Source: a virus. From it: a DNA stretch of 64,000 nucleotides. Within the stretch, counting starts at the first letter, position 1; every line of letters begins with the position of its first letter. The notes beneath the pieces were generated by a model. That model was given only the letters and a program-made list of their open reading frames with translations, ran no database searches and had not been told where the DNA came from. Where the stretch lies: the IMG/VR virus record IMGVR_UViG_3300007162_000005; one strand, written 5' to 3'. The position numbers were made by a program, and so were the translations under genes. Shown one piece after another: positions 1 through 64,000 of this stretch.

Positions 1-1604
1 TCATATTCTAAATAGAAGATAGGAAGATAAGGTTCTCTAAGATGTTGGTCTCTTGGAGAAGTGGGAACAGGAACATTAAGGAACTCAGCCTTGTTTAAAT
101 CAATAGTACCACCGGGGATATTGACAGTGTCGTTTTCCTCTCCTGTAATCTTAACTCTTAATCTATTACCATCTGTTTGGTTTTCTTTATTTTTCTTTAA
201 CCAATCTTGTAGCCATTGTGGCATGGATGGGCTAAACACTTCTTGTAGAATAGCTTCTTCTAACTCTTCAGAAGTAGCTTGTTTGTCAATCACTTGTAAA
301 CGCTGTTTAAGGAAAGCAAGGTCTGCTTCTGGGACTTGAATGTTATTCTTACCTTTTCTTTTGTTCATCTTGAGAACAAGCTTATTGCAACCCTCAAAAG
401 CACCAAGACCAATGTAGCGTACAGAGTCAGGTAGAAATACTTCTTCTAAGTTCTCACAGCCTTTAAATGCATCTTCACCAATACTGACTAACTTAGCAGG
501 AAGAATAATAGTCTTGAGGTTTTTAGAGTTCATGAAAGATTCATCGCCAATATGGGTGACAGTAGACTTAGGAAAGAATCTAATCACTTCAAATTGATTT
601 TCTTTAAAATCAGTATCTGTGTTAGTATGTTCCGTACCAATAACAATAAGTTCTTTTACTTTACTGCCTTTTAGAGTTTTACCTTTAATATCTAATTGAC
701 TTCCGTCTGGTAGTAAGGCAATAACACCACCACCATATCTACCAATATCTCTAACAGATTTAATCGTAACTTTACCAGAGTCAAGTAATTGTTTTATCTT
801 TATAGCCTTTTGAATCTCTGGAAGGTCTTTTAGTCTTGATTGAGATAATTCACCAATAAGATTCTCTTTAGCAATAAAACCTTCAAATTCTGCACTGCTG
901 TCATTGATGTCCATGAAGTCACCAATCTTATAAGGTTTACCTTGTGGGTCTAAGATAACTTGTAATTGATACTTCTCACTGCTATCTTGTTTATTATTAA
1001 AGATAACAAGGTTACCACAGTCACCAGAAGAGCCACCTCTTCGTGAACCCCATTCATCTGTGTATTGATGGAAGTAACGTTCTCCACGTTCACCTGTAGA
1101 AGCTGTGCACCAGCTAGAGCCACTACCTAACTTCATAGAGGCAGCATAGGTTTTAGGAACCCACACTTCCCACTTGTCTGTTTCAAATAAGAACTCAGCC
1201 TGGTCTCCAAGCTCAGCATGTTGTTTGGCTTTTCTTCTAAGTCTTTCCTTTTGAGTGTCTGTCAGTTCAACAGTGTCTAAGGCAGCACGAATCTCAGCAA
1301 GAGATTTATAACGGTTAATGTCACTACCACCTGGAGCTTTAATGTTTCTCTTTCTAGAGTTAAAGTCATCAAGGATTTCAGTAACATTACCAAACTCTTC
1401 TTCCTTTAATGTTCCACGTAAGAAAGAAGTAATAATCCATTTACCATATGTTCCTAGTCTATCTTGTTCAATCTTAAAGGTAGGGTCAAGAGCAATGAGC
1501 TTATCAAACTGCTCACGGCTTAGCTTGTCCTTGTAATAGCCAAAAGCATCATCTAAGCTTTCATTCAGTAATTGTTCTACCAAGTATTCTTGTAATAGGC
1601 TCAT
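1..1604 (-). CDS. Large multidomain protein, runs off the window end: N-terminal 'WVP..LGSGSSWCTAS' phage domain plus BspA-type leucine-rich repeats (LRR_5)
   Basis: Absent from the ORF track. Manual translation from ATG 1604 (SD AAAGGA) is open to base 1: MSLLQEYLVEQLLNES...WEVWVPKTYAASMKLGSGSSWCTAS...IGDESFMNSKNLKTIILPAKLVSIGEDAFKGCENLEEVFLPDSVRYIGLGAFEGCNKL. Confidence 0.85.
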   Translation of the reverse strand, partial: MSLLQEYLVEQLLNESLDDAFGYYKDKLSREQFDKLIALDPTFKIEQDRLGTYGKWIITSFLRGTLKEEEFGNVTEILDDFNSRKRNIKAPGGSDINRYKSLAEIRAALDTVELTDTQKERLRRKAKQHAELGDQAEFLFETDKWEVWVPKTYAASMKLGSGSSWCTASTGERGERYFHQYTDEWGSRRGGSSGDCGNLVIFNNKQDSSEKYQLQVILDPQGKPYKIGDFMDINDSSAEFEGFIAKENLIGELSQSRLKDLPEIQKAIKIKQLLDSGKVTIKSVRDIGRYGGGVIALLPDGSQLDIKGKTLKGSKVKELIVIGTEHTNTDTDFKENQFEVIRFFPKSTVTHIGDESFMNSKNLKTIILPAKLVSIGEDAFKGCENLEEVFLPDSVRYIGLGAFEGCNKLVLKMNKRKGKNNIQVPEADLAFLKQRLQVIDKQATSEELEEAILQEVFSPSMPQWLQDWLKKNKENQTDGNRLRVKITGEENDTVNIPGGTIDLNKAEFLNVPVPTSPRDQHLREPYLPIFYLEY

Positions 1605-1627
1605 TCCTTTATCTCCTCTGTCTCATT

Positions 1628-1636
1628 TAATTTAGC
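1628..1636 (-). promoter_or_regulatory. GCTAAATTA motif, putative phage late promoter
   Basis: Identical 9-mer recurs upstream of genes at 4585, 37555, 48396 and 62284. Confidence 0.55.
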
Positions 1637-4577
1637 CATTGATTCGTTCTGGAAGTTTAGAAAATACATATAATAAACCTTCTTCTCCAAGGTTACTAAT
1701 CGGTTTAGGATATTCTATCTTGTATGTCCCTATGTTAGAATCAGTTCCACCATAGTGTTGTTTAACATCATCTTTAGTCTTGCATAGCCACAAGGCATAC
1801 TTAGCTTCTGGGTATTCACCATGTATAACATCCATGAGAGTTTCAATATAGATATCAAAGTCTTCTATAGCCTCACCACTATCAATGAGCTCAATAAACT
1901 CTTTAAGTAGCTTACCTTGTTCTTCTGTGTGCTTAAAGGTTTTTAATACTGTGTCAGGTATATCTATGTTTCCTAGTTCTGTTGTTTCATGAACAACAAC
2001 TTTAAGTAGACTTCTTTGACCATCACCAAAGTAATCATCATTCCTATAACCCACAGATTCATTCTTGCTTTCTAATAGCCCACGTGTTATATCATCATAG
2101 GTATCTTCTGGAATCTTGGTTGTAAGGTTATATGTCTCATTACTACTCGATGTGTTGACCATCAACTCATATATACCCCATTCAATGAGGTAGTACATCC
2201 AGCTGATGATAGCTTTCTTCTGGGCTGGGTTAGGAACCTTCCATAAGTCAATATAGGCAAATGGTTCAAACCTATTCCCACCATTAGCCTTGATAAGGTC
2301 AAAGGCATCATGTAAGACATAGTAATCATCTCCTTCATAGTCTTGACCATCAAATATCTTAGCGTGGGTTACAAATCTCCCTACGTTAACAAACTTACCT
2401 TCCCTAGAAATAAAGATAGGCCCACGTTCTGGATTGTCAGAGAAAGTTAAGGATTTATATACTTCTCTGTGGTCTATGTCTTCTTTAATGATTGACTCAC
2501 CTAACTTACCTGTGCTATAATATTGTTTAATCAAATCAAGTATTTCTTTAGCACTTTTGTTTTCTAACTGTGAACTATCTATCTTACCTAGTTTTGGTGT
2601 ATATATTTTTAACTCTTGTTTAATAACATTATTAATAATCTGTAATATCTTTTCATACTGTTGAGATGTAGGTGTATTATTATTAAAGAAAATGAATGCA
2701 TCACCTTCATATGGACTCCAAATTACAGCAATAGAGCCAGTAAGGGCTTCAAAGGTAATGCTTAAGTCTTCACTTGAAGTAGAAGGAATAAGCCCAGTAT
2801 GCTTTAAAAACATATCAACCTGTGCATGACTCCAACCATAGTGGGATGATAGGTAACTTCTTTCTGATGCTTCACTTTCACTAAACATATCTATAAAGCT
2901 TCCATCTGGTAACAGGTAAGAAGGTGTTCCTTCTGGTATATCTTCACTAAAGCCAAACTCTTCTTTAACAGCATCAATTATGTTTTTGTCGGTTAAAGTT
3001 ATTGCTTCTAGGTCAACATCTTCACTTAGCTTACCTGTGTTGTAATAATGTTTGATACTATTAATAATATGAGCTGCATCTTTTGACAGTTCATCTCTTC
3101 CAGAATCTTTAAGGGTAAATACTACCCCTTTCTTTTTGTTATCTACTATAACCCGTGCTTCCTTATAGTCTAGTTTGCTTAAATATGATTGAAGTTTCTT
3201 ATACTGTTCTTCAGTAGGTTCTACTTTACCAAGATTGATTCCTGTAAAGTTATACCCATCATTAATAGCAATAGAGTTAGTAACCTCTTCAAAGAATGTG
3301 CTCCCTGTAGTGACAGGTGGAACAGTCATACCAGCATCTGCTAAAAACTTATCAACAAAGGAATGGTCTATGGTTTCTCTTTTTGTGCCGTCGTTTGTAT
3401 AAACGATGTTTGTTAAAAAGTTACCATCAGGTAATATATAGAAGTCTTCTCCAGCTTGAATATCAAACGTATGAGGGGTAATCTTAAAGTATTCATCAGA
3501 ACTTCTTAGGATGTTTAAAACATTTTCTTTAGTAGCCGGTATTGTTTCGAGTTCAACATCATTGGCTTCCATCATTCTTGAGCCTTCCATCTTTCTTGTG
3601 ATATAGTATTCTTTTATTACATTGATTATTGTCTTTGCTTCGTCAACAATCCTGTCTGTTTGAGAGTTAATATGGAAATCTTTAAACATCTTACCGTCTT
3701 CTATAACAACAAAGTCTTTATCCGAATCACTCTTTACTATATATGTTTCTAATGTTTTATACTGAGCCGGGGTTAATGGTGCACTGTTTAACATAATTAC
3801 AATGTGATTTGTACCATCATCAATAGCTACTGAGCCTGTGACCTTCTCAAAGAATAGACTTCTATCTTCTGTTGGTTTTTCTGTCATTCCTACACCTGCT
3901 AGGAACTTATCAACAAAGGAATGGTCACGATATATCTTCATAGTATCTTCATCATACAAGTTAGTTACAACCATTCTGCCATCTGGGAGAATGTAAAAGT
4001 CATCCCCAGTGTTAATCTCACTAAAAGAAGTTGTAATCAAGAACTCTTCAGAACTGTCTTCGAGAAGCTTGATAATGTTTTCCTTAGTTGGGGATATGGC
4101 TTCAATCCCTTGTTCCTCTTGCTCTTCATTGAGGTCTTTAACCACCATAAGGTCAGCAAAGGGGATGACACCATTATAGAAGTATGTTATACTGTTAAAG
4201 TACTGTTCTAATGAAGTAAGGTCACCATCCTCAATGATATCAGTATTCCAGGTATTGTTCCAGTCAATCTCAAGTAAAGAATGGTCTAGCTTGGCTGTAG
4301 GTATCTTAAAGACAATAACCTCTTCTGTTTCAAGTCTATCATCATCACTGCCTTCTACAAAGGCTTCAGCACTACCAGCATCAGTATCAAGGAACACACC
4401 TTGGTCATATTGAAGATGCCATAAAGACTTATAACCAGACTTAAGGCTACCTAGCCCATTCTTCTTAATGCTGTCCAGTGTATTACTGAAAGTAGCATGA
4501 AAAAGAAACTCAGGAAGGTATTGTCCAAAGTCACCAGTTTTAATAACATCTTTGATTTGTTGCTTAATAGTGTCCAT
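1632..4577 (-). CDS. 981-aa multidomain protein: N-terminal ADP-ribosyltransferase-like domain, 3-4 tandem ~180-aa repeats, C-terminal domain
   Basis: FHATFSNTLDSIKKNGL...GVFL resembles the KptA/ART-type HxT motif; repeated YILPDG...DHSFVDKFL...QY..L units. Confidence 0.7.
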   Translation of the reverse strand: MDTIKQQIKDVIKTGDFGQYLPEFLFHATFSNTLDSIKKNGLGSLKSGYKSLWHLQYDQGVFLDTDAGSAEAFVEGSDDDRLETEEVIVFKIPTAKLDHSLLEIDWNNTWNTDIIEDGDLTSLEQYFNSITYFYNGVIPFADLMVVKDLNEEQEEQGIEAISPTKENIIKLLEDSSEEFLITTSFSEINTGDDFYILPDGRMVVTNLYDEDTMKIYRDHSFVDKFLAGVGMTEKPTEDRSLFFEKVTGSVAIDDGTNHIVIMLNSAPLTPAQYKTLETYIVKSDSDKDFVVIEDGKMFKDFHINSQTDRIVDEAKTIINVIKEYYITRKMEGSRMMEANDVELETIPATKENVLNILRSSDEYFKITPHTFDIQAGEDFYILPDGNFLTNIVYTNDGTKRETIDHSFVDKFLADAGMTVPPVTTGSTFFEEVTNSIAINDGYNFTGINLGKVEPTEEQYKKLQSYLSKLDYKEARVIVDNKKKGVVFTLKDSGRDELSKDAAHIINSIKHYYNTGKLSEDVDLEAITLTDKNIIDAVKEEFGFSEDIPEGTPSYLLPDGSFIDMFSESEASERSYLSSHYGWSHAQVDMFLKHTGLIPSTSSEDLSITFEALTGSIAVIWSPYEGDAFIFFNNNTPTSQQYEKILQIINNVIKQELKIYTPKLGKIDSSQLENKSAKEILDLIKQYYSTGKLGESIIKEDIDHREVYKSLTFSDNPERGPIFISREGKFVNVGRFVTHAKIFDGQDYEGDDYYVLHDAFDLIKANGGNRFEPFAYIDLWKVPNPAQKKAIISWMYYLIEWGIYELMVNTSSSNETYNLTTKIPEDTYDDITRGLLESKNESVGYRNDDYFGDGQRSLLKVVVHETTELGNIDIPDTVLKTFKHTEEQGKLLKEFIELIDSGEAIEDFDIYIETLMDVIHGEYPEAKYALWLCKTKDDVKQHYGGTDSNIGTYKIEYPKPISNLGEEGLLYVFSKLPERING

Positions 4578-4584
4578 CTCTACT

Positions 4585-4593
4585 TAATTTAGC
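4585..4593 (-). promoter_or_regulatory. GCTAAATTA motif, putative late promoter
   Basis: Between a terminator and the ATG of the 981-aa gene. Confidence 0.55.
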
Positions 4594-4598
4594 CAAAT

Positions 4599-4621
4599 AA
4601 AAAAGAGTCCAATCTGACTCT
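4599..4621 (-). terminator. Rho-independent terminator
   Basis: AGAGTC-agattg-GACTCT followed by TTTTT on the minus strand. Confidence 0.75.
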
Positions 4622-4712
4622 CTGTTAAATCTAGTCCCAGTATTTTGTAATCGCTTACATGGTATAAGGTGACCTAACACAATGGTTAAGTCTTATAACT
4701 ACTAATTATCTA

Positions 4713-4949
4713 CTACCAAGCTCTTTGAATGTAGAACGTAATGTCATTGTTGCAAATATAAGTCTTGTAGTGTTTGTCATCATAGACCTTAACAACCTTC
4801 AGACCATACTTTGCTAATAAGCCATACATATACTTGTTCGCACTATCTCTTGAGGCAAAGGTTCTTTCTTTGACACCTTTAAGACCTGTACATGAAAATG
4901 TATAGTAGTGACCGTTTAACATGGTTCCTAATAGGACATCTGTATCCAT
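4713..4949 (-). CDS. Hypothetical protein (78 aa, MDTDVLL...)
   Basis: SD (AAAGGAG) precedes ATG 4949. The longer ORF-track start at 5051 overlaps a terminator-like hairpin. Confidence 0.7.
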   Translation of the reverse strand: MDTDVLLGTMLNGHYYTFSCTGLKGVKERTFASRDSANKYMYGLLAKYGLKVVKVYDDKHYKTYICNNDITFYIQRAW

Positions 4950-5006
4950 ATCTCTTTCTCCTTTGTTCACCCACCTCTGTGAAACTGTAACCCCTTTCAA
5001 AATTAA

Positions 5007-5372
5007 AAGCCTACCTGACGTGGGACACACATCTTTGGTAGGCTTGGTCATATACTACTTGTTTTGGGATTACTTATGTGTTCCCACGATATACCACCTT
5101 TAGATTAAGGAGGTACCCCACAGGGAACATAGGAGGTGAAATCATGACCCTGTGAGGATTTATGTCTAAGCCATCCTATACGGTTCTTATATTTGAACTA
5201 CCCACTGCATAATGAGACTGGACTTACACCAATACATGTACAGGAGTCTTAGACGGATTCGGGCTAACCATATATCCCGCCATTGAGGTTTGCCTCTCAA
5301 CATTCAATTAACTGGAGGTTTGTTAACTGAACAGTAGAGGTTGGTTTAAGGGCTTATCCCATTGCCACACTT
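5007..5372 (-). ncRNA. Candidate large structured non-coding RNA (~365 nt), family not recognised
   Basis: Non-coding and GC-richer than its flanks. Many helices: GTCTAAG/CTTAGAC, TTGAG/CTCAA, CACAGGG/CCCTGTG, CAGTTAAC/GTTAATTG, terminal AAGCCTACC/GGTAGGCTT plus U-tract. Confidence 0.6.
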
Positions 5373-5375
5373 TAA

Positions 5376-5558
5376 CTATAAGACTGTGCTAGGAGGAGTA
5401 GGAGGTGTATCTGCTGTTGGGGCAGTAACCTTCTTGACTCTAGGCTTACGTGCAATCTTCACTTGGGCAAGTCTAGTTAACTTATTGCTAAGTTGAACCA
5501 ACATGATTGTGTTACTAATTGCAACCAGTAAGATTAAGACACCGATTGTTGTTCCCAT
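5376..5558 (-). CDS. Small membrane protein (60 aa)
   Basis: N-terminal hydrophobic helix, basic/Pro-rich tail. Confidence 0.7.
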   Translation of the reverse strand: MGTTIGVLILLVAISNTIMLVQLSNKLTRLAQVKIARKPRVKKVTAPTADTPPTPPSTVL

Positions 5559-5679
5559 TGTTCAATATCCTTTCATAATATTATACAACTTATTTTGGAT
5601 TTTAAACTCCAGAAAGACATATACCTATAGTATTTGCCTCTCGAGAAGTTTAGCTATTAATTTAAGACCATTTACCAAG

Positions 5680-5762
5680 AATCTACTAAATTACTACTAA
5701 CTACTATATATCTACTAAATATCTACTAGTAGACTTTAGGTAGTCTTTGAGTAGACTTTACT
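5680..5762. repeat. Low-complexity CTACTA / AGTAGACTTTA repeat tract with a central TCTACTAGTAGA palindrome
   Basis: About 5 CTACTA copies, then 2 AGTAGACTTTA copies, intergenic. Confidence 0.6.
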
Positions 5763-6513
5763 AGTGCATGAAGCTGCTATAGTTATCCCAAGGAATGTCA
5801 CTGTCATATCCTACACTGTCATAAGCCTTATTGGCTTTAAAGTCATAAAAGAAGCTAGATACTTTATTGTATTTTTTATCATACTCTACTAAGTAATGTA
5901 ACTCATAACTCTTACCATTATTCTTATTTACCATTAGAGATATGTTATTAGTTCCATATTCATTCCTATATTCGTGGGGTATATCAGTTATAGAACATTG
6001 ATTATACTTCTTTCCCGGATTCAATCCCTCAGCAGGGTTAGTTTTAAAGGAGGGTATATTTAGAGTTTCTATAAATTTTGATATAAGTCTTACTTCTTTT
6101 TTTACTCTATTTAAGTCTTTTAATGTAACCTCATCACCATCTTCTATTCCTATTTCGATGTTTTCTTGAATTACACCCCTTACATCTTCATCGTGTATAT
6201 CAACCTTATTTTCTCTTATAACAATGTCATCTTCTTTTCCTGTTTTTCTTGTGGAGTAAAAGAAAGTAGAGGCTACACGTGGCCACCTACTACCATCTTT
6301 GGTAGGCAAGTCAAACCATATAATCCACAAAAAAAGTCCTAAAACCTTTTTATCATTAATATTCTTACCTTTTTCAACATAATAGTCAAAGTCATCTTGG
6401 TATATATGACCACTTTCATCTAATTCTTCAAACACATCCTTATTAATTTTTATTAAAAAGTCATTTTCTTCGATAAATTTCTCTATTTTTTTGTATATTT
6501 GTTCTATTTTCAT
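5761..6513 (-). CDS. Hypothetical protein, IxKFIxxN paralog family
   Basis: 250-aa ORF; N-terminus KIEKFIEEND. Confidence 0.75.
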   Translation of the reverse strand: MKIEQIYKKIEKFIEENDFLIKINKDVFEELDESGHIYQDDFDYYVEKGKNINDKKVLGLFLWIIWFDLPTKDGSRWPRVASTFFYSTRKTGKEDDIVIRENKVDIHDEDVRGVIQENIEIGIEDGDEVTLKDLNRVKKEVRLISKFIETLNIPSFKTNPAEGLNPGKKYNQCSITDIPHEYRNEYGTNNISLMVNKNNGKSYELHYLVEYDKKYNKVSSFFYDFKANKAYDSVGYDSDIPWDNYSSFMH

Positions 6514-6518
6514 TATTA

Positions 6519-6842
6519 TTACCCCAGTAAGGTTTTAAGGTAGTTGTTAATCTGTTCTACTTCTCTACGGATGTAAGACTTATCTGCATCCTGTAAGATA
6601 CTATTACTCTCTAATGCTTTATCGTTAAAGGGTGTTAGTTGTTTAATGTTAAGGGATTCATTTAAGACTAGTTGTGCTTCTGCTACATCTAGTGCCATCT
6701 CATTCATTACAATGACTCCTAGGTTGATAGTCTTCTCTCCCCCCTTATAATGGTTGGTAGCTACTAAGACTGATAAGGCATTGTCATCAATGAACTTCTC
6801 AATCTTCTCTATGAGTTGTTGTCTAGTTAGCTGGGGTTTCAT
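6519..6842 (-). CDS. Hypothetical protein, IxKFIxxN paralog family
   Basis: 107-aa ORF; KIEKFIDDNAL. Confidence 0.75.
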   Translation of the reverse strand: MKPQLTRQQLIEKIEKFIDDNALSVLVATNHYKGGEKTINLGVIVMNEMALDVAEAQLVLNESLNIKQLTPFNDKALESNSILQDADKSYIRREVEQINNYLKTLLG

Positions 6843-7392
6843 ATTGGTAACCTTCTTTCTTATAGGCTAGTTCCTTTTCAAAGCTATAGTGGTATTGGTC
6901 TAGGGTCTTAAACTCTTTACTGTCTACCCTACCTGTTTCAGTTGCTAATAGCTCTCCTGGGTTGTCCTTATCCTTCCTGACCTTAACAAAGACGAATCTC
7001 TTTCCTGGGTGTAGGGTGAAGATGATAGGTTTACCATTAACGTTGGTAGGTTTACCTAGTAAGGTTTCTAACAGTTCAGCTATCCGTGAAACATATTCAT
7101 TCGGTTCTGTTCCTGTTGGCACTGAGACTGGGGTATAGTATAGAACATTGTCTTCCTTAGTGTTACCCTTGAACTCTGAGTATAAGGTTATACTGATATT
7201 GTTTTGAGAGGGGTAGGTATACATACTGATTGTCCATAGGTTAAATCCTATTAGTTTCTTCTTGTCTAAAGGTTGACCCTTTTCCACTGAGCAGTTAACT
7301 GAGGGGAACTTGGGTACTCTTTCTAGGGTAATAGGTAAGGCATTATCTATAATAAACTTTTGAATGCTTTGATGTACTTCCCTTACTGTCAT
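6823..7392 (-). CDS. Hypothetical protein, IxKFIxxN paralog family
   Basis: 189-aa ORF; SIQKFIIDNAL. Confidence 0.75.
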   Translation of the reverse strand: MTVREVHQSIQKFIIDNALPITLERVPKFPSVNCSVEKGQPLDKKKLIGFNLWTISMYTYPSQNNISITLYSEFKGNTKEDNVLYYTPVSVPTGTEPNEYVSRIAELLETLLGKPTNVNGKPIIFTLHPGKRFVFVKVRKDKDNPGELLATETGRVDSKEFKTLDQYHYSFEKELAYKKEGYQYETPAN

Positions 7393-7404
7393 TTGATTGT
7401 CTCC

Positions 7405-8208
7405 TTAGTTGTCACTTAAGACGTACAGAAAGCCATCCAGTTTTCTGAGGATTTCCCTAATGGTTCTACCTGTGGTGACACTGATGTCTTCATACATATC
7501 ACTAAGGGATAGTTCTAACTCAGGTTCATTTACAGAATACTCTGAGTTATTATACCATTCTTCAAACTTAGCATATAAGACACCTACTTCATCAACACGA
7601 CCTTGTTCGATAAGGTCTTCATCAATAATAAGATAGTAGTCTTTAGTTCTCTTATCTTGCATTAAAGAGATTACGTTATCACTATAGGCATCAGCTTCAC
7701 CTTCCATGTTAATACCCCAGATAAATGTTTCTTTGGAGTTGTTATTCTTAAGGTGGGTTGTTTCCCGAATTTCATCAATAATGGCTTCAAGGTCATAGTC
7801 AGCTGATTCAATCATAAACCCATAGGTATGGCTTGTATGTAATACAATATCATGAATCATGGCTATTTCTTCTTCAAAGTGGTCCTTAAGGTGGTTGGCT
7901 AACATGGCATGGCCAAGGTCAAAAGTTTCATTAAAGAGGTTAGCTGCTCGGTTAACAAATTCATCTTTGAGTTCAGGGGAAGGGTAAATAAGGACAGCAC
8001 CATATTTACGTTTGGCTAATTCATCAACGATATCTTGACGTGCTTCAACAAACACGTCAAACCCTAAGTCACTCATAAGAGCTGCCATAGATAGATAGGC
8101 ATTCATCCAATCATCACCACTATACTTAGAAACATCCAAGTATTGATATTTATCACTACTATTTATTAATTCTTCTTGTCCAAGTAATGGGTATGCTACA
8201 ATAATCAT
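7405..8208 (-). CDS. Degenerate P-loop NMP-kinase-like phage protein
   Basis: MIIVAYPLLGQ at the Walker A position; VFV...IYPSPELKDEF resembles a common phage ATPase-like family. Confidence 0.4.
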   Translation of the reverse strand: MIIVAYPLLGQEELINSSDKYQYLDVSKYSGDDWMNAYLSMAALMSDLGFDVFVEARQDIVDELAKRKYGAVLIYPSPELKDEFVNRAANLFNETFDLGHAMLANHLKDHFEEEIAMIHDIVLHTSHTYGFMIESADYDLEAIIDEIRETTHLKNNNSKETFIWGINMEGEADAYSDNVISLMQDKRTKDYYLIIDEDLIEQGRVDEVGVLYAKFEEWYNNSEYSVNEPELELSLSDMYEDISVTTGRTIREILRKLDGFLYVLSDN

Positions 8209-8226
8209 TAGGTTATTACCTCTTTC

Positions 8227-8427
8227 TTAATAGGCATCATATAGCCGTGCCAAAGCTTTAATTGCTGGTTGTACTTCTTTTTTATCACATTCTTCACAAC
8301 ATTTATGTTCTTTGGGGTCTGATTCATCTACAAATGGCCACACATTGTAAGCATGACCTGTAATAACCTCATCACAAAGATAACACTTTAATGTTGTTTT
8401 TTCTTTATTGCTTGGTTTTGTTTTCAT
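8227..8427 (-). CDS. Small Zn-binding protein (CxxC...CCxxC)
   Basis: Likely start ATG 8427 (MKTKPS), overlapping the upstream gene. Confidence 0.6.
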   Translation of the reverse strand: MKTKPSNKEKTTLKCYLCDEVITGHAYNVWPFVDESDPKEHKCCEECDKKEVQPAIKALARLYDAY

Positions 8428-8608
8428 ATCCGTTATATATTTCCCATGCTTTAGTCGAAGGGAATTCACCAATTTCTTCTGTCTGATTGTGGTTGGTTTT
8501 AGAACGAATGAATAAGTAATAGTTACCAGGTTGAACATATCCATAGACCATGCACAATTCACGTGGACCTAAATCTTTAACATAGAACATTTTATTTGCC
8601 ATGCTCAT
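8405..8608 (-). CDS. Hypothetical protein (67 aa)
   Basis: SD AAGGAGG before the ATG. Confidence 0.65.
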   Translation of the reverse strand: MSMANKMFYVKDLGPRELCMVYGYVQPGNYYLFIRSKTNHNQTEEIGEFPSTKAWEIYNGYENKTKQ

Positions 8609-8616
8609 TTACCTCC

Positions 8617-9504
8617 TTAAAGTAAATCGACAAACGATTGAACAAACATCACATCTTCACCGGCAACATCAATAATCCAAGAGTTTGGAGTAGAAGTAAT
8701 ATCCATTTCAAACTTACTTGCAAACATTAAGGTAAGCAGGGTGATAGTGTTTTCCTGTGCGTTGTCTAAGTAAACTTCATTTGATAATGAAGCAAACAAC
8801 TTAGCAGTTTCCATATCACCCATTTCCCCTCCGAAGGTTGAAGAAACAAATAGGTAGGAATCCAAACTCTTAATTTCGATTTGTTCCTTGCCGATTAAGG
8901 TAACAAGGTTTCCATCCTTTAAGAGTTGATTAGAGATAAGCTCTTTTCCAAGAATACCAATGCTTTTATGTGCTTGGTTGACAAGGTCTAAATCACCTAC
9001 ATAAAATAACACAAACGGTGCCTTATAACTTTGTTTAAGTAATTCGGGATATTCGTCCTCAAAGATAGTAACAACTCGAACATCAGAACGGTATAGGTTA
9101 AGTAAAGTCTTATCACGGTTGATAGTAATACGTTCACGATTGGCAATAGCAGCATTAATAGCATCCCAGTCACCTTTGTATTGAATTGCTAACAAGGTGA
9201 GGTATTCTTTTGCTTCACTGTCGAAGTCTTCTGCAATAATGTCAACAGGTTCTTTATATTCAATATAGTCGTCATCATCTAATTCATCAAATGCTTCTTC
9301 ATATTCATCCATAATTCTACCGGACATTTCAAAGAGTTCTTCTAAACTTTCTGCTTCTTTTTCAGGTTTAGTTAAGACATAGAACTTTTTATCAATGTTA
9401 TCATAAGAAAGGGTATCAAACCATTCTGCAACTTGTTCAAGGCTATCAAAGGTATTAACAACTTTGTCATCAGATAGTTGTCTTACTTCATAAATTCTTT
9501 TCAT
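8617..9504 (-). CDS. dprA: DprA/Smf-like protein (degenerate) with an acidic N-terminal extension
   Basis: YKGDWDAI...VTIFEDEYPELLKQSYKAPFVLFYVGDLDL matches the start of the DprA Rossmann domain; the VGSR motif is replaced. Confidence 0.65.
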   Translation of the reverse strand: MKRIYEVRQLSDDKVVNTFDSLEQVAEWFDTLSYDNIDKKFYVLTKPEKEAESLEELFEMSGRIMDEYEEAFDELDDDDYIEYKEPVDIIAEDFDSEAKEYLTLLAIQYKGDWDAINAAIANRERITINRDKTLLNLYRSDVRVVTIFEDEYPELLKQSYKAPFVLFYVGDLDLVNQAHKSIGILGKELISNQLLKDGNLVTLIGKEQIEIKSLDSYLFVSSTFGGEMGDMETAKLFASLSNEVYLDNAQENTITLLTLMFASKFEMDITSTPNSWIIDVAGEDVMFVQSFVDLL

Positions 9505-9517
9505 GTTATTAATTCCT

Positions 9518-9799
9518 TTATTTTCTTGTAAAAAATTCTTTAAGAATATCTTCGTGTTTGCTATAAGTCATTCTAGCAATGATTTGTTTAGTATCAGCAT
9601 TGAGATTTCGTTCTGTCAATCTATCAAATTCTGGTTGCACAACAAAGTCAAATGCTGCCCATACCTTTTGTTCTGGTGTTAACTTATTTTTATTATTCAT
9701 AAAATGCCAGTTCATAACTTTGATTAGTGCAATAAACGATTTGTTGTTAAACACTAAGTCTTCTAATTCTTTTGCCAACTCTACATTTGTTTTCATCAT
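9518..9799 (-). CDS. Hypothetical early protein
   Basis: SD GGGAGGG and its own sigma70-type promoter. Confidence 0.7.
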   Translation of the reverse strand: MMKTNVELAKELEDLVFNNKSFIALIKVMNWHFMNNKNKLTPEQKVWAAFDFVVQPEFDRLTERNLNADTKQIIARMTYSKHEDILKEFFTRK

Positions 9800-9824
9800 A
9801 TTTATCCCTCCCAGGATTATTTAT

Positions 9825-9853
9825 AGTATAACATATCTTTATTAGATTGTCAA
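9825..9853 (-). promoter_or_regulatory. sigma70/sigmaA-type promoter
   Basis: TTGACA-17-TATACT. Confidence 0.8.
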
Positions 9854-9859
9854 TTATTT

Positions 9860-10183
9860 TTATTCATCACCATTTACTTTGATTGCATCTAGCTTTTCGT
9901 TAAACCATCCTTCAATCTCTTCGACCATCCAGCTGCCAGTAGAATATTCATCTTCAACATAGACACCTTCATCTTCGTCAGCTAAGTTTCCTAGCTCATC
10001 TAAGTATGCTTGAGCATCACCTAAGATGTCCTCAATCTGTGCAACAGTGAGTTCATCAAAGTGGTCTTCAACTTTACTGTGGAGCTTTTCAATCTTACTA
10101 ACTAAGCGTGTAGCTTCTTCTAAAGAATCTTCTTGTCTACGGCTCATTTCTGGCGGGTCTAATCGTTGTTCTGGGTCTCTCAT
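9860..10183 (-). CDS. Acidic hypothetical early protein
   Basis: 107-aa ORF with SD and promoter. Confidence 0.7.
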   Translation of the reverse strand: MRDPEQRLDPPEMSRRQEDSLEEATRLVSKIEKLHSKVEDHFDELTVAQIEDILGDAQAYLDELGNLADEDEGVYVEDEYSTGSWMVEEIEGWFNEKLDAIKVNGDE

Positions 10184-10211
10184 ATATTTCTCCTTTTTCT
10201 TTCTTAATAAT

Positions 10212-10241
10212 ATTATATCACAGTATGTTTTAATATGTCAA
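10212..10241 (-). promoter_or_regulatory. sigma70-type promoter
   Basis: TTGACA-18-TATAAT. Confidence 0.75.
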
Positions 10242-10251
10242 GCATTTTATA

Positions 10252-10530
10252 TTATTGTCTTGAAATGTATGAACGATACAAATTATTAATCATTTCTTTG
10301 TTTTGTTCAAATGCTAATCCTGATAATTCTTCTTCTTGCTCAAGGTCTAGTGGTTCTTCACTTATAAGTGCCACATGTGATATGGCAATAAAATTGAATG
10401 CATCTTTAATGGTTGACCCCTTTTTGTTTTGTAGTACCCATGCCATATTGTTAAGGTTTCTTTTTAAATCCCTTTTGTTAGAGAACATGACATTAATTAA
10501 ATCATTGACTAATTCTTCTTTTGTTTTCAT
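10252..10530 (-). CDS. Hypothetical early protein
   Basis: 92-aa ORF, SD GGAGG. Confidence 0.7.
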   Translation of the reverse strand: MKTKEELVNDLINVMFSNKRDLKRNLNNMAWVLQNKKGSTIKDAFNFIAISHVALISEEPLDLEQEEELSGLAFEQNKEMINNLYRSYISRQ

Positions 10531-10555
10531 ACCATTTTTCCTCCATGGTAATTAT

Positions 10556-10584
10556 ATTATAGCACATCTATTTTACAATGTCAA
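10556..10584 (-). promoter_or_regulatory. sigma70-type promoter
   Basis: TTGACA-17-TATAAT. Confidence 0.8.
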
Positions 10585-10762
10585 CTATTTTAACAAATTG
10601 TTTTGCATATTGTTTTTTAGTCATTCTAAACGTCCTTCCATCTACTAAGTGCATAGCATATTCTTTATTTATTTTTTCAATACTTACAATAGCATTTGGG
10701 TTAATAAGAATATCTACTTCTTGTCCTTCTACATCAAGTAATGTTAGTGGTATTAAATCCAT
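10568..10762 (-). CDS. Small hypothetical protein (64 aa)
   Basis: SD AAGGAG; IxINPNAIxSIE small beta-protein pattern. Confidence 0.65.
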   Translation of the reverse strand: MDLIPLTLLDVEGQEVDILINPNAIVSIEKINKEYAMHLVDGRTFRMTKKQYAKQFVKIVDIVK

Positions 10763-10765
10763 AGT

Positions 10766-11689
10766 TTACTCCTTTCCTTCTGTATTTTTCTTTATGAAAC
10801 TCTCTAGAATAACAGGATGCATACTTTCACCTTGCCATTCATTTTCTACTTCATCTGTTTTATTATCCTTAGTCCACTTGCAGAAGTATGGGCACAAGTT
10901 TTTACCTTCTTTAGGTTGATTAGGGTTTGTCGGGCTAAACACACACCAGTGGCACAGCGGTGTTGGTTTCGGGTAGAAGTGGCCAGCATCGATGTTTTTA
11001 AGTATTTCGTCAAGGTGTGTTCTGATGTATTCATTATCCACTTGACTATCTTGAATTCGATTAATCAAGGGAAGATTATATTGACACTTCATCGCCACAT
11101 CGGGCCCAAGTATAATCTTTAAAGCTGCGGTGTAAACATACATTTGCAGGGATTGCTTTAACTCTTTTCCTGTCATTGCTTTAGTGTATGTTTTAATATC
11201 TTCAATGATGTAAGAGCCATTTGATTTATCGTAGTAGACCCTATCAATGAATCCTTTGAATGCTTTTCCATGGATAGTAAGTTGGAATGGCATTTCCATC
11301 GCATAGATAGATAAGTTAGGATTTTCTTTCAAGTAATTTTCTAACCGATAGATTCCCTTTTCAAAATAAACGTTTGCTTTATCTTCATGGGAGAAATCAT
11401 TCTTGTCAGGAACTCTCCATTCGTTCTTATACTTTTCTTTAATGATATTTACACCAACAACCTTTTCAGTGTTCATGTTTAAGAACTGTTCTTTATAAAA
11501 GTCATAGTTAATTTCTTTACCATCTTTAAGGTCGATGGCAATGTGCTCTTCAATGTAGTGGATTAAAGAACCTAACTCGGTTGATACCGTGTCAGCTTCC
11601 ACTTGATGCTTTTCAATATAAAGTAATTTATATTTGAATGGGCATCTTTTATATGTATCTACCCTAGAGTAGCTAAGAGCATCACTCAT
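10766..11689 (-). CDS. RecB/AddB-like PD-(D/E)XK exonuclease with a probable 4-Cys Fe-S cluster
   Basis: LSYSRVDTYKRCPF; GFIDRV...IEDIKT; CHWC...CPYFC. Confidence 0.85.
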   Translation of the reverse strand: MSDALSYSRVDTYKRCPFKYKLLYIEKHQVEADTVSTELGSLIHYIEEHIAIDLKDGKEINYDFYKEQFLNMNTEKVVGVNIIKEKYKNEWRVPDKNDFSHEDKANVYFEKGIYRLENYLKENPNLSIYAMEMPFQLTIHGKAFKGFIDRVYYDKSNGSYIIEDIKTYTKAMTGKELKQSLQMYVYTAALKIILGPDVAMKCQYNLPLINRIQDSQVDNEYIRTHLDEILKNIDAGHFYPKPTPLCHWCVFSPTNPNQPKEGKNLCPYFCKWTKDNKTDEVENEWQGESMHPVILESFIKKNTEGKE

Positions 11690-11690
11690 T

Positions 11691-13550
11691 TTATTTATTT
11701 ACCTTTTCAATATGTTTGCAACTTGGATAACCCGAACATCCTAAGAATGGGCCATAACGACCTGTTCTAAATACTAGCTTCTTACCACATTCAGGACAAA
11801 CCTTATCTGTTGGTTGTGAAACAACTTCATTGGGTTGAACTTTCTTAACAGACTCTTCTAACTTCTTGTAGAAGGAAGTAAGGAAGTCAACATCGTTAAG
11901 TTTACCATTGGCAATCAAGTCAAGGTTTTCTTCCAGCTCAGATGTATAGTTAACGTTAATAATACCAGGGAAAGACTTGTCAAGGAATCTAGATAAGGAA
12001 ATACCTCTTTCGGTTGGGACAATAAACTTATCCTCAACGACACAGTAACCACGAGATTCACTTAACAATGTTTCCACAGTACTGGCAAAGGTTGATGGTC
12101 TTCCAATACCACGTGACTCTAACTCTTTAATGAAGGTAGCTTCTTTGTATCGTGAGGGTGGAGTTGTCTTCTTTTCAAATGCTTCAAGAGAAGTATCTTT
12201 TAAGGTTTCACCAACTTTAAATGTTTCTTTGGTAACTTCTTCTTCCTTATCTTCAAATGAACCATAGACAGCTTTATAACCATCAAAGATTAATTCTTTA
12301 GACACAAGGTTGAATAAATGAACATCATTCTTAATTGTGTAAGTAGTTTCACTGGTAACAGCACTTGCCATCGCAGTAGCAATGGTTCTCTTATAAATAA
12401 TATTATAGACCTTGAGTAAGTTAGCATCTTCAACGAACTTAGCTAGCTTTTCAGGTGTCATGGTTAAATCAACAGGGCGAATAGCTTCGTGACCATCCTG
12501 AACGTTCTCTGCCTTCTTGCCTTTGCGAACAGGTGAATAATACTTATCACCATAATTAGACTTGACATATTCTTCAAGTTGTGGTAAGAACTCAGGAGCA
12601 AACTCTGGGCTATCAGTACGAATGTATGTAATCAAGGCAATGTGCTTACCATTGACATCAATCCCTTCAAACAGTTTCTGAGCATAGGACATGGCTTGTT
12701 TAACACCAATGCCTAACTTATTAGAAACTTCTTGTTGGAAGGTGGATGTAATGAAAGGAGGTTTAGGATTACTTAACTTCTCTTTAGTTTCAATGTTATC
12801 AACTGTATAGACATTTGTCTTCTTACAGTCAGCGACAATCGCTTTAACTTCATCAAGGCTTCCAAGCTTCTTAACTTCTTTCTTAGCGGTTCCAACATAC
12901 TTAGCCTTGAACTCTTTACTGTTCTTGACAAAGTTAAGGAATAGGTCAAAGTAGGTTTCAGGGACAAAGTTATTTATTTCGTCTTCTCTTTCAACGATTA
13001 GCTTTAACCCGGCACTTTGAACACGACCAACACTACGAGCACTAATCTGTCTACGAGCAATAGGACTAAGTCTATAACCCACAATCTTATCCAGTTTTTG
13101 ACGGGATTGAGATGCCAATACTAAATCATCATCTATCTTGCCTGGATTGTCTATTGCTTTCAAAACAGCCTTTTCAGTGATTTCATGGAAGGTAACACGT
13201 TCATACTTACTTTCAGGAATCTTTAAAAACTTCTTAAGACTCCAAGCAATGGCCTCACCCTCACGGTCACCGTCAGTTGCGATGATGACTTTAGAGCATA
13301 GGTCAACCTGGTTCTTAATATCTTTAACGACATCTTTCTTGTCATTACTAATCTTATAGTCTGCCTTAAAACCATCATTAGGGTCAATACCAAAGTTATG
13401 CAGTCCACTATCATTTATTTCAGAAATGTGGCCCACAGAAGCTTTAATAATATAATTAGAGGGTAAAATCTCCCTAAGGGTCTTAATCTTATTAGGTGAT
13501 TCTACAATAACTAAAATACGTTCAGATGACTTACCAGCAGTTTTTGGCAT
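11691..13550 (-). CDS. topA: DNA topoisomerase IA
   Basis: TOPRIM VIVESPNK, ATDGDREGE, SVGRVQS, LITYIRTDS (catalytic Tyr), C-terminal C4 Zn ribbon. Confidence 0.95.
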   Translation of the reverse strand: MPKTAGKSSERILVIVESPNKIKTLREILPSNYIIKASVGHISEINDSGLHNFGIDPNDGFKADYKISNDKKDVVKDIKNQVDLCSKVIIATDGDREGEAIAWSLKKFLKIPESKYERVTFHEITEKAVLKAIDNPGKIDDDLVLASQSRQKLDKIVGYRLSPIARRQISARSVGRVQSAGLKLIVEREDEINNFVPETYFDLFLNFVKNSKEFKAKYVGTAKKEVKKLGSLDEVKAIVADCKKTNVYTVDNIETKEKLSNPKPPFITSTFQQEVSNKLGIGVKQAMSYAQKLFEGIDVNGKHIALITYIRTDSPEFAPEFLPQLEEYVKSNYGDKYYSPVRKGKKAENVQDGHEAIRPVDLTMTPEKLAKFVEDANLLKVYNIIYKRTIATAMASAVTSETTYTIKNDVHLFNLVSKELIFDGYKAVYGSFEDKEEEVTKETFKVGETLKDTSLEAFEKKTTPPSRYKEATFIKELESRGIGRPSTFASTVETLLSESRGYCVVEDKFIVPTERGISLSRFLDKSFPGIINVNYTSELEENLDLIANGKLNDVDFLTSFYKKLEESVKKVQPNEVVSQPTDKVCPECGKKLVFRTGRYGPFLGCSGYPSCKHIEKVNK

Positions 13551-13582
13551 GCAATAACACCTCTTAATGTCTTTCTACTATA

Positions 13583-14449
13583 TTATACAACTTTTTCTGG
13601 AATATTACCACTATCTTCATCATATTCCCAAAGAAAACCAAATGCTTCATTTGTTTTACGTCTTTTTGTTAATACAAAAGATAACTTAGATGCATTATTT
13701 TTAAATAGTGGTGGCATATTTGCCGCAGCCTCTTTTATGCTGGGCCATATTTTAATCAACTTACCATCCAATGATAATTGTTTTATTTTTTTATAGTTGT
13801 ATCTTTTTAACTTCATAATTTCTGACTGTTCAATATTATTATTTTCCGGGTATTCTTTTGAGTATCTCCACAAATACCCAAAAGCGGAACTATAAATATT
13901 TTTACAAGAATCTGATATACAAGAAGACATATATGTGTTCTTTCCTAGGTCTATCAATGCTTCTCTAATACTCGGATACTCTTTAATAAAAACACCTTTT
14001 AAAGAAAATTTTTTAACTGCTATTTTATACAAATTTACTGTACCGTTTTTTAAACCTTCTATTCTTTTTTCACTTATTTTTTTTCTAGTTTTTTCTGATT
14101 TTGTTTTTCCTGTGTTTGATTCAATTAGTTTTTTTCTATTCTCTTCGGTCATTTTATTTCCACCTGGTGATTTATTATATCCTTTTTCCGGGTCTGTTGA
14201 ATTATAAAAATTAACTAATTCAACTTCTTTTTCCCAAGCATCTTTTTTTGATAAATTTTCAAACAGTATATCATGCTTAATTTCATTATCCCAATCAAGT
14301 TTTTTAATATCTAAATACATTTTTTTGTTTGAATATAAATATCCCCTGCCTTTGTATCTCCATCTTTTTTCAGGGGGGAGCATTGTTACACCGATATAAA
14401 CCTTCCCGTCCGGGAAAGTGTGTTTATATACACAGTAATTGTTTTTCAT
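13583..14449 (-). mobile_element. Free-standing GIY-YIG homing endonuclease with NUMOD3/NUMOD1 DNA-binding modules
   Basis: CVYKHTFPDGKVYIGVT...RW; KSEKTRKKISE; two GxFIKEYPSIREA / AFGYLW-type repeats. Confidence 0.85.
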
Positions 14450-14470
14450 GGTAATAAAAGGGAATCCTTA

Positions 14471-15004
14471 TTAGAATTCCCAATCGTGATAATAGCTCTT
14501 AGAACCAAATGACACATTACCACTTAATTTATTGTACTTAACAATTTCTTTACCTTCAGCTAACTTTTGTTTTTCCTTGTCACTTAATTCAATGTAGAAA
14601 AGAAGGTGGTTCTTTTTAGCTGCTTCAATTTGTTCAAGTGTCCAACGGGAGACACGTTTCCATGAGTTGTTTCGGAACACCCATTCTTCTTCTTGATTTT
14701 CAATAGGGTCTAATGGATATTTATTAGGTCCATAAGAATTAAGGTAAGCATTTTGTTCTTTAAGTGTTTTGAAATATAACCAGTTTTGATGGCCCATTTC
14801 ATTGTTCTTTGAACGGTCTGCTGTAACATGATAATGTTTAACAAAGATGTGCTTTTGGTCAATCACACGTGACACATAATAGCAATCACGGTCAGAGTAA
14901 AAGTACATCGTGATGTCCATACCTTCTTTGATTGTTTTGTCTTCACCGAAGATATGTCCTTCTTCTAAACGATTCATCAAGTTTCCATACAACTTCTTTG
15001 CCAT
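14471..15004 (-). CDS. Hypothetical phage protein
   Basis: 177-aa ORF with SD AGGAGGG and an upstream promoter. Confidence 0.75.
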   Translation of the reverse strand: MAKKLYGNLMNRLEEGHIFGEDKTIKEGMDITMYFYSDRDCYYVSRVIDQKHIFVKHYHVTADRSKNNEMGHQNWLYFKTLKEQNAYLNSYGPNKYPLDPIENQEEEWVFRNNSWKRVSRWTLEQIEAAKKNHLLFYIELSDKEKQKLAEGKEIVKYNKLSGNVSFGSKSYYHDWEF

Positions 15005-15039
15005 AAGTTTTACCCTCCTAGGTTTTATCTTACAACATT

Positions 15040-15068
15040 ATTATACAACAACTAATTATAATTGTCAA
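15040..15068 (-). promoter_or_regulatory. sigma70-type promoter
   Basis: TTGACA-17-TATAAT. Confidence 0.8.
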
Positions 15069-15527
15069 CTACTTTATATCTTTAAATGCTTCTTTTAAAT
15101 TTTGTTCGATTCTATCGATAGATTCTTTAGGTAAGTTTTGCATGAATTGAATAACTTCCATCTGGTCTTCATAGGTTGTACCGATAGGAACACATCCATT
15201 AAACATTCTAAAAATAGTGGCTACATCATCTAATTTGTATTTTATTTTAGAGATAACATATTTACCAAAAGGAATATTTCCCGTTGACTTGGCATAAAAT
15301 TCCCAGTTTTTCATGTCTTTATAATCTAACTCTCTAAGACCACACCAGCTCATGAAGTGTTCTTTATGTTCAAGGAATAAACGTCTATTTACATATTCTT
15401 CACAATGTTCTTTTTTATCCGTAATCGTAAAGAATCTAAGAGAATTAATATCTATATTTTCACCATCAAAAGGAATATTATTTGTAACTACGAACATGTC
15501 TATTGTTTTTGGTTTTTTATTAAACAT
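15069..15527 (-). CDS. Hypothetical protein
   Basis: 152-aa ORF, coupled to the upstream gene. Confidence 0.7.
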   Translation of the reverse strand: MFNKKPKTIDMFVVTNNIPFDGENIDINSLRFFTITDKKEHCEEYVNRRLFLEHKEHFMSWCGLRELDYKDMKNWEFYAKSTGNIPFGKYVISKIKYKLDDVATIFRMFNGCVPIGTTYEDQMEVIQFMQNLPKESIDRIEQNLKEAFKDIK

Positions 15528-15748
15528 TATTTTTTACCTTGTTCTTCCTTTTCATAGATTAAACCAACGGCAATGTCACCCCTACCAACAACCTTACCAT
15601 AAAAGTCTGTAGTCACGTTAGTAGCTTTTTTATAATAACCAAGGATTCTACCATAAAAATCTAAAGCAGTCTTATTACCGGTCTTATCATCGGTTTCTAC
15701 ATAACCAATAATCTTTCCGTAAAAGTCTTTTATTGTTTGTTTTGCCAT
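15527..15748 (-). CDS. Small beta-repeat protein (DFYGxIxG x3)
   Basis: Three internal DFYG repeats. Confidence 0.7.
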   Translation of the reverse strand: MAKQTIKDFYGKIIGYVETDDKTGNKTALDFYGRILGYYKKATNVTTDFYGKVVGRGDIAVGLIYEKEEQGKK

Positions 15749-15758
15749 GGTTACCTCC

Positions 15759-16148
15759 CTAGTAATTTGATGTTTTATCGAAGTTCTTAATATACTCTAA
15801 TATATTAATCCCTCTACCGACAGCATCATTTATATTGATTTGAATAACATCTTCTATTTTGTTCTTACCCTTGTTTCTAGGCATCAAGAACTTCTTAATA
15901 ATTTGTTTTATCTTTAGTTCATTGAAGTCTATTCTTTGAAACTTAATTTCAGTAAAGTCAGGGAGAATAGCTATATCAGGAACGATGGGCCCATATTCAA
16001 CAATAGATGACTGTCCTAGTGATGTTCTAATAATAAGATAATAGAACATAGATTCACTGTCTTTAGCCTCTAATGCTACTTGACCTAATTCATCAATGTC
16101 AAGTTCTTTTGAGAATATGGTTTCCTGGTTGTAGCCAAACTTATGCAT
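15759..16148 (-). CDS. Hypothetical protein
   Basis: 129-aa ORF. Confidence 0.7.
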   Translation of the reverse strand: MHKFGYNQETIFSKELDIDELGQVALEAKDSESMFYYLIIRTSLGQSSIVEYGPIVPDIAILPDFTEIKFQRIDFNELKIKQIIKKFLMPRNKGKNKIEDVIQININDAVGRGINILEYIKNFDKTSNY

Positions 16149-16839
16149 TTGTTTCTGGTTCTTCCTTCTTCACAAGTTCATCTTGCTTTTCCATAGTAAT
16201 CTTGCCAGTTGCAACACCTTCAAGGAATCGAATAGCATCACGTGTTTTCTTAAGGTCTTCGTTTTGTTCAATTTCCTTATTCATCGAATCTTCTCTTGAT
16301 TTTAATTCTTTTAGGTAAGCATCTAAGACTTGTGCTTTTTCTTCTTCTGAAGCGTTGTCAAAGTCTTCAAACACTTCTAAACCAATATCACTGATTAACA
16401 CACCATCAAGGATTTGAACCATGTGTTGGAAGATTTCTGCTACAACACCTTCAAATACGCTTTCTTCTGGCTTACCTGATGGGGTTTGATACATGGCAAT
16501 AATACGATTGTGTCTTGGAACAATAAAAGCTCTATCAGGAATACTTGGGCTGATTTCTCTTACCAAGTGAATTCCATCTGTTTTTGAAATCATCGGATTA
16601 ATAAAGGCACGAATATCGCCATTGGCAAAACGAATACAGAAGATTCTGTCAAACTTTCCGATTTGAGGTGCAGCAAGGGCAACAAGGTTTTTATTGGCCA
16701 AGATAGTATCTTTTAAGTCTTTAATGATTTTTGCTACATCAGGACGTATCTGTAAGTCAATTCCAACAACAGCAACCTCATCACTTCTTTGCATCAATTT
16801 GTCTAAGTCTCTCGTAATTGCTAAAACATAATTTGCCAT
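16141..16839 (-). CDS. Peptide deformylase homolog, catalytically degenerate
   Basis: LAAPQIG and FINP retained; EGCLS is EISPS and HExxH is HMVQI. Confidence 0.8.
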   Translation of the reverse strand: MANYVLAITRDLDKLMQRSDEVAVVGIDLQIRPDVAKIIKDLKDTILANKNLVALAAPQIGKFDRIFCIRFANGDIRAFINPMISKTDGIHLVREISPSIPDRAFIVPRHNRIIAMYQTPSGKPEESVFEGVVAEIFQHMVQILDGVLISDIGLEVFEDFDNASEEEKAQVLDAYLKELKSREDSMNKEIEQNEDLKKTRDAIRFLEGVATGKITMEKQDELVKKEEPETNA

Positions 16840-16840
16840 A

Positions 16841-17113
16841 TTATTCCCTTTCTGTTACAACTAATCTATAGATATCGGAGGCAAAGTTACCTACAAGCTT
16901 GATTTCAAACATATCACCTATAAATAACAATTCACCAACCTTATCAGTTAATAGTGTTGCATCTTCTTCAATTTCAACCAAGTCTGAACTATCTAACAAG
17001 GTATACATTCTTGAGTACTCATCACTATCGGATAGTTCAACAATATACTTTTCCCCATCAAGTTTCCCTTCCAGGTTAATTCCTAACTTAGTAACAAATT
17101 CTTTCATTTCCAT
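16841..17113 (-). CDS. Hypothetical protein
   Basis: 90-aa ORF in the operon. Confidence 0.7.
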   Translation of the reverse strand: MEMKEFVTKLGINLEGKLDGEKYIVELSDSDEYSRMYTLLDSSDLVEIEEDATLLTDKVGELLFIGDMFEIKLVGNFASDIYRLVVTERE

Positions 17114-17114
17114 A

Positions 17115-17471
17115 TTATTTCTTCATTTCCTTTATGAGTTTCTTAAACTCTTTAAGCAAATCTTCATTTTCCTTGAGGATAGCTTCTTTTGAGTAGTTTG
17201 ATTCACTCATGGCAGTATGTATCCCTTTGTTTTGCTTATTAAATTTAGCCACCTTTTTATCCCTATTAGGTTGATAAAACAGATAAATAATGTAGGAAAT
17301 ACGTTCATAGTTCTCTTTGACTCTGCTTAAAATAGATTGGGCCTGGTCATACTGTGCTTGGTCAATAAATCCACCCTTTAATGCTTCATCATAGTCCTTT
17401 GAATCAGCCAATAACTGAAAATACTGCTCTTGAATCTGTAAGTAGTATTGTTTAACATGTTTTAAAGACAT
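17115..17471 (-). CDS. Hypothetical protein
   Basis: 118-aa ORF downstream of a GTTGTATAATA motif. Confidence 0.7.
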   Translation of the reverse strand: MSLKHVKQYYLQIQEQYFQLLADSKDYDEALKGGFIDQAQYDQAQSILSRVKENYERISYIIYLFYQPNRDKKVAKFNKQNKGIHTAMSESNYSKEAILKENEDLLKEFKKLIKEMKK

Positions 17472-17511
17472 ATATATCCTCTCACTAGTATATTATACAA
17501 CGTTTATGAGA

Positions 17512-17539
17512 CAAAAGTCAACCGTTTGGTTGACTTTGT
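17512..17539 (-). terminator. Rho-independent terminator
   Basis: AAGTCAACC-aaac-GGTTGACTT followed by TTGT. Confidence 0.7.
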
Positions 17540-17544
17540 TCTTG

Positions 17545-18777
17545 TTAGGCCTTTCTGATATCCAAGTTAATGCTATAGTTAACGATATTATCATTATCAA
17601 ACACTAACAAAGTCTGAGAAGGGATGCTATATAGCCGTTTAGAGTTGGCATATTGGTCTGGTCCCACAATAGAACCGTTAATATAAACCCGTGTTTTTTG
17701 GAAAGACTTGAGTTTTTCATTGTGGTAGTGACCTAATAAGATTAAGTCTACGTGTTCGCTTGTTCCACCAACCCAGCTTTGATAAACTTGGTTAACAGTA
17801 TCAAGGTGACCATGAGAAAACATAACTACTTTACCGTTTTCTAAGGTAAATCTACCTAAATCTTCGTTAAGATTGTCATTAATAAACTTAATTTTAGTAT
17901 TTTTAAGTCTTTCTTGAATGAACCAATCAACTAATCTGTTGAAGTTATCTTTTTCAATCGCTTCAGATTTGTTAGCAATAGTTCTTGAGTGATTGTCTGT
18001 GCAACTACGATAAAGGACTTCTGGTGCAGCTTCTTGCAGTTTGTTTAAAGCCTTACTGATAATCTCACTGGCAACCATCACTTGGTCAATAACACCAAAT
18101 TGTTCTTCCACACGTGCCGAAACATGGATTAAGCCATGAACTAAGTCACCCAAGTTAATAAAGTTTAGTTTTTTAACATTGTTATCCTTGCAGTATTGAA
18201 TAGTATCCTCTACAAGTTTCATAACACGTACTTCAGCAATACTGGAGTTAAATACGTTATACCAATCATTAACCTCAACACCGATGTGTAAGTCGCTGAA
18301 CAATAGAATAGCTTCTTTCTTTGTATTTGATTTTTGTGCTTCATAAGTAACCTGTGGAAGTTCTTTTAACTTACTCACTGTTTCTTTGATAGCATCTTTA
18401 AGTGCATCAATACGAGATTCATCTCTTAGCTTTCTATTTAAAGCAGTTCTTTCATCACGAACACGTTGATGTAATTTAAATAATTCTTCTGCCTTATTGA
18501 CAACATCTTCTTCAGTAATATCAGTAATAGTCTTATCACTTAACACGTTAACATTTTTCATTAGAGTTCCATCCCTATCCTGTCTTCGGACAACAAACTT
18601 TCTATATTGTTCTCCGGTATATTCTGTCCCTACAACGGCTGCAAGCTCATCCCAGTTTTTATCTCTACCAATAAGCTTTTTGTGAGCAACACCTATTTGA
18701 TAAAGCTCATCTGGGGTATATGTCCCAGGCTTCTTGTTAAACGAGGCTACGTACTCAATAAACTCTTGCTTAGTCAT
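17545..18777 (-). CDS. Calcineurin-like metallophosphoesterase
   Basis: FSDLHIG, LGDLVHG, DNHSR, FSHGH, LLGHYH. Confidence 0.85.
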   Translation of the reverse strand: MTKQEFIEYVASFNKKPGTYTPDELYQIGVAHKKLIGRDKNWDELAAVVGTEYTGEQYRKFVVRRQDRDGTLMKNVNVLSDKTITDITEEDVVNKAEELFKLHQRVRDERTALNRKLRDESRIDALKDAIKETVSKLKELPQVTYEAQKSNTKKEAILLFSDLHIGVEVNDWYNVFNSSIAEVRVMKLVEDTIQYCKDNNVKKLNFINLGDLVHGLIHVSARVEEQFGVIDQVMVASEIISKALNKLQEAAPEVLYRSCTDNHSRTIANKSEAIEKDNFNRLVDWFIQERLKNTKIKFINDNLNEDLGRFTLENGKVVMFSHGHLDTVNQVYQSWVGGTSEHVDLILLGHYHNEKLKSFQKTRVYINGSIVGPDQYANSKRLYSIPSQTLLVFDNDNIVNYSINLDIRKA

Positions 18778-18780
18778 GTT

Positions 18781-19353
18781 TTACTTACCTTCTCCTTTAT
18801 CCGTTATATCAATAACGACTGGTTCTTCTTTTACCGGTGACCTAACCGCTTTTAATAACTGTGTTACGGCATCTATAACTCTTTCTTTAGAATCCCTGTC
18901 TATCTTTTCCCCACCAACATTCACATTGATTGAATTGTTTTGTTGGTTTATCTGTATAGCAGGTGAGTTATCAATTTTGGCTATAGACTCTTGAGACCTT
19001 TGAATTTCATCCCCTACAACCTTCATATAGTCTAGGAGTTCTTTATTGCTAATCTCATATGGTCTCTTTTCAAATCTTTCTATTGCTTGGTCATTAACCT
19101 TGTCTAGAAGATTGTTTAGTTTGATTACCCTTAGAGCATTCTTCTTAGCCTGATTGATTTCAAACAACTTTGTAAGAGTCTTTAGTTCATCTACATTTTC
19201 TGCATCTACAATGTCTTGAACAAGATTGATAGATGATTCTTCTAAAGCAAGGGTATCTATCTCTACAGGCAATAAATCATCCTTGGGAGGTGTTGGTTTG
19301 TCCGCTACCACCTGTTCAGTAGTGCCATCTGGTTTCTTGTTTTCTTCGTTCAT
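18781..19353 (-). CDS. Hypothetical coiled-coil protein
   Basis: 190-aa ORF. Confidence 0.7.
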   Translation of the reverse strand: MNEENKKPDGTTEQVVADKPTPPKDDLLPVEIDTLALEESSINLVQDIVDAENVDELKTLTKLFEINQAKKNALRVIKLNNLLDKVNDQAIERFEKRPYEISNKELLDYMKVVGDEIQRSQESIAKIDNSPAIQINQQNNSINVNVGGEKIDRDSKERVIDAVTQLLKAVRSPVKEEPVVIDITDKGEGK

Positions 19354-19715
19354 TAAAATAGGTCCTTATAGATATTTGTTAGCTTGTTTACCAAGGAAGC
19401 GTCTAAAACGTCCTCTAATAAATTTTGCTGGTTAATAAACGAGTTTTTTACACTTTCCTCTAATTTTTCTCCTGGGACGAACTTATACTGGATTGAGTCG
19501 TCTTCAAGCTTAATGAATAATGTCCCTAACCCTATGTTAAGTTCAATGACACTTTCATTAGTAAGTCTTGCTTCAACCACAGCTTCAGCAATAGCATAAA
19601 CCATCTTATCGATGATTTTTTTAAGTGCCTTTTCTGGAATGGTTGTCAATACCGCAGTATCTTTAACTATATTAATTTCTTCCATCTTTTTGTCCATCTT
19701 CGGAGTCCTTCCCAT
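19353..19715 (-). CDS. Hypothetical protein
   Basis: 120-aa ORF. Confidence 0.65.
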   Translation of the reverse strand: MGRTPKMDKKMEEINIVKDTAVLTTIPEKALKKIIDKMVYAIAEAVVEARLTNESVIELNIGLGTLFIKLEDDSIQYKFVPGEKLEESVKNSFINQQNLLEDVLDASLVNKLTNIYKDLF

Positions 19716-19917
19716 ATTTTTTAATTATTCCTTTCAACATTGTTATTGAGTTTCTAGAAGCAAGGTATCTTGTAGTTTCTTCAAGGTTCTGTTGATATTG
19801 CTCTAGAGAGTGTTGAAGTTTTTTAGATACACGCTTTTTGATAAGCATTGCTTTGTTGTGATTTTTAGTTAAATGTTTAAATTCCTTTAATATATTATAC
19901 AACTTTTCTTTAAACAT
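19672..19917 (-). CDS. Small basic hypothetical protein (true start probably internal)
   Basis: A promoter motif at 19893-19903 lies inside the annotated 5' end. Confidence 0.45.
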   Translation of the reverse strand: MFKEKLYNILKEFKHLTKNHNKAMLIKKRVSKKLQHSLEQYQQNLEETTRYLASRNSITMLKGIIKKYGKDSEDGQKDGRN

Positions 19918-19919
19918 TA

Positions 19920-20294
19920 TTATTTTCTCCTAAAGTCGTACTTGTCAAGAATCTTAACTATCTTAAAATATGCTTCCCTTGTGTCATTGTTTTGGAATTC
20001 TGGTTCAATGTTTTTAAAGGCTTTGTTAAAATCAAGACCTTCTAAGTTAACTGCTTGATATAAAACTAAAGCTCTAATAATTTGATTGAACTCATCTAGG
20101 GTAGGAACTTTAATAGTTGTGCCGCCATAATATTCAAGGAAGTTAAATAAACTTTCTTTATCAAGGATATAGGCCAGTTCACTCAATGTTGAGTATTCTG
20201 GAATATCTTTCATTTTAAAGATGGCAAACAGAATCAATGAATAAACATCTGTTAGTTGAAGTGATTCTAATTTTTCTTTTGTTTCTTTTCTCAT
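19920..20294 (-). CDS. Mor/C-like transcription activator domain protein
   Basis: LDKESLFNFLEYYGGTTIKVPT resembles the Mor-family FGG..IYIP motif. Confidence 0.5.
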   Translation of the reverse strand: MRKETKEKLESLQLTDVYSLILFAIFKMKDIPEYSTLSELAYILDKESLFNFLEYYGGTTIKVPTLDEFNQIIRALVLYQAVNLEGLDFNKAFKNIEPEFQNNDTREAYFKIVKILDKYDFRRK

Positions 20295-21140
20295 TTACAT
20301 TTCCTCATCATTATCAGTTTGGTCTGTATTATATGCAGACATCATGATAGCTTTTAAGTCTTCTTCCGGCAATTCGTATGACTTTTTGATTTCAATTAAG
20401 TCTCTACCGAACTTTCTTCTAACTTTATTTGTAAGTATTTCTACATAACTTAATAAAGATTCATCTAATCGCCACAGAATTGTACTAATCTCTTTTTCTT
20501 TTTCTAACATCTTAATTGCTGTATTGTCGGTGTCAAGCATCTTAACTTCACGACGTTGTAGCTTTTGAATACCTTGATTAGTTAATGTCACACCGTTTAA
20601 GAAAGATAGTAACACAGACATGTACAATCTTCTTGCGATTAGGACATCATTTTTATAGGGGGACTCTTTGACTACTTCATTAATATACTTGGGTAAATAA
20701 TCTAATTGCTTATAAATTTCATCCATTAAACCTTCCCTGTAATCTGCAAGAATAGGTGCATGTAAGTTGTTTTTTAATCTCTCACCGTTAATTCTATCAT
20801 CTACTTCTGGATTAATAACTTCATCATAGTTTTCTTTTTGATAATCAACTTTAAGTGGGTAGATAACAGCTTTGATGTAGTTAAGAATCGATTTGATTGG
20901 TTTTTCTAGTTTATCTTGATTGATTGCTCTCATGTAAATTTTACTTGCAGCGTATAAAGCAAATTCATCATAGTCTGCATAATCATGAAAATACTTTGCC
21001 TTGTTGGCTAACATATAAACAAGATGATATACATATTCATAAAGAATGTTATCATCTCTGTTTGGTTTCTTTATGTGCTTATCAAAAAAGATGGCCATTT
21101 CTGTATAGGATACGTTTTTAGGTTTACTGTATGTGCTCAT
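20295..21140 (-). CDS. Hypothetical protein, possibly sigma-factor-like
   Basis: Helical; weak resemblance to region 2; adjacent to sbcCD as gp55 is to gp46/47 in T4-like phages. Confidence 0.3.
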   Translation of the reverse strand: MSTYSKPKNVSYTEMAIFFDKHIKKPNRDDNILYEYVYHLVYMLANKAKYFHDYADYDEFALYAASKIYMRAINQDKLEKPIKSILNYIKAVIYPLKVDYQKENYDEVINPEVDDRINGERLKNNLHAPILADYREGLMDEIYKQLDYLPKYINEVVKESPYKNDVLIARRLYMSVLLSFLNGVTLTNQGIQKLQRREVKMLDTDNTAIKMLEKEKEISTILWRLDESLLSYVEILTNKVRRKFGRDLIEIKKSYELPEEDLKAIMMSAYNTDQTDNDEEM

Positions 21141-23020
21141 TTTATTTTACTAAATCCCCTTTCGTCTTTTATGACGGTAATTATATCATCATAAGGAATC
21201 TTGAGCGATTCATTATGTGAGATTATAAATATGCTTTCTACATCGTTTAACTTCTTAGATATTAGATTCAATACATTGGTTGTCCCCTTTATGTCTAAGT
21301 TATCAAAGATTTCATCTAGAACGATAATGTTGCTAGTGAAGGATAGGTATTGACTCATCATGTCTCTCACGGCAAACTGAATAATAAGGTCTACTCTTTG
21401 CTTTTCTCCTCCCGATAAGTTCTCAAACGACTTGCCACAATAACTTATATCAATGTTATTGCCATCAAGTTTGAAGTCTAGCTCAGATGTTCCAAACACT
21501 TCTTGAGAGTACTCTTTTGCTTTCCTGTCAATAAAGGATATAACACTTGATAATAAGAATCCTCTAAAGTCCCTTTTAACTAAGGTAGACATCTTAGTAA
21601 TTACATCTATGTGCTTTTGCAACTCTTCTTTGTTCTTGGTGTCAGAATCAATCTTATTCTTAAGGGACTCCATTGTTGTTTGAGCCTCTTTAATCTTATC
21701 TTCTAACTTTTGTTTGTTATCAAAGAAGTTCTTCTTTTCATTCTGTAAGGATGTGATTTCATTACTTAGTTTTATCTTTTTATCTGCAAGGATGTTAATG
21801 CTGTCAACTGGCCCATACTGTAAGTTAGTAATCTCAGATTTAACCTTTGTCAACTCTTCTCTGGTTCTTGCGGTATCTAATTCATACTGCTTGTTATATT
21901 CTGCTGTCTCTTTTTCCACTGTAGAGTTATAAGCACTAATTTGAGCAATAAGGCCATCTCTCTTAGCATGATAGTCTAAATACAGTTTATCCTTCTCTGA
22001 GGTATCTGGTTTAAGTGCACCAGGTATCTTTTGACCACAGGTTGGACAAGTATCCTTAATTGCCTTTAATTTAGTGATTTCCCCCTCTAAAGTCTTAATT
22101 AAGACGTTAAGGGTAGTTAATTCTTCTTTTAAGGGCTCAAGATGCTTCTGAGCCTCTTTTGACTTGTTTGCAAGGTACTCTGACTTCTTAAGTGTTTCTT
22201 GGGATATGCTTTCAGTTAGATAACTCAAGCGTTGGTTGAAGGAATCAAGTCTTCCTTGATAGTTTTGATGTCTAATCGATATTTGGTCTAATTCCAGTTG
22301 TTTTTTAGTAATTATTGAGTCATAATCAATAACAACCTTAGTTTTAGATAGTTCTTCGGTTAGTTTAACATACTGTTGAGTATAAACAGATAGTTGAGAG
22401 GTTAATCCTAGTAAAGTATCCTCAAGAGTTCTCTTGGTAGTAGAAAGGTGGTTAGTCCTACGTTCTATCCTGTCTTTGATGTCCTGAATCATGAAGTCTG
22501 ACTTAGACAGCTTCTCTAATACCTCTTTTCGTCCACTAGGGCTGTGATTTGAAAATTTATGAGGTAAACCCTGTCCGAGGATGATTACGCTTCCTATAAG
22601 CTCTGTATTGAGGTCTGGAAGGTATTGTAGGAGGAGTTGTTGAGATTCCTTAATCCCTTTACCACTCATGTCCTTACCATTGATGACAATCTTAAGGTCT
22701 GTGCCTACATCTGAATATTCCTTAAATCGTGTAATTTCATAGTTATTCCCATCAACATTGAAGAAAAGCTTAACAAAACATCCATCCTGGCCATTTATGT
22801 TTACAATGTTAGACTTTAGCCCTTGAATGGTTTCTCCTGTTAAAGCATAGGAAATCGCAGACCAAATACTAGATTTACCTGACCCATTAGAGATGGCAGA
22901 GTCTTTAGGGTTGTTATTAACACCCTTGACCACAGAGTAACCACGGTCAGACAAGGTAAGTTCTGCATCCCCAAAAGAAAGGAAGTTATGTAAAACAACC
23001 TTTTCAAACTTAATCTTCAT
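21137..23020 (-). CDS. sbcC: SbcC/Rad50/gp46-like ATPase
   Basis: Walker A NGSGKS, CPTC zinc hook, LSGGE signature, VLDE. Confidence 0.93.
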   Translation of the reverse strand: MKIKFEKVVLHNFLSFGDAELTLSDRGYSVVKGVNNNPKDSAISNGSGKSSIWSAISYALTGETIQGLKSNIVNINGQDGCFVKLFFNVDGNNYEITRFKEYSDVGTDLKIVINGKDMSGKGIKESQQLLLQYLPDLNTELIGSVIILGQGLPHKFSNHSPSGRKEVLEKLSKSDFMIQDIKDRIERRTNHLSTTKRTLEDTLLGLTSQLSVYTQQYVKLTEELSKTKVVIDYDSIITKKQLELDQISIRHQNYQGRLDSFNQRLSYLTESISQETLKKSEYLANKSKEAQKHLEPLKEELTTLNVLIKTLEGEITKLKAIKDTCPTCGQKIPGALKPDTSEKDKLYLDYHAKRDGLIAQISAYNSTVEKETAEYNKQYELDTARTREELTKVKSEITNLQYGPVDSINILADKKIKLSNEITSLQNEKKNFFDNKQKLEDKIKEAQTTMESLKNKIDSDTKNKEELQKHIDVITKMSTLVKRDFRGFLLSSVISFIDRKAKEYSQEVFGTSELDFKLDGNNIDISYCGKSFENLSGGEKQRVDLIIQFAVRDMMSQYLSFTSNIIVLDEIFDNLDIKGTTNVLNLISKKLNDVESIFIISHNESLKIPYDDIITVIKDERGFSKIK

Positions 23021-24111
23021 TACTTGTTACCCCCACTAATATGGGTAAGTTCTTCTTTAATGACTTCAGAATCACCTATAGTTTGAATAATAAACTCAGA
23101 AAACTTCTGTAAATAGTCCATGTTGCTTAAAGATATCTCGTCCATGTATGCTTTATTTGCAACTACTTCTTCTCGATATGCAACAATCTTATGCTCTACA
23201 ATGTTAGGGACAATCTTAATCACAGAACGAAGTTGGTCCATAAGTTCTTCTTTGCATCTAAAGGTAACAACAGCATTAGTCTTTAAAAGGCTTAGTTTCT
23301 TGAAATCAGCATTTTCTTTAATATCAACATGGTAAAAGTTAAAGGCATGTGGGTTTTCGTGAAAGTCTAATGCCAATGTGTCTGTATCTAAGGTAGCAGC
23401 ATAGTGTCTATAACGATAGGCATCCTCACTAAAGTTCTGACCTGTAAGGTTACCTAAATTTAAAATAGTGTCTTTACTGTTAAGGAAGGTGCTATTATGT
23501 AAATGGCCGTTTAAGTAAAGAGTACTGTTTTCCTCAATGTCCTTTAAGTTAAAACCTTCTTTGGATTCAAACATACCATATCGAATACCTATGATATCGT
23601 TATGACTCAAGACAATGTTATGGACAGTAGGTATGCCAATAGACATCTCTGTAACATATTCTTTTACTGTCTTTCTGTTTTCTTCTAGTGTATATGGCAA
23701 AAAGTAAAGACTTGACTTCTCATCTAACACAAGTCTTTGTGGTTTATCAATGACCGAAAAGCCCTTCCTTTCAAGAGCTTTTGTTGAGCTGTACTCTAAG
23801 GAAGAAACGCTAGATTCATGGTTTCCAACCAAGAAGTAGTGAGGGACAGCCATATTCCAGGTTATATCCTGTAATGCAGTAATCTCTTCGCTATTCAGCA
23901 CAGCTGAGTCAAAGAAGTCTCCCAAACAAATAACCATATCACAGCCTAATTGCTTTGATAGGTTTTCAGCCCAATTTAAGCTCGCTATAAGGTTTTCTAA
24001 TCGTTGGGAGTACTTTATACCCCTTTTCCTTACAATCGAGCTGTATTGAGACCAGTGTGGGTCTGTATAAAACAAAATCTTACTCATTAATGTCCTCTTA
24101 TTATTATACAA
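23020..24111 (-). CDS. sbcD: SbcD/Mre11/gp47-like nuclease
   Basis: TDPHW, LGDFFD, VGNHE, SHND, NGHLH. Confidence 0.9.
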   Translation of the reverse strand: MYNNKRTLMSKILFYTDPHWSQYSSIVRKRGIKYSQRLENLIASLNWAENLSKQLGCDMVICLGDFFDSAVLNSEEITALQDITWNMAVPHYFLVGNHESSVSSLEYSSTKALERKGFSVIDKPQRLVLDEKSSLYFLPYTLEENRKTVKEYVTEMSIGIPTVHNIVLSHNDIIGIRYGMFESKEGFNLKDIEENSTLYLNGHLHNSTFLNSKDTILNLGNLTGQNFSEDAYRYRHYAATLDTDTLALDFHENPHAFNFYHVDIKENADFKKLSLLKTNAVVTFRCKEELMDQLRSVIKIVPNIVEHKIVAYREEVVANKAYMDEISLSNMDYLQKFSEFIIQTIGDSEVIKEELTHISGGNK

Positions 24112-24117
24112 CTTTTT

Positions 24118-24630
24118 TTAAACAATTCCAGCCATCCAGTATGGTTTTTCACGTTTTTTCCATGACCAGATAGTCTTCTTCTCATGGATATAGTATTGTC
24201 TATATGATTCAACAGCATTACCTGGAATCTTATATTGGTCAGGCATGGCAAGGGCAAATGGGGTTAATGTTGTGGTTATAGGCATACCTTGTGGGATATG
24301 GGAAAGGTTTTCTACAAGATTGCTGGTAGAATGAATCTTTCCATAACGGTGAGTGTATTCTTGAAGCAAGAACTTTAACAAAGCAAATGCCCAGGTATAG
24401 TTAGTGCTGTTGGTTCTAACCCAGATAGCAGATGGGTGATTGACGTGAGTCTTTTTATAGACTAACGGAGCAATAGGACTATTATAGTAATGGTGGGCAG
24501 TTGAAAGAAGTTGTGCTGTTTCCACAATCATCTTGACAACATGCTTATCCCCGTGGTATACTGCTGCCACTGCTGGATTTTCGTCTAATACAAATATGTT
24601 CATTGTTTTTACCTCGGTATTATTATACAC
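24118..24630 (-). CDS. Pyrimidine-dimer DNA glycosylase (T4 DenV family); likely start at MNIFVLD
   Basis: MNIFVLD.P...A.YHGDKHVVKMIVETAQLLSTAH...HPSAIWVR. Confidence 0.8.
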   Translation of the reverse strand: MYNNTEVKTMNIFVLDENPAVAAVYHGDKHVVKMIVETAQLLSTAHHYYNSPIAPLVYKKTHVNHPSAIWVRTNSTNYTWAFALLKFLLQEYTHRYGKIHSTSNLVENLSHIPQGMPITTTLTPFALAMPDQYKIPGNAVESYRQYYIHEKKTIWSWKKREKPYWMAGIV

Positions 24631-24939
24631 CTATTGTTTTGGTTTGTCAATACTAAAAAGAATATCTGTGGTATTAGTTTTACTATCGATGTCATTTGAG
24701 TTATTAAACACAACAGGCATATCATTAACCCAGGTTTGTTCTGGAAGTTTTATCTCTTGAGGTTTAACAACATCGTATTGAGCTGGAACATAGACGTGTT
24801 GAGTGTTACCACAGCTGGAACATTTATACTCCATCTCTGAAGGCGGTGTGCCATTTGGAACATAAACAGAATAAACAATTCCTACACTCGTTGGAACAAA
24901 CAATGTTCCTTGGCATTTTCCGCAGATTAACTTACTCAT
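24631..24939 (-). CDS. Zn-ribbon protein
   Basis: CGKC...CSSC. Confidence 0.6.
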   Translation of the reverse strand: MSKLICGKCQGTLFVPTSVGIVYSVYVPNGTPPSEMEYKCSSCGNTQHVYVPAQYDVVKPQEIKLPEQTWVNDMPVVFNNSNDIDSKTNTTDILFSIDKPKQ

Positions 24940-24951
24940 AATTATTCTCCT

Positions 24952-25878
24952 TTAAATATTATATCTTAACATGTTTGTTATGATATAATCAATTAACCTT
25001 TCATTTGATAATTGTAATAAACCTGATTTGAGTTTAAAATCTATAGATGTAATGAACTCTAACGTGTTTGCAAGACGTTCTTCTGACAGGTTTCCGTAGC
25101 TGTATGATATTGCCTTAAATTGCTTTTCACTCATACCAAGTGATTCCGGTGTTGATTTGATGTTGAGTTTAACTTTAATTATATTTAGAATGTTTCTATG
25201 TAGTAATGTAACTAATCCCATCGGTTCAATTCCTATGGCATTTATTTCTGTTAGGGCTGTAGTAAGAGTTCTTGTATCTTTTTTTAATATCGAGTTTATT
25301 AAATCAAATATTGTCATTGAACTTAAATCACTATAGCCATCTTCATTATTAATTTGTTTGAATAACTCTAATTGTTTTTCTTTGGGAAATATACTTAGTT
25401 TTAATACTTCATTATAAACCCTATAAATATCCCCCTTAGTTATTTCGTACAACCACTTAATGTGGTGTTCTTCAAGTCCCGGAGCTTGTTGTTTCAAGTA
25501 ATCTAATATTTGCCATTCTTGTATTTTGGGAAGGTTAGTGTAAGTACCTGTTGCAACAACATCCCTTTTTGTTTTAATATCTATCTCATTACATACCACT
25601 ATAACATTCTTATACCCGGAGAAGTTTTCTATGTCTGTCACAAATTTTTCAGTATTTAAAATATACAAGTTGTTATCTTTTCTATCAAACACACCAGTAT
25701 CTTTGGAAACTTCGTTTAAAGAATCTATATACACTTTTTGTTTATTCTTAATTCTTGCTATTTCATTAACGTATTGATTAGCGAGAAAAGTATTATCTGA
25801 GTATACCAAAACAAAGAATGAATCAGTAATCATTCCTTTTTCTACTCTTGACTTTAAATCTTTTATTTTGATTTCCAT
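24952..25878 (-). CDS. holA: Clamp-loader delta subunit-like
   Basis: Size, degenerate AAA+ architecture (GDIYRVYNEVLKL) and position next to dnaX/holB-like genes. Confidence 0.6.
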   Translation of the reverse strand: MEIKIKDLKSRVEKGMITDSFFVLVYSDNTFLANQYVNEIARIKNKQKVYIDSLNEVSKDTGVFDRKDNNLYILNTEKFVTDIENFSGYKNVIVVCNEIDIKTKRDVVATGTYTNLPKIQEWQILDYLKQQAPGLEEHHIKWLYEITKGDIYRVYNEVLKLSIFPKEKQLELFKQINNEDGYSDLSSMTIFDLINSILKKDTRTLTTALTEINAIGIEPMGLVTLLHRNILNIIKVKLNIKSTPESLGMSEKQFKAISYSYGNLSEERLANTLEFITSIDFKLKSGLLQLSNERLIDYIITNMLRYNI

Positions 25879-25879
25879 A

Positions 25880-26680
25880 TTAATTTTGTGCCAGTTTCCA
25901 TATTGTAACCAAGAAGTTATCCATTAACACTTCTTTGTTTATCTTAGGAGCATTTAACATGTACTTATATTCTGACACTTTATTATACAATTTAAAGTAG
26001 AACTCATTGTTATTCTTTATATATTCTTCGTTTAAAGCTAAGATTAAAGCATTAAAGAACATATTGATATCAAACTTATCTATATTGTCTTTATAGTTCA
26101 TCTTATCCGAAATGCTAAGAGTATTTGGTAACGTTGCATCTTTAATTTTATTAACTATCTTGATAACCAATTCATAAAGACTTTCTAACTTAACCTCATC
26201 GGTTTCAATTAACTGACCAGGAGTCGTTGAAATCTTTAATGCTAATTGTTTATTAGTTTCTTTTTCATACTTAATGAACGAGGAAAGTTCTTGAATCGTG
26301 TATGGCTCAAACGAATAAACAACACATCTGTTTAAGACTGTGTCAAGAAGTTGATTCTTATCTTCTGTCAATAAAATAATAAAAGAGTTACTAACGGGTT
26401 CCTCTATGAACTTCAGTATAACATTTTGTTCTTTTTCAGTTATTAAAGTGGTATTGATTAGATAGATAGCCGGTATAGCCCTTAATTGAACTTCTAAGAT
26501 ATACTCAAAAGAAATGTTTTTAGTAATATCAATAACATCTAATTTTAAATGTGGTGCTATTACATGATTAACTAAAAGATGTTTGCCACAACCACGGTTA
26601 CCCAATAGTAACAGTGTTTGAGGAAAGGTTTTTATGTTATATGATTTAATGTCATTAATAAGTCTTTGTTGACCAATCAT
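25880..26680 (-). CDS. holB: Clamp-loader delta-prime subunit-like
   Basis: LLGNRGCGK, NVILKFIEEP, LDTVLNRC. Confidence 0.7.
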   Translation of the reverse strand: MIGQQRLINDIKSYNIKTFPQTLLLLGNRGCGKHLLVNHVIAPHLKLDVIDITKNISFEYILEVQLRAIPAIYLINTTLITEKEQNVILKFIEEPVSNSFIILLTEDKNQLLDTVLNRCVVYSFEPYTIQELSSFIKYEKETNKQLALKISTTPGQLIETDEVKLESLYELVIKIVNKIKDATLPNTLSISDKMNYKDNIDKFDINMFFNALILALNEEYIKNNNEFYFKLYNKVSEYKYMLNAPKINKEVLMDNFLVTIWKLAQN

Positions 26681-26683
26681 AGT

Positions 26684-27697
26684 TTAACCCCTGCAAATCT
26701 TTAATAGTGAAACGGTTATTGTTGTTTTGATAGAGGTGTCTGTCTTAATAAGGTTTTTAAGGTCAAGAATGTTTGAAGTAAGCTTACTGTAATAAGCAAC
26801 ATTATTTGTAATGCTTGTAGAATACTTAATCTCTTTTTCCATAGACACAGGAATCTTGATTACTTTCATATCATTAAATAAACAGAACTTGTTTAAATCC
26901 AATGTAAAGTCAAGATATGAATCTATAAACAGCTTAAGGTCTATGCCTTCGGCATGGGTGTTTTCCACAATATTAACAACCTCTTTCTCGTTGCCATCAA
27001 TGATGGCATTGGTTAATTTAAAGAAAGACTCGTGTGAAAAGTTACCAAGGCTCTTAAGAACATTGGCGATACTAAGGTCTGTGGAATAGTTAGAACTCTT
27101 TTCAAGCATTGAAATAGCATCTCTCATGCCACCATCTGCAAGTTTAGAGATATAATCACAGGCTTCAGTGTAATTAGTAAAACCTTCTTGTTTAGAGATG
27201 TGTTCTAATCTTGCCTTGATGTGGTCTGAAGGTACCTTCGTAAGATTAAAGTTCATCCAGCGATTCCTAATAGTTGAAGGAACCTTTTGTAAGTCAGTGG
27301 TGCAGAACATAAAGATAGTATAAGCAGGTGGTTCTTCAATAGTCTTAAGGAAAGCATTCCAACCAGCTGTAGTAATCATATGGCATTCGTCAATGATATA
27401 AATCTTATATTCGGAGTCGATGCTTCTTTCTTTAGAATCATGGATGATATTACGAATATTATCCACACCGTTATTAGATGCACCATCTATTTCAATAGGA
27501 TTACCTTTACCATTATTAATGGCATTAGCAAAGATTCTAGCAAGGGTTGTCTTACCAACACCTGTGGGCCCAGAGAATCCATAAACATTAAAATACTTTT
27601 TAAGTTCTAACTGTTTAGTTAAAATTTTTACAGTAGATGTTTGACTTGAAACATCACTAAATGTTTGTGGTCTGTACTTGACTGCTAGTGATTTCAT
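26684..27697 (-). CDS. dnaX: Clamp-loader gamma/tau ATPase
   Basis: KYRPQTF, GPTGVGKTT, EIDGASN, IIDECH, NAFLKTIEEP, GGMRDA. Confidence 0.92.
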   Translation of the reverse strand: MKSLAVKYRPQTFSDVSSQTSTVKILTKQLELKKYFNVYGFSGPTGVGKTTLARIFANAINNGKGNPIEIDGASNNGVDNIRNIIHDSKERSIDSEYKIYIIDECHMITTAGWNAFLKTIEEPPAYTIFMFCTTDLQKVPSTIRNRWMNFNLTKVPSDHIKARLEHISKQEGFTNYTEACDYISKLADGGMRDAISMLEKSSNYSTDLSIANVLKSLGNFSHESFFKLTNAIIDGNEKEVVNIVENTHAEGIDLKLFIDSYLDFTLDLNKFCLFNDMKVIKIPVSMEKEIKYSTSITNNVAYYSKLTSNILDLKNLIKTDTSIKTTITVSLLKICRG

Positions 27698-28486
27698 TTA
27701 AATTATCTCCTTTATAGGTATTTTTCTGATACCGTGTATTCTTTTTAATTTTTCAAGGATTGCCCAAGTTATATTAAGTTCTTTAACTATGCTTATATAT
27801 GTTCTTTTTTTATTTGCCCACTCCAAGCACATAGCTTTAAGTTTTTCAATATCAACATCACGGTATGTAATTTTTTTGATGCCATATTTTTTTAAAAGCC
27901 TAAAAAAAATATATTTGGTTATTCCAAACTCTTTCATTATAAGTTTAGGGGATAAATTGTGATTTCTCCACTCATTGGCCATCAATTTAAACTTATTAAC
28001 GTCAATCTCAATATGAGGTCTTTTGTTAGCACTTTTTAGTTTTGGGCTTTGCTTTTTAACCACCATCTTTTTTTCGGGATTTTTTTCATTATATTGATTA
28101 ATCCACCTATAAAAAGTATTACCTTTAATGTTAAACTCTTTCATAATGCTTGTTGCCGTTCTTTTTTTGTTTTGCCATTCTTCGCACATAGCTAAAAATT
28201 TAACTTCATCAATTTGTTTTGGTTTTCTTCCTGTATATTTACCCCCTTTTTTGGCTTCTTCTATTCCTTTTACTTGATTTTTAAAAAAATGCTTTTTTTG
28301 GTGGTGTATTAACCCGTGACATTCAATACATACACATGCAAAATTAGATATTCTATTAGAACCCCCTAAAGAAGTTGGAACTATGTGATGATAATGAATA
28401 TTAACTGTTGAACCACAACTACAACATTCTCTTCCCACTGTGTTTTTTTCTTCTTCAGTTAGATATTTTCTTTCTTCTTTTTCCAT
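27698..28486 (-). mobile_element. HNH endonuclease with three C-terminal resolvase-type HTH repeats
   Basis: CCSCG..HHIVP..GGSN..SN..C.ECH; GRKPKQID..KF..MC.EW..IMKEF repeated three times. Confidence 0.75.
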
Positions 28487-28489
28487 AAG

Positions 28490-28873
28490 TTAAATCTTTT
28501 CTAACACTTCAACTTGTTCAATAGGCAACCAACCTGACCATGCACTGCTTAAATCTTGCTTGTTATCATAGTCATAGGCAATACTGTTTACTTTGACCAT
28601 CTTACCTAGAATCTTTGATACGTCAATCTTTAAGTACTTGTGGGGTGGAAATGTTCCGTGGTTCCAATTGGAAGATAGCACAGACATTTCACCAGGATTT
28701 AATAACATCGGGTCTAGTTTAATAATGTAATAAGAGTTTTCTTCTAATCTAATCTTACGTATGCGTGGAATTAAAAACTCACCTTTACTTTTGTCATAGT
28801 TTGAAAGGTCAGCAACTGAGACTTTGTTTAGTTCATTTTTAATTAACTTGTTCATTATACTTTTTCCGTGCAA
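28490..28873 (-). CDS. Hypothetical protein
   Basis: 127-aa ORF. Confidence 0.65.
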   Translation of the reverse strand: MHGKSIMNKLIKNELNKVSVADLSNYDKSKGEFLIPRIRKIRLEENSYYIIKLDPMLLNPGEMSVLSSNWNHGTFPPHKYLKIDVSKILGKMVKVNSIAYDYDNKQDLSSAWSGWLPIEQVEVLEKI

Positions 28874-29580
28874 TAAGTAGAAATAGTATCTGCCATATGA
28901 AGATAAACAGCTAAGTTATATTTGTTTAATATGGAAGGTAAATCTTCTGTGTTTTCGGATTTGTCACTTCCAGCATACTGATTAACAAGAGCAATAACTT
29001 CTTCATGTTCTAAAGGGATAAATCTGCTTACAAGTAAGAAAGAGTTCATACCCTTGCTTCCTGCAATCATTCTATCTTTGGCATCAATGACCTTATAGGA
29101 CTCTACAGACACCCAGTCATAGTTACCCAACTCATCATGCTTACTACCGTTTGGTGAGTAAACCTTTTTATTTTGAACATACTTCTCATAGAAATTTACT
29201 TTTGATAGGTCATGAAGCAATCCGACAATCTTTAGAGTGTCTGATGAGTATTTGGGCTTAACAATATTTTCCTCTGTTTCAATACCATCTTCAGTTGTAG
29301 ATGTAATAACCGTGTGTTCAGTGGCAAAAGTATTAACAATCTTCGTAAGATTAGAATAAACATTTAAAGAGTGTTGGCATAAACCACCTTTAAAGGATGA
29401 ATGGTACTGAGTAGATGCTGGTGCATTAAAGAAATCACTCCCCTCTAAAAAGGAAATAAGACCATCAATGTTGGCCCCTTCAATTGAGATGGATTTAACC
29501 AATTCAATGAACTTTTCTTTGTTTTGTTTGATTTGTTCTTCTGTTAGCATATTTTTACCTCCATGCAATATATTATACAA
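28855..29580 (-). CDS. HD-domain phosphohydrolase (likely start MLTEEQ at 29550)
   Basis: FFNAPAS..YH...GGLCQHS...LLHDL..H.AD. Confidence 0.85.
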   Translation of the reverse strand: MYNILHGGKNMLTEEQIKQNKEKFIELVKSISIEGANIDGLISFLEGSDFFNAPASTQYHSSFKGGLCQHSLNVYSNLTKIVNTFATEHTVITSTTEDGIETEENIVKPKYSSDTLKIVGLLHDLSKVNFYEKYVQNKKVYSPNGSKHDELGNYDWVSVESYKVIDAKDRMIAGSKGMNSFLLVSRFIPLEHEEVIALVNQYAGSDKSENTEDLPSILNKYNLAVYLHMADTISTYCTEKV

Positions 29581-29594
29581 CTATTTAATAATTT

Positions 29595-29671
29595 TGGTCA
29601 CCAGTATGGGATTCGAACCCATGAATGCTACCGTGAAAGGGTAGTGAGTTAAGCCACTTCTCCAACTGGCG
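29595..29671 (-). tRNA. tRNA-Glu(UUC)
   Basis: Cloverleaf: CTACC-CTTTCAC-GGTAG anticodon arm, GTTCGAAT, encoded CCA. Confidence 0.93.
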
Positions 29672-29672
29672 A

Positions 29673-30055
29673 TGGTGGACCTGAGGGGAGTCGAACCCCT
29701 GTATTAACACTCTTTACCACAACATCTACATCTTGTTCCACTTTAGGTGGAGACACAATCATAATGGACGATAACTGTGTCTTCTTAGTTTCTGTTTCTC
29801 GCAGAAGGATGAGAAACTACTAAGTCAACTTCTGCCAGTCTAGATATTACGAAGATTGCTGTTACTAGACATCACAGGTCTTCGGAGTCGCTACAGGTTT
29901 GTTAGTAGCTAAGGGCCATTACAGGAGCAAACAAGTTGCTGAAGAAGGCTGAGACTCGGCTAAATAAAGATTTAGCAGTTATTGTTTTTTTGGTTTTAGG
30001 TGACCAACCGATGCAGTTGAGGCTCTGATGTGCTAAGCGAAACCATGACAGGCCC
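29673..30055 (-). ncRNA. ssrA: tmRNA
   Basis: 5' GGGCCTG pairs with 3' CAGGTCC-ACCA (G3.U70); T-arm GGGG-TTCGACT-CCCC; AATAACT-GCT resume context; tag ORF 29902-29976. Confidence 0.92.
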
Positions 30056-30065
30056 ATGGTTGTCC

Positions 30066-30428
30066 TTACTTACTATCTTTAACAGTAAGGACTTGTGCTA
30101 CAGTGCGTGTGAAGTTGGGTTTTAAGGCCTCGGTCAAGGACATTCCCTTCTTCAACTCTTTATTTAGCTCTGTAGTTACAATCTTCTTTTGGACGTATTC
30201 TGGGTGGTTATTACTTTCGCACCAAGCAACCATAGCTGCTTCGTCTAAGTATTTGAAGGTTTCTTTTTCAGAAAGTTGTGCCAACACCCCAGACGGTGAG
30301 ATATACTTTTCTAAACCTTCTTTTACCATTTGCTCAGAGATTTGAGACTTAAGTGCTTTAACTTCTTCTTCAAGTTTCTCTTGTTGCATTTGGAGCTGAC
30401 GGCATTTGTCTACTAAGTTTTCCAACAT
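30066..30428 (-). CDS. Hypothetical coiled-coil phage protein (start corrected to MLENLV)
   Basis: SD GGAGG; promoter at 30452-30480 overlaps the ORF-track start. Confidence 0.7.
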   Translation of the reverse strand: MLENLVDKCRQLQMQQEKLEEEVKALKSQISEQMVKEGLEKYISPSGVLAQLSEKETFKYLDEAAMVAWCESNNHPEYVQKKIVTTELNKELKKGMSLTEALKPNFTRTVAQVLTVKDSK

Positions 30429-30451
30429 GATTTTTCCTCCGTTGTAACTAA

Positions 30452-30480
30452 AGTATATCATACTGTCTTTAGCTTGTCAA
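30452..30480 (-). promoter_or_regulatory. sigma70-type promoter, probably also driving tmRNA/tRNA-Glu
   Basis: TTGACA-17-TATACT. Confidence 0.75.
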
Positions 30481-30489
30481 CACTTTTGT

Positions 30490-31146
30490 TTACTTTTCAA
30501 AATCTTCGTCAGAGTTCTTCCAGAAATATTCGTCTGTATCGCCTAATCTCTTCCAATCTAATCCATTCTCTACTTGATACATTTGTGTAGAAACTTTAAA
30601 ATCAGGTTTTAATGGTTTCTCTGGTGTTAAACTTAAGTCATAAATTCTCATTCTATTGTTTGGATAGATTGCGAACTGACCATTTGCTAATTGTATTACG
30701 TTGTGAGATTTGTGTTCATCAGGCTTTTCTGAAGTGTTAGTATCTATCATATTAACATCCCCGTGATAATTGTCAAGAGTAAATAGATAAGAACCTTTCA
30801 TTTTAGCTCCTGAACGTGTATACAACTCAAAGTCCATTGAGCTAATAAAAGATTTTCTCAACACGGTAATGCCATAATCCATACAGTTCCAGAATTGTAA
30901 GTCAGGTAACTTTAAATCAGGTGTGGGTGTGACAGGACTTGATACAAATGCAGAGATAGGTAACTTATCATACATGGCACCGTATTCAGGTAAGTACGTT
31001 TCAAAATAGAATGCCCTACCTGGAATGCTTTTAGCAGATATCCATACTCCTCTTACAAATTCGCCCTTACCATGTTTAAAATCAGTAAGATATTCTTTTC
31101 TTACCCAAACATTGATAGATGGTAAATTAACAATTAAATGTGACAT
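30490..31146 (-). CDS. Conserved phage protein of unknown function
   Basis: 218-aa ORF; VWVRKEYL...SIPGRAFYFETYLPEYGAMYDKLPISAF. Confidence 0.75.
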   Translation of the reverse strand: MSHLIVNLPSINVWVRKEYLTDFKHGKGEFVRGVWISAKSIPGRAFYFETYLPEYGAMYDKLPISAFVSSPVTPTPDLKLPDLQFWNCMDYGITVLRKSFISSMDFELYTRSGAKMKGSYLFTLDNYHGDVNMIDTNTSEKPDEHKSHNVIQLANGQFAIYPNNRMRIYDLSLTPEKPLKPDFKVSTQMYQVENGLDWKRLGDTDEYFWKNSDEDFEK

Positions 31147-31155
31147 AGCTTCCCC

Positions 31156-31506
31156 TTACTTATTTTCTTCTTCTAATTTCTCAGTTAGAAACTTCATCAT
31201 CTTTTCATCGATAACAAAGTAGTTTGGTTGATTTGGTCCGAAGTTAAATGCAATAACACCATTACTAAGTCTTTGCGTAAATGCTTCTTCTTTATTCTTT
31301 GTCAACCATTCTTTTTTAATAGAGACTGATTCCTTATCAGTGACAACTGTTTTACATTCAATTAAAAGAGATGCGTTACGATGAACGCAATCTCCTTTAC
31401 GAAAGTGTCCAGAACCGGAACCAGATACTTGTTGAGACCCAAGTAGCTTGCATACAGACTTTTCTTGTAAGTCACTAAAGTATCTTGTTGTTCCTTCTTT
31501 AGCCAT
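31156..31506 (-). CDS. Small PD-(D/E)XK nuclease (Hjc-like)
   Basis: QE...SGSG..KGD...LIECKT. Confidence 0.7.
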   Translation of the reverse strand: MAKEGTTRYFSDLQEKSVCKLLGSQQVSGSGSGHFRKGDCVHRNASLLIECKTVVTDKESVSIKKEWLTKNKEEAFTQRLSNGVIAFNFGPNQPNYFVIDEKMMKFLTEKLEEENK

Positions 31507-31886
31507 TAAGCATCTCCCTTATTATTCTTTTTAGGTTTTTTAATTGGTGCAACAATTTCTTCTTCGTCTTCTTCATCATACTTTTCAGATTCTAGCTCAT
31601 TAAGTTCATCTTTGTGTCTTTCAATATCTACATCACGTTGATACTTACGTAAATATTCTGCCTCATCTGGATATAACCAATGTGGTTGTTGTAAGTCTTC
31701 ATTTTTAGCATTTGGATTAAATTCTAGAATAATAGCACCGTCACCGGCATTAATTTCAAATACAACACATACATAACCAGTTTCCATCAACAGTTGAATT
31801 TGTTGGGAGACACGAAGGTATAAATCTTCAACTCTACGATAATTTCTTTTTAAGAAAACAATTCTATTAACAGATGAATCTGACAT
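31506..31886 (-). CDS. Hypothetical protein
   Basis: 126-aa ORF. Confidence 0.7.
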   Translation of the reverse strand: MSDSSVNRIVFLKRNYRRVEDLYLRVSQQIQLLMETGYVCVVFEINAGDGAIILEFNPNAKNEDLQQPHWLYPDEAEYLRKYQRDVDIERHKDELNELESEKYDEEDEEEIVAPIKKPKKNNKGDA

Positions 31887-31887
31887 T

Positions 31888-33036
31888 TTATTCGGCCTCT
31901 TCTTTCTTTAAATCTACACCAAATTTCTTTTCAATATCTTCATCTAACATTTTATTAAAGGCTGTTACGCTTGTTTCATCTTTTGCTGATAACTTATCAT
32001 AAACATTTTTATGTAACTTATTCCAAACCTTCTTATTTTCAAGGAAGTAAGGTTTAAGGTTCTTTCTACCACGAATCTTTGTTAAGACTTCTCCTGTGTC
32101 AGGGTCAGTGATTCCATAAGAACCTTGAATACTATTATCAATATAACCGAAGTGTGTAGCAACGTCAATGGTATCTTCTAGGTAGTCTACACCATTAACA
32201 TAGTTAAGATGCATATAACCTACTTTTCTATCCCACTTACAGACTTTAGTTTTAAGCACGGCTACTTCAATGATATGACCTGCTGGAGACTCAGCTGCTT
32301 TAGTGAGTTTATTTCCTTCTTCATCAAAGAACTCACCACGTTTGAACATCAATCGTAATGAACAAGCATGTTTCCAAGCACGTCCGCCAGGAGTCAATAA
32401 GAAGTCACCATAACCACTTAAGTTTTCACGAACTTGGTTAATTGCTATTAAAGTTGCTTTGTATTTACGTAATAGACCGATGGCAGTGTTTGCGAATCTA
32501 GTTAAGGCAACTGAGATACCACCCATTTGCTTCTTTTCCATAGACTCATCAGAAATTTGCATCGGAACAAGGGTAGCAATAGAGTCAAATATCATTAACC
32601 CAACTTCACCTGTCTTTAACATGTCTAATGCCATATCAAAGATTTGTTCTGCGTTTTGACCTTCAGGTCTAATGATGATGGTAGGAACTTTAGCATCTTC
32701 ATCCATGTTATAACCCAACTTCTTGGCCCAGATGGGGTCAGCTGTTCCTTCATTATCTAATAAGATAATAGAACGTGGTTTCTTAGGGTTACGTTTGATT
32801 TCTTCCTTCTGATAAGAACCAGCAATCATAAAGGCTGTAGTGGTTTTACCGCTTCCTTCAGCACCGCTTAATTCAATGATACGGCCTTCAGGGATTCCAC
32901 CATAGACACAATAGTCAAATGTGGGGGAACCTAGGGATAATACACCATCAATAGCTAAGTCATCGACTCCAACCTTGACAACGTTTTCTCCATACTTCTT
33001 TCCTATTTCTTTTAATACCGACGATAAGTCACCCAT
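31888..33036 (-). CDS. recA: RecA/UvsX recombinase
   Basis: GGIPEGRIIELSGAEGSGKTT, FDSIA, INQVRE, TPGGRAWKH. Confidence 0.95.
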   Translation of the reverse strand: MGDLSSVLKEIGKKYGENVVKVGVDDLAIDGVLSLGSPTFDYCVYGGIPEGRIIELSGAEGSGKTTTAFMIAGSYQKEEIKRNPKKPRSIILLDNEGTADPIWAKKLGYNMDEDAKVPTIIIRPEGQNAEQIFDMALDMLKTGEVGLMIFDSIATLVPMQISDESMEKKQMGGISVALTRFANTAIGLLRKYKATLIAINQVRENLSGYGDFLLTPGGRAWKHACSLRLMFKRGEFFDEEGNKLTKAAESPAGHIIEVAVLKTKVCKWDRKVGYMHLNYVNGVDYLEDTIDVATHFGYIDNSIQGSYGITDPDTGEVLTKIRGRKNLKPYFLENKKVWNKLHKNVYDKLSAKDETSVTAFNKMLDEDIEKKFGVDLKKEEAE

Positions 33037-33079
33037 AATAAATCTCCTTTTCTATTTATTATACAACTTTTTAATAAAG

Positions 33080-33460
33080 TTATTCATACAGATTTAGTAT
33101 ATTTTCATCTTCTTCATCTGAGTCGTAATCGTAATAAACAATGTTTTCTATAAGATATTGCTCTTTAGCATCTTCGTAATACTTTTCTTTTAACCACTCT
33201 ATAAACTTGAGGTCTTTTGTGTATAAAGTAAATGCATCTAATGATTTTGTGTTCCATAGTGTTTCAAGGTTTTTAACAAATTCTCTTGCACCATCCTGAA
33301 GATACCATGTAGAGTATTGATACTTAATCCCATACTCTTCTTCAAATAAGTACTGTGTAATATCATTCAGGTTCTCTAAAACGTTAAATGCGTATTCCAT
33401 GTCCACATTAGGGACCAAGTCTGAACTAATTGACAACGGTATATTAATCGTGTGGTACAT
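33080..33460 (-). CDS. Hypothetical protein
   Basis: 126-aa ORF. Confidence 0.65.
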   Translation of the reverse strand: MYHTINIPLSISSDLVPNVDMEYAFNVLENLNDITQYLFEEEYGIKYQYSTWYLQDGAREFVKNLETLWNTKSLDAFTLYTKDLKFIEWLKEKYYEDAKEQYLIENIVYYDYDSDEEDENILNLYE

Positions 33461-34074
33461 TATTCATTCCCGTCAAACCCACTTCTATTTTGTTGTGGGC
33501 CGAATGAAGACAATTGCATTTCAGTTCCTTTTACTGTAAGAATCTTTCTCAAGGTATTCATCATGTCTTGGGCACTTTGTAATTTACCTTTAACCACTTT
33601 ATATGCATGGTCATAGATAGATGCCACAACAGATTCATATTGAGAAGACAATTCAGCTTGAGCCTGTAACTCTGCAACAGTAGTCTTATTCTTTCCTGTG
33701 CCTGCTTCTTTGACTTGATTTGATAGGTAGCTCTTTGAATAGACTTCCTTTGAAGCACTTCTTGCCATATCTGCATAAACACCAAGTTGCTCTAACTTAT
33801 CAATCATAAAGTAAACCATGTTAGACAATTCTAAGTAATATTTATTTAATGTATTGACATTTGCGTTTCCGTCTTTAATGCATTCAACATATAAATCACT
33901 CATTAAGTTATCTAGAGGCTCACTGTATTTCTTGATTACCTCAGCACAAGCGTTGTTAAAGTAGGTAACGTTAACAGTTGTTTCTGCTAATATTTTTTCT
34001 ACTTTAGTCGTATCTAATCCTGTTAATATTGTATCAGACACTTTATTCTCCTTCCTTAGTGGCCATAAGGACAC
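33460..34074 (-). CDS. Helical hypothetical protein (UvsY-like position)
   Basis: 204-aa ORF between the recU-like and recA genes. Confidence 0.55.
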   Translation of the reverse strand: MSLWPLRKENKVSDTILTGLDTTKVEKILAETTVNVTYFNNACAEVIKKYSEPLDNLMSDLYVECIKDGNANVNTLNKYYLELSNMVYFMIDKLEQLGVYADMARSASKEVYSKSYLSNQVKEAGTGKNKTTVAELQAQAELSSQYESVVASIYDHAYKVVKGKLQSAQDMMNTLRKILTVKGTEMQLSSFGPQQNRSGFDGNE

Positions 34075-34510
34075 TATAATCAGATGTCATAAACACTCTT
34101 TTTTTAACTGAAGGTATATTTATAAATCTATAACCTTCTGTATCTATTGTAGTAATGTTTACTGATTTTTTACCATCTGTCATCATTTTAGTAATGGTTG
34201 ACACGGGAACGTATATTACACGGTCGTGTTCATAGAACCATATTACAACTCCTGCTCTTACACCTTCTATTCCAACTTTAGACGAAAGCTTTTCATACTG
34301 GCTAAGATTCTGGAAAGGGAAGGTGTTTCCTTTAATAGTCTTGGCCTCTAAATAAAATATGTAAGGCATCTTGTAACCAATGAAGTCACTAATGTTTGAT
34401 ATAGTCTTATAACCACTGACAGAGTCATATAACCTATCAATGCTGGAATTTGGCATACTTGCCTTCCAGTCTTCCTTTAAAACTAATTCAAATTGCTTTC
34501 CTTTGGACAT
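34043..34510 (-). CDS. recU: RecU-like Holliday junction resolvase
   Basis: GKQFE...SDFIGY...YLEAKT. Confidence 0.7.
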   Translation of the reverse strand: MSKGKQFELVLKEDWKASMPNSSIDRLYDSVSGYKTISNISDFIGYKMPYIFYLEAKTIKGNTFPFQNLSQYEKLSSKVGIEGVRAGVVIWFYEHDRVIYVPVSTITKMMTDGKKSVNITTIDTEGYRFINIPSVKKRVFMTSDYSVLMATKEGE

Positions 34511-34512
34511 AA

Positions 34513-35628
34513 TTAATTAGCTTGAACCTCTGGAATAATGTTACTAATATCATTTCGTTTAATGACAGCTGCCCGGTTATTCCCAAAAGATACAACAATA
34601 TACTGTCCTTCAGATGTTTCTAAAGTTAACTTTAAATCATTTGTATCAAAACTTGCTTCATATGGTTTCTTTAATTTATCAACTTTATTAACATACTTAA
34701 CTTCTTCATTGTTTTCTTTTTTAGAGTCCAACACTGTTACACCATCAACTCCAAAACTCATGTGTGTAGAACCAAGGTCTGAACCGTTTTTAGAGAATAA
34801 AGACAATCTGTTGATAGATTCTAATAAGGTTAATCTGTCAATCGTAATAGTGTAGTCATAGGTTTCTTCAGTCCATTTTCTAATTCCTTGAACCGGGAAC
34901 TTATTGACAAGCTCTTCTTTAGTTGTAATAATAGATGTTAAAGTTACTTGGTCATCAGAGAAAGAAACCTTTTGGGCTACAACACCGCTTTCAAGTGCAT
35001 CGAATCCCATGTTAAAGTTAACAGATTCTGATTTAAATAGTTTAAACAGTCTGACAATCTTTTCAGTTAAAGTAAGAACTACCTTTTGGTCTAGTGTAAA
35101 GTTATTAACACATGCACCGTTTGCAAACGTAATGGCACCTTTTTCATCAATATAGAAGAGTTTTTGAACAGGGGAAGCACCACCATTCTTGAGTAATTCC
35201 TTGGTGTTATACTTAAGGATAGATTGTAAGATAGAGTTTTTAATACTGAAAGTATTTGTTACATTTTCAATGTTAATTTTAGGCAATTCAACAATCTCAG
35301 TGTCATCAAAAATCATTGGTATCTTATAGTTACCATTTGCTTTTAAAACTAATGTATTATCCACAACATCTAGTTCCAAGGTTCCTGTGGTTATTTTACT
35401 GATAAGATTAAGGAAGAGCTGGGCATTAACTACAGCATGAAGCTTAACTTCAATGTCTAATGGCATCTTTACAGACACATAGTATTCCTTATTAGTAACG
35501 TTTAAGTTTAATACCTTACCGTTGGCTTCTAATTCTAAGGTTTCATTAACGACAGATGAAATGTTAGTGTCTACAGCTTCTAAAATCTTTTTGCAGCTTT
35601 CTTGGAACGACTTTGTTTGAATAATCAT
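34513..35628 (-). CDS. dnaN: Beta sliding clamp-like protein
   Basis: 371 aa (typical DnaN length), three-domain alpha/beta pattern, next to the polymerase, dnaX-type loader in the same block. Confidence 0.7.
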   Translation of the reverse strand: MIIQTKSFQESCKKILEAVDTNISSVVNETLELEANGKVLNLNVTNKEYYVSVKMPLDIEVKLHAVVNAQLFLNLISKITTGTLELDVVDNTLVLKANGNYKIPMIFDDTEIVELPKINIENVTNTFSIKNSILQSILKYNTKELLKNGGASPVQKLFYIDEKGAITFANGACVNNFTLDQKVVLTLTEKIVRLFKLFKSESVNFNMGFDALESGVVAQKVSFSDDQVTLTSIITTKEELVNKFPVQGIRKWTEETYDYTITIDRLTLLESINRLSLFSKNGSDLGSTHMSFGVDGVTVLDSKKENNEEVKYVNKVDKLKKPYEASFDTNDLKLTLETSEGQYIVVSFGNNRAAVIKRNDISNIIPEVQAN

Positions 35629-35655
35629 ATTTATGTCCTTTCTTTATTATACAAC

Positions 35656-36749
35656 TTATTCAGTGAGTATTCTTCTAATTTCTTCTGGAGACATTTCGGT
35701 ATGCTCTAAAATAATGTGTTGAATTGCATCCTCTTTGCTTAAGCTTGGAAGTATCTTTTTATACTCCTGTTTTAATGTGCTAACATAATCGTTATAGTAC
35801 CAGTGCTCACTAACATCAGCATCACATTTGAATGGTACAGAAGAAACATCATCAATACAGGTCTTCATAACAGAAGTAAGTCTTTTAGCTACTTTATCTG
35901 CATTTTCTTTAGGGCATTCACCAATTAACTCATCATGCACCGTTAGAAGTAATTTAAACCCTAACTTATTTAACTCTTCATCTCTAAAGAGTTTATTCAT
36001 GGCAATCTTAGTCATGGTAGCCGAACCACCTTGGATTCTAGCATTAACACACTGACGTTCTGCCTGAGCAATAAAACCACCATTATTCTTTATCTTAATA
36101 CCGTATTTTGCTGCATCTTGAGTTACAGCATCAACTTCTTTTTTAAATTTGGCATTTTCTAATTTTTTATAGAAGAGAGCAATGACTTTATCATCTTGTT
36201 TTCTATCAGCAGTGCCAAGAAGTGGATTAAAGGGGGATTGGTCTTTTGAAGCATTATTATAGGATATTTCAAATCTAGGTAAGGATATATCCGGCAATCT
36301 ACGTCTTCTGCCCCACAAGTCTTCTACATAGCCATTTTTCTTGGCAAAGGCTGTGGTTTCATCCATCCAACCCTTTACTTTAGGGAAAGAGTTATAGAAA
36401 CCATCAATAATAGACTGGGCTTCTTGAATAGAGCTTCCAATGCTTTCAGCAACAGCTGTAACACCTTGACCATACATAATACCTAACAAAAGTGTTTTAC
36501 AGGCATTACGTCTCTTTTTACCTTCTGGATTAGGTGTTCCATCTTGACGGAACTCCATGTTATCCCAGTAATCATTCTTATAAACACTACTAGCGATGGT
36601 AGCGTATAAGTCTTTGCCATCTTTATAAGCTTGAATCATATCTTCGTCACCGGAGTAGTTTGAAAGCATTCGTGGTTCTTGTTGCGAACTCACGAAAAGT
36701 CACTTCCAACTAAAGTATAAGGAACTCTAGTTTTAATTGACTTTTTCAT
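35656..36749 (-). CDS. polA: Family A DNA polymerase, polymerase-domain gene, interrupted by an 8-nt insert in motif A (segments 36693-36749 and 35656-36684)
   Basis: Strong SD AGGAGGTG then MKKSIKTRVPYTLVGSDFS-stop; after 8 nt QQEPR continues to motif B (RRNACKTLLLGIMYG) and motif C (TVHDE). Confidence 0.88.
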
Positions 36750-36812
36750 TGACACCACCTCCTTTTCCTGTTTTTAATAAAACATTCTTCATACTATATT
36801 ATACAACTTTCT

Positions 36813-37535
36813 TTATAGCTTGAACCATTTAATATTATCTACCACAATAACCTTTTTACCATCGGGGTGTTTCTTATTGCTATTATGGGAGGATACATAT
36901 GTAATAGGCTCTCCTTTAATAGATTTTTTAATTTTCCTTTGGAACGTACACTCAGCATAGTTATCACCAAACGGATGAAAGGCTTCAAACCACCACTTTG
37001 TTGCATCTTTTATGGAATGGAACTCAAACCTTTCTCCAGTATTGAGTACACAATAGCAACCTACTGAACGAGTATCACCGGAGCCGAAGTTCTTGTTCCC
37101 CTTCATAGCCTCAGAAATTTTATCTCTGTGCTCTTTAGAGAAGGGTTTCTTCTCTCTATATGCCTTCATTGATAATGAAATCTTGCTTCTTACATCTTTA
37201 CTTCTCATTTTAGCATCATGGTTATCCTTTACCAATCCCACGTTCATAGGGTTATCATCACCGCCATTTGTCATATTATACCCATTATTGAAGGAATCAT
37301 ATAAAGATACATAATATTTCTCTTTTTTAAGAAGTTCTTCATAATTGTCTGTTTCGTCTATTATTTCAATGGTGAAGGCTTCTATACCATACTTCCTCAT
37401 TGAGCTATATAGATGCCTCTGGTCACCGTTTTTTAGTCTGGTAAGGTGTCCATACCACCTATCCTCTAAACTCTTCTCTGTGATGCCAATATAGCACTTA
37501 TTCGTCATCCTGTTAGTAATCTTATACACAATCAT
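36813..37535 (-). mobile_element. Free-standing GIY-YIG homing endonuclease (NUMOD3 motifs) between the two polA genes
   Basis: IVYKITN...CYIGIT...RW..H...E..Y...NGYN; FSKEHRDKISEAMKG. Confidence 0.9.
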
Positions 37536-37554
37536 ATATTATTTCTCCTTTACC

Positions 37555-37578
37555 TAATTTAGCTGTGACTTTTCACAG
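37555..37578 (-). promoter_or_regulatory. GCTAAATTA late-type motif with an abutting palindromic CTGTGA-AAAG-TCACAG element (operator-like)
   Basis: Directly upstream of the endonuclease SD; shares GTGACTTTTC with polA motif A in inverted orientation. Confidence 0.6.
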
Positions 37579-37595
37579 TAAGATATAGGTGGGTG

Positions 37596-39176
37596 TTAAA
37601 TATATAAATATGTGTACTTTTCTTCAGTTTTCACTCTTTTTACTACATCTCCTTCAATAATATCACCTGGAACAACATCTTTGACACGTTTCCACCCATT
37701 ACTTGTTTGAACCTCTGAGATATTACTTACTTCATAAAACTCATCCTTTGATATTTCTACGTCCTTGTAGTCTGTCTTGGCTTTAAACATCATACGTATT
37801 TCTTTATTTGATGCTGGAAGCTGTTGTAGGTTAGGGTCACTAGAACTGAATCGTCCAGTGGCTGCACCATATTGATTAAAATGACCGTGAACTCTTCCAT
37901 CAATAGGATTAACCTTTTGAGGTAAGGAATCGATAAAAGCATCTAATAGTTTAACTAAACCACGTCTTTCTAAGATAAGTTTAGATAGAGGTATATTGAT
38001 AGCCTCAAGAATATCTTCCCCAGTACCACGTGGACTTTCTTTACTTACTTGCTCAACACCAATTACATCATATAACAGGATAGCAAGTTGAGTCGGACTT
38101 CCTAAGTTAATAACATCAGGTAATTGTTCTGATTTGGATTTACCACCATCTTCACCTGACTTCTTTTTAGGTTTAGTGTTAGCATCAGGAGTTGTTCTCC
38201 AGGCATCTATTCTAGATTTATACTTGTCTAATTCAACGGCAATTCTTTTATCTAATTCATCTAACTTAGCATGATATTTGACACTAAGTCTCTTTGCGTA
38301 TTCTTTGTCAAGTTCAATACCAGCGAGTTCCATTTCTGCAACTACACGAATAACAGGCATTTCTACTTCACGGAAAAGGTTATTAACTTTTTTATACTCT
38401 TCACTTTCCATGATTGGTTTTTGATATTCATATAGTTTATAAGTCATGTAAGGGTCTGTAGCAGCATATAATGCAAAAACTTCAGGTGGAAAGATAGCAT
38501 ATTCTTCTTTTTCAAATAAGTCTTCAATAGAGTATTTTTCTTGTTCTGAATCAATATGTAAAATATACTGTTGTTTTAATCCTGCCAATTCATTTTCATC
38601 AATAAGCTTGGCAGCAATCATTGTATCCCAATAGCAGGGAAGTTCGATACCACAAGTTGTTTTGATAACTTGGAAATCAAACTTTGAGTTGTGCATGATG
38701 GTCAAAATTTGAGCATCTACAACACGAGACAGTTCTTCTTTTATATCTTGTTCTGTAAGTTGATTTGGGAGCTTTTCTCCGGTTTTATAATCAACATGGT
38801 TTACAGGAATGTATACTTTTTTATTATTAGGAGTATAGACACAGAGACCCATTAACTTTGCAGTTAGTGGGTCTAGGGAGTTATTTGTTTCAGTGTCTAT
38901 AGCGATGATGTCGTTATGAATAGCTTGAGTTATATAATTAGAGAACTCTTGTTTCGTTCTAATAACTAAAACATCATCTTTTTGTTTTTCTAAGGTTTTA
39001 TTAACTTTCTCAGTGATTAAAGAAATCTTTTCTTCTACCGATATTTTCTTAGACTTGATTTTCTTTTCAACAGTGACTTTAGCCTCTTTGGGCTTTTTGA
39101 CCTTGTTGATTATTTTTTGGGTCTTTTCCGCTGAGTTAGAAACACCCAATTCAAAATTAAAGATATCGGCATTCAT
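37596..39176 (-). CDS. polA: Family A DNA polymerase N-terminal gene (3'-5' exonuclease, thumb, start of palm) with a Hint-like tail
   Basis: AIDTET, HNSKFD, YAATD; TGRFSSSDPNLQQLP...IRMMFKA, then a non-polymerase tail EVQTSNGWKRVKDVVPGD. Confidence 0.9.
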   Translation of the reverse strand: MNADIFNFELGVSNSAEKTQKIINKVKKPKEAKVTVEKKIKSKKISVEEKISLITEKVNKTLEKQKDDVLVIRTKQEFSNYITQAIHNDIIAIDTETNNSLDPLTAKLMGLCVYTPNNKKVYIPVNHVDYKTGEKLPNQLTEQDIKEELSRVVDAQILTIMHNSKFDFQVIKTTCGIELPCYWDTMIAAKLIDENELAGLKQQYILHIDSEQEKYSIEDLFEKEEYAIFPPEVFALYAATDPYMTYKLYEYQKPIMESEEYKKVNNLFREVEMPVIRVVAEMELAGIELDKEYAKRLSVKYHAKLDELDKRIAVELDKYKSRIDAWRTTPDANTKPKKKSGEDGGKSKSEQLPDVINLGSPTQLAILLYDVIGVEQVSKESPRGTGEDILEAINIPLSKLILERRGLVKLLDAFIDSLPQKVNPIDGRVHGHFNQYGAATGRFSSSDPNLQQLPASNKEIRMMFKAKTDYKDVEISKDEFYEVSNISEVQTSNGWKRVKDVVPGDIIEGDVVKRVKTEEKYTYLYI

Positions 39177-39190
39177 TTTGTTAATACCTA

Positions 39191-39991
39191 TTAAAACTTA
39201 TAACGTTGAGGTCTGCCTTCGATTGGGCTAGATTGACCTGTTGTGGTAGGCTTTGGTTGTTCGGGAGCAGGGGTCGTAGGTTGAGGAGCTGGTTTAGGAG
39301 TTGCAGGAGCAGCAGAAACTGCTGGTCTAGAATAACTACCAGTCTTTTCAGCAATAGCTTCAGTGCGTGGGAAATCACCAGTTTTTAAGAAGGTGTTAAT
39401 TTCATCAGCAGTCTTAACTAAGTAAAAGCTTCCAGCCATTTTGAAACCTTCAAAGTCAGCAAAATCTTTGACATAGATTTCAGGTTTGTAGATTTCTTGA
39501 CGAACAGGGATAATGTCATAGGTGGTGTCAGTGCTTCCACGTGTACCACGACGTTTAACCTTGAAAACGAAGTTGGTTAAATCACCATATTCATCCATGA
39601 ATGATTTTAATTCACGTGCGAACTTGGCAGGACGTTCCCAAACACGTGCTTTAGGCACAATGTTTCCGTTGTCATCTTTAACGTATTCAATAAGCTTAAC
39701 GTAGAACTTATCAACAACTTTATTACCACTTAAGCAAAGTGGGCATTTAGCCATTGGTTCGTTTGCTTCACGTAAGCAGAAAACACGTTTGTAAAGTTCT
39801 TTTCCATCTTTACCTGTTGTTTTCACAACGTGAACAGTAACAATATTAAATTCTTGTACTGAACTATAGGCGAAACGCACAACTGCGTCATCACCATCGT
39901 CTTTGAGCGAAAAGTAACCAACTTTATATTCCTTGTTGGATGTGTTAGTACTTTTCTTGTTTTCGTAATCTGCGAAACTAATGTTTGCCAT
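39191..39991 (-). CDS. ssb: Single-stranded DNA-binding protein (gp32-like, Zn-binding)
   Basis: FSLKDDGDDAVVRF, H...C...CPLC, G.RGSTDTTY, low-complexity C-terminal tail. Confidence 0.75.
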   Translation of the reverse strand: MANISFADYENKKSTNTSNKEYKVGYFSLKDDGDDAVVRFAYSSVQEFNIVTVHVVKTTGKDGKELYKRVFCLREANEPMAKCPLCLSGNKVVDKFYVKLIEYVKDDNGNIVPKARVWERPAKFARELKSFMDEYGDLTNFVFKVKRRGTRGSTDTTYDIIPVRQEIYKPEIYVKDFADFEGFKMAGSFYLVKTADEINTFLKTGDFPRTEAIAEKTGSYSRPAVSAAPATPKPAPQPTTPAPEQPKPTTTGQSSPIEGRPQRYKF

Positions 39992-40022
39992 AATTTACCT
40001 CTTTATGTTTTTTTTTATTTAT

Positions 40023-40181
40023 TTATTCTGCGGCTTCTGTTTTGGCTGCTGGTTGTTGAAGTTGTTTTTCTGCTTGAGCTCTAATGTTAGCAATTAAGCC
40101 AGCCACTTGAGCGAAGGGTAATTGCGATAACGCATTTAACACCAACTGTGCTTCTTCAACTTTTAATTCTAAGTGAATCAT
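40023..40181 (-). CDS. Small helical protein (52 aa), absent from the ORF track
   Basis: SD AAGGAG; MIHLELKVEEAQLVLNALSQLPFAQVAGLIANIRAQAEKQ... Confidence 0.7.
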   Translation of the reverse strand: MIHLELKVEEAQLVLNALSQLPFAQVAGLIANIRAQAEKQLQQPAAKTEAAE

Positions 40182-40238
40182 TGTTAATCTCCTTTCTGTG
40201 CTTCTATATTATTATACAACTTTTTTTAAACTTTTAAG

Positions 40239-41264
40239 TCATATAGTAACTTTTCTCCCCAATAGTTTTGAATCATACACTTTTTTAAGGGATTCATAGT
40301 TTAATTGTTTATTTTCTAATAAAGATATAAAGGTTTGTTTATCCAAATCGTTAATATCTTTATCCTCAGGAATATCGAGAACATCTATAAATACATCTTT
40401 TCTTATGTTTTTGATGAATTTTGCTGTCCCACGTCTTCCTGCTTCATCACCGTCAAATGCTAGAATATAGTGTCTAACATTGCTTCTATTGAATGTTTCA
40501 AACTGTTTTGTGGTAATCCCAACTCCGAAGGTTGCAACTGCCGGTATACCATAAGAAAGACATGTTAAGGCATTGATTTGACTTTCTACCACTACAACAT
40601 AGGATATGTCGTTTTCTTTAATGTGATTCATTAAATATATGGGTTTTTCCTTAGCTGCATCTATAATAAAGGTTTTATCCTTTACGGAACGTCTAGTAAG
40701 CATATAAAGCTTTCCAAATTCATCCCAAACAGGAAATACAATACTGCTAGTCTTAGGGTCATACTTAACCTTAAATCTTTCACATACCTCTTTAGATAAC
40801 TTACGGGTTGTCATATATGGGTGGTAGGATTCAAAGGTATTTAGTATAGATTCATCTAAGTAATCTGGTTCTTTGTCTTTATGCCTTGTTAAGTCAATAA
40901 GTGGTAAAGTTAGTTCCCTTTCAACAAATGTATTGCCAAAACGTTCTAATAACCACTCTCTTCCAAAAGACTCATTCTTTTCAAAGCAACCAGAAACAAA
41001 TTGAGGGAAATTACCGTGTGCGTTACAAACGAAACAGTGGTAATCTCCTTCTTCAAATTCATTATGCTTAGCAGCAAAGACAGTACATGCTGGTTTCTTT
41101 TCTTTATGGTCAGCATGAAATGGACATGTGACAACAAAGTGATTACCACGTTTAGTGATATCTCTCAAAAACATATCACCATTATCTGATGTTTCTTGAC
41201 GGATTAATTGAAGAATCTTTTCAATAGGTTCTTCTATGTATCTACTATCGTTTATTTTAATCAT
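40239..41264 (-). CDS. dnaG: DNA primase (Zn finger plus TOPRIM)
   Basis: CPFH..H.E....C..C; VVESQINAL; FDGDEAG; KDIND. Confidence 0.9.
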   Translation of the reverse strand: MIKINDSRYIEEPIEKILQLIRQETSDNGDMFLRDITKRGNHFVVTCPFHADHKEKKPACTVFAAKHNEFEEGDYHCFVCNAHGNFPQFVSGCFEKNESFGREWLLERFGNTFVERELTLPLIDLTRHKDKEPDYLDESILNTFESYHPYMTTRKLSKEVCERFKVKYDPKTSSIVFPVWDEFGKLYMLTRRSVKDKTFIIDAAKEKPIYLMNHIKENDISYVVVVESQINALTCLSYGIPAVATFGVGITTKQFETFNRSNVRHYILAFDGDEAGRRGTAKFIKNIRKDVFIDVLDIPEDKDINDLDKQTFISLLENKQLNYESLKKVYDSKLLGRKVTI

Positions 41265-41451
41265 TTAATGTTAATAATCTTTTTAAATCTTCTATTTCTT
41301 TTCTAATAGACTTTGCTTGTTTTAAAAGGCTTTCTCTAATCGGTTGAGTGTCTTTTTCATTGTAAGTTGAAGAATAAGAAATATAAACCTTTTCAAGGTG
41401 TTCTAATTCCTTAATTTTACTTAATATTTTAGATTTTTCAGTTTTTTCCAT
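41257..41451 (-). CDS. Small hypothetical protein (start corrected to MEKTEK)
   Basis: The longer ORF-track version overlaps dnaB. Confidence 0.55.
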   Translation of the reverse strand: MEKTEKSKILSKIKELEHLEKVYISYSSTYNEKDTQPIRESLLKQAKSIRKEIEDLKRLLTLND

Positions 41452-41455
41452 AATT

Positions 41456-42745
41456 TTAGAATACATCCTCTCCTGTTGATTCTTTATTGGGTTGTGTGGG
41501 GTAATCATTCCCGGTTTGTTGTGGCTGTTGTGGTTGTTGACCTTCTTCCACTTCTTCAGGGATAAAGGTGAAGTCACCCTTATTGAAGTCTACTAAGTAA
41601 GATAACACTTTACCATTAGCACTGTCTCTTGATTTAACAAGGTTAAGTTTAATAATGTCTTCATCTTTTTCTAAAAAGATAATGCAGGTGCTGTCTTGAC
41701 CAATACGGTCTGACTGTGCGATTTGAGTTGTATCAACACCGCCACCTTCGTTCTTAGTTCTGTTTTGTTGAGAAACAGAAACGATAGGAACACGTTTAAG
41801 TACTTGAAGGTTCTTTAAGTCTTTAGAGATGTTAGCAGCTTTTTCAACAGGTGTCTTGCCGTGTCTATAGTCTTCTAATAAAGACAGCTGGTCTACGAAA
41901 AGAATATCTAAACCTTCTTTTTCAATAAACAATCGTAAGGCATTAACATCTGCTGGCCCATTAATCATGTTAGGTGTTAAAACCTTAAGGGAACCAGTAA
42001 ACATGGTAGGAAGCTGTTTAATGAATTGTTCATATTCACTTTGAATAGAGATATTACCGTGAATAAGACTACCGTTAGGAATATGTCCGACAAGGGTGTC
42101 AATACGATAACCGACTTTACGTTCACTCATTTCACCTGAGTAGATTCCAACTTTAAGACCTTGCTTAGCAGCTGCTGCAGCACATTTTAAGAGAATCCAA
42201 GATTTACCATAGTTAGTACGAGCAACGATGGTAGCAAGTTCTTCTTGTCTGTCCCAACCACCAATAATTTGGTCAAGTTCTCTAAAACCAGTTGAGATAT
42301 AGTACTTGTTAAAGTCTTTAGTTCTTTCTAAGTAAGCATCATAACGTGTTGTATCTTTAAGGATATCAACCGATTGTAAAGAAACACCTACATAGAAGTT
42401 TTCTGCTTCTTCTTGATAAAGTCTGGTAGCCTCATCAACCTTGCCTGCCATTAAAAGAGTTCTTACCTTATTAAAGACCTCAGCAAGTTTTCTTGTCTTA
42501 TAGTCGGTAAATAACTCTTCAATAAGATATTGAGGAGTTTCATTTACTTTGATAACTTCAAATTCTTGAAAGGATGATAAAAAGCTTTCTAAGTCTGGGA
42601 TATTACCATATTTATCCAAGTGTCTTTTGATATAGGCAAATTCTCCCTTATAGTCACTAAAATGACCTTCATTGAGATTGTTTAAAACAATAAGGGAAGA
42701 ATCCTTAGAATTTAATACGTAATTTAAAAATTGTAATTGAATCAC
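41456..42745 (-). CDS. dnaB: Replicative helicase, DnaB/SF4
   Basis: ARTNYGKS, SGEM, FVDQL, SQQNR, SDRIGQD. Confidence 0.93.
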   Translation of the reverse strand: MIQLQFLNYVLNSKDSSLIVLNNLNEGHFSDYKGEFAYIKRHLDKYGNIPDLESFLSSFQEFEVIKVNETPQYLIEELFTDYKTRKLAEVFNKVRTLLMAGKVDEATRLYQEEAENFYVGVSLQSVDILKDTTRYDAYLERTKDFNKYYISTGFRELDQIIGGWDRQEELATIVARTNYGKSWILLKCAAAAAKQGLKVGIYSGEMSERKVGYRIDTLVGHIPNGSLIHGNISIQSEYEQFIKQLPTMFTGSLKVLTPNMINGPADVNALRLFIEKEGLDILFVDQLSLLEDYRHGKTPVEKAANISKDLKNLQVLKRVPIVSVSQQNRTKNEGGGVDTTQIAQSDRIGQDSTCIIFLEKDEDIIKLNLVKSRDSANGKVLSYLVDFNKGDFTFIPEEVEEGQQPQQPQQTGNDYPTQPNKESTGEDVF

Positions 42746-42786
42746 TAGTTATCACCTCTCCACTTAATTATACAACTTTATTTAGA

Positions 42787-43035
42787 CTATTCTTCGTCAT
42801 TAGTTTTAAGAACTGTTACAATCTTTTTAAAAGTAAAGTAAATGATTGCTTCAAAAACAGTGTCCACTAAGAAACCACCAATAACCGCAGCATTGATAAT
42901 AACAAACACAAGGTTGTTTAAAGATGGTGATTCTAACATGTTTAAAGATAAACGGTATAATAGACCGCTACCTACTAACAATACAACTAAATCAAACACT
43001 AACGACATAACATATTTTCTTTTGATTACTTTCAT
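42787..43035 (-). CDS. Small two-helix membrane protein
   Basis: Two hydrophobic segments. Confidence 0.65.
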   Translation of the reverse strand: MKVIKRKYVMSLVFDLVVLLVGSGLLYRLSLNMLESPSLNNLVFVIINAAVIGGFLVDTVFEAIIYFTFKKIVTVLKTNDEE

Positions 43036-43652
43036 GATTTAAATCCTCTTCTATCCTGTCCTTTTAATTCTACACTGTATGAAGTCTTTGAAATCCGAGA
43101 GTGTAGTCTTTTTCCTACGGCTTTCAATAGTTGGTCATTGTCTAAGTTTGAAGTATAGATATTTGTCTTACCTGCATCTATTCTAGCATTGATTAAACTC
43201 ATAATGTTTTCATGCTCGAATTCTGTCAAACCTTTAGTACCAACTTCGTCCCAGATAACAATGTCTGCTGTCATAACATTCTTTTTAATGTAATCTACAT
43301 AGTCACTCTTTTCGGATATGTTATCTTTAATGGCTAACATGTACCGAGGAACACTGATGAACAATGCACGGCATTTTAATTCTGTCTTTGACCATATCTT
43401 TTCAAAATAAGCCTGAACCATTCTAATTGACCAAGATGTTTTTCCATTTCCTGTAGTAGTTGAGTGAATGTATAAATTCTGACCACCCCTAACAAAATCC
43501 ACTATAGACTCTTCAATACTCTTTAAGGTTTTATATGCTTCTAAATCTACTCCATCGTCATCTAAAAACAAATCTATTCGTTGTTTCTGTCTTTCCGAGA
43601 TAAGGGCTTTCTTATACAAGTAATCTAATTTGAATTGTTTAATGTCTATCAT
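43032..43652 (-). CDS. dnaC: DnaC/DnaI-like helicase-loader ATPase
   Basis: TGNGKT, IWDEVG, IYTSN, RLHSRI; upstream of dnaB. Confidence 0.85.
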   Translation of the reverse strand: MIDIKQFKLDYLYKKALISERQKQRIDLFLDDDGVDLEAYKTLKSIEESIVDFVRGGQNLYIHSTTTGNGKTSWSIRMVQAYFEKIWSKTELKCRALFISVPRYMLAIKDNISEKSDYVDYIKKNVMTADIVIWDEVGTKGLTEFEHENIMSLINARIDAGKTNIYTSNLDNDQLLKAVGKRLHSRISKTSYSVELKGQDRRGFKS

Positions 43653-43704
43653 ATCTTATTATACAACGTTATTTAGAAAATAACCCTCCTCTCAGTTATT
43701 TTTA

Positions 43705-43780
43705 TGGCACCCCGAACAGGAATCGAACCTGTGACCAACAGCTTAGAAGGCTGATGCTCTATCCACTGAGCTACCGGGGT
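43705..43780 (-). tRNA. tRNA-Arg(UCU)
   Basis: Cloverleaf, loop CTTCTAA, encoded CCA. Confidence 0.93.
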
Positions 43781-43790
43781 ATACTCAATA

Positions 43791-43818
43791 GAGCCGTTTT
43801 AAGACATGCTCAGGTCTT
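43791..43818 (-). ncRNA. Compact H-type pseudoknot candidate
   Basis: AAGAC/GUCUU stem; loop GAGC pairs with downstream GCUC. Confidence 0.5.
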
Positions 43819-43822
43819 ATGA

Positions 43823-43990
43823 TTAAAAGATGGCTAAGATGCCAAATCCGATTAAGACAAGTGCTACTCCCATCAGTAAGATTTTAAAGAAATATCCTAC
43901 TAAACTATCTGGGGCACTATCTGGGGTAAGATTCCAATACATGAAACCAACACCTGCCAGGGCAATAATCACACCAATAATTAAGTCCAT
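43823..43990 (-). CDS. 55-aa two-helix membrane protein within the tRNA cluster, absent from the ORF track
   Basis: SD AAGGAG; MDLIIGVIIALAGVGFMYWNLTPDSAPDSLVGYFFKILLMGVALVLIGFGILAIF. Confidence 0.7.
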   Translation of the reverse strand: MDLIIGVIIALAGVGFMYWNLTPDSAPDSLVGYFFKILLMGVALVLIGFGILAIF

Positions 43991-44018
43991 AGAATCTCCT
44001 TTCTTTTAATTTTTAGTC

Positions 44019-44094
44019 TGGTGCCTGTTAGAGGATTCGAACCACTGACCTACGCATTACAAGTGCGTTGCTCTACCAACTGAGCTAAACAGGC
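44019..44094 (-). tRNA. tRNA-Thr(UGU)
   Basis: Cloverleaf, loop CTTGTAA, CCA; one T-stem mismatch. Confidence 0.9.
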
Positions 44095-44099
44095 ATACA

Positions 44100-44174
44100 T
44101 GGTCCTCTCGGGAAGAGTCGAACTTCCATCTCGCCCTTATAAGGAGCTTGCTCTGACCCCTGAGCTACAAGAGG
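44100..44174 (-). tRNA. tRNA-Ile(UAU)
   Basis: Cloverleaf, loop CTTATAA, discriminator A, CCA. Confidence 0.85.
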
Positions 44175-44185
44175 ATTACGTAACT

Positions 44186-44214
44186 ATTATACAACTAATA
44201 GCTATTAATGTCAA
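44186..44214 (-). promoter_or_regulatory. sigma70-type promoter of the tRNA cluster
   Basis: TTGACA-17-TATAAT, 11 nt before tRNA-Ile. Confidence 0.85.
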
Positions 44215-44218
44215 CAAT

Positions 44219-44428
44219 TTATGCTAATGAATTTAAAAAACTTTCCAATTGACCAATGGTCTCAAAGAACTTTCTTATACCACCATTAAGAAACAAGTAA
44301 ACAGTAAAACCATATTCAAAGGTGTCTATTTCCAAAGAATAACCATTAATTACACCTTGAACTTTTCCACCATAAAATCTTGCTTCAACCTTACCATATT
44401 TTTTTAAAAGACTTTCCATTGTGTGCAT
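44219..44428 (-). CDS. Hypothetical protein
   Basis: 69-aa ORF with SD. Confidence 0.6.
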   Translation of the reverse strand: MHTMESLLKKYGKVEARFYGGKVQGVINGYSLEIDTFEYGFTVYLFLNGGIRKFFETIGQLESFLNSLA

Positions 44429-44446
44429 ATTTTATTTTTTCCTTTA

Positions 44447-45157
44447 TTAGAATTTCATTTTACCAAACGATTTGTTTGTCTTTACTGTTTCTGACTTGGG
44501 TTTATCCGATTTAGTTTTAGCATAGTTCTTTTCATATTCATTTATAGTCCACTGAAAAGAAATGTGTTTATGGATAATTGCTATCTCAATAAGCTTTAAT
44601 TTGAGTTCCTTATTGCTTCCGGCATATTCGTCAAGATGTTTTTTAAATATTTTAACAGTAGAATGTTCAATATTGTTCCCCTTAGAATGTGCTCTTGCAG
44701 AATCAACCCAATCTTTTAAAGCTTGTAATATATCCTGGTCACCGTCTTGTAACTGTGATTTTATATACTCAAACTTTTCTTCACCCCTTAAGGGCATTGA
44801 TGATGGGATACTAACGGTAATTGGTTTTATCGTTGTATTTGTACCTGCCATTAAACTTGCCACTATTTGAGTGTCTATTTTAATAACATCTTGATTATCC
44901 TTGTCTTTAATAACTAAGTTAATCTGTTGCCAAATAGAATCTATTTCAAGTTGTCTATCAATAGAGACAGTGGTACGCTTTTCAATGTAGCTTCTATCTA
45001 CTTTAAAAGAATCACCGTTGACAAGTTTATCTTTTCTTTTTGCCTTGTCATAAATATTAAGTAACTCTGAACAATAAATAGCGGCATCTAAACCAAACAT
45101 TTTAGCAAGGGGAATATTAACACTTACATAATTATTTGGGTTCAATAAATCTAACAT
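44447..45157 (-). CDS. Putative replication initiator / replisome-organizer-like protein
   Basis: N-terminal LAKMFGLDAAIY winged-helix-like pattern; near dnaC/dnaB. Confidence 0.45.
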   Translation of the reverse strand: MLDLLNPNNYVSVNIPLAKMFGLDAAIYCSELLNIYDKAKRKDKLVNGDSFKVDRSYIEKRTTVSIDRQLEIDSIWQQINLVIKDKDNQDVIKIDTQIVASLMAGTNTTIKPITVSIPSSMPLRGEEKFEYIKSQLQDGDQDILQALKDWVDSARAHSKGNNIEHSTVKIFKKHLDEYAGSNKELKLKLIEIAIIHKHISFQWTINEYEKNYAKTKSDKPKSETVKTNKSFGKMKF

Positions 45158-45169
45158 ATTACCATCTCC

Positions 45170-45757
45170 TTACTTGTTCTTAAAGAACTTATATAGATTG
45201 ATTCTTTTGAACCAACGACTCTTTGTAAACACCGTACCAAACATATATCTTGATTGAGAATTACATTCTTTTGTAAATAATGTCCTGAGACCGTTATTAA
45301 ACTCTTGAATAGATAAGTTATCGATAGGTCCTTTAAAGACATTCTTGACAGTGTTGTAATTAACTAAGTAAAGGTTTCTATCGTGTTCAAATAACACCAT
45401 AACATGATTAGACATAACATTATCATTTAGAGATGTCACTAAGGATGTTTTATACCCAGCCTTTGTAAGTAGTTCATAGGCAGCTGCATGAAACCCATCA
45501 CAGTCATCAAACAACTTGCTGTTTTGAAGTTGATAAAGAGCATAGTCAGGTGGAACAATAGCATCGCCAATTTCCTTAACACCGTCATAAGTATAAACAA
45601 AGTTTTTGATTAAAGTGTCAAGTTCTTTTTCAACATCTTTTATATCCAACTTAGTTGGACTGTGTTTGATTGGTTTAAGGAAAATATACCTGACTTTATA
45701 CCATAAAGGCAGAAACCACATAACAACATAGAGTACAAATGCCAGTAATTTTTTCAT
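45170..45757 (-). CDS. Membrane-anchored transglutaminase/papain-fold cysteine-protease-like protein
   Basis: N-terminal TM segment; DDCDGFH nucleophile-type motif; NHVMVL. Confidence 0.55.
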   Translation of the reverse strand: MKKLLAFVLYVVMWFLPLWYKVRYIFLKPIKHSPTKLDIKDVEKELDTLIKNFVYTYDGVKEIGDAIVPPDYALYQLQNSKLFDDCDGFHAAAYELLTKAGYKTSLVTSLNDNVMSNHVMVLFEHDRNLYLVNYNTVKNVFKGPIDNLSIQEFNNGLRTLFTKECNSQSRYMFGTVFTKSRWFKRINLYKFFKNK

Positions 45758-45760
45758 ATC

Positions 45761-46591
45761 TTAAAGACTTTCTTTTAGGGTTTTAAGAACACTTGGGTCA
45801 CTCTTAATGTTCTTAAAGGTTCGTTCGATATAGTTTTTTAATTCTTTTTTAGGTGTCTTTGATAACTTAACAGCAATTTTAGCTAACTCATTTTTATCAA
45901 CACCATATGTAGAATTGAAATAGTTGATATAACGGCTGTCAATAGTATTAAGATGTTCCACCACTTTTGATGGACTAAAGAGGTAGTCACGTTTTTTAGC
46001 ATTGTAATTGAAAGTATCTTGATGTGCAATGGCATCAATAATCAAAGCTTGAACAACTTTACCACCACGAACAAGAGCTTCTACAATAGAAACACCTGCA
46101 TCTTGAACACCCACGTCTTCAGTGTTTTGGATAACGATATCAGCTGCATCATCAAAAGTATCAACTTGTCTATCAATAGAATCTGCTAAATAGTTTATCT
46201 TTCGTTTGTTTTTATTAAAATGGGCATACCAACGTCGTCTTGTTGAAAAGAAACAACGGTTAAAAACTTTGTCAGGGGCATTGGGGTCTTTGCTTAAAGG
46301 GTTTGAGGGGTCTCGCCATCTGCGGTATTTAAGACCAATATCTAAAGACTCAGAAAGCCAAGAAACAAAATCTTCTAATTCCAGTCTAGCAAAGTCAGAC
46401 TTTTCTGCAAAGTCAAAAACTTTAAACCAATAACGCAACATTAAAGCAGAGTAGTATTGGTCTCGTTTAACAGTATCATTAGCATCATCTGCATCACAAT
46501 ACCCGTTAGCAAGCTCTGTCTTAGACATTGATTGAAAATCACCTAATCGACTAGCACTCATGTAGAAACTGTTGTACATATCTTTTATCAT
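45761..46591 (-). CDS. Hypothetical protein, possibly sigma-factor-like
   Basis: Helical; LEDFVSWL.ESL..GLKY weakly resembles region 2; own early promoter. Confidence 0.3.
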   Translation of the reverse strand: MIKDMYNSFYMSASRLGDFQSMSKTELANGYCDADDANDTVKRDQYYSALMLRYWFKVFDFAEKSDFARLELEDFVSWLSESLDIGLKYRRWRDPSNPLSKDPNAPDKVFNRCFFSTRRRWYAHFNKNKRKINYLADSIDRQVDTFDDAADIVIQNTEDVGVQDAGVSIVEALVRGGKVVQALIIDAIAHQDTFNYNAKKRDYLFSPSKVVEHLNTIDSRYINYFNSTYGVDKNELAKIAVKLSKTPKKELKNYIERTFKNIKSDPSVLKTLKESL

Positions 46592-46635
46592 GTATATTAA
46601 ACCTCCTATGGTTTCATGATTGACATCTTACTTCT

Positions 46636-46664
46636 ATTATATCACATCTTTAATGACTTGTCAA
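46636..46664 (-). promoter_or_regulatory. sigma70-type promoter
   Basis: TTGACA-17-TATAAT. Confidence 0.8.
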
Positions 46665-47072
46665 CTATAAGCTATCGTGGTACTTAGATAAATCAAGTGT
46701 GTAATGAATATCATCTACATGGTTTAACCAGGCAGTGATAATCTTATTTCCACGTATGGAAACACTAATGTCACGGTCTTTATCGTAGGGCATTCTAACA
46801 ACATACTTTGTAACAAAGTATTTATTGTCAGGTTTAATTTCCACTTCAACTTCAAACGGGTTAATTGGATTGGTCTTTAAATTTTGAATGCACTTTAAAA
46901 GACCTTCTTTGTTATAACCGTGTTTGTGGTCACCACCTTCTAAGTGTTCTTGAATATGTCTAGATAAAGACATTTTAGTTACATCAATTTTACTTTGTAA
47001 CCAAGCAACAGTCTTTAAGACACTGTCAGGAATATGCTTCTCAATATGTAATAATTTAATCATCTTCTTCAC
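46665..47072 (-). CDS. Hypothetical protein
   Basis: 135-aa ORF with a promoter. Confidence 0.7.
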   Translation of the reverse strand: MKKMIKLLHIEKHIPDSVLKTVAWLQSKIDVTKMSLSRHIQEHLEGGDHKHGYNKEGLLKCIQNLKTNPINPFEVEVEIKPDNKYFVTKYVVRMPYDKDRDISVSIRGNKIITAWLNHVDDIHYTLDLSKYHDSL

Positions 47073-47085
47073 CTCTTTCTTTTTT

Positions 47086-47114
47086 AGTATATCATAGCTT
47101 GTATACTAAGTCAA
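47086..47114 (-). promoter_or_regulatory. sigma70-type promoter
   Basis: TTGACT-17-TATACT. Confidence 0.7.
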
Positions 47115-47117
47115 GCA

Positions 47118-47993
47118 TTATTTATTAAAATTATTTCTGTTAAGGAATTGGATTGCCTCTTTAAGGTTGTTTATTTTATCATCCTTGCTTTTAACTTCAG
47201 GAATCACATTAGCTGGATTCTTTTGTGATTGAACCTTTTTAATGCTATTTTCCACCTTGATAAGCTGAGATGATTTTTTGTTTGAAGAGAAGTATTTAGA
47301 TGCTTCTGGGTATGATGTAAACTTAACGGTTTCAAAATACTTGTCACCAGAAACTGTTTCATAATTATCAACAATTAAATAGTAAGTTGGTTCTCTAGTA
47401 TCTCTTGTTTCTGATTCAGGTAAATCACCGACCCATCTAAAATTAAGTAAAGCATTTAAAATATTTCTAGCTAACATGTAAGTAATAATTAAATTAGAAC
47501 CGTCAGGTGCTTTTTTATAAACAACAATTTCTGACATCCTATTTAAATTTTCTGATTCACCTGTCACAGTAAACTTACCATCAATAATATATTGAGAGTG
47601 TCTTCTTATTTTTACGTAAGCTTCTCTTCGTACATTATCTTTTAACGTGTAAGCAACACCACCTATAAAATTATGTGTTTTATCTGTATGGGGGTACACA
47701 TTCGGTGTGAGAGCTAATTCATCTGCTTTTGCTTCATACTGTTCTCTTGTCATTGGAGGCATTTTAATTCTGTATTCACCATCTTTACTTCTGCCTGGGA
47801 ACTCTGTCCACTTCTCACCTTTTTGTGGCTGTAGAACGTGGTTTTCATAATGTTCTTTAAAGTAGTCAGATGTTATTCCATGTAACCATTCTTCATTCAG
47901 CTTAAAATCTAAATCATATGCATGATTGATTGCATTATCAATTTCACGCATTAACGACTCATCAATAAGTTGTCTAAGTTCTTTTTTTGTCAT
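47118..47993 (-). CDS. Hypothetical protein (291 aa) downstream of a structured leader
   Basis: SD CAGGAG. Confidence 0.75.
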   Translation of the reverse strand: MTKKELRQLIDESLMREIDNAINHAYDLDFKLNEEWLHGITSDYFKEHYENHVLQPQKGEKWTEFPGRSKDGEYRIKMPPMTREQYEAKADELALTPNVYPHTDKTHNFIGGVAYTLKDNVRREAYVKIRRHSQYIIDGKFTVTGESENLNRMSEIVVYKKAPDGSNLIITYMLARNILNALLNFRWVGDLPESETRDTREPTYYLIVDNYETVSGDKYFETVKFTSYPEASKYFSSNKKSSQLIKVENSIKKVQSQKNPANVIPEVKSKDDKINNLKEAIQFLNRNNFNK

Positions 47994-48015
47994 GGCATCT
48001 CCTGTTATAAATAAA

Positions 48016-48270
48016 TTGTGCAGCTCCTGTTTTTGTCCCAGCGGGTTGGTTACCGACGGTTTACCACAGAAACTGCTACTGGCCCGAACGTTGACGATTC
48101 AACTGCCAGCTCTGAAGGTTTCTTCCTTCCAATATCCAGTCCTGATTCTCTGGAAGTCAACACCCCATTACCCTGAGTGTTAGTTGGTCTGAGACCTTTT
48201 TAATCTCACTTTTATCCCGAATCCATCGGGTCCTGGTTATCACAGGAGGTTATCGTCCTCTTAATCGTAC
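48016..48270 (-). ncRNA. Candidate structured RNA / cis-regulatory leader (~255 nt)
   Basis: Starts just after a consensus promoter; helices GAGG/CCUC, CCCGA/UCGGG, UGAGA/UCUCA, AACAC/GUGUU, UCCAG/CUGGA, GAAGG/CCUUC, CUGGC/GCCAG, GCAGUUUCUGU/ACAGGAGCUGC. Confidence 0.65.
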
Positions 48271-48276
48271 CTATAT

Positions 48277-48305
48277 ATTATATCATACTTTTAGACATTT
48301 GTCAA
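48277..48305 (-). promoter_or_regulatory. sigma70-type promoter
   Basis: TTGACA-17-TATAAT. Confidence 0.85.
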
Positions 48306-48350
48306 GCAAGAGTGATTTTATTTTTTTTATCACTTATCCTGACACTACTA

Positions 48351-48379
48351 ATTATAACATAAACAAAAGTGAATGTCAA
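48351..48379 (-). promoter_or_regulatory. Second tandem sigma70-type promoter
   Basis: TTGACA-17-TATAAT. Confidence 0.8.
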
Positions 48380-48395
48380 CACTAATGTTCACATA

Positions 48396-48404
48396 TAATT
48401 TAGC
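48396..48404 (-). promoter_or_regulatory. GCTAAATTA motif
   Basis: Exact copy of the recurrent 9-mer. Confidence 0.5.
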
Positions 48405-48426
48405 TAGAAGGTTGTTTCGTTCATTT

Positions 48427-48732
48427 TCAACGTTTATTCCTCTTCAATGTTTTTTGGTATTTTTTATACTCAGCATCTTTGGTAGATATAAACTCTTGAG
48501 GAAGGTCACCTTCACTAACAAGCCAGTCTAATGGTATTTGATAACAATAAATCTTGCCGTTAGAAGTCAGTTTACATTCTTTTAAAACCTTATCGCCATC
48601 AAATGAATACAGATAAGGGTACTTAGGGTCAACCACGAAGTAAAGATAGTTTTTACCTCTTTTAATATTCTTCCTGTCAACCAGAACCATCTTATCCCAA
48701 TACCTTGGCATCCAGATAGGGCTTGCGTTCAT
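48427..48732 (-). CDS. Hypothetical protein
   Basis: 101-aa ORF. Confidence 0.65.
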   Translation of the reverse strand: MNASPIWMPRYWDKMVLVDRKNIKRGKNYLYFVVDPKYPYLYSFDGDKVLKECKLTSNGKIYCYQIPLDWLVSEGDLPQEFISTKDAEYKKYQKTLKRNKR

Positions 48733-48733
48733 C

Positions 48734-49048
48734 TTAAATGGTAACCTTTATGTTATCGTTATTACCACCAGACGTGCTGGTAGTAGTAGCTTCGTTAGTC
48801 ACAACTTCAATCTTTTCAGGATTAATAAATGGCATCTCTTTCTTTGATTCTACTAAAACCCGGGTAGATTCATCAATATCATAGACAACCGTGCAAACCG
48901 TATCATCGTTAATGTAGGTTAACAGTTTGATAGACCAAGAAGGGTTCTTCTTAAGGTCATGGTTAATTTGCCCGATAATATCAACAGGTTTAATATTATT
49001 TCTAAAATCCCCTTGATAATATGAATAGTTTCTTACAATTTGTTTCAT
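48734..49048 (-). CDS. Hypothetical protein
   Basis: 104-aa ORF. Confidence 0.65.
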   Translation of the reverse strand: MKQIVRNYSYYQGDFRNNIKPVDIIGQINHDLKKNPSWSIKLLTYINDDTVCTVVYDIDESTRVLVESKKEMPFINPEKIEVVTNEATTTSTSGGNNDNIKVTI

Positions 49049-49104
49049 AATTTAAGTTTCCTTTCAATATGTTTTCAATATATTATACAATTATTTCTTG
49101 AAAA

Positions 49105-49632
49105 TTACAACACAATTATGTTTTTTCTGTTATAAAGTGTTACTTTGTCGTTTCCAACGTATTTATCTAGCACATAATCTTTCATTTGAAGTGGGGTCAT
49201 ATCTAAAGAGTCTGCAATAATTTGAGAGAATTTAATCATATTGTCTAATGTTTCCTCTTCGTCTAAGGGTGTTTCCCCTAATACTGCTTGGGCTTCGTAA
49301 ACTTCAGAAATAATCATTCCCGTATGGAAACCTTTGATTCCGTGTTTTCTAAAGAATTGGTCAGAGTGGCACCAGACAGAGATTGTTTCTTTTTCTTTTA
49401 ACAAATCTGCATATCTGCTATCAATAAGATATCCCCCTCTTTGTGGATTAAGTAATCCTGAAGGTGTTCCATGACCAAGCATGATAATCCTATCGTGCTC
49501 TTCAATCATGGTTCTAAGGTCTTCTTCGGGAATGTTACCGTCATTAACAACTGTGAAGTCTCTATGTTCATAGATTAACTTTAACATGTCTGTGGTAGGG
49601 TCTGCTGGGTGGATAATAAGTGTTGCTTTCAT
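49105..49632 (-). CDS. Hypothetical protein with a caspase/gingipain-like HG...C pattern
   Basis: IIMLGHG then ISVWCHS. Confidence 0.45.
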   Translation of the reverse strand: MKATLIIHPADPTTDMLKLIYEHRDFTVVNDGNIPEEDLRTMIEEHDRIIMLGHGTPSGLLNPQRGGYLIDSRYADLLKEKETISVWCHSDQFFRKHGIKGFHTGMIISEVYEAQAVLGETPLDEEETLDNMIKFSQIIADSLDMTPLQMKDYVLDKYVGNDKVTLYNRKNIIVL

Positions 49633-49633
49633 T

Positions 49634-51307
49634 TTAAATCTCCTCTTTTATGTAATTTCTTAATATATTCATGGTGTCTTCGTCATTTGCATCGTCGACA
49701 ATAAAATCACTGATGGCTTTCTTCTTTTCTAACAATTTAGCCACCATAACGTCTATTGTATTGTCAGCAATAAGTCTATAAATGAATACTGGCTCTTTAG
49801 AACCTATTCGGTGAATTCTATCCTCCACCTGTTCTTGTAAGGCTGATGTCCAGGGGGAGTCAAGGCAAATCATATACCTAGCACTCGTTAAAGTTATCCC
49901 TGTACCCACTTTACTGGTAGTTCCTATGAAAACCTTATATTTTGATTCATTTTGAAACAAATCTATGTTATTTGATACTTCTGAGTCTTTTAGGTCTCCT
50001 AAGCCTATAAGAGGATTATACTTCTTTAATGCCTCCTGTAAAAGATAAACAGGCTCTTTAAAGGTACTCATAATGACTACTTTGTCACCATTTCCCACAA
50101 TTTCGTCTACAAGGTCAATAGCACGCTCTAATTTCGACGAAACGATAGGGGTTGAGGTCAGAACACTAGGACAACTCGTTGCTTGCCTTAAACGAGTCGT
50201 TAGGGCCAAAATATTGGCACTGTTAAGTTCTACCTTATCACATTCAGACTTAACCCCATCTTTTACACTGTCATAAAAGGCTCTATGCTCTTCAGAAAGC
50301 TCTACAAACTCATTTATAACGTTTTTAGGGGGTAAATCAAGTAAATCCTTAGTTCTTCTTAGGGAACATATTTCCAGCTCGTCCTTGAGCAAATTTAGGT
50401 TCTTAAACCCTACAATCTCATACCCTCCAAACCCCCCGAACTCACAATACTGGTTTTTAAAGGTTGTAACAGTTGCTTTTTCAACATCTATCCATTTTAA
50501 AGGTACAAAAGCATCTAAAGGGTTATTCATAAGGATTGTACCTGTACACGCTACTTTATAGCGGAAATCCTTCAATTTCAATAGGTTTTTGCCTTGTTGG
50601 CTTGACCATCCCTTAGCTTTATGGGCTTCATCAAAGATAATCATGTCTATTTCATTAACATTTTCCTTAAGGGCTTCTATAACTTCATTACTTCTTAAGG
50701 TTTCAATGTTCATGATGATAAAGAACTCATCTATCTTGCTTCTAAGCTGTTCTGCTCTCTTAGGTATGGTTTCCCACTTAACCTTGCCTTTGGAGTTGGT
50801 TTTCTTGCCTATAATGACACAATCCTTATTTGAGTGTCTTTTTATCTCTTTTTCCCAGTTTGCTCTCAGGGTTGCCACACCACATACTATAAGGCAGTGT
50901 TTAAGCCCACGTTGAGCGTTTAGCTCTTCGGCAAGGTAAATGGTCTGGAGAGACTTTCCGAGGCCTGGTGAGTCTAAAAGTAACCATTTATCATGATTTA
51001 AACCATAGGTTATACCTTCAAGTTGGTATGGGAATGGTTTTGTTCTATACTTTAAGACAGGTAAGACCTCTTCTTTTTTCTCATTTTCTTCTTTAATCGT
51101 CAGTTTAATGTCATCATAATAAACCAGGTTATCAAGTAAATAGGCTAAGCTTGTAACAGGAACTTCCCACAATTTAGTAGTTTTACCGTAGTTAGAAGAG
51201 CCACTTGATTTAATAATGTTAATAACATCTTGATTAAAAGAAAAAGAAAGGAATAACGAAGTATTCCCGGATAATTTGTTTGGTTTATCCTCGAAGATGT
51301 GTATCAT
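49634..51307 (-). CDS. SNF2/Swi2-family helicase
   Basis: DSPGLGKS, FDEAH, TGTILMNNP, LRRTK, GTGITL, QVEDRIHRIG. Confidence 0.93.
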   Translation of the reverse strand: MIHIFEDKPNKLSGNTSLFLSFSFNQDVINIIKSSGSSNYGKTTKLWEVPVTSLAYLLDNLVYYDDIKLTIKEENEKKEEVLPVLKYRTKPFPYQLEGITYGLNHDKWLLLDSPGLGKSLQTIYLAEELNAQRGLKHCLIVCGVATLRANWEKEIKRHSNKDCVIIGKKTNSKGKVKWETIPKRAEQLRSKIDEFFIIMNIETLRSNEVIEALKENVNEIDMIIFDEAHKAKGWSSQQGKNLLKLKDFRYKVACTGTILMNNPLDAFVPLKWIDVEKATVTTFKNQYCEFGGFGGYEIVGFKNLNLLKDELEICSLRRTKDLLDLPPKNVINEFVELSEEHRAFYDSVKDGVKSECDKVELNSANILALTTRLRQATSCPSVLTSTPIVSSKLERAIDLVDEIVGNGDKVVIMSTFKEPVYLLQEALKKYNPLIGLGDLKDSEVSNNIDLFQNESKYKVFIGTTSKVGTGITLTSARYMICLDSPWTSALQEQVEDRIHRIGSKEPVFIYRLIADNTIDVMVAKLLEKKKAISDFIVDDANDEDTMNILRNYIKEEI

Positions 51308-51318
51308 CTTTTTTCTTT

Positions 51319-51627
51319 TTAGTTTTCTTTTAAAGATGACCTGTTTGAGTACACTACTGTTTTATAGTCCTCATCAAACTTAGCAAGTGAGGATTCTTTA
51401 GTAGAAAACTTAACTGCCCCTTCTACAGTGAACTTACAGTTGCAAGTATAGCAAGTAAATTCTTCTGTTAAATTAATTGACTCACCCAAGTAAAACTCAA
51501 TTTTACCCTTTTTATCCCTGACAATGTTTTCTGGGTTACCTAACACTTCATCTGGGTAAAATACTTCTGCTGGGAGGTATTCTGCACCACATTTAGGGCA
51601 AATAATGTAATTTGGCTTATTTTCCAT
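51319..51627 (-). CDS. Zn-ribbon protein
   Basis: CPKC...CYTC. Confidence 0.65.
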   Translation of the reverse strand: MENKPNYIICPKCGAEYLPAEVFYPDEVLGNPENIVRDKKGKIEFYLGESINLTEEFTCYTCNCKFTVEGAVKFSTKESSLAKFDEDYKTVVYSNRSSLKEN

Positions 51628-51680
51628 AATAATATTTAATTTCCTTATCCCTTATCTTATTATACAACTTTTTTATGAAA

Positions 51681-53333
51681 TTAGCCTTCACAACTTACAC
51701 AACCTTCACTCATAACCTTTTTACGAGACAGTTCTTGTGCTTGGCTCATGCCGTATTGATAGTATAATGTTTTAACACCCATATCGTGAGCATAAAGCAT
51801 TAAAGCATTAATTTCTTTAACTGGAACACTGGCTGGCATCATTAGGTTGATAGATTGAGCTTGGTCAATGTATTCCTGACGAACAGCTGCTTGGTCAATA
51901 ATGGCACGTGGATTAATCTCAGCAAAGGTCTTAAATACTTCACGTTCTTCTTGAGTTAAGAATTTAAGATGTTGAACCGAACCATCTGCTTTTTGAATAG
52001 AGTCCCAAATCTCTTCAGTGTCTTTGTCATATTTTTTTAATAATTCTTTAAGGTATGGATTCTTAATTGTTGTTTTTGACTTAGATAAGTCTTTAACATA
52101 GTAGTTAGAGAACTCAGGTTCAACGGATTGAGAAACCTGTCCTAAGATGGCAGAGGAACTCTTTGTAGGGGCAATCGCCATTAAGGTAGTGTTACGTCTT
52201 CCATAACCCTTAAGAATTTCTGGTTCACCAAACTTGGCTGCTAATTCAGCAGAGGCTTTGTAAGTTCTTTCTTTTAATGTCTTGGCAATTTCTAAGTTTT
52301 TCTTAGCTGCACTACGGCTTTCAAAAGAAAGCATGTTTGATTGTAAATAAGAATGCCAACCTAATACACCTAAACCAAGAGCACGATGTCTAATGGCAAA
52401 GTTTCTTGCACGTTTGTGATATTCTTTGCCTTCTGTCTTGTTGATGAATTCAGTGACAACAGTGTCTAAAAAGTAAGTAAGAACTTCAATCGCATCTGTT
52501 TTAATGATTTCTTCCCAGTGTAGTAAGTTAATTGAAGAAAGAACACATGTAAAAGTTTCATTAGGATTAGAAGGTAATGCAATCTCAGAGCACATGTTAC
52601 TAGCAAAGATTTTCATATCTTTATCTTTATAGACATCAGGTCTTCCATTATTAATATTATCAGAGAATAAAATATATGGATAACCTATCTCACTTCTTCG
52701 TTGAAGAACTTTAGCCCATAATTTACGAGCCTGTTTATCACCATCTTTAACCTTTTGTAAGAAAGCATCAGAAACAGTGATACCGTGAGTAAGTCCTTGA
52801 ATAGGGTTACCTTCAGTGCCAATGTCTAAGAATTCTTCTGCATCAGGGTGCTCGATGGGTAAATATGCACTAAAGAATCCTCTACGCACACTACCTTGCG
52901 ACACAACAGAAGCTAAGGTGTCATACATTCTCATAAAGTGAACTGCACCACTAGATTCTCCACTATCTTTAATTGGAGCACCACGACCACGAAGTTCACC
53001 AAAATAACCTGAAGTTCCACCCCCACCTTTCATGAGCATACCGTTTTCAGCGTGTCCATATAAAATAGAATCCATACTATCTTCAATATAAGAACCAAAG
53101 CAAGACACAGGTAATCCTCTATCAATGCCATAGTTGGACCAGACAGGAGAAGAAAGTGAGTAGAATCCTCTTCCCATATAGTCATAAAACTTATCAGCAT
53201 ATCCAGGAATGCCTAAATACTCTTCTGCTTTGTTAGCAATTTGTCTAATTCTTTCTTCTGCAGTTTGTCCTTCCATTAGATAACCACGAGATAAGAATTT
53301 TCTCGATTCTTTGTTAAGCCACTCGAATGCCAT
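51681..53333 (-). CDS. nrdA: Class Ia ribonucleotide reductase alpha subunit, no ATP cone
   Basis: SCF, SNMCSE (N-x-C-x-E), APTKSS, LYY, C-terminal CVSC. Confidence 0.95.
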   Translation of the reverse strand: MAFEWLNKESRKFLSRGYLMEGQTAEERIRQIANKAEEYLGIPGYADKFYDYMGRGFYSLSSPVWSNYGIDRGLPVSCFGSYIEDSMDSILYGHAENGMLMKGGGGTSGYFGELRGRGAPIKDSGESSGAVHFMRMYDTLASVVSQGSVRRGFFSAYLPIEHPDAEEFLDIGTEGNPIQGLTHGITVSDAFLQKVKDGDKQARKLWAKVLQRRSEIGYPYILFSDNINNGRPDVYKDKDMKIFASNMCSEIALPSNPNETFTCVLSSINLLHWEEIIKTDAIEVLTYFLDTVVTEFINKTEGKEYHKRARNFAIRHRALGLGVLGWHSYLQSNMLSFESRSAAKKNLEIAKTLKERTYKASAELAAKFGEPEILKGYGRRNTTLMAIAPTKSSSAILGQVSQSVEPEFSNYYVKDLSKSKTTIKNPYLKELLKKYDKDTEEIWDSIQKADGSVQHLKFLTQEEREVFKTFAEINPRAIIDQAAVRQEYIDQAQSINLMMPASVPVKEINALMLYAHDMGVKTLYYQYGMSQAQELSRKKVMSEGCVSCEG

Positions 53334-53349
53334 GTATTATTCCTCCTTA

Positions 53350-54588
53350 CTAGAATAAATCGTCTTCAGTGAATGATTTTGTTTTCTTAGAATATGCTGT
53401 GCTTCTTTTTACAAAGAAATCTACATTTTTAGTTCCCAGCATTTCTTCAGCAAACCATGCCGTCTCTTTAACTTTGACTTTATCTACTTCAAAGACTTCT
53501 TCTAAACCTATTGCTTTCATGGATTGATTAAATCTGTCTTTAACAAATTCCTTAACTAATTGTTTAGGCAAAAAGTCTAAATCACTATTACCATAAATCC
53601 AATCCACGATTTCAGATTCTGCTTCATAGGCATTTAGTGTAATCTCTTTTATTCTATCTATAATGTCTTGAGTAAACCAACGTGGATTTTCTTTTTTGAT
53701 GATATTAACAATATCAAACCCAAATCTAGCATGAATGTCTTCTTCTTTAGAAGTTGCCTCTACCGCATTTGAAATTCCCTTGAGAACATTACGATGCTTG
53801 TTAAAAGACATCATGATTAAAAATTGAGAGAAAAGAGACACATTTTCAACGAACATAGAGAATAAAATAACATTTTTGAAATAATCTCTATCTTCTACTT
53901 GGTATTGAATGGCCTGGTCTAAATAAGCAATTCTCTTTTGAATGGCAGGAATTGTTAAGATTTTCTTAAATTCTTCATTTAATCCCATCAACTCTAAAAG
54001 GTTTGAGTAAGCATCAGCATGTCTGACTTCAGACTCAGCGAAAGTAGCACCTACACTTTGAACCTCTGGTTTTGGTAATCTATCACCAACTTTAGCCCAA
54101 AATGTTTTAACTTGGACTTCAATTTGTGAAATTGCTAACATAGCACGGTTAACTATTTCTGCTTCTTCTTTGCTTAAATTAACCTTTAAATCTTGAATAT
54201 CACTAGTATAGTTAAACTCTGTATGAATCCAGTAAGAGTGTCTGATAGCATTAACATATTCTAATAAGTCAGGATATTCATAAGGTTTTAAGTTTGCTCT
54301 CTTTTTAAACACACTACGCTTATTGGCAACACGGTACCCAATATATTCCCTAGCAAGTTCAAAAAGGTCACGTTTCATTAAAATGTTTTCCACAATAGTG
54401 TGAATCTCATCTACGTGAATAACATCTAGCTTTTTAGCTGCTATTTCAGTAATTGCATCATTTGCTATGTGTTGAGGTAAAGAACCATAGTCTTTAGTAC
54501 CAACACTTGCCAGTGCTCTTGTAATTGCACTTTCAATTTTAGCGTGGTTTAAAGATTCCACCGTTCCATCTCGTTTTTTGACTCTCAT
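53350..54588 (-). CDS. nrdB: RNR beta subunit with N-terminal ATP cone
   Basis: MRVKKRDG ATP cone; W..E, ESEVRHADAY, VENVSLF, EEDIH diiron ligands. Confidence 0.93.
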   Translation of the reverse strand: MRVKKRDGTVESLNHAKIESAITRALASVGTKDYGSLPQHIANDAITEIAAKKLDVIHVDEIHTIVENILMKRDLFELAREYIGYRVANKRSVFKKRANLKPYEYPDLLEYVNAIRHSYWIHTEFNYTSDIQDLKVNLSKEEAEIVNRAMLAISQIEVQVKTFWAKVGDRLPKPEVQSVGATFAESEVRHADAYSNLLELMGLNEEFKKILTIPAIQKRIAYLDQAIQYQVEDRDYFKNVILFSMFVENVSLFSQFLIMMSFNKHRNVLKGISNAVEATSKEEDIHARFGFDIVNIIKKENPRWFTQDIIDRIKEITLNAYEAESEIVDWIYGNSDLDFLPKQLVKEFVKDRFNQSMKAIGLEEVFEVDKVKVKETAWFAEEMLGTKNVDFFVKRSTAYSKKTKSFTEDDLF

Positions 54589-54589
54589 A

Positions 54590-54844
54590 TTAAAGAACTT
54601 CCTTAAAGTACTTAATTAATTGTTCTTTTGTCTTAAATCCAACTTCACGACGATATCTCTTATCACCGTCATAAAAATCGAGGGTAGGAATACTTAAAAC
54701 ACCATTTTCTTCTGCTCTAGCTGTTTGTTCATCTACATCAACCATTTCAATATCAAAGCCTTCCTTTTGAAGGTCTTTAAGAATTGGTGTTAACATTTTG
54801 CACGGTCCACACCATGCAGCTTTAAAAGCGATTAATTTTGTCAT
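54590..54844 (-). CDS. trxA: Thioredoxin
   Basis: WCGPCK. Confidence 0.93.
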   Translation of the reverse strand: MTKLIAFKAAWCGPCKMLTPILKDLQKEGFDIEMVDVDEQTARAEENGVLSIPTLDFYDGDKRYRREVGFKTKEQLIKYFKEVL

Positions 54845-54899
54845 ATTTTTACATCTCCTTTACAATATGATATTTATCTGTTCACTATATTATACAACT

Positions 54900-56807
54900 T
54901 TATATAAACATTTCTTCAATTAACATATAGGAACCAGGATTAATGTTAAGTTCTCCAACATTAGCACCGCTTGTATATTTATATTGAAGTGTTAATGAAG
55001 TAGAAGCTCCTGTAAAATGTGTTCCTTCTAGTATAAAGAAAGAAGTCCCAACAAAACTATTAAGAGATGGAAGTTGTAGAGCACTGGAATCACTTGCAGA
55101 ACTTGAAATGACTTTTAATCCCATTAAGGTAAGAGAAGTAGCAGTAGGGGTAGCGTTAGATACAGCAAAGAATGTACCATCGGGGTTAGGACTTCCACCA
55201 GTATGGTTGTTTATCAATGTAAAATTAACACCTGTAACATTTGTGCCACTACTTCTAGTATATGTTACATAAACTTTAAATTTATAAAAAGTATTTGTTT
55301 TTAAATCGGTTATTTGCAAGCCAGTGTTTGCATATGTTGTAGAGACAGTTAAGGTTTGTCCGGGAGAGTAATCATATTTAACAAAATCAACAAGTTTATT
55401 TTTAACAAAAGCTGTCGTAGCAAATGTAGTATTGTTTGAAGTTGTAGCAGGTGTTAAACCAGAAACTGAGCCTGTAAAAGTTGCACCACTTAAATTTGCT
55501 TTCAGGTTTAAAGCAGTTTGTATTGCATCTGCTCTAACTAGTGCTGTAGTGGAACTTGATAACGTTGTTTGAACTGAATACCCATCGTTGAGAGCATCAC
55601 CGGATGTACCATTCCAAGTTGGAACATTTCCACTTGTTGACCCTAAAGCTCGTTTTTTAACTTGAGCATCATTTGTTACATTGCCCAAACCTACTTGTGT
55701 TTTTGTTACACTGTGTGGGTTGCTTGTTGAACTAATGTGTGCTTGAATGTTTGCATTGGCGGGTTCAGCACCAACCATTGTTGGAGTGATTCCACTAATA
55801 GTTCCTGTAAATGTTTTATTGCCACCAATTGTTTGGTCCCCTGTAGTATAAACACCATTAGTCACTGTTCCGGCATTTCCTGAAACATCTCCCGTTACGT
55901 TGCCAGTTAAGTTACCTGTAAAGGTTGTAGCAAAAACATTAGCATATACGTTGTCTGAAGCACCTATGTTGCTTGTATTATTTGTTGTGGGTGTGATATT
56001 ACCTGTACCCGTAATTGCACCAGAAATAGCAGAGGTGCCATTAAAAGGTCTTCCCCATAAGTTTCTTGATGTTTCAAGTTGGGTAGCTTTACCTGCAATT
56101 AAGTCTGATTGATTTTCCCAAACAGGTGCTAAAGAACCACCAGCAGATACTAACACTTGGTCAAGTGTACCAGCAGTGATTGGAGCAAATACTGTATCAG
56201 CCGTATCTAAAGTTAAATCATTATTAATTTTTGGTAAACCTTCGACATCAGTTGCTACAAATTTTAACCTACTAGTTAAAGGTATTGCCCACGCAGATGG
56301 ACCACCAGATAATAAATGTAATTCATAAACATCACTACCTGCAGCTGGGTTAATAGCTGTTTGGTGTAAATCAACACCTTCAAAAATATAGGTACCAGCA
56401 TCATCAACGTCTAAAATTCTACCTGAAGGAGAAACTGTTGAACCAGAATCTTCTGTACCAACTAATGTAAAAGCTTTATATGTAGTATTGCCAGATTCAC
56501 TTGTTTGGAAAGGTAATAACTTAATAGAAGCATATAAGTTTGTCCATGCAACACCGGCACCACCAACACCTAAAAATTCTGTTAAATTACTTTCAAAGTA
56601 ATAACCATGAATATTAAATTTAATAATCTTTGTTGTTGAATTCCAATCAATAACAAAGCTATCCTTAGAAACAACTCTGTTTGTAAGGTTGGTAACATTG
56701 AATTCAGTATTTAATCTGGATTCAGGGTTATACTTAGTTGACCCAGAGGCGGGTCCTCTAAAGGCTGTTGGGTATACTTTTACTGCTGTACTTTTTAATT
56801 TTGCCAT
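54900..56807 (-). CDS. Tail-fibre/baseplate-associated structural protein
   Basis: G/T/S-rich; NPHSVTKTQVGLGNV fibre motif; LWGRPFNGT. Confidence 0.75.
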   Translation of the reverse strand: MAKLKSTAVKVYPTAFRGPASGSTKYNPESRLNTEFNVTNLTNRVVSKDSFVIDWNSTTKIIKFNIHGYYFESNLTEFLGVGGAGVAWTNLYASIKLLPFQTSESGNTTYKAFTLVGTEDSGSTVSPSGRILDVDDAGTYIFEGVDLHQTAINPAAGSDVYELHLLSGGPSAWAIPLTSRLKFVATDVEGLPKINNDLTLDTADTVFAPITAGTLDQVLVSAGGSLAPVWENQSDLIAGKATQLETSRNLWGRPFNGTSAISGAITGTGNITPTTNNTSNIGASDNVYANVFATTFTGNLTGNVTGDVSGNAGTVTNGVYTTGDQTIGGNKTFTGTISGITPTMVGAEPANANIQAHISSTSNPHSVTKTQVGLGNVTNDAQVKKRALGSTSGNVPTWNGTSGDALNDGYSVQTTLSSSTTALVRADAIQTALNLKANLSGATFTGSVSGLTPATTSNNTTFATTAFVKNKLVDFVKYDYSPGQTLTVSTTYANTGLQITDLKTNTFYKFKVYVTYTRSSGTNVTGVNFTLINNHTGGSPNPDGTFFAVSNATPTATSLTLMGLKVISSSASDSSALQLPSLNSFVGTSFFILEGTHFTGASTSLTLQYKYTSGANVGELNINPGSYMLIEEMFI

Positions 56808-56835
56808 AATGGTTTCTCCTTATTATACAATTTTT

Positions 56836-57342
56836 TTATAACTGATTCGTAATCTTCATTGTCCAAGTAATCAATATATTTGATTTACCATCAGATTCAA
56901 TGGGTTCATCTAATAGGAAATAAGCGATATGATTACTCCAACTTGTTGAGTTTTGGCTATACAATCTTACCACATTTATCTCCTCACCTGCAGAAACAGA
57001 TGAAAAGGGTATTAAAAATTTAAATATAGCACTAGCATGTGTGTCACCTTCTGCTGAATTAGTTTCTATAGAAACGTTAGAGTAAGGTATAGCGTTTGTT
57101 GAAACTTGTTCTGCTACGGCATCTGTAGCACCATTTCCTAACATAACATACCTTGGTGCACCACCAGCATCAAAGCTTCCTATTAAAGCACTAGCCAAGA
57201 AAGAGAATAATGGTAACTTACCTTCGTTATGTGTTTTAATCGTTTTAATGGTTTTTTTGCCACGAACCAACTTAATTTCAACATTACCGATATATCCTAC
57301 CGATGCATTTGTTTGTTGTTGTTTTTCTTTTGTTTTTGCCAT
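56836..57342 (-). CDS. Putative baseplate/tail structural protein
   Basis: Beta-rich; in the baseplate operon. Confidence 0.55.
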   Translation of the reverse strand: MAKTKEKQQQTNASVGYIGNVEIKLVRGKKTIKTIKTHNEGKLPLFSFLASALIGSFDAGGAPRYVMLGNGATDAVAEQVSTNAIPYSNVSIETNSAEGDTHASAIFKFLIPFSSVSAGEEINVVRLYSQNSTSWSNHIAYFLLDEPIESDGKSNILITWTMKITNQL

Positions 57343-57356
57343 AATTTTATCCTTCC

Positions 57357-58037
57357 TTAAATACTTGGCCAGACAATAACCGTATTATCTGTAACACCTT
57401 TAGTTGCATTATTTAGCTCATCTGTATCAAGGGTAACTAGTCCAGGTGTCACTGTTCCTAGTTGTGTGCTTGTATAGTTCGGGCTAGTAGCTATTGTATC
57501 AACTGATACAGCATCAGCACCAACTGTTTGACCTTCAATACTAGCAATAATGATTGAGTAATTAAATCCTGCTGGTAATACGTAATCTAACATATCTTCT
57601 AATAAAGCAATATCTTTTACTTCTTTAGGTATATAGATAAGTACATCTCTGTTGTAAATTGTACCTTCACTTGACACAGATGTAGAAGAGTCAACCAATA
57701 CTTCAAACTCTTCATTTATGTTTTGTGCTTTTAGTAATACTCTAACACAGTCTTCTATTGATTTTTTAGTACCTTTAATTCTAAGAATACTTTTAAATGA
57801 GTTAACAAGTGCCACTAAATTAGGAACGTCATACTTGTGCTTAGATTCAAATCCTACAGTTTTAGTAACTAAATCTAAAAGGGAAGAATCAAAGTTACTG
57901 GATAAAGGTGTATTAACAATGGTGTCTGTTGCTGTTTTAGAAGCATTGAAAACACCTTCAAAAATTCTTCCAATCAATTGAAAGTCTCTTGATTCGTTGT
58001 AGTAATATTCAGGTACATTATTCTGTGTTTTAATCAT
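57357..58037 (-). CDS. Baseplate wedge protein (P2 gpI-like position)
   Basis: LRIKGTKKSIE, VLPAG motifs; follows the large wedge gene. Confidence 0.6.
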   Translation of the reverse strand: MIKTQNNVPEYYYNESRDFQLIGRIFEGVFNASKTATDTIVNTPLSSNFDSSLLDLVTKTVGFESKHKYDVPNLVALVNSFKSILRIKGTKKSIEDCVRVLLKAQNINEEFEVLVDSSTSVSSEGTIYNRDVLIYIPKEVKDIALLEDMLDYVLPAGFNYSIIIASIEGQTVGADAVSVDTIATSPNYTSTQLGTVTPGLVTLDTDELNNATKGVTDNTVIVWPSI

Positions 58038-58040
58038 AAA

Positions 58041-61000
58041 TTATATCCTTGATGTTCTCACAATTTCAATGCTAGAACCTTCAAAATCTATTTGACTTAA
58101 TGTAAACCTATTAGCTAAGTTATTGTTGTCAAATAAAGCTCTGGGGTCTGAGATGTCATCAAATTCAATTAAAGAAAAGCTATCTAGTGTTCCATTATAG
58201 AAGAATACTCCGTTTTCGTCTAGGGTAGCTATTTTTTCAAGAATACCGTTAGAATCTTCTACATCAGAAACAGTCAAGTTAAAGGATGAGTTATATCCCG
58301 ATGTTAATGAAACAGGACTTAATTGAAGTATGTCTGTTCCAGTTGATGGTTCAGAAATGCTTAAGGAAAGTTCAGATATTGTATTAAATTCAATAATATT
58401 AATTCCTGGTGTTAATGCTAAGGTTGATGTATAAGATGTTCCAGAATTATATTTTCTTATACCACCTGTTCCTGTGGCATTTAAATCAACTGTTGTAGAA
58501 CCACTTAAGGAGTGGTCCCAATATATCATTAATAATTGAGTTGCACCATCTTCACTTACCCTTGCTCCAACATCAAAGTAAGATACAACGGGCAAGTCAA
58601 CAGTAGCAACATCTGAGGAATCAACTTCAAGATTTTGAAGATTAATTTGATAATATCCTGAAGGTCTCTTTTCAATATTTACAATCTTTCCGTCTGTTTC
58701 AGTATAGGTAGGAACCGTATAGTCAAATGTGAAAGCAGAAACATCATAAGAAGTTTGACCACTTAAGTAGGTAACTTGCATGTCTAAATCTTCACCACCT
58801 GCTTGTTGTAGTAAGGTATTAAACACAATGTAACTATTAATATTAACGTTACCGTCAAGAACTCTCACTATTTCACCACCTAAACCATCAGATAGTACTA
58901 GGGTTATAGTTTGATTTGTTAAAATCTTTTGTTTTAATTGTGGGCCAGAATTGAGGTCCAATCTAGAACGAATCTCCCAAACATAGGTTGAACTATATGC
59001 CGGTAATATTTTAGTTTCACCATCTATTGTATAAGAAATTTCCCAATCATTAGATACTTGAATCCAATCATTAGTAATATCACTTAAAGTTGCTTCACTT
59101 GATGCTGTTGTTAGTTTAATGGTATCACCTGTAGATAGGGTTAATATTGACATTTCTTCTATCTTTAAGTTGTATATATCAGGATTAAAGTTTCTATATC
59201 TCCAGTTATAGTTTTCAAAAGCTGCTAGGCCTCTTTCACTAACTGTGGTAATTTCAACTTTTTCTTCTACATCTGAGAAGATAATCTTCCATTTATTTAA
59301 ATCTTCTGCAACAGTTGTGTTTAAGGTTAATCTTGTGCCACTTCCTAAAACTTCTAGTTCAGTTAAAGCACTATTAGAATACATAAAGAACTCATTTTCA
59401 CCTAAAACTCTTTGATATCCAACTAAAACTTCTTCACTTCCTTCGCCTTCATAGATAGCGTCTGCAGATGTGAATAAAGCATTTTCACTATCTTTGGTAA
59501 TCCAGTAGCAAGGTAAGGAGCTTGAAGTTAATGTTGTTTCAACAAAACGTCTCTTTTCAATAGATTCTTCAGTTCCAAGAGTGTAAAAATCTAATTCATC
59601 CACACCAAATTTAATCTTTTTAGTTGTAACAATTCCTGAAATAGAGTAGTCTGTAGGGACAGATAATGTCAAACCAACAGGTCTAAAAATATTCACAGTT
59701 GCAGGAACGGTTGAAACTAAAACAGATGTATAGTATTCTTCACCGGATTCTCTTTCTTTAGATATCTTATAGGTAATTACACTGTCAGATGTATATTTAA
59801 TTGCAATGCTATTACTATTGCTATCAACATAGTTTACAATAAGGTATTCATCACCTGTGATAATATGCTCTTCGTTTTCAGGGACTGTAGAAGAAGGTGT
59901 TAAACCAGACCAGCGATAATTTACATAAGCAGGATAAATAACTTCAGTGGCTAGACTTGGGGCAATGGCTTGAACATATTCATTGTCTTTTAATGTATAA
60001 CCGTTTAAACTATTAAATTCTGATTCCGGAATAGTAACTTCTGTAGTTAATCTAATGATATTCTCATGGATAAAGTCTGAATCTACAGAACTTCCTTCAT
60101 CATTTAACAAAACAGCACTTTGACCAAATTCAAAGTTATAGTTATTGTTATAGTCAAATAAGGAGGCCCTTCCAGCAAGGATATTCTTTGTGAGTAGGTT
60201 TAAATATGGTTGCTTATTGGCAGGGTCAAGCAACAATGTTTCTGTCTTATCCTTTGTCATGACCTTAGTGTAGAGTTCAGGTTCTTCTAAAGAAACGTTT
60301 TTAATTCTTGTATCGGCACCTTGAATGGTTGTTAATAATGTGTCGAATGGTATTTCATAACCATAATCTAACTCTCTTGAATTAAATGTTCTGTATAAAG
60401 CATCATTAATGTTTGAAAGAATAGAGTTTTGTTCAAACGTGTTAACCCTATAGTTTGTAGAAATCTTAGCGTTTAACTTATAATAGTTTTTATATAAATA
60501 AACATCACTATCTAAAAGCGTTTTATAGTTGTGGGAAATGGTTTTAGCATCTTCAATACTTGCTTTTAACTCTGTTAAATCATTTAAAGGTAAGAAAGTG
60601 TTATTATAAGTGGTAAGATTATAGGAAGTTATAATAGGATTTAAAGGGTACAAGCATAAATCAAAAGGGGTAATGTCGGCACTATTCGAGGCATTAAGTT
60701 TAACTGGTCCAAATTGATTAAATGAAAGAATTTGATTTGAGTAGTTAATATCTGTTCTTCTGTCTGCCACTTGAACGTTAGAGACAATATTCTTACTGTC
60801 TGAGGTTAAAAGATTATAGATAGCGTTAGCATAATCACGACTGGTTACTAATGTGTCAAATGTTCCAACAAACTTCTTAAATGAGTTATATATTTCATTA
60901 ATTGATTCAGGGTCTTGACCATTAACAGAATCAGAGAGATTACTAATTCTTAATACAGTAGTTTCACTTTGATTTTCATTTGTATCTGGGTAAACTGTAA

Positions 61001-61859
61001 TAGAAGGATTACCATCAACAAAAATTTGTGAAGGAGAAGTCAATCTTGTTAAGAAACCTGCTTTGACGTTCCCACTAGAACCTGTTGTTCTAATATAATT
61101 AACAAATAATCCATCCCCTATAATACTTGAGATATCGGAAGGGAATTCCAAATAAGGAAGATTTTTTACAGAATCAAACCCAAACTTGTAAACTAATTGA
61201 CCTGGTTCTGAAGTGTTAAGATTATTAATTCTTGTCCAGAAGTTATTAGTATCGGTAATTCTTTGAACAAAAACACCGTTTTCAGCAACAAACGATTCTG
61301 GGAAATAGAGTCTATTGTTATCATCAAGGTTAGCAAGGTGTATTTCTTGAACGTTATTAACTGTTAAGGGTTGTAATTTACCTTCAATAGCAGAGGCTCT
61401 GACCGTAACAAATCTTGAGTTAATAATGCAATCCTCTAACAATGTATAGGTTATTGAGTTATCTACATCGGTTACAGTTGTTTCAAAAGCTTTTAAGGTA
61501 AAGGCTTGGCCAGTTCCTAACTTGTTGCCAGTATACATAAACGATATATCAGAGGTTGCTGATTGGTAGTATCTTGGGAAGTAACCATTTATTTCTGCTA
61601 AGTTTCTCATTGAACTGTCTTGGGTAGCAGAAGGCATAAAGGCTTCTAAAATGTTTTTATCAATGTTGTAGTTAAGTTTATCACCAATAAAACCTAAAAG
61701 CTTCAAAAGAACAACACCTGGGTCACTTTCGTTAGATGTTGATGGGTCCCACTTGGCAGATAGCTGTTTTGCTAACTCCAATATTTCAGGGTAAAGCTTT
61801 TGAAAATCCTTATTTACGTAGGACTTATTGCTAATATTTAATTCTTCTTGGTTAATCAT
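58041..61859 (-). CDS. Large baseplate wedge protein (gp6/J-like)
   Basis: SDPGVVLL, GQDPESINEI...LVTSRDY. Confidence 0.75.
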   Translation of the reverse strand: MINQEELNISNKSYVNKDFQKLYPEILELAKQLSAKWDPSTSNESDPGVVLLKLLGFIGDKLNYNIDKNILEAFMPSATQDSSMRNLAEINGYFPRYYQSATSDISFMYTGNKLGTGQAFTLKAFETTVTDVDNSITYTLLEDCIINSRFVTVRASAIEGKLQPLTVNNVQEIHLANLDDNNRLYFPESFVAENGVFVQRITDTNNFWTRINNLNTSEPGQLVYKFGFDSVKNLPYLEFPSDISSIIGDGLFVNYIRTTGSSGNVKAGFLTRLTSPSQIFVDGNPSITVYPDTNENQSETTVLRISNLSDSVNGQDPESINEIYNSFKKFVGTFDTLVTSRDYANAIYNLLTSDSKNIVSNVQVADRRTDINYSNQILSFNQFGPVKLNASNSADITPFDLCLYPLNPIITSYNLTTYNNTFLPLNDLTELKASIEDAKTISHNYKTLLDSDVYLYKNYYKLNAKISTNYRVNTFEQNSILSNINDALYRTFNSRELDYGYEIPFDTLLTTIQGADTRIKNVSLEEPELYTKVMTKDKTETLLLDPANKQPYLNLLTKNILAGRASLFDYNNNYNFEFGQSAVLLNDEGSSVDSDFIHENIIRLTTEVTIPESEFNSLNGYTLKDNEYVQAIAPSLATEVIYPAYVNYRWSGLTPSSTVPENEEHIITGDEYLIVNYVDSNSNSIAIKYTSDSVITYKISKERESGEEYYTSVLVSTVPATVNIFRPVGLTLSVPTDYSISGIVTTKKIKFGVDELDFYTLGTEESIEKRRFVETTLTSSSLPCYWITKDSENALFTSADAIYEGEGSEEVLVGYQRVLGENEFFMYSNSALTELEVLGSGTRLTLNTTVAEDLNKWKIIFSDVEEKVEITTVSERGLAAFENYNWRYRNFNPDIYNLKIEEMSILTLSTGDTIKLTTASSEATLSDITNDWIQVSNDWEISYTIDGETKILPAYSSTYVWEIRSRLDLNSGPQLKQKILTNQTITLVLSDGLGGEIVRVLDGNVNINSYIVFNTLLQQAGGEDLDMQVTYLSGQTSYDVSAFTFDYTVPTYTETDGKIVNIEKRPSGYYQINLQNLEVDSSDVATVDLPVVSYFDVGARVSEDGATQLLMIYWDHSLSGSTTVDLNATGTGGIRKYNSGTSYTSTLALTPGINIIEFNTISELSLSISEPSTGTDILQLSPVSLTSGYNSSFNLTVSDVEDSNGILEKIATLDENGVFFYNGTLDSFSLIEFDDISDPRALFDNNNLANRFTLSQIDFEGSSIEIVRTSRI

Positions 61860-61861
61860 GT

Positions 61862-62248
61862 TTATTGCTCCTCGTTATTAAACAACACCAGATTGAAGGT
61901 ATTTGTTGTGAAATCTAAGCGATTTGTAACTTTTATCGTTGCTTCTAACTTTGCCCTTTTTCCTGTTCCTGTTTGTGTAATAATGATATCCTTTCTATTA
62001 ATAATGACTTGAGGTACAAATATTGATATTTGAGTATAAAGCTCATCTATAATGATATCCCTCAAAACAAAGTTATTTTGTTCAAAAATGTATCTTTTTA
62101 TGGCAACACCAAACTGCGGGTCACCAACAAACTCAGTTCTTTCTGAACCTAACAATGCTAACAAATTTTGCATTGTAGACTGTGAGTCAGTCTTTGTGAC
62201 ATTGGTGGAGCTTGAGTTAAACATTTTTGGGAATTGTATACTTATCAT
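61862..62248 (-). CDS. gp25/GPW-like baseplate protein
   Basis: LL.SERTE..GDPQFGV.IKRYIFEQN. Confidence 0.8.
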   Translation of the reverse strand: MISIQFPKMFNSSSTNVTKTDSQSTMQNLLALLGSERTEFVGDPQFGVAIKRYIFEQNNFVLRDIIIDELYTQISIFVPQVIINRKDIIITQTGTGKRAKLEATIKVTNRLDFTTNTFNLVLFNNEEQ

Positions 62249-62283
62249 GTGTTTTTCCTTATATCCTTATATTTCATATCATC

Positions 62284-62292
62284 TAATTTAGC
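62284..62292 (-). promoter_or_regulatory. GCTAAATTA motif, putative late promoter of the baseplate operon
   Basis: Exact 9-mer upstream of the gp25-like gene. Confidence 0.6.
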
Positions 62293-62314
62293 GTTAATAA
62301 ACACCGCCTAAACA

Positions 62315-62932
62315 TTAAACTACCCCTTCTTCTTTCAATTTATTTAACATATTTTTCCAGTATGCTATGTCCTCTTCGGTCATTTGTTGATTTGACCACC
62401 TTGTCATCTTCTCTTTATCTTCGTTTGTAATTACATATTGTTGATTTTCTAGGAACTTTAAAGTCAAGTAATGCCACCATATGTTCTTAAAGGTTGACCT
62501 ATAAGGATTAAATAAAGCATTTTCTAAATATCTCACTATGGCTCTTTTTTGTTGATTTTCGTAGTTTTTTATGTTATAATTAAATTGAAAGTCACCATAA
62601 ACTGTATCATTTATATAAAAACTTACATTAAACATATTGGTTGGTGATGGTCTACTGTGAATAAGGATTTCTTTATATACCTCAATATCAACAATAAAAA
62701 AATCATATGGTTTAGTATCAAGAACTATATGGGTAAACCTTTGTCCTTGTTTAAAGTTCTTTACTAAAACAAGATAGTCTATATCTTTAGGATTTTCCTT
62801 AAATAAAGATGACCCTGTAATAGATATTCTAACAATATCGTCAATAGTATTATTAAAAGATACTAAATCATTAGAATCTTTCTGATTTATGCTATTTATA
62901 ACGTCAAATGTTACGTTTAATATATTTTCCAT
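62315..62932 (-). CDS. Pol-beta-superfamily nucleotidyltransferase-like protein
   Basis: ITGSSL....KDIDYLVLV...YDFF (GS plus DxD plus D). Confidence 0.6.
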   Translation of the reverse strand: MENILNVTFDVINSINQKDSNDLVSFNNTIDDIVRISITGSSLFKENPKDIDYLVLVKNFKQGQRFTHIVLDTKPYDFFIVDIEVYKEILIHSRPSPTNMFNVSFYINDTVYGDFQFNYNIKNYENQQKRAIVRYLENALFNPYRSTFKNIWWHYLTLKFLENQQYVITNEDKEKMTRWSNQQMTEEDIAYWKNMLNKLKEEGVV

Positions 62933-62943
62933 AAGTATTTTCC

Positions 62944-64000
62944 TTACAATAGATATTCAATGTGTATTGTCGTATATACAGTAGAGCTTTGGTCACCTGT
63001 GCTATATATCTCTAAAAAATAAGGGACTAAAGGGCCCTCTATAAGAAGGTCAGAGTAACCGGAGTTAGAGTAATATATTCTTCCATTAAACCAATACATA
63101 CCATCTGTTTCTGGAAAGTTCATTCTTTCTAGTACAATTAAAGATTTATCGCCAGATGAAAAAGGTGAAAATAAAACTGGATTTCCTGCTGAAACAGACC
63201 TGGTACCTGTCCAATTAAGTATAGCGGAAGTTGACCTATATCTTTGTCTTTGTATATTAACACCACTTGTGCTTTTGTGTCTTATATTAAAACCTTCACT
63301 TACAGCATCTACTGTTATTCTAACTTCTTTTGAACTTAATACTGTTGCCCATCCTGGAATAGTGCTCAAATCTAAAAGGAACGGTTCCTCATAAAGTACA
63401 GAGTAAAAAGTATTCCAATTACCAAGATTACCTGAACCATTAGTCTGAGAAGAATAAAATAAAGCTGAAGAAGTTGTTCCACTTACAGTTAAGTTTCCAG
63501 AAATATTTCCCCCTGTTAATCTTAAGTATCTAGTATCATGAGTATGGTCATCAAGCTTATCAAGTGCTTTTTGAACTGTATTATCAGCTGAAGATAAAAT
63601 ACTATTAAAATTAGAGGTGTTTGTAAGAACATTTAACGCTTTTGGGGTTGGTATTGTCGATAAAGGAATAGGGAACAGTGTTCTTACAGGGCTTGTTCCA
63701 CCAAATTGAAAATCATAATTAGAACCAACATTGCCTGTAAGTTCAGCATAGTATTTAATAACAACTCTATCTGTGCTTAAAAATAAAACATCATTTAAAA
63801 GTGCATCAGCACTAAACTCCTCATAAATGTTTGATATAATAACATCGGGGGTGGCACTAGAAGTTGCTAATAGTGTTTCTGTTCCTAAAGCATCTCTTTT
63901 AAATATTTGAAAATAAAATGCTGCGTATTGATTGTTATTACCGGCAGTTCTTTTTATATTACCGATTGTTCTTATATTAATAGTTCCTGTAAAACCACTT
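62944..64000 (-). CDS. Tail fibre protein, C-terminal part (5' end beyond the window)
   Basis: Frame open from the window end: ...VQKALDKLDDHTHDTRYLRLTGGNISG... joins the ORF-track 62944..63369. Confidence 0.8.
   Translation of the reverse strand, partial: SGFTGTINIRTIGNIKRTAGNNNQYAAFYFQIFKRDALGTETLLATSSATPDVIISNIYEEFSADALLNDVLFLSTDRVVIKYYAELTGNVGSNYDFQFGGTSPVRTLFPIPLSTIPTPKALNVLTNTSNFNSILSSADNTVQKALDKLDDHTHDTRYLRLTGGNISGNLTVSGTTSSALFYSSQTNGSGNLGNWNTFYSVLYEEPFLLDLSTIPGWATVLSSKEVRITVDAVSEGFNIRHKSTSGVNIQRQRYRSTSAILNWTGTRSVSAGNPVLFSPFSSGDKSLIVLERMNFPETDGMYWFNGRIYYSNSGYSDLLIEGPLVPYFLEIYSTGDQSSTVYTTIHIEYLL

Follow-up and report, generated by a model that had tools for sequence, protein, structure and literature searches.

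A structured and very probably new RNA with anti-Shine-Dalgarno-like words in an uncultured large phage

Genes and features of the locus

The window, by which we mean the whole 64-kb stretch of DNA that was analysed, is part of a large AT-rich uncultured phage (G+C 34%), and identical or near-identical contigs are present in JGI metagenomes. Nearly all genes in the window are carried on the minus strand, and the genes found there include those for a topoisomerase, a split family A polymerase, ribonucleotide reductase and a DnaB-like helicase, in addition to a tmRNA and four tRNAs. The stop codon of a 60-aa ORF (5376-5558, minus strand) and the start of a 78-aa gene (4949) are separated by ~425 nt without a credible ORF. 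This gap holds the RNA described here, a minus-strand transcript of ~350-370 nt. The features of the locus, in the order in which they would be transcribed, are as follows.

5580..5588, minus strand: promoter-like -10 element ahead of the small ORF, conserved in the window and in the related contigs L007 and L030
5376..5558, minus strand: small ORF of 60-66 aa, with an N-terminal transmembrane helix, a Pro/Thr tail and two Pro-Pro motifs
5000..5375, minus strand: the structured RNA as a whole, comprising a body of ~330 nt, a terminator hairpin and a U-tract
4999..5045, minus strand: intrinsic-terminator-like hairpin in two tiers (9-bp base and 6-bp top), then a U-tract
4713..4949, minus strand: the 78-aa gene, belonging to an unannotated phage family of ~75 aa

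A sequence-only reading of this DNA had reported no credible ORF in 5007-5372, and our analysis agrees. The sole ORF that overlaps the region, of 112 aa (4713-5051, minus strand), is an artefact that extends the 78-aa gene at its 5' end; the start of the gene itself is preceded by a strong ribosome-binding site. In a closely related contig (L005) the RNA is 100% identical, and the short spacer after the terminator carries three substitutions and a 1-nt deletion. These changes destroy the 112-aa extension, and the gene caller therefore gives 78 aa in that contig. A peptide from an internal 38-aa ORF (5187-5303) was likewise rejected, since the indels found in relatives are not multiples of three and break the frame. 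The G+C content of the RNA is 0.42, compared to 0.34 for the window and 0.34-0.36 for the flanks. No paralogous copy of the RNA was found in the window.

The small ORF precedes the RNA in every variant, with its stop codon 5-8 nt before the first helix, and a ribosome-binding site is conserved ahead of it. Its product is 73% identical over 40 aa to the copy in L007, and the frame is kept in L007, L030 and L031 despite indels. The protein also contains a basic stretch, and its Pro/Thr tail is variable; the two Pro-Pro motifs, which are encoded by CCUCCU, are always kept near the stop codon. The final codons of the ORF include two CCUCC words, additional to those of the RNA. The product resembles small membrane toxins, holins or arrest peptides. 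Judged from its sequence, the element at 5580-5588 is the probable start of a ~0.6-kb transcript that would contain both the ORF and the RNA. No promoter-like site was seen between the small ORF and the RNA, and the simplest unit is thus promoter, small ORF, RNA and terminator (~0.6 kb), with some read-through into the 78-aa gene.

Several other features of the neighbourhood were recorded. The intergenic region ahead of the small-ORF promoter (window 5680-5760) contains short direct and inverted repeats with units of ~8-9 nt. This cluster, which could be an operator or an iteron-like array, is kept in L007 and L030, and a related word is found at 4697-4716 after the 78-aa gene. Further upstream, adjacent minus-strand genes of 250, 107 and 189 aa (5761-6513, 6519-6842 and 6823-7392) share a related N-terminal segment and so appear to be a small paralogous family (BLASTP E 6e-7, 1e-3); the 250-aa paralogue is absent from the L007, L027 and L031 variants. 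On the other side of the 78-aa gene lies a gene for a 981-aa protein (window 1632-4577). Its homologue in L030 (2872-5237) has a precomputed Pfam match to ART-PolyVal, which agrees with the window protein being a predicted ADP-ribosyltransferase-type polyvalent protein. At the same position L027 and L028 have a 195-aa gene followed by a gene for a ~600-aa protein.

Fold, strand specificity and pattern of change

The minus strand of 5007-5372 folds with a minimum free energy (MFE) of -117.7 kcal/mol (z -5.1), a value that none of 100 shuffled sequences reached, whereas the plus strand of the same region has a z of only -1.55. The same asymmetry was seen in all five variants described below, with z of -5.1 to -5.7 for the sense strand and -1.6 to -2.2 for the antisense strand. 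G-U pairs account for ~15 of the 107 pairs of the window sequence, and each of these would be an A-C mismatch on the opposite strand. The many G-U pairs, together with the greater stability of the sense strand in every variant, indicate that the structure is an RNA structure of the minus strand. At least eight helices had been proposed from the sequence; the minus-strand fold contains 12-15.

Homologues of the RNA were reached through the downstream 78-aa protein, by way of two further 90% clusters with 13 members. They provided four further versions of the RNA at the same position, in L031, in L027 (with the same version in L007 and L028), in L008 (L032 being nearly the same) and in L030 (same as L025). 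These versions show 84-90% identity to the window, which is similar to the identity of the flanks. Because the flanks are conserved to about the same degree, conservation by itself is weak evidence, and it is how the sequences differ that carries the argument. The principal helices are listed below, where six rows refers to the full alignment.

5301..5333, minus strand: H2, a long hairpin of 11 pairs, all kept in the six rows, with a 9-10-nt loop (5321-5313)
5164..5254, minus strand: H5, a multibranch domain with an outer 7-bp helix (5254-5248 with 5170-5164), a covarying inner stem and three hairpins
5116..5157, minus strand: H6, a hairpin of 14 pairs, of which 3 have compensatory changes, 100% paired, with an 11-nt loop (5142-5132)
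5092..5115, minus strand: H7, a hairpin of varying length, 87-89% paired in the alignments
5050..5370, minus strand: candidate closing helices, predicted by RNAalifold, between the 5' end (5370-5355) and 5070-5050

In an alignment of three sequences, 97.5% of the cells pair and 11 double changes are present, as compared to 5.0 +/- 1.5 in shuffled controls (0/500 with as many) and 0-1 when the partners were slid. With six rows, representing the five variants, 99.0% of the cells were paired and double changes were seen in 11 pairs and 16 cells; the shuffled controls gave 4.3 pairs and 5.5 cells (0/500), and slid partners gave 0-2. Lack of covariation among homologues had been named as an outcome that would count against the RNA, and what the relatives show is an excess over both kinds of control. 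Compensatory changes above controls are therefore found together with strand-specific stability, the two findings that mark conserved structured RNAs in general.

The changes are spread over several helices. One position of H2 runs through G-U, G-C and A-U among the variants, and the inner stem of H5 occurs in four different versions, each of them self-complementary. The outer helix of H5 is lengthened to 11 bp in some variants, and one of its hairpins is variable in length. H7 carries a 22-nt insertion in L007 and L027 that folds as an extension of its own, capped by a GNRA-type GUGA loop. No variation was seen in the outer 7-bp helix, two small hairpins, the small hairpin at the 3' side or the terminator, and covariation is therefore uninformative in these parts. 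The pairing of 5300-5260 and of both ends of the RNA is ambiguous. Long-range helices that would close the RNA by joining its ends are weakly supported in the alignment-based model, since the changes within them are one-sided, apart from a single double change that is equally explained by a local helix.

These results also bear on the individual elements proposed by the sequence-only reading. The long-range helix thought to enclose a multibranch domain is real and invariant (5254-5248 with 5170-5164, minus strand), and the terminator-like 3' stem is present as a hairpin at 5045-5007 (minus strand) with a U-tract at 5008-4999 after it; a simple terminator scan had omitted this hairpin on account of its interrupted stem. 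The hairpin at 5283-5300, described as GNRA-type, has instead a C-N-A-A loop (CAAA, CCAA or CUAA in the variants), and this segment could pair in any of three alternative ways. The switch or pseudoknot made of mutually exclusive helices is not supported by the relatives. The second pairing of 5131-5123, with 5085-5075, exists in the window, but substitutions break it in two lineages (L008/L030 and L031), in which the hairpin at 5157-5116 is kept by way of three compensatory positions. This switch was therefore set aside.

All five known variants are close (84-99% identical), and the RNA was found in one narrow clade only. With blastn and megablast, neither the RNA nor the first 20 kb of the window had a counterpart among GenBank phages. 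When IMG/VR was searched with four DNA patterns, exact or gapped, that represent separate portions of the RNA, all matches were chance ones in coding DNA; a three-block pattern had no match in GTDB genomes. A covariance model (R1) built on H5 and H6 found only its source site when run against the window, every locus retrieved and five phage records with the 78-aa family that are complete or nearly so. Taken together, we regard it as very probable that the structured RNA is real and under selection, and that it belongs to a new family.

Known RNA families and the neighbourhood of the 78-aa gene

We scanned all 4227 models of Rfam 15, including GOLLD, drum, OLE, HEARO and raiA. In this release the accession RF01998 denotes group-II-D1D4-1, and not GOLLD. 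In the window and four relatives nothing was found at gathering thresholds, and only noise at E<=10, which upholds the earlier description of the RNA as belonging to no recognised family. The sub-threshold matches were to Trp_leader, on the terminator (18.7 bits, E 0.81), and to snoRNA and miRNA models. The RNA could still be a diverged or miniaturised form of a known large family, such as ROOL, drum, a YrlA/tRNA-like RNA, RNase P RNA or a group I intron, but we consider this very improbable. A ROOL RNA does occur at the equivalent position in another phage contig, L012 (see below). However, no match to ROOL, GOLLD, drum, RNase P, tmRNA or intron models was obtained even at E<=10, and specifically none to ROOL (RF03087), at gathering or at E<=10, in the window and four relatives. 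The same ROOL model scores 263 bits on L012, showing that the search works.

The other candidates fared no better. One variant gave a weak YrlA/tRNA-like match (24.9 bits against a gathering threshold of 69, E 0.065), which was seen neither in the window nor in any other variant, and which disappeared when the stretch was searched alone. A T-loop-like word of the RNA is itself paired as a 4-bp stem, and ARAGORN found no tRNA or tmRNA in the RNA stretch. RNase P RNA is characterised by the P4 helix with its universally conserved bulged U, and by the conserved blocks CR-I to CR-V. A short word in the present RNA resembles a strand of P4, but the position of the conserved U is occupied by C in the L008/L030 lineage, and there was no model match to RNase P RNA. 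Similarly, no group I intron model matched even at E<=10, and flanking exons are absent.

The comparison with GOLLD and ROOL that the sequence-only reading had offered, as to the kind of RNA, is apt: ROOL occupies the equivalent spot beside the same gene family in another phage. ROOL and GOLLD are phage or prophage RNAs found in accessory regions, close to tRNA islands (PMC5737381, PMC12286853). Like them, the present RNA is ornate, phage-borne and built with a multibranch domain. Unlike them, it is ~350 nt long, as against ~580 and >800 nt, has no evident promoter of its own, and shows no similarity to either in sequence or by covariance model. One mark of the ROOL/GOLLD kind is the formation of RNA-only homo-oligomeric cages. 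The phage context is also shared; the closest tRNA lies at a distance of 24 kb, although the family of the adjoining 78-aa gene belongs to tRNA islands elsewhere. Several stand-alone motifs are known to carry a terminator at their 3' end (PMC5737381). The motifs drum, FuFi-1, skipping-rope and DUF3800-I (Weinberg et al. 2017) finish with a Rho-independent terminator, are not evident riboswitches and tend to accompany certain protein genes (PMC5737381). The present RNA is likewise structured and terminator-ended; however, it is three times larger than these motifs, which are of ~100 nt and widespread, it was found in one phage clade and it matches none of their models. It is a new, unrelated class within the known kind of phage-borne structured RNAs.

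We then considered the gene that the RNA adjoins. A HMMER profile search gathered 60 clusters of this family, with proteins of ~75 aa, in uncultured large phages. The 78-aa protein has no family in Pfam or PHROGs and nothing in Atlas, and its AlphaFold model (pLDDT 85) has no fold match in the PDB at E<=0.001. No member was found in GTDB genomes by a protein-family scan, or in GenBank phages by tblastn with three members.

Outside the clade of the window, the family gene is adjoined by tRNAs, ROOL or drum in 10 of 13 distinct loci. Same-strand tRNA genes lie within ~1.6 kb in eight of these loci, often as whole arrays and once with a tmRNA. At one locus (L012) a ROOL RNA ends 70 nt before the gene and is the sole ROOL in a 91-kb record, and at another (L019) a drum RNA lies 350 nt downstream of the gene; the remaining three loci have no tRNA, ROOL or drum beside it. 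The link of ROOL to the family thus comes from a single locus. The ROOL of L012 (1855-2434, 263 bits), on an IMG/VR phage contig, is full-length and has a consensus-like promoter just upstream; synteny with its locus was not seen beyond the 75-aa gene. The upstream gaps at the other loci of the family are short and contain no copy of the present RNA. The gene therefore resides in phage RNA islands, and in the clade of the window its RNA neighbour is the new RNA. Such residence favours an RNA gene over a leader that evolved for one small gene.

Possible modes of action

The position of the terminator fits a cis-regulatory leader. The terminator ends 50 nt ahead of the 78-aa gene, no promoter-like site was seen between the two, and the hairpin, including its loop, is the longest invariant run of the alignment. 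The terminator loop can also pair with an upstream segment.

5076..5088, minus strand: segment B, a candidate antiterminator that pairs with segment C (5032-5019) in the terminator loop

The two segments form a 13-bp duplex with one bulge (-17.9 kcal/mol) that covers the loop and the top of the terminator hairpin. In folding of the nascent RNA this duplex is within the MFE structure until the 3' strand of the terminator is made, after which the terminator fold is better by 10 kcal/mol. A duplex as good was obtained with 27 of 1000 dinucleotide shuffles of the upstream RNA (2.7%). The modelled helix is suggestive of attenuation but does not prove it. In such a mechanism the fold would sense a ligand, a protein or the translation of the small ORF, would set whether B pairs with the terminator loop, and would thereby set read-through into the genes for the 78-aa and the 981-aa polyvalent protein. 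The duplex and the terminator would be incompatible, save as a sterically strained pseudoknot, and the stop codon of the small ORF, with the Pro-Pro motifs just before it, is so near the first helices that a ribosome footprint would span the distance. T-box and trp-type attenuators likewise have a long structured leader, a terminator before a gene and a helix competing with that terminator.

Other observations do not fit a cis-acting transcription attenuator of this riboswitch-like kind. A leader of ~330 nt would be very large, and homologues of the 78-aa gene at 13 other loci have short upstream gaps with no such leader. B and C never vary, leaving the competing helix without covariation support, and the helix would disrupt the top of the terminator and not its base. 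Unlike T-box and trp-type leaders, the RNA has no specifier, T-box bulge or usual leader peptide, and no T-box, riboswitch or aptamer model matches it. A second intrinsic terminator is present between the 78-aa and 981-aa genes (window 4602-4623, minus strand). No promoter-like site was seen after it either, so that read-through of in-line terminators seems to be usual in this phage and may simply be general here. On balance we hold attenuation, the main rival to the reading favoured below, to be possible, if rather doubtful.

The RNA may instead be the structured 3' UTR of the mRNA for the small membrane protein, controlling the stability or translation of that mRNA and having no function of its own, much as hok-type small toxin mRNAs are controlled by folding back. 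In all variants it directly adjoins the transmembrane ORF, within a single promoter-to-terminator unit, and the anti-Shine-Dalgarno-like words described below could in principle mask a ribosome-binding site. Only ~5 nt, however, are complementary to the ribosome-binding site of the small ORF itself, no antisense partner is evident, and an ornate multibranch fold with variable peripheral hairpins exceeds what stability would need. We consider this explanation unlikely.

The words in question are copies of ACCUCC. The transcribed strand of the 64-kb window contains eight of them, of which three are within the RNA and are invariant across the five variants; another is found among the final codons of the small ORF, 30 nt upstream of the RNA.

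5319-5314, minus strand: first ACCUCC word, in the loop of H2
5139-5131, minus strand: 9-nt word containing ACCUCC, in the loop of H6
5114-5109, minus strand: third ACCUCC word, in the 5' strand of H7, paired in the model

The 9-nt word at 5139-5131 has no second copy on either strand of the 64-kb window and is identical to the 3' end of 16S rRNA (the anti-Shine-Dalgarno sequence). It is solely from the words ACCUCC and UCACCUCCU that we infer a putative pairing function. Multi-hairpin RNAs with C-rich loops that pair with Shine-Dalgarno regions are exemplified by RNAIII of S. aureus and by RsaE/RoxS, some of which encode a small peptide. The present RNA is similar, as a comparison with general knowledge, in having C-rich anti-Shine-Dalgarno-like words in several loops, and the transcript resembles the RNAIII type in carrying a small ORF with a membrane-active-looking peptide and in ending at a terminator. 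It has no homology to these RNAs, and its host and setting (a lytic-type phage) are different.

We tentatively favour, as a reading that is quite possible but short of probable, a stand-alone phage RNA acting through the anti-Shine-Dalgarno-like loops. The RNA would be made as the 3' part of the ~0.6-kb promoter-to-terminator transcript, from which it may be trimmed, and would then act as a discrete molecule, as is thought for ROOL, GOLLD and the terminator-ended phage RNAs of the drum type. It would most likely work through two hairpin loops and one stem strand, in which the anti-Shine-Dalgarno end of 16S rRNA is copied. The loops could base-pair with Shine-Dalgarno-like GGAGG tracts of mRNAs, thereby occluding ribosome binding, or alternatively could capture a factor that would otherwise recognise the 3' end of 16S rRNA. 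The third ACCUCC word, which is paired in the model, counts against such action through loops. Counting against a discrete RNA, no promoter of its own is visible and no more than 10 nt separate it from the stop codon upstream, so that it could simply be a UTR; moreover, the terminator closely precedes a gene for which no separate promoter is visible, and this fits a cis-regulatory reading. A stand-alone RNA and attenuation are nevertheless compatible with each other.

A further proposal is that the RNA is an abundant molecular mimic of the 16S rRNA 3' end, soaking up Shine-Dalgarno sites of host mRNAs or serving as a decoy for a factor; in the decoy version the target could be a factor, a ribosomal protein or a defence nuclease that recognises the 16S tail. 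We think this improbable. The genes of the phage itself carry ordinary Shine-Dalgarno sites, and a general sponge would therefore neither be selective for the host nor spare them, which weakens the idea of a sponge specific to host sites. More specific targets, or a protein partner of the loops, are equally possible. If the RNA is such a mimic, it may share its role with the ROOL and drum RNAs that lie beside the same tRNA-island protein family.

ROOL and GOLLD, which are abundant in phages and have spectacular structures, are without a known function. The mid-sized class described here provides a handle, as its copies of the anti-Shine-Dalgarno sequence suggest ribosome-binding sites, or a reader of the 16S tail, as the target. 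The neighbour family of ~75 aa that is shared by tRNA arrays, ROOL, drum and the present RNA is a second, testable handle; it may mark phage RNA islands, or be a partner common to them, and so open a route to the function of the RNAs that they contain.

Follow-up and report, generated by a model that had tools for sequence, protein, structure and literature searches.

The window, a stretch of 64,000 nucleotides of viral DNA (IMG/VR record IMGVR_UViG_3300007162_000005), carries on its minus strand a family A DNA polymerase gene (polA) in two parts, and a GIY-YIG homing endonuclease gene sits between the two polymerase genes. The first polymerase gene encodes an N-terminal subunit that combines a 3'-5' exonuclease with the N-terminal portion of the family A polymerase up to ...PNLQQLPASNKEIRMMFKAKTDY, followed by an extra tail and a stop codon. 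These upstream features are:

37596..39176, minus strand: polA N-terminal subunit gene, 526 aa (Pfam PF01612 and PF00476; aligned to unsplit relatives)
37599..37766, minus strand: C-terminal tail of the N-terminal subunit, about 56 aa, absent from unsplit polA (alignment and AF2 model)
36813..37535, minus strand: free-standing GIY-YIG homing endonuclease gene, 240 aa, with a NUMOD3 motif (Pfam PF01541, E 6.5e-9, and PF07460)

The second polymerase gene is interrupted within motif A, the layout of which is:

36762-36753, minus strand: extended SD GGAGGTGGTG of the leader ORF (read from the sequence)
36749-36747, minus strand: start codon ATG of the leader ORF (read from the sequence)
36693..36749, minus strand: leader ORF, 19 codons, MKKSIKTRVPYTLVGSDFS (sequence and comparison with split relatives)
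36695-36693, minus strand: take-off codon TCG, the last codon of the leader ORF
36685..36692, minus strand: 8-nt insert TGAGTTCG, consisting of TGA, GT and the landing TCG (seen in independent assemblies; one of 24 insert types)
36692-36690, minus strand: stop codon TGA directly after the take-off TCG
36689-36688, minus strand: GT between the stop codon and the landing codon
36687-36685, minus strand: landing codon, the second TCG
35656..36684, minus strand: resumed polA frame, CAA CAA GAA CCA CGA (QQEPR...), 342 codons and a stop, including the remainder of motif A as well as motifs B and C
36691..36693, minus strand: GTG overlapping the TGA stop (GTGA), a possible restart codon with the product M-SSQQEPR...
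36669..36696, minus strand: predicted hairpin (RNAfold) pairing UUCGUG-A-GUUC (take-off codon, stop and gap) with GAAC-CACGAA (Glu-Pro-Arg codons)

The leader ORF comprises 11 new residues (MKKSIKTRVPY) and a recoded version of the motif A strand, TLVGSDFS. The preliminary description of this DNA had given the SD, the ATG and the order TCG-TGA-GT-TCG-CAA, which match the letters of the minus strand exactly. It had also claimed that removal of 8 nt restores motif A and a subunit of 361 aa, and the relatives bear this out: deletion of the 8 nt gives DFS-QQEPR as in unsplit relatives, and the joined reading has 19 + 342 = 361 codons. At motif A, unsplit phiCTP1 and Dp-1 read …IRKMFIPDDGNILIGGDYSQQEPR… and the closest unsplit relative (L017) reads …FKAKEGYVLVGSDWSQQEPR…; the resumed frame of the window is 76% identical to this unsplit allele. 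The 345-aa product of the ORF caller begins at GTG 36693 and lacks the catalytic Asp, as had been stated and as the ORF list confirms.

The 8 nt are not an assembly artefact. The window derives from a subsurface metagenome and was compared with contigs of other studies. A contig of an independent freshwater study spans 36398-36845 with 0 differences, and a wastewater contig with ~93% identity spans 36218-37700 with indels only at 36236-36264, ~430 nt from the insert. Megablast gave no match to a near-identical record among phages. The insert is confirmed as real in three studies.

Motif A was classified in ~185 related loci from IMG/VR and public metagenomes (L100 was not classifiable), and four states were found. 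In the first, polA is unsplit (56 distinct peptide contexts), and the insert is present in 0/56 of these. In the second, polA is split without an insert (L004-6, L018/L049, L054/57 and L063). The N-gene then carries a tail like that of the window, and the C-gene, preceded by an SD of its own, opens with an ATG and ~10 leader residues, from which the frame continues uninterrupted through …LVGSDFSQQEPR… into QQEPR. The third state, to which the window belongs, is a split polA with a short stop-containing insert in motif A, and 24 types of such inserts were distinguished. In the fourth, the boundary between DFS and QQEPR is the exact insertion point of group I introns of 243-1100 nt. The split-plus-insert form was not found in any cultured phage; the phages Jenst and BCD7 were matched via their native polymerase sequence only.

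The 24 insert types are 1, 5, 6, 7, 8, 9, 10, 12, 14 or 15 nt long, represent all three frames and lie at four codon boundaries of motif A. The window insert, which the preliminary description had inferred to be a minimal hop element, turns out to be one member of this family. The inserts follow common rules. A stop codon stands directly after the last in-frame codon in 24/24 types. When the take-off codon is compared with the triplet immediately 5' of the codon at which the frame resumes, the first two bases match in 18 of the 23 types of at least 5 nt and at least two of three bases match in 22/23. At neighboring offsets the match count is 0-1, with the exception of +2, where TCT followed by CA makes TCA. 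After a Ser take-off codon the landing triplet is TCN in 15/19 types and TTG, GCG, GCT or CCG, each with two of three bases matching, in the other 4; after the Glu of QQE (take-off GAA) it is GAA, GAG or GAT. The 1-nt type (L066), which lies after QQEP, reads CCC-UAG-G, and re-pairing from CCC to CCU would restore QQEP-R. The sole exception without a cognate landing triplet is L046 (CAA…CTT). In 23/24 types there is no earlier cognate-like triplet inside the gap. The pattern is far above chance (binomial P ~5e-20, uncorrected for shared ancestry), although P values of this kind are inflated because the insert types are not all independent and similar 7-nt forms may share ancestry.

The stop codon itself is also constrained. 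Three lineages read TAG as Gln, with 3-5 TAGs in the frame of their polA where Gln is conserved, and these lineages place TGA or TAA after the take-off codon, never TAG. That the identity of the stop tracks the genetic code of the phage argues that it must stay undecoded. The Ser take-off codon is TCT or TCG in 19/19 insert types vs 42/92 insert-free contexts.

Inserts occur only in split alleles and only behind a leader of 17-23 codons (38-39 in one lineage) that has a strong SD. G[SA]D[FY]S is retained in every leader, and of 30 leaders that bear an insert, 22 are preceded by an extended SD comparable to that of the window. The basic sequence MKKS[IV]K is frequent among these leaders, but it is also structural. 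Gaps of at least 9 nt are complementary to the take-off region in the manner of a take-off stem-loop (L138, L047, L124, L086 and L019), as in CUUCUC-GUAA-GAGAAG in L138, GGACUUU/AAAGUCU in L047 and GCUCAGG-AAUAG-CCUGAGC in L019. For the gap of the window itself no take-off hairpin with upstream sequence was found; it pairs only with downstream codons, in the predicted hairpin at 36669..36696 (MFE -22 kcal/mol, z = -2.1; RNAfold vs shuffles, 86-nt window). An SD-like motif in the Gly-Ser/Ala-Asp codons was considered as a general stimulator and rejected, because these codons are too variable among lineages.

The split-plus-insert state requires at least 12 changes on the tree of the C-terminal part of the polymerase, where it is interleaved with unsplit alleles. 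Within a single phage species, some alleles are unsplit and others have an insert, either at the Ser site (TAGTTG) or at the Glu site (TGACTGAA). An unsplit allele (L010) and one carrying the cassette (L008) are ~95% identical on both flanks, and the divergent block in L008 starts at an upstream group I intron (Rfam RF00028, found in the near-identical L001) and ends exactly at the landing codon. Within the block, a recoded stretch of 27 nt has 78% identity to the parental sequence. The MobA/gene 60 element has been described in like terms, with an extended N-terminus, a stretch of homology that shares 67-81% identity with the parent, and an insert whose end coincides with the landing codon (10.1101/2022.08.31.505936). 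The best explanation for the window locus is that its polA was split into two genes by a mobile cassette. This cassette would consist of the N-gene tail, the GIY-YIG gene, promoter-like sequence, the SD, the leader with its 11 residues and the recoded TLVGSDFS, and the 8-nt gap, with this non-coding gap at its very 3' end.

The endonucleases in these cassettes belong to several families, including GIY-YIG, LAGLIDADG and NUMOD3-type proteins. The preliminary description had predicted that the insert co-occurs with the endonuclease. This holds in one direction: 13 of 13 lineages bearing an endonuclease gene have an insert, and the split lineages without an insert lack the endonuclease gene in 5/5 cases (Fisher P = 0.048 for the association). 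It does not hold in the other, given that another 11 insert lineages have no endonuclease gene; these either lost the gene or never had it.

The tail of the N-terminal subunit is conserved in every split allele, with the pattern DEV.T..GWK....L.VGD.I in an alignment of 24 lineages. In an AF2 model it forms an all-beta mini-domain of 5 strands (pLDDT 79), of which the best matches in the PDB are inteins, with weak support (E 0.5-1); searches of the tail with Pfam and ESM Atlas returned nothing specific. It is possible that the tail is a Hint-derived docking module for the leader. A complex prediction for the tail and leader region of L063 scored 0.21 and 0.02 and gives no evidence either way. 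An active split intein was rejected: in the alignment of 24 lineages the junctions have no conserved nucleophile, there is neither a conserved Cys/Ser1 nor a His-Asn pair plus nucleophile, and the +1 residue is Val, Ile, Thr or Ala. On these grounds, protein splicing is not expected.

Combining the layout of the window with the rules followed by the relatives, we suggest that motif A is probably restored during translation by a programmed short stop-hop analogous to that of T4 gene 60/MobA, a proposal that rests on comparative sequence data without protein, ribosome-profiling or reporter data. In this model, (i) ribosomes would initiate at ATG 36749 and translate 19 codons, (ii) they would pause with peptidyl-tRNA-Ser on UCG (36695-36693) and UGA in the A site, (iii) the peptidyl-tRNA would unpair and the mRNA slide by 8 nt until re-pairing on the identical UCG (36687-36685), and (iv) decoding would resume at CAA. 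The product would be one C-terminal subunit of 361 aa with an intact motif A (…GSDFSQQEPR…) and the junction peptide VPYTLVGSDFSQQEPR, and it would equal the protein that insert-free split relatives encode directly. The preliminary description had proposed a programmed bypass, and this reading is supported in that a bypass is the sole mechanism that fits all insert variants in the relatives and the locus mirrors the MobA/gene 60 cassette; the support is comparative only. The gap occupies the target site of introns and endonucleases and plausibly shields the DNA of the carrier from cleavage, so that endonucleases specific for the uninterrupted DFS|QQ site would probably no longer cut this DNA. 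The hop itself, its efficiency and the immunity function are all inferred.

Several features are common to T4 gene 60/MobA and the polA locus (10.1101/2022.08.31.505936; PMC5009743). In both systems a replication gene is split by a cassette that combines a homing endonuclease gene with a new extension of the N-terminus, a recoded homologous stretch and a gap without coding function. The stop stands directly after the take-off codon, and the landing codon, which marks the end of the cassette, is cognate to the take-off tRNA. Stem-loops involving the take-off region have a possible counterpart here in the longer gaps. The two systems differ in that the split gene is that for the large subunit of topoisomerase II in T4 and for a family A DNA polymerase here, that the gap is 50 nt (20 in one clade) vs 1-15 nt (8 in the window), and that the take-off codon is Gly or Asp there vs Ser, or Glu or Pro, here. 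Moreover, take-off occurs at codon 46 in gene 60 vs codons 17-23 here, so that the nascent chain is much shorter here, and several endonuclease families (GIY-YIG, LAGLIDADG and NUMOD3-type) are involved, with no sequence homology seen.

The order codon, stop, cognate codon is also that of synthetic stop-hops in E. coli, for example one in which 9 nt specify a single amino acid. Two of the polA inserts have exactly such an in-frame stop-hop layout (TCT-TAG-TCT in L013 and TCT-TAA-TCT in L064); natural in-frame stop hopping was not known in a 2016 review (PMC5009743). The polA inserts differ from the synthetic constructs in being natural and conserved, in lying in a gene that looks essential, and in covering three frames and lengths of up to 15 nt. 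Synthetic stop-hops in E. coli are reported to be inefficient. A replicative polymerase subunit made by hopping would need a stimulator, and none has been identified; a phage tRNA-Ser that might favor hopping is absent from the window. Among other systems, prfB-type +1 frameshifting resembles the 1-nt end of the polA series (CCC-UAG-G in L066), whereas the window needs an 8-nt move to a non-overlapping codon and shows no autoregulatory logic. The byps of Magnusiomyces capitatus mitochondria are short mobile inserts that are likewise bypassed in translation, and there the matching may be imperfect, with two of three bases paired (PMC5009743). They differ in a length of 27-55 nt, in having an unassigned sense codon in the A site, in the use of mitochondrial ribosomes and in the absence of a cassette with a homing endonuclease gene. 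Finally, in fractured genes with split inteins (Dassa et al. 2009), in split gp43 of T4-like phages and in NrdA of Aeh1, a replication enzyme is distributed over two genes with a homing endonuclease gene between them (PMC2677866), and the tail of the polA N-gene weakly resembles the N-half of a Hint/intein fold. In contrast to polA, their downstream gene contains no stop-containing gap, and the polA junctions lack conserved splicing residues.

Alternatively, translation could terminate and restart: the 19-aa leader peptide with the catalytic Asp strand would be released at UGA, the C-terminal fragment would be made separately, either by the same ribosome starting again on the overlapping GUG or after this ribosome had slid, with its deacylated tRNA-Ser, onto the second UCG, and a non-covalent assembly of three chains would result. 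We consider this unlikely as the general explanation, although it deserves more weight than any of the remaining alternatives. In the window, restart is possible because the stop overlaps GTG with GGAAGTGA six bases upstream. A start codon is also placed at the stop in L001 (TAG-TTG) and L038 (ATGA), and the N-gene to C-gene junctions of L004, L013 and L018 have stop/start overlaps. Spontaneous sliding of 70S ribosomes followed by re-initiation on polycistronic mRNAs has been described (PMC11194080), and sliding of deacylated tRNA would account for the matched codons too. Yet a start codon lies at the stop in only these three types, in 12/24 types the open stretch of the resumed frame is free of ATG, GTG and TTG, and an ATG at the landing position, which would be an easy fix, is found in 0/24. 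The C-terminal fragment would be deprived of the leader, which is retained in all split alleles, and the Ser or Glu would be present twice for a single place in the structure; the identity of the predicted hop product with the protein of insert-free relatives also counts against a restart. The three-piece polymerase coupled via GTGA that had been put forward for this locus fits the window itself but fails for the half of the types without a start codon. Restart at GTGA in the window is not excluded and may occur alongside the hop.

A translational hop, in our opinion, also explains the inserts far better than a lineage-specific recoding, in which a -1 or +1 frameshift or readthrough would leave 2-5 extra residues between the Asp and the Glu of motif A; we regard this as very improbable. 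A -1 re-reading of G does open a frame in the window and, as the preliminary description had correctly noted, would add three residues inside motif A (DFS-VSS-QQEPR), and in-frame inserts could in principle be read through. However, the D-x4-E spacing of motif A is invariant in 92/92 insert-free contexts, three unrelated mechanisms would be required across close relatives, and the choice of the stop follows the phage genetic code. There is no slippery heptamer (X XXY YYZ), and the window needs a shift of +8 (or -1). Re-pairing on an overlapping codon, the criterion for frameshifting, is met only in L066 (CCC-U), and the cognate landing triplet would be left unexplained.

Excision of the insert from the RNA before translation, as a mini-intron or otherwise, is less probable still. 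The site is a genuine insertion site of group I introns in relatives, and the window insert is flanked by U and ends in G. The preliminary description had raised this possibility, which is now very unlikely because one of the inserts is a single nucleotide and the 6-nt insert of L013 is retained in contigs from RNA libraries: it is unchanged in 292-nt contigs from two metatranscriptome runs of different studies (these are contigs, and DNA carry-over is possible), and the only apparent joint at this site belongs to a related strain with an unsplit allele and 20 flank mismatches. No RNA run was listed that contains the stretch of the window itself. The inserts of 1-15 nt have nothing in common beyond the stop and the landing triplet. 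No Rfam intron was detected in 33000-42000, though group I introns were found elsewhere in relatives, and the insert, at 8 nt, does not meet the requirement for a group I catalytic core (P3-P9). A group I intron comprising the whole region of the homing endonuclease gene was rejected on the same Rfam result and, further, because the tail is conserved as protein in 24 lineages and alleles without the endonuclease gene retain tail and leader. A 'J8/7-like' sequence at ~36795, TATAATATAGTATGAAG, is more simply read as a -10 box.

That the locus is merely a pseudogene broken by a frameshift, either because the phage is defective or because it relies on a different polymerase, is suggested by the plain reading as a 19-aa product and a C-terminal fragment without the catalytic Asp. 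This possibility is as remote as RNA excision, given that interruptions of this type have persisted in at least 12 independent placements across the tree, that the upstream Asp strand is conserved, that dN/dS downstream of inserts shared by relatives is 0.02-0.11 (leaving out L086/L130 and L019/L023, which are misaligned by indels), that the identical insert recurs in independent samples, and that no further DNA polymerase was found among 10 large ORFs scanned. Purifying selection acts on both sides of the insert.

Natural bypassing is known from very few systems, namely T4 gene 60 with its homologues and the yeast mitochondrial byps. In our literature searches, neither bypassing in polA nor natural short stop-hops turned up. 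If ribosomes do hop over the polA inserts, as the sequence comparisons suggest, these would be the first family of very short bypasses known from nature, and one that is tied to cassettes with homing endonuclease genes. If the hop is real, the family offers a natural series of gaps of 1-15 nt at four boundaries, with three tRNA species and two genetic codes, and thereby a ready-made mutational series for the study of short-range bypassing. It would also mean that the design of gene 60, in which an endonuclease comes with a new N-terminus, a stretch of recoded sequence and a scar that is bypassed, has evolved twice in different replication genes, and a second origin would favor the idea that bypass gaps are immunity scars at the target sites of endonucleases or introns.

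A more far-reaching and so far doubtful possibility, which we put forward only tentatively, is that a module of ~80 nt, comprising the extended SD, the basic leader (MKKS[IV]K…), the UCU/UCG take-off codon, the stop and the cognate landing codon, lets ordinary bacterial ribosomes skip 5-15 nt at high yield and serves as a general immunity device of cassettes with homing endonuclease genes. If this were true, similar scars, silent in translation, would be frequent at endonuclease cut sites in phage genes whose present annotation is frameshifted or truncated. On the practical side, gene callers split or truncate these polymerases, so that phage annotations and polymerase phylogenies are wrong at the motif A site. 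In the cultured Brevibacillus phage Jenst, which has a group I intron at DFS|QQ, the exons are annotated as separate 'DNA polymerase' CDSs flanking an 'endonuclease'.

The polA gene forms a hot spot of mobile-element insertion. In the cultured Brevibacillus phage Jenst (NC_028805, 3740-5580; L186 among the related polA loci), an endonuclease-bearing group I intron lies exactly at DFS|QQ, the boundary within motif A, and a second intervening stretch is found further along the gene; the Jenst annotation treats the polA exons as three distinct 'DNA polymerase' CDSs. Additional group I introns are present in polA of relatives (L001, 1060-1293; L018, about 3900-5000), one intron in a relative is positioned at NPNL|QNIP (Rfam RF00028, 76 bits), and another, at LLLG|IMYGRG, harbours a GIY-YIG ORF.

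Two of the junctions depart from the rule of a stop directly after the take-off codon and a cognate or near-cognate landing triplet directly before the resume codon. The L046 junction (about 3480-3500), CAA|TAGCTCTT|GAG, is without a cognate landing triplet, and the L100 junction (about 1090-1116), which reads TCT TAA GTGCAGGG CAA GAG ATG, could not be resolved to a type.

An extended Shine-Dalgarno sequence of the GGAGGTGAT type precedes the leader, i.e. the short ORF ending at the take-off codon, in 22 of 30 insert-bearing rows (36753-36762 in the window), and the Shine-Dalgarno sequences of the five insert-free split alleles are shorter than this extended type of most insert-bearing leaders. 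The extended sequence could compensate for an inefficient hop; alternatively, it could merely reflect shared cassette ancestry.

Several relatives (L007/L029/L111, L089/L110, L047 and L098) are TAG-to-Gln recoded phages: in the C-terminal part of their polA, 3-5 of the conserved Gln positions (Q*EPR, YS*D, AE*I) carry an in-frame TAG, and TAA is the true terminator. In L004-L006, a single in-frame TGA about 370 nt past QQEPR stands where the conserved YVEDLWGRRRR has its Trp, and this suggests a TGA-to-Trp code in that phage lineage.

The large ORFs of the window (11691-61859) constitute a phage replication module, in which a SNF2 helicase and a ribonucleotide reductase are also encoded. Features discussed here are:

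11691-13550, topoisomerase
21137-24111, SbcCD-like genes
29595-29671, tRNA-Glu (ttc), ARAGORN
31888-33036, RecA-like gene
34513-35628, beta-clamp-like gene
37564-37579, minus strand, perfect 6-bp hairpin CTGTGA-AAAG-TCACAG
40239-41264, primase
41456-42745, DnaB helicase

No second DNA polymerase was found among the ten large ORFs scanned in 11691-61859. Across 1-64000, ARAGORN called four tRNAs (Glu-ttc, Arg-tct, Thr-tgt and Ile-tat) and no tmRNA. The hairpin, located between the stop of the N-terminal polA gene and the start of the GIY-YIG gene, is only a small one, placed where a terminator or operator would be.

Follow-up and report, generated by a model that had tools for sequence, protein, structure and literature searches.

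An inverted copy of the uninterrupted polA motif-A site as a putative operator upstream of a free-standing GIY-YIG homing endonuclease gene in uncultured phages

In the phage sequence analysed here (IMG/VR record IMGVR_UViG_3300007162_000005; the whole stretch of 64,000 nucleotides is called the window), the leader of a GIY-YIG homing endonuclease gene (HEG) carries an inverted, gap-free copy of the polA motif-A sequence that is itself interrupted by a short coding gap in the resident polymerase gene. Eleven other distinct loci from metagenomes, with HEGs that are 42–85% identical, also have the element ahead of the HEG, although the copy in one of them (L110) is degenerate. The sequence relationship between the element and motif A, its conservation, its distribution and its position were established in this analysis. 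Taking these together, we consider it moderately probable that the element is an operator of the I-TevI type, to which the DNA-binding domain of the endonuclease would bind over its own promoter.

In this part of the window every gene is on the minus strand, and the features of the polA cassette are listed in Table 1. The N-terminal polA gene (polA-N) is separated from the HEG by 60 nt, and the spacer that follows the HEG (63 nt) contains the sequence TGTATAAT, a likely candidate for a separate promoter of the polA C-terminal gene (polA-C). This sequence stands 48 nt before the ATG of the short ORF and is also kept in the relative L028. The short ORF itself, which begins with an ATG at 36749 and ends in TGA, is kept in relatives. 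The resident motif A reads GAC TTT TCG (TGAGTTCG) CAA CAA GAA, where the parentheses enclose a gap that is likely to be bypassed by the ribosome. The 8 nt of the gap are complementary in sequence to the Glu-Pro-Arg codons that follow (UCGUGAGUUC ... GAACCACGA), giving a stem-loop that starts from the take-off codon (36670–36700, minus strand), and a further local pairing is possible between GUGACUUUU of motif A and AAAAGUCA, where the short ORF begins (fold z = −3.0). At its 3′ end, polA-N repeats in degenerate form the sequence found before motif A, and the tail encoded there, KTEEKYTYLYI, is a degenerate duplicate of KTRVPYTLV, with which the short ORF begins. A split-intein reading of this tail was rejected, as neither a Cys/Ser start nor a terminal His-Asn block was present. 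About 55 aa (…NGWKRVKDVVPGDII…; window 37596–37780, minus strand) are inserted between IRMMFKA and motif A; this insertion is common to L001 (1380–1596) and is missing from the closest uninterrupted polA, that of L016.

Table 1. Features of the polA–endonuclease cassette in the window.
Feature	Position	Strand	Description
polA N-terminal gene, 526 aa	37596–39176	−	3′–5′ exonuclease domain and first part of family A polymerase domain
Target-site mimic (putative operator)	37565–37584	−	Gene strand ATCTTACTGTGAAAAGTCAC; reverse complement is a 16/20 copy of motif A
6-bp stem with 4-nt loop, CTGTGA CTTT TCACAG	37563–37578	.	Perfect; inside the mimic
GCTAAATTA motif	37555–37563	−	Holds −10-like TAAATT (37556–37561), 3 nt downstream of the mimic
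Shine-Dalgarno sequence of the HEG, AAAGGAG	37545–37551	−	Predicted to be paired, with the AUG, to the end of the polA-N ORF in read-through RNA
GIY-YIG homing endonuclease gene (HEG), 240 aa, P0002	36813–37535	−	
Extended −10-like TGTATAAT	36798–36805	−	Just past the HEG stop codon; identified by sequence only
Short ORF with strong ribosome-binding site MKKSIKTRVPYTLVGSDFS	36693–36749	−	Ends at the take-off Ser codon TCG (36693–36695)
8-nt coding gap TGAGTTCG	36685–36692	−	Stop codon, 2 nt, landing TCG; interrupts the copied site
Resident interrupted motif-A site	36676–36704	−	Presumed HEG recognition site, split by the gap
Rest of the polA C-terminal part	35656–36684	−	QQEPR... to stop codon

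The original prediction, made from the letters of the window, described an insert-free copy of the motif-A codons D-F-S-Q on the plus strand just upstream of the HEG, and the letters that it described were confirmed. The letters at 37564–37578 are TGTGACTTTTCACAG. The string GTGACTTTTC, which the copy shares with motif A, occurs exactly twice in the window, at 36694–36703 (minus strand) and at 37565–37574 (plus strand), compared with 0.14 exact copies expected under a mononucleotide model of the window. GCTAAATTA was likewise found directly 3′ of the hairpin on the gene strand, in contact with the copy as described. The copy proved to be longer than had been noted. When GTGACTTTTCG and CAACAAGAA were joined to give the gap-free polA motif-A 20-mer, 37565–37584 matched it in inverted orientation at 16 of 20 positions, the copied codons of gap-free motif A being S-D-F-S-Q-Q-E, and no other place on either strand of the entire 64-kb window matched better. 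The probability of at least 16 matches in 20 was 0.06 per 64 kb, 0.002 per 2 kb and <0.0005 for the intergenic region of ~60 nt (61 nt were used). Because the copy spans the position of the gap and runs into the Gln-Gln-Glu codons, it is a copy of the uninterrupted site. Beyond ~18–20 nt the similarity stops, and over 40 nt on either side the flanks resemble each other no more than shuffled controls do. An extension of the copy into these flanks, with GCTAAATTA and the Shine-Dalgarno (SD) sequence derived from polA upstream of motif A, was not significant and was discarded.

The perfect hairpin within the copy, CTGTGA-N4-TCACAG, is unique in the window (0.01 expected). Among the relatives, a 6-bp hairpin was seen only in L028, and it was weakened in a few others. 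One of its pairs is unpaired in 8 of 11 sequences, and in the alignment 70.4% of cells were paired, against 69.6% in shuffles, with no covariation. Since pairing is no better than in shuffled alignments, the sequence rather than the fold has been kept, and the hairpin can be regarded as a by-product of the TGA...TCA symmetry inherent in the copied codons xxT GAC TTT TCx CAA. No intrinsic terminator (a G+C-rich stem followed by a U run) was found in 36500–37800; the sequence after the hairpin is CUAAAUUAGG.

Relatives were collected as the contigs of HEG homologues obtained by protein-cluster look-ups, which gave 12 further distinct loci (L028, L029/30, L031/32, L033, L034/35, L036, L037/38, L039/40, L041, L042, L110 and L111), plus L025 from IMG/VR. 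The homologues of the HEG in a large protein collection are 34–85% identical to it. No near-identical phage record was found, the best protein-level relative among GenBank phages was an unannotated 4-kb fragment, and scans of IMG/VR and JGI with the HEG protein returned remote relatives only. In every locus long enough to include both flanks, the HEG is located inside polA, just 5′ of motif A.

The pattern CTT[AG][CT]TG[AT][CG]AAAA[AG]TCA was present in the HEG leader of 11 of 13 loci; L111 has a variant of it and L110 a degenerate form. Its reverse complement, TGA(C/T)TTTT(C/G)(A/T)CA(A/G)(C/T)AAG, is the motif-A coding sequence without a gap. When 11 leaders were aligned, the invariant columns were concentrated in the element, only two being found outside it, one of which is the G of the start codon; otherwise the leaders have fully diverged between HEGs that are 42–60% identical. 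The best inverted match to a locus's own gap-free 20-mer was the element in 9 of 11 distinct loci tested (13–17 of 20 positions). These best matches were always 770–880 nt upstream, and background maxima were mostly 12–14. Such repeated matches are far beyond chance. The resident gaps vary in length (about 5–11 nt; 6, 7, 8, 10 and 11 were counted) and in sequence, and the mimic is never gapped. Every resident polA of the element-bearing loci has either a stop-containing gap or an intron at the copied site. That the mimic reads across the place of the gap provides independent sequence evidence that the gap lies inside the recognition site and serves as an immunity mark, in line with the claim of the original prediction that motif A is the homing site. 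The recognition site was itself deduced from the insertion point of the HEG, the gaps and the intron position; the uninterrupted copy supports this part of the claim, and the binding and cleavage that it entails are presumed.

Matches between the element and the 18-nt target in the phage's own polA averaged 14.25/18 (range, 11–17), as against 13.79/18 for foreign polA. In L037, the element matched its own polA at only 11 of 18 positions and the family element was nonetheless kept. A site that is read by a conserved protein would be expected to keep the family consensus in this way instead of following the polA of its phage. The element was not seen to co-evolve in general with the polA of its own phage, the one case being L111. 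In the target of L111, GCC (Ala) replaces the first CAA, and two otherwise invariant positions of the element have changed to match; the L111 HEG is also the most divergent and has an extra 49-aa insert in its DNA-binding half. This co-change, a covariation from one lineage, fits a shift in protein specificity and is compatible with RNA pairing too. A second apparent case of covariation, in L110, fell, because its element scored 13/18 on its own target and 13–14/18 on other targets. Three of the six variable positions of the element are third codon positions, which is no more than suggestive of a codon-position logic.

A scan of IMG/VR with the element pattern gave 67 matches, none of them beside a homologue of the window HEG. 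About one-third of these matched the window polA proteins by tblastn and proved to be genuine motif-A sites of other phages, in which polA is uninterrupted and lies on the opposite strand; the remainder gave nothing with any of the three query proteins. The matches in IMG/VR thus show only that the element equals a natural allele of the target.

The element was absent from the uninterrupted polA genes of L009–11 and L016, from split or gapped polA without a HEG between the halves (L012/13 and L018/22), and from the vicinity of other types of HEG, namely those of L001/L007 (LAGLIDADG by motif) and L014 (a 310-aa protein with a weak NUMOD3 match only). In L025, where the family HEG is 45% identical, its ATG overlaps the stop codon of polA-N, and neither a leader nor an element is present. 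A plain hairpin in endonuclease-free relatives would have spoken against the original prediction, and the absence of the element from the HEG-less L012/13 and L018/22 disposes of that concern. These loci appear to have lost the HEG and retained the split and the gap. They consist of split polA, short ORF and motif-A gap with no endonuclease gene (L012/L013, ~4440–4530; L018/L022, ~4430–4520), and the HEG-less gaps read TCT TAG TCT and GAA TAG CCT GAG. In L018/22/24 the gap is located three codons further downstream, after Glu. In L001, the closest GenBank relative, polA is interrupted a second time, by a group I intron without an ORF (1060–1293; RF00028, 76.5 bits) between ...SSSNPNL and QNIPSH..., upstream of its LAGLIDADG-type HEG and a 6-nt, TAG-containing motif-A gap. 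Signs of alternative genetic codes were also observed, with TAG (L006, ~4500–4520) or TAA (L041, ~985–1000) at the second motif-A Gln codon, and the L039/L040 HEG (2501–3244) can be translated only if TGA encodes Trp.

The motif GCTAAATTA next to the mimic occurs in five exact copies in the window (1628–1636, 4585–4593, 37555–37563, 48396–48404 and 62284–62292), where 0.83 were expected (P = 0.0016); each copy is intergenic and on the minus strand, which is the gene strand. Four of the five are 7–35 nt before the starts of ORFs of 128–981 aa, and the fifth is followed by a sigma-70-like promoter that has a long leader. GCTAAATTA is therefore a candidate phage-specific promoter or leader motif, and a role as a promoter is plausible. 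In L001, TGCTAAATTG precedes the unrelated LAGLIDADG-type HEG. A scan for the sigma-70 consensus found no promoter at the mimic, the TAAATT of the window having neither a TG extension nor a convincing −35. A TAnnnT hexamer (TAAATT, TAAACT, TATATT, TAAAGT or TACTAT) is present 3–22 nt downstream of the element in all element-bearing loci. In L037, L041 and L042 the element itself provides TTGACA, 17–19 nt from the hexamer, and in L110 the element overlaps TATAAT. Overall, the element is located over or next to promoter-like hexamers, 14–57 nt from the HEG start. Because the element is 3, 11 or ~17 nt from the −10-like hexamer, occlusion could not follow one geometry in all three classes of loci.

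The leader may contain a further control signal. In read-through RNA, the leader is predicted to fold so that the SD and the AUG of the HEG are buried (−23 kcal/mol; z = −3.6 to −4.2 in the window), and most relatives are similar. The pairing partners are the last codons of polA-N and a 17-nt patch past its stop (37533–37615, minus strand). This patch differs between the window and the closest relative, L028 (170–280), yet it pairs with a slightly different SD in both. The folds suggest that a ribosome-binding-site trap for read-through transcripts has been maintained. A transcript that starts after TAAATT would lose the 5′ arm of the SD-hiding stem, an arrangement that is shared by endonuclease genes of T4 (PMC2988022).

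The protein that would read the element has a GIY-YIG domain (Pfam PF01541, E = 6.5e-9), and its similarity to the I-TevI catalytic domain was detected both by sequence (phmmer, E = 5e-6) and by structure, as the N-terminal domain of the HEG model (mean pLDDT, 86.5) could be superimposed on this domain (TM 0.84 on target, E = 9e-6). Residues Y4, Y15, G17, R26, H30, E72 and N87, which include the catalytic Tyr, Tyr, Arg, Glu and Asn, are invariant among 23 homologues. A NUMOD3 match fell below the cut-off (18.6 vs 20.4 bits). Downstream of the catalytic domain, the model predicts confident helices at 100–145 and a conserved beta-beta-alpha C-terminal domain at 160–240. This domain had no significant match to the fold of the I-TevI DNA-binding domain, and a weak match to I-HmuI (E = 0.29).

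One relative carries the family HEG in a different setting. In L110, the HEG (46% identical) resides in an apparent group I intron (2340–2380 and 3190–3385) inserted precisely at the boundary of the Ser and Gln codons in motif A, where the free-standing cassettes have their gaps. The assignment is based on a P1 pairing at the 5′ end, a AAGATATAGTCC motif and a reconstructed exon junction that reads DYS|QQEPK; this ORF-bearing intron was not detected by the Rfam search. Its true guide is at the 5′ end of the intron, and the element-like sequence TTGAGTATAATCAC is separate from it, 32 nt before the HEG start.

We propose the following mechanism. A GIY-YIG enzyme with an I-TevI-like catalytic domain, NUMOD3-type linker helices and a conserved C-terminal domain would recognize the uninterrupted polA motif-A DNA of naive phages, and its own phage would be protected because a ribosome-hopped gap of 5–11 nt, or an intron, splits the site. 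An intact, inverted 18–20-bp copy of the site would be kept over the −35/spacer region of the proximal HEG promoter; in some relatives it would cover the −35 or the −10 box. Once enough enzyme had been made, it would bind to the copy and block transcription; the copy would remain uncut because the binding core alone has been copied, without its flanks. A second layer of control is likely to be provided by the burial of the ribosome-binding site and AUG of the HEG in a stem of the polA-N read-through RNA. Binding by the HEG, the promoter, repression and the lack of cleavage are what we infer from the sequence data. The operator reading of the original prediction thus stands in that the copy is conserved, confined to the family, near promoter-like hexamers and lost where the leader or the HEG is lost; its assignment of GCTAAATTA as the promoter is no more than plausible. 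The mimic might also act as a sensor of prey, an extension of the operator reading that we regard as rather unlikely. In a single infection the operator would be the sole intact recognition site, so that the enzyme would keep its own gene off, and in a mixed infection the many polA sites of a naive phage would draw the enzyme off the operator, thereby turning the HEG on when prey is present.

Three other explanations of the element were weighed against the operator. The complementarity between the element and motif A is real at the RNA level, and the original prediction had offered as an alternative an internal guide that loops out the 8 nt: the element in the mRNA would pair with both sides of the gap ~870 nt downstream and thereby aid the hop or an excision of RNA. 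The duplex, with the gap bulged, reaches −17.6 kcal/mol in the window (z = −3.6) and up to −23.9 in L031; moreover, the order of the element from 5′ to 3′ (complement of the 3′ exon, then of the 5′ exon) is that of a group I internal guide, and the L111 covariation agrees with such pairing. The duplexes are, however, practically equal with own and foreign polA (−14.9 vs −14.3 kcal/mol), those of 3 of 11 loci (L029, L037 and L039; z = −0.3 to −1.2) are no better than shuffled controls, and an A stands opposite the invariant C of GAC in 8 of 12 elements. Gapped polA genes that lack the HEG (L012/13 and L018/22) also lack the element, which indicates that the hop is independent of it. In addition, the 5′ half of the duplex would lie under a ribosome that stands at the take-off codon, and polA-C apparently has its own promoter downstream of the HEG. 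As for excision, the Rfam search of 35000–40000 gave no match at E ≤ 1 to a group I intron or any other known RNA family, and the same search does find the L001 group I intron (76.5 bits); the non-coding DNA on each side of the HEG ORF amounts to only ~60 nt, and in the intron-borne L110 the real guide is separate from the element. An RNA guide is thus highly improbable, and this part of the original prediction is poorly supported.

The element could instead be an ordinary cis-regulatory piece of the leader, such as the −35/spacer of a promoter, the tip of the stem that hides the ribosome-binding site, or both, in which case its likeness to motif A would be irrelevant to recognition by a protein. 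The leaders do fold with the SD and AUG paired, the element does offer TTGACA or TTGAGA hexamers, and the TGA...TCA symmetry yields small hairpins in about half of the loci. Yet the likeness to the gap-free target (15–17/20), repeated in 9 of 11 distinct loci tested, far exceeds chance; the hairpin is neither conserved nor covarying, the element has no consistent role in the stems that hide the ribosome-binding site, its sequence stays constant while its distance to the −10-like hexamer varies, and in L111 it changes along with the target. We therefore judge this explanation unlikely. A relic without function, left by an inverted duplication in break repair at the origin of the cassette or as a fossil guide of an ancestral intron, would be in keeping with the apparent group I intron that carries a HEG of this family at the exact Ser|Gln junction (L110) and with the re-copied target pieces that are held by MobA-type cassettes (bioRxiv 10.1101/2022.08.31.505936). 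Against this, the element is the only conserved island in otherwise diverged leaders and is lost exactly where the leader or the HEG is lost, and in L110 it is found alongside the true guide, distinct from it; such an origin seems to us quite improbable.

If the operator reading is true, self-repression in the style of I-TevI extends from intron-encoded enzymes of T4 to a free-standing family in uncultured phages, and target mimicry at promoters may be a general way for selfish genes to limit their cost. The mimic would be the phage's internal record of the intact recognition sequence, tying the motif-A gap to immunity against the endonuclease, and the proposed link between short ribosomal hops in polA and a homing endonuclease becomes directly testable. 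Such mimics could also predict the target sites of uncharacterized homing endonucleases from sequence alone, which would be useful for enzyme discovery.

The group I internal guide (P1/P10) resembles the element in being an inverted complement of the joined exons across the insertion point, but no intron was detected in 35000–40000 of the window, and the element is located ~870 nt upstream of the junction rather than just inside a 5′ splice site. The polA cassette shares more with the MobA/gene 60 cassette of T4-like phages (Bonocora et al. 2011), in which a free-standing HEG splits an essential replication gene. In both cassettes the upstream gene has acquired a novel tail, and the target region that was deleted is supplied again by the cassette, as a copy at the start of the downstream gene; the duplicated polA-N tail resembles the new C-terminal tail and re-copied target segment of the MobA cassettes. 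The immunity conferred by a ribosome-bypassed, stop-containing gap in the MobA site (bioRxiv 10.1101/2022.08.31.505936) has a parallel in the polA cassette, and relatives in which the HEG was lost, leaving the split and gap, exist for both. MobA differs in being an HNH enzyme with a 50-nt gap and elaborate signals, whereas the polA cassette has a GIY-YIG enzyme and gaps of 5–11 nt. A target mimic or operator upstream of mobA is not described in bioRxiv 10.1101/2022.08.31.505936, where the word “operator” is absent.

The closest known counterpart of the element is the operator of I-TevI, the enzyme of the phage T4 td intron (Edgell et al.). The C-terminal domain of I-TevI binds a 20-bp primary site and the enzyme cuts at a distance; an operator over its own late promoter has 15 of 20 nt in common with the homing site and is cut ~100-fold less, because no cleavage motif is present at the right distance (PMC2988022). 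The likeness of the polA element to its target, 16/20 in the window and 11–17 of 18 across the loci, is of a comparable degree. In the polA cassette, too, a GIY-YIG enzyme with a catalytic domain of the I-TevI fold is preceded by a ~20-bp copy of its presumed target, ~75–85% identical and just upstream of the endonuclease ORF. As in I-TevI, the copy is near (here, presumptive) promoter elements and comprises the binding core without its flanks, and an additional RNA stem, predicted in our case, hides the ribosome-binding site. Unlike I-TevI, the HEG described here is free-standing (intron-borne in L110 only), the mimic is inverted, no zinc-finger ruler was identified, and the resident target is guarded by a short translational gap instead of an intron.

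What the first reader, a model, noticed from the sequence alone, without database searches (positions are those of the whole stretch)
47995..48270. Structured 255-nt leader with a duplicated SD segment: candidate translational switch
Seen: about 8 helices directly after a consensus promoter. The strand GCAGUUUCUGU (48066-48076) pairs with ACAGGAGCUGC (48020-48030). A 10/11-identical copy, ACAGGAGAUGC (47995-48005), contains the SD of the 291-aa ORF. The two pairings are mutually exclusive (SD free vs sequestered), as in a riboswitch expression platform. I recognise no known aptamer. It could alternatively be a stand-alone ncRNA.
Basis: partly seen in the sequence, partly recalled or inferred. 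Interest (0 to 1): 0.65.

Follow-up and report, generated by a model that had tools for sequence, protein, structure and literature searches.

The report
Conserved structured RNA in phage leader
A rare group of uncultured, AT-rich phages carries a conserved, roughly 245-base RNA with about ten helices that matches no known RNA family; it sits between two strong promoters and a gene of unknown function, and the SD "switch" that drew attention to it is not conserved.

Summary
Two perfect sigma-70-type promoters are followed by a GC-rich (47% against about 33%) RNA that runs to the SD of a 291-aa ORF.

Nine orthologous metagenomic loci show it is a real structured RNA. It has 61 consensus pairs in 11 helices, 17 pairs carry compensatory changes, and 99.3% of cells are paired against 23-44% in slid controls. 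Its sequence is better conserved than that of the downstream ORF. No Rfam 15 family matches it, even at E<=10.

The proposed switch is not supported. The SD-proximal copy of the last helix's 3' strand exists only in the window's own lineage. That alternative helix is no better than chance across lineages (combined p=0.22) and never appears in predicted ensembles.

A different possible anti-SD, the invariant 5' CCUCC, pairs with the SD region beyond its core in three of seven lineages (combined p=0.0015) but not in the rest.

Two observations suggest the RNA is a separable module: a recombinant locus (L010) and a distant relative that lacks the RNA (L309). Its function is unknown. My best guess is a self-contained RNA that binds a conserved partner. 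Cis control of translation through CCUCC is the main rival.

The parts
48392..48404 (-). Conserved motif GCTAAATTATATG just upstream of promoter P1
   Evidence: Nearly invariant in all orthologues and present in the distant relative L309. Similar copies lie in two other intergenic spots of the window, though that count is not above chance. Role unknown; an UP element, an operator or a phage-specific promoter are possible.
48351..48379 (-). Promoter P1 (TTGACA-17-TATAAT with TGn)
   Evidence: 12/12 consensus; conserved in the orthologues.
48277..48305 (-). Promoter P2 (TTGACA-17-TATAAT with TGn); inferred start of transcription near 48270
   Evidence: 12/12 consensus; conserved in all orthologues. 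L008 has a third tandem promoter inserted after it. The start site is inferred from spacing, not measured.
48018..48262 (-). Conserved RNA core, 245 nt, 47% GC
   Evidence: The conservation boundaries fall at AAGAG... and ...CUGCAC. Nucleotide identity to the window is 81-92%, against 63-89% for the ORF. The covariance model R1 scores 312.8 bits here and finds nothing credible elsewhere.
48257..48262 (-). Invariant purine-rich 5' segment AAGAG(G/A), unpaired in the consensus
   Evidence: Invariant columns. Its SD-like sequence is only an inferred lead, for example for ribosome binding near the 5' end.
48130..48255 (-). Domain closed by long-range helix H1 (CGAUA 48255-48251 with UAUUG 48134-48130), enclosing hairpins H2-H6
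   Evidence: RNAalifold consensus. H1 shows only one-sided, pair-preserving changes (3 of 5 pairs), so it is the least certain helix.
48245..48249 (-). Invariant CCUCC, an anti-SD-like element; its last three bases start H2
   Evidence: Invariant in the 9 sequences. It pairs with the SD region in the MFE of window, L001 and L003. The duplex is better than shuffles in 3 of 7 lineages, combined p=0.0015.
48231..48247 (-). Hairpin H2 (UCCUG/CAGGA)
   Evidence: 5 pairs, 1 compensatory (C-G to U-A).
48216..48230 (-). Hairpin H3 (CCCGA/UCGGG) with invariant loop UGGAU
   Evidence: 5 pairs, 1 compensatory.
48186..48196 (-). Hairpin H4 (GGUC/GACC)
   Evidence: 4 pairs, 1 compensatory (U-A to C-G in 4 sequences).
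48158..48182 (-). Hairpin H5 (8 bp) with the near-invariant loop AGGGUAAUN
   Evidence: 4 of 8 pairs compensatory.
48135..48154 (-). Hairpin H6 (UCCAG/CUGGA)
   Evidence: 5 pairs, 1 compensatory.
48114..48129 (-). Hairpin H7 (GAAGG/CCUUC) with loop AAGAAA
   Evidence: 3 of 5 pairs compensatory.
48078..48110 (-). Hairpin H8/H9 (GCUGGC/GCCAGU enclosing GUUGA/UCAAC)
   Evidence: 3 compensatory pairs in 11.
48020..48076 (-). It has an invariant internal loop (GGUAAA / GAYAAAA) and a tip of variable length.
   Evidence: 11 pairs, 3 compensatory. The tip is 12-13 nt shorter in L006, L011 and L008.
48006..48019 (-). AU-rich linker between the RNA and the ribosome binding site
   Evidence: The stretch from the end of H10 to the AUG varies in sequence and in length (22-41 nt) among orthologues. 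The scan finds no terminator and no good promoter here.
47995..48005 (-). SD-containing copy ACAGGAGAUGC (SD AGGAG 48003-47999)
   Evidence: 10/11 identical to 48030-48020 in this window; not conserved elsewhere.
47118..47993 (-). 291-aa ORF of unknown function, co-transcribed with the RNA
   Evidence: No Pfam or PHROG match. Only 10 close homologues among 5.8 billion proteins and 8 profile hits among 1.84 billion representatives. The AF2 model has pLDDT 62, and no fold match exceeds Z 5.4.

Best explanation
This is a new family of structured RNA, about 245 nt long with 10-11 helices. A six-way-junction-like 5' domain (H1-H6) is followed by three hairpins (H7, H8/H9, H10). It occurs in a small lineage of AT-rich, uncultured phages whose expression signals look like those of Bacillota hosts.

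Shown: the RNA lies directly behind two tandem consensus promoters, and the scan finds no terminator and no good promoter before the SD of the 291-aa ORF. It is therefore presumably made as the 5' part of that operon's transcript.

Shown: the fold is under strong selection. Stems covary and many loops and junctions are invariant.

Inferred: the RNA is a self-contained functional module. It most likely works by binding a conserved partner, such as a host machine (ribosome or RNA polymerase), a protein or a ligand. Its job is probably not to gate the downstream start codon.

The duplicated SD segment that prompted the finding is a lineage-specific coincidence. The invariant, partly single-stranded CCUCC and the 5' AAGAG are the best candidates for contact elements.
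For: Reality of the RNA:
- 17 compensatory pairs in 9 sequences, 99.3% of cells paired, and 0 of 500 shuffles reach the observed covariation.
- The GC island is 47% against about 33% in the surrounding sequence.
- Nucleotide identity to the window is 81-92%, while the adjacent ORF falls to 63%.

New family:
- No Rfam 15 hit at gathering score or at E<=10 for three divergent members.
- No blastn hit in 50,697 GenBank phage records.
- No true hit in IMG/VR with five patterns built from invariant blocks.

Separable module rather than a tuned leader:
- L010 carries an RNA 99% identical to L004's, but its ORF product is only 69% identical to L004's and 84% identical to the window's. A recombination joint therefore lies between RNA and ORF.
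- The distant relative L309 keeps the GCTAAATTATAT motif and the tandem promoters but has a 49-aa ORF where the RNA would be, and the model finds nothing there.
- The distance from the end of H10 to the AUG varies from 22 to 41 nt, with no conserved pairing in that stretch.
- H10, the helix nearest the SD, is among the most conserved parts and has invariant internal loops, unlike a typical expression platform.
- The SD is predicted mostly free in 6 of 9 orthologues.
Against: - The scan finds no terminator after the RNA, so a discrete RNA species is not shown.
- In every locus that has the RNA, it sits 22-41 nt upstream of the same ORF. That is also what a cis-regulatory leader looks like.
- The CCUCC segment pairs with the SD region beyond its core in three lineages, combined p=0.0015. 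In 5 of 9 orthologues the SD-sequestered state is iso-energetic with the MFE. This points to some cis coupling.
- All members come from one syntenic context and about ten contigs, so context gives little discrimination.
- No partner has been identified.
Confidence: 0.45

Rival explanations
1. The RNA is a cis-acting translational regulator that works through a different anti-SD from the one proposed. The invariant CCUCC(Y)GU near the 5' end is either locked into H2/H1 when the 5' domain is folded or bound by a ligand or protein, which leaves the SD free. Otherwise it pairs across about 240 nt with the SD region of the 291-aa ORF and sequesters it.
For: - CCUCC is invariant and partly unpaired.
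- The MFE of window, L001 and L003 pairs it with the SD.
- Its duplexes with the SD window beat shuffles that keep the SD core: window 0.057, L001 0.010, L009/L003 0.002, L012 0.015, with Fisher p=0.0015 over 7 lineages.
- The Y position changes together with the SD-side partner: U-A in the window and C-G in L003 and L012.
- The sequestered and free states lie within 0-1.6 kcal/mol of the MFE in 5 of 9 orthologues.
- There is no terminator or promoter between the RNA and the ORF.
Against: - In L004, L006, L011 and L008 only the trivial 4-bp SD core can pair, and the sequestered state is 3.8-6.6 kcal/mol worse.
- Every SD is complementary to CCUCC by definition. In the window, the cognate SD window ranks only 3rd of 48 genes.
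- H2 would form co-transcriptionally about 240 nt before the SD exists.
- The whole 245 nt, including the three 3' hairpins, is conserved, which is far more than an aptamer plus platform needs.
- The relative L309 expresses the homologous ORF without the RNA.
Confidence: 0.27
2. The RNA is a cis-acting leader with a role other than SD control. Possibilities are a processive antitermination RNA that modifies RNA polymerase (as put or EAR do), a 5' stabiliser or ribosome-loading element, or a self-cleaving ribozyme leader in the manner of glmS.
For: - It lies immediately after strong early promoters, at the head of a long same-strand gene array.
- Its strong sequence conservation fits contact with a conserved host machine.
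- It has no conventional expression platform.
- The SD-like AAGAGG lies within about 15 nt of the inferred 5' end.
Against: - No Rfam match to EAR, glmS or any ribozyme.
- No terminators were detected downstream that would need bypassing.
- Further perfect promoters at 46664 and 44214 restart transcription anyway.
- Known put and EAR elements are about 70-120 nt, and known stabilisers are much simpler.
Confidence: 0.18
3. The 5' strand of the last helix (48076-48066) alternates between its partner at 48030-48020 and the 10/11 copy at 48005-47995, and in doing so frees or sequesters the SD.
For: The copy exists in the window, and a 7-mer of it exists in L001. In these two, pairing is better than shuffles (0.037 and 0.026).
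Against: - The copy is not conserved in the other lineages, where p is 0.22-0.70 and the combined value is 0.22.
- The alternative helix never appears in MFE or ensemble predictions.
- H10 itself is kept in all nine orthologues, with compensatory changes.
- In window and L001 the same SD region is also complementary to CCUCCUGU, which explains why it resembles the H10 3' strand.
Confidence: 0.04
4. The RNA is the RNA subunit or guide of a ribonucleoprotein formed with the co-transcribed 291-aa protein, or an autoregulatory binding site for that protein.
For: RNA and ORF are adjacent in every locus of the close family. The protein belongs to no known family, so nothing excludes RNA binding.
Against: - The RNA is nearly constant while the protein diverges to 52% identity.
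- The L010 recombinant mixes an L004-type RNA with a window-type protein.
- The distant homologue in L309 has no RNA.
- The protein has no nuclease, RT or known RNA-binding domain.
Confidence: 0.06

Closest known systems
Large orphan structured RNAs found as GC-rich or conserved intergenic islands (raiA motif, ROOL, GOLLD, OLE; the candidate structured RNAs of viruses and phages catalogued in PMC10690425)
   Same: It is a complex multi-helix fold with covarying stems and invariant loops. It stands out as a GC-rich intergenic island in an AT-rich genome, is phage-associated, and has no known function.
   Different: It has no sequence or structure match to any of them in Rfam 15. At 245 nt it is smaller than ROOL, GOLLD or OLE. 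It is restricted to one phage lineage and one gene context. It is absent from IMG/VR by pattern scans, which I take to be the main source of the phage catalogue, so it is probably not in that catalogue; this was not checked directly.
Riboswitches and leaders with SD-sequestering expression platforms
   Same: It lies in a 5' leader position directly after a promoter, has a conserved structured domain, and has an anti-SD-like CCUCC that can pair with the SD in some members.
   Different: No known aptamer matches. There is no conserved mutually exclusive helix pair involving the SD. The part nearest the SD is a highly conserved hairpin, not a variable platform. Pairing would have to span about 240 nt.
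T-box leaders of Bacillota
   Same: The size (200-300 nt) and the position after a sigma-A promoter are similar, the phage carries tRNA genes, and GUGGUAAACCG in H10 loosely recalls the T-box GGUGGUACCGCG. That last resemblance is from memory and is a lead only.
   Different: There is no match to Rfam T-box even at E<=10. The 5' part is a multi-hairpin junction, not a single long Stem I. There is no terminator or sequestrator alternative.
C-rich-seed sRNAs of Bacillota (RsaE/RoxS type) that pair with SD sequences
   Same: It has an invariant C-rich, partly unpaired motif complementary to SD sequences.
   Different: It is two to three times larger, has no own terminator, and has no Rfam match. 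Trans targets were not tested.
Promoter-proximal antitermination RNAs (HK022 put, Bacillus EAR)
   Same: It sits right after strong early promoters at the head of a long operon in a phage.
   Different: It is much larger, has no Rfam EAR match, and no downstream terminators were found.

Membership tests
Any Rfam 15 family (4227 models, including riboswitches, T-box, RNase P, SRP, 6S, tmRNA, ribozymes, HEARO, EAR, ROOL, GOLLD, raiA, phage pRNA) | Covariance-model match at or near the gathering score | tested here: not met
   There was no gathering-score hit in the region. Permissive scans (E<=10) of three divergent members gave only snoRNA/lncRNA noise and an 11.6-bit SAM_alpha hit with E=3.6.
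Riboswitch with translational (SD-sequestering) expression platform | Conserved structured sensor domain in the 5' leader | tested here: met
   61 consensus pairs, 17 of them compensatory, plus invariant junctions. Whether the domain senses anything is unknown.
Riboswitch with translational (SD-sequestering) expression platform | Conserved pair of mutually exclusive helices, one of which includes the SD | tested here: not met
CCUCC x SD pairing goes beyond the SD core in 3 of 7 lineages and is absent in 4 of 9 sequences.
Riboswitch with translational (SD-sequestering) expression platform | Ligand binding that changes the fold | not testable with these tools
   This needs in-line probing or SHAPE with candidate ligands.
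T-box leader | Stem I with specifier loop, T-box bulge, and a terminator or sequestrator alternative | tested here: not met
   There is no RF00230 match at E<=10. The consensus 5' domain is a multi-hairpin junction. No terminator is present.
Stand-alone sRNA/ncRNA gene | Own promoter | tested here: met
   Two tandem 12/12 promoters lie directly upstream and are conserved.
Stand-alone sRNA/ncRNA gene | Defined 3' end (terminator or processing site) | tested here: not met
   The scan finds no intrinsic terminator after H10, and the AU-rich linker runs straight into the SD. Processing cannot be judged from the sequence.
Guide/scaffold RNA of an adjacent effector (IscB/TnpB omega-RNA, retron msr-msd) | Adjacent ORF carries the matching catalytic domain (RuvC/HNH or reverse transcriptase) | tested here: not met
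   The 291-aa protein has no Pfam or PHROG domain. No fold match exceeds Z 5.4.
Housekeeping RNAs carried by phages (tmRNA, RNase P RNA, SRP RNA) | Terminal helix joining the 5' and 3' ends, plus family-specific conserved motifs | tested here: not met
   The consensus has no helix joining the 5' and 3' ends, and there are no Rfam matches. The phage's tmRNA is a separate gene at 29673-30055.

The most novel reading that the evidence does not exclude
The RNA is a new functional class. It could be a ribozyme or an RNA that binds and reprograms a conserved host machine (ribosome, RNA polymerase or tRNA), acquired by the phage as an RNA gene in the way it acquired its tmRNA and tRNAs. Alternatively it could be a new riboswitch class that uses a long-range anti-SD about 240 nt from the SD.
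Probability: 0.3. Interest if true: 0.8.

Novelty: new variant of a known kind. Interest (0 to 1): 0.55.

Why it matters
Bacterial and phage RNAs longer than about 200 nt, with many covarying helices and invariant loops, are few. To my knowledge, those whose functions were later solved mostly turned out to be ribozymes, riboswitches or parts of core machines.

This one is well supported from only nine sequences and lies outside every curated family. It sits behind tandem consensus promoters in the replication and nucleotide-metabolism region of a phage that also carries a tmRNA and tRNAs.

It offers a concrete, testable object: a 245-nt RNA, a defined candidate contact motif (CCUCC), and natural variants with and without SD complementarity. 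The limits are its narrow distribution (about ten metagenomic contigs, no cultured host) and the complete lack of functional evidence.

Tried and rejected
- **Known RNA family.** Rejected by four Rfam scans and by ARAGORN.
- **More family members.**
  - blastn against GenBank phages found nothing.
  - Two patterns from invariant blocks gave no hits in IMG/VR.
  - Two further IMG/VR patterns gave four loci; none is a credible match to model R1. The best (L312) lies inside an HTH-like ORF.
  - A protein-anchored IMG/VR scan found nothing.
  - A covariance-model search of Bacillus phage Flasso, the best helicase relative, found nothing.
- **Second copy in the window.** The 14-bit hit at 21381-21612 lies inside a 627-aa ORF and is chance.
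- **Own genome and expression data.** No read evidence was obtained.
- **Function of the 291-aa protein.** Pfam, PHROGs, the ESM Atlas, a profile search of 1.84 billion representatives, an AF2 model (pLDDT 62), Foldseek against PDB and VIA-wide all gave no assignment.
- **Small ORF inside the RNA.** The GUG-initiated frame in the window runs into an immediate stop (GUG UAA) in most orthologues (read).
- **H10 as an intrinsic terminator.** The U-rich tail starts too far from the stem and is absent in the L006, L011 and L008 clade.
- **Pseudoknots from covariation.** With nine related sequences the list of compatible column pairs is dominated by phylogenetic noise.
- **Sample origin from the literature.** Nothing was found.

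Full report
**Where and what**

All long ORFs of 90 aa or more in the window that do not sit inside a larger minus-strand ORF lie on the minus strand. The finding must therefore be read on that strand.

The window is an AT-rich phage, about 33% GC. It carries a tmRNA, four tRNAs, ribonucleotide reductase genes, an SNF2 helicase, DnaB, DnaC-like and primase genes. Its helicase is about 40% identical to those of Bacillus, Clostridium and Streptococcus phages. Eight perfect TTGACA-N16-18-TATAAT promoters, all on the minus strand, are present against 0.07 expected.

The 434-nt gap between a 101-aa ORF (which ends at 48427) and a 291-aa ORF (ATG at 47993) contains, in order:
- a conserved motif, GCTAAATTATATG;
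- promoter P1 (48379-48351);
- promoter P2 (48305-48277), both 12/12 with TGn;
- a 245-nt stretch of 47% GC;
- a 14-nt AU-rich linker;
- the SD AGGAG.

**Checking the observation**

The two strands of the last helix lie at 48076-48066 and 48030-48020. The 10/11 copy lies at 48005-47995 and contains the SD. On its own the RNA folds better than shuffles: -83.9 kcal/mol, z=-2.6.

**Comparative evidence**

The 291-aa protein has only ten homologues, at 52-89% identity, in a 5.8-billion-protein collection. All are metagenomic.

The contigs that could be fetched (L001-L013) share the same gene order: helicase, 175 aa, about 100 aa, 101 aa, a gap of about 400 nt, 291 aa, about 132 aa.

Aligning the gaps shows that both promoters and the RNA are conserved. 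Nucleotide identity to the window is as follows:

| Region | Identity to the window |
|---|---|
| RNA core | 81-92% |
| 291-aa ORF | 63-89% |
| Upstream 101-aa ORF | 72-95% |

Conservation starts at AAGAG (48262), about ten bases after the inferred transcription start. It ends at CUGCAC (48018), right after the last helix.

RNAalifold on nine orthologues gives 61 pairs in 11 helices. The pair counts support this structure:
- 99.3% of cells are standard pairs, against 23-44% when partners are slid by 1-3 columns.
- 17 pairs show changes on both sides, against 7.5±1.6 in shuffles.
- 0 of 500 shuffles reach the observed covariation score.

Only the long-range helix H1 lacks double changes; its three variable pairs change in pair-preserving ways. 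The tip of H10 is 12-13 nt shorter in three orthologues, which is the usual behaviour of a variable stem extension. This is a genuine structured RNA.

**Is it a known RNA?**

It is not. Rfam 15 gives nothing at gathering thresholds. Permissive scans (E<=10) of the window, L012 and L006 versions give nothing meaningful.

A covariance model built from the alignment (R1) finds only the cognate site in the window. It finds nothing in Bacillus phage Flasso.

GenBank phages have no similar DNA. IMG/VR has no copy by five pattern scans (checked).

**The proposed switch**

It is not. The SD regions of the orthologues are unrelated outside the SD core.

I computed the best duplex between the 5' strand of H10 and the SD window (-24 to +3) and compared it with 1000 shuffles that keep the SD core in place. 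Only window (0.037) and L001 (0.026) stand out; the others range from 0.22 to 0.70. Fisher's combination over seven lineages gives p=0.22. In full-leader partition-function folds, H10 is always formed and the alternative helix never appears.

**A different candidate anti-SD**

In the window the MFE pairs the SD with the invariant CCUCCUGU near the 5' end (48249-48242), at the expense of H1 and H2. The same duplex test for this segment gave the following:

| Orthologue | Fraction of shuffles at least as good |
|---|---|
| window | 0.057 |
| L001 | 0.010 |
| L009 | 0.002 |
| L003 | 0.002 |
| L012 | 0.015 |
| L011 | 0.095 |
| L004 | 0.37 |
| L008 | 0.57 |
| L006 | 0.76 |

The combined value is p=0.0015.

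Constrained folding was used to compare the SD-sequestered state with the MFE. In the first five orthologues listed above, the SD-sequestered state is the MFE or lies within 1.6 kcal/mol of it. In L011, L004, L008 and L006 it is 3.8-6.6 kcal/mol worse.

Within the window, the cognate SD region ranks 3rd of 48 SD-bearing starts for pairing with this segment.

So there is a real but patchy signal. Some lineages may damp translation this way, but it is not a conserved property of the family.

**Signs that the RNA is a separable module**

- L010's RNA is 99% identical to L004's, while its ORF product is 69% identical to L004's and 84% identical to the window's. A recombination joint therefore lies in the linker.
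- A remote homologue of the ORF (P0013, profile E=1e-19) lies on L309. It sits behind the same GCTAAATTATAT motif and tandem promoters, but a 49-aa ORF occupies the place of the RNA, and R1 finds nothing there.
- The distance from the end of H10 to the AUG varies in sequence and length, from 22 to 41 nt.
- H10, the element nearest the SD, is among the most conserved parts and has invariant internal loops (GGUAAA and GAYAAAA).
- The scan finds no terminator and no good promoter between the RNA and the ORF, so the RNA is presumably transcribed as the 5' end of the operon mRNA. Whether it is then processed into a stable species cannot be told from sequence.

**The downstream protein**

It has no Pfam or PHROG family and no useful Atlas neighbour. 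A profile search of 1.84 billion representatives returned 8 hits, none with an informative domain.

The AF2 model is of medium quality: pLDDT 62, with a beta-rich core at residues 80-260. Foldseek and VIA-wide (best Z 5.4) give no fold assignment. The protein gives no clue to the RNA's role.

**Interpretation**

Shown:
- a new, strongly constrained RNA fold;
- tandem consensus promoters;
- no terminator or good promoter found between the RNA and the ORF, which implies co-transcription;
- non-conservation of the duplicated SD segment.

Inferred: the RNA is an autonomous functional module. Its invariant single-stranded elements (CCUCC, AAGAG, and the loops UGGAU, AGGGUAAU and AAGAAA) contact a conserved partner.

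My estimates are:

| Explanation | Estimate |
|---|---|
| Autonomous RNA module binding a conserved partner | about 0.45 |
| Cis translational control through CCUCC | about 0.27 |
| Other cis roles (antitermination, stabiliser, ribozyme) | about 0.18 |
| RNP or autoregulation with the 291-aa protein | about 0.06 |

**Novelty and score**

This is a new RNA family with no curated relative, of the same general kind as other orphan large structured RNAs. It is narrowly distributed and has no functional data. I score interest at 0.55.

Noticed in passing
window 5052-5380 (minus strand): A second non-coding stretch, about 330 nt and relatively GC-rich (41-43%), lies downstream of a small 59-aa ORF. 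It folds at -96.8 kcal/mol (z=-3.2) and has no Rfam match, so it may be another unclassified structured RNA. Short repeats (TAGTAGAT-like) lie just upstream, at about 5700-5740.
   Followed up: partly
window 48392-48404; also 1624-1636 and 62280-62292 (minus strand); L309 267-278: The motif GCTAAATTA(T/A/G)ATG is conserved upstream of promoter P1 in all orthologues and in the distant relative L309. It recurs in two other intergenic spots of the window. It could be a phage-specific promoter or operator. Its count in the window is not above chance (6 observed against 3.9 expected).
   Followed up: partly
window, whole (10212-10241, 10556-10584, 15040-15068, 24622-24650, 44186-44214, 46636-46664, 48277-48305, 48351-48379): Eight perfect TTGACA-N16-18-TATAAT promoters, all on the minus strand, against 0.07 expected by chance. 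Most carry TG before the -10 hexamer. One of them drives the tRNA cluster.
   Followed up: partly
L008 about 2700-2745: A third tandem promoter (TTGACA-17-TATACT with TGn) is inserted between P2 and the RNA in this 138-kb contig.
   Followed up: no
L010 1-231 compared with L004: Mosaicism: L010's RNA is 99% identical to L004's, but the adjacent ORF is of the window type. This places a recombination joint in the linker between RNA and SD.
   Followed up: yes
L309 1-640: A distant relative has the C-terminus of an NrdD-like gene, the same upstream motif and tandem promoters, and then a 49-aa ORF in place of the RNA, ahead of a 225-aa homologue of the 291-aa protein.
   Followed up: partly
window 48310-48345 (minus strand): Between P1 and P2 lies a small hairpin, AGUGAU-A8UAAA-AUCACU, conserved in the closer orthologues. 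Its role is unknown.
   Followed up: no
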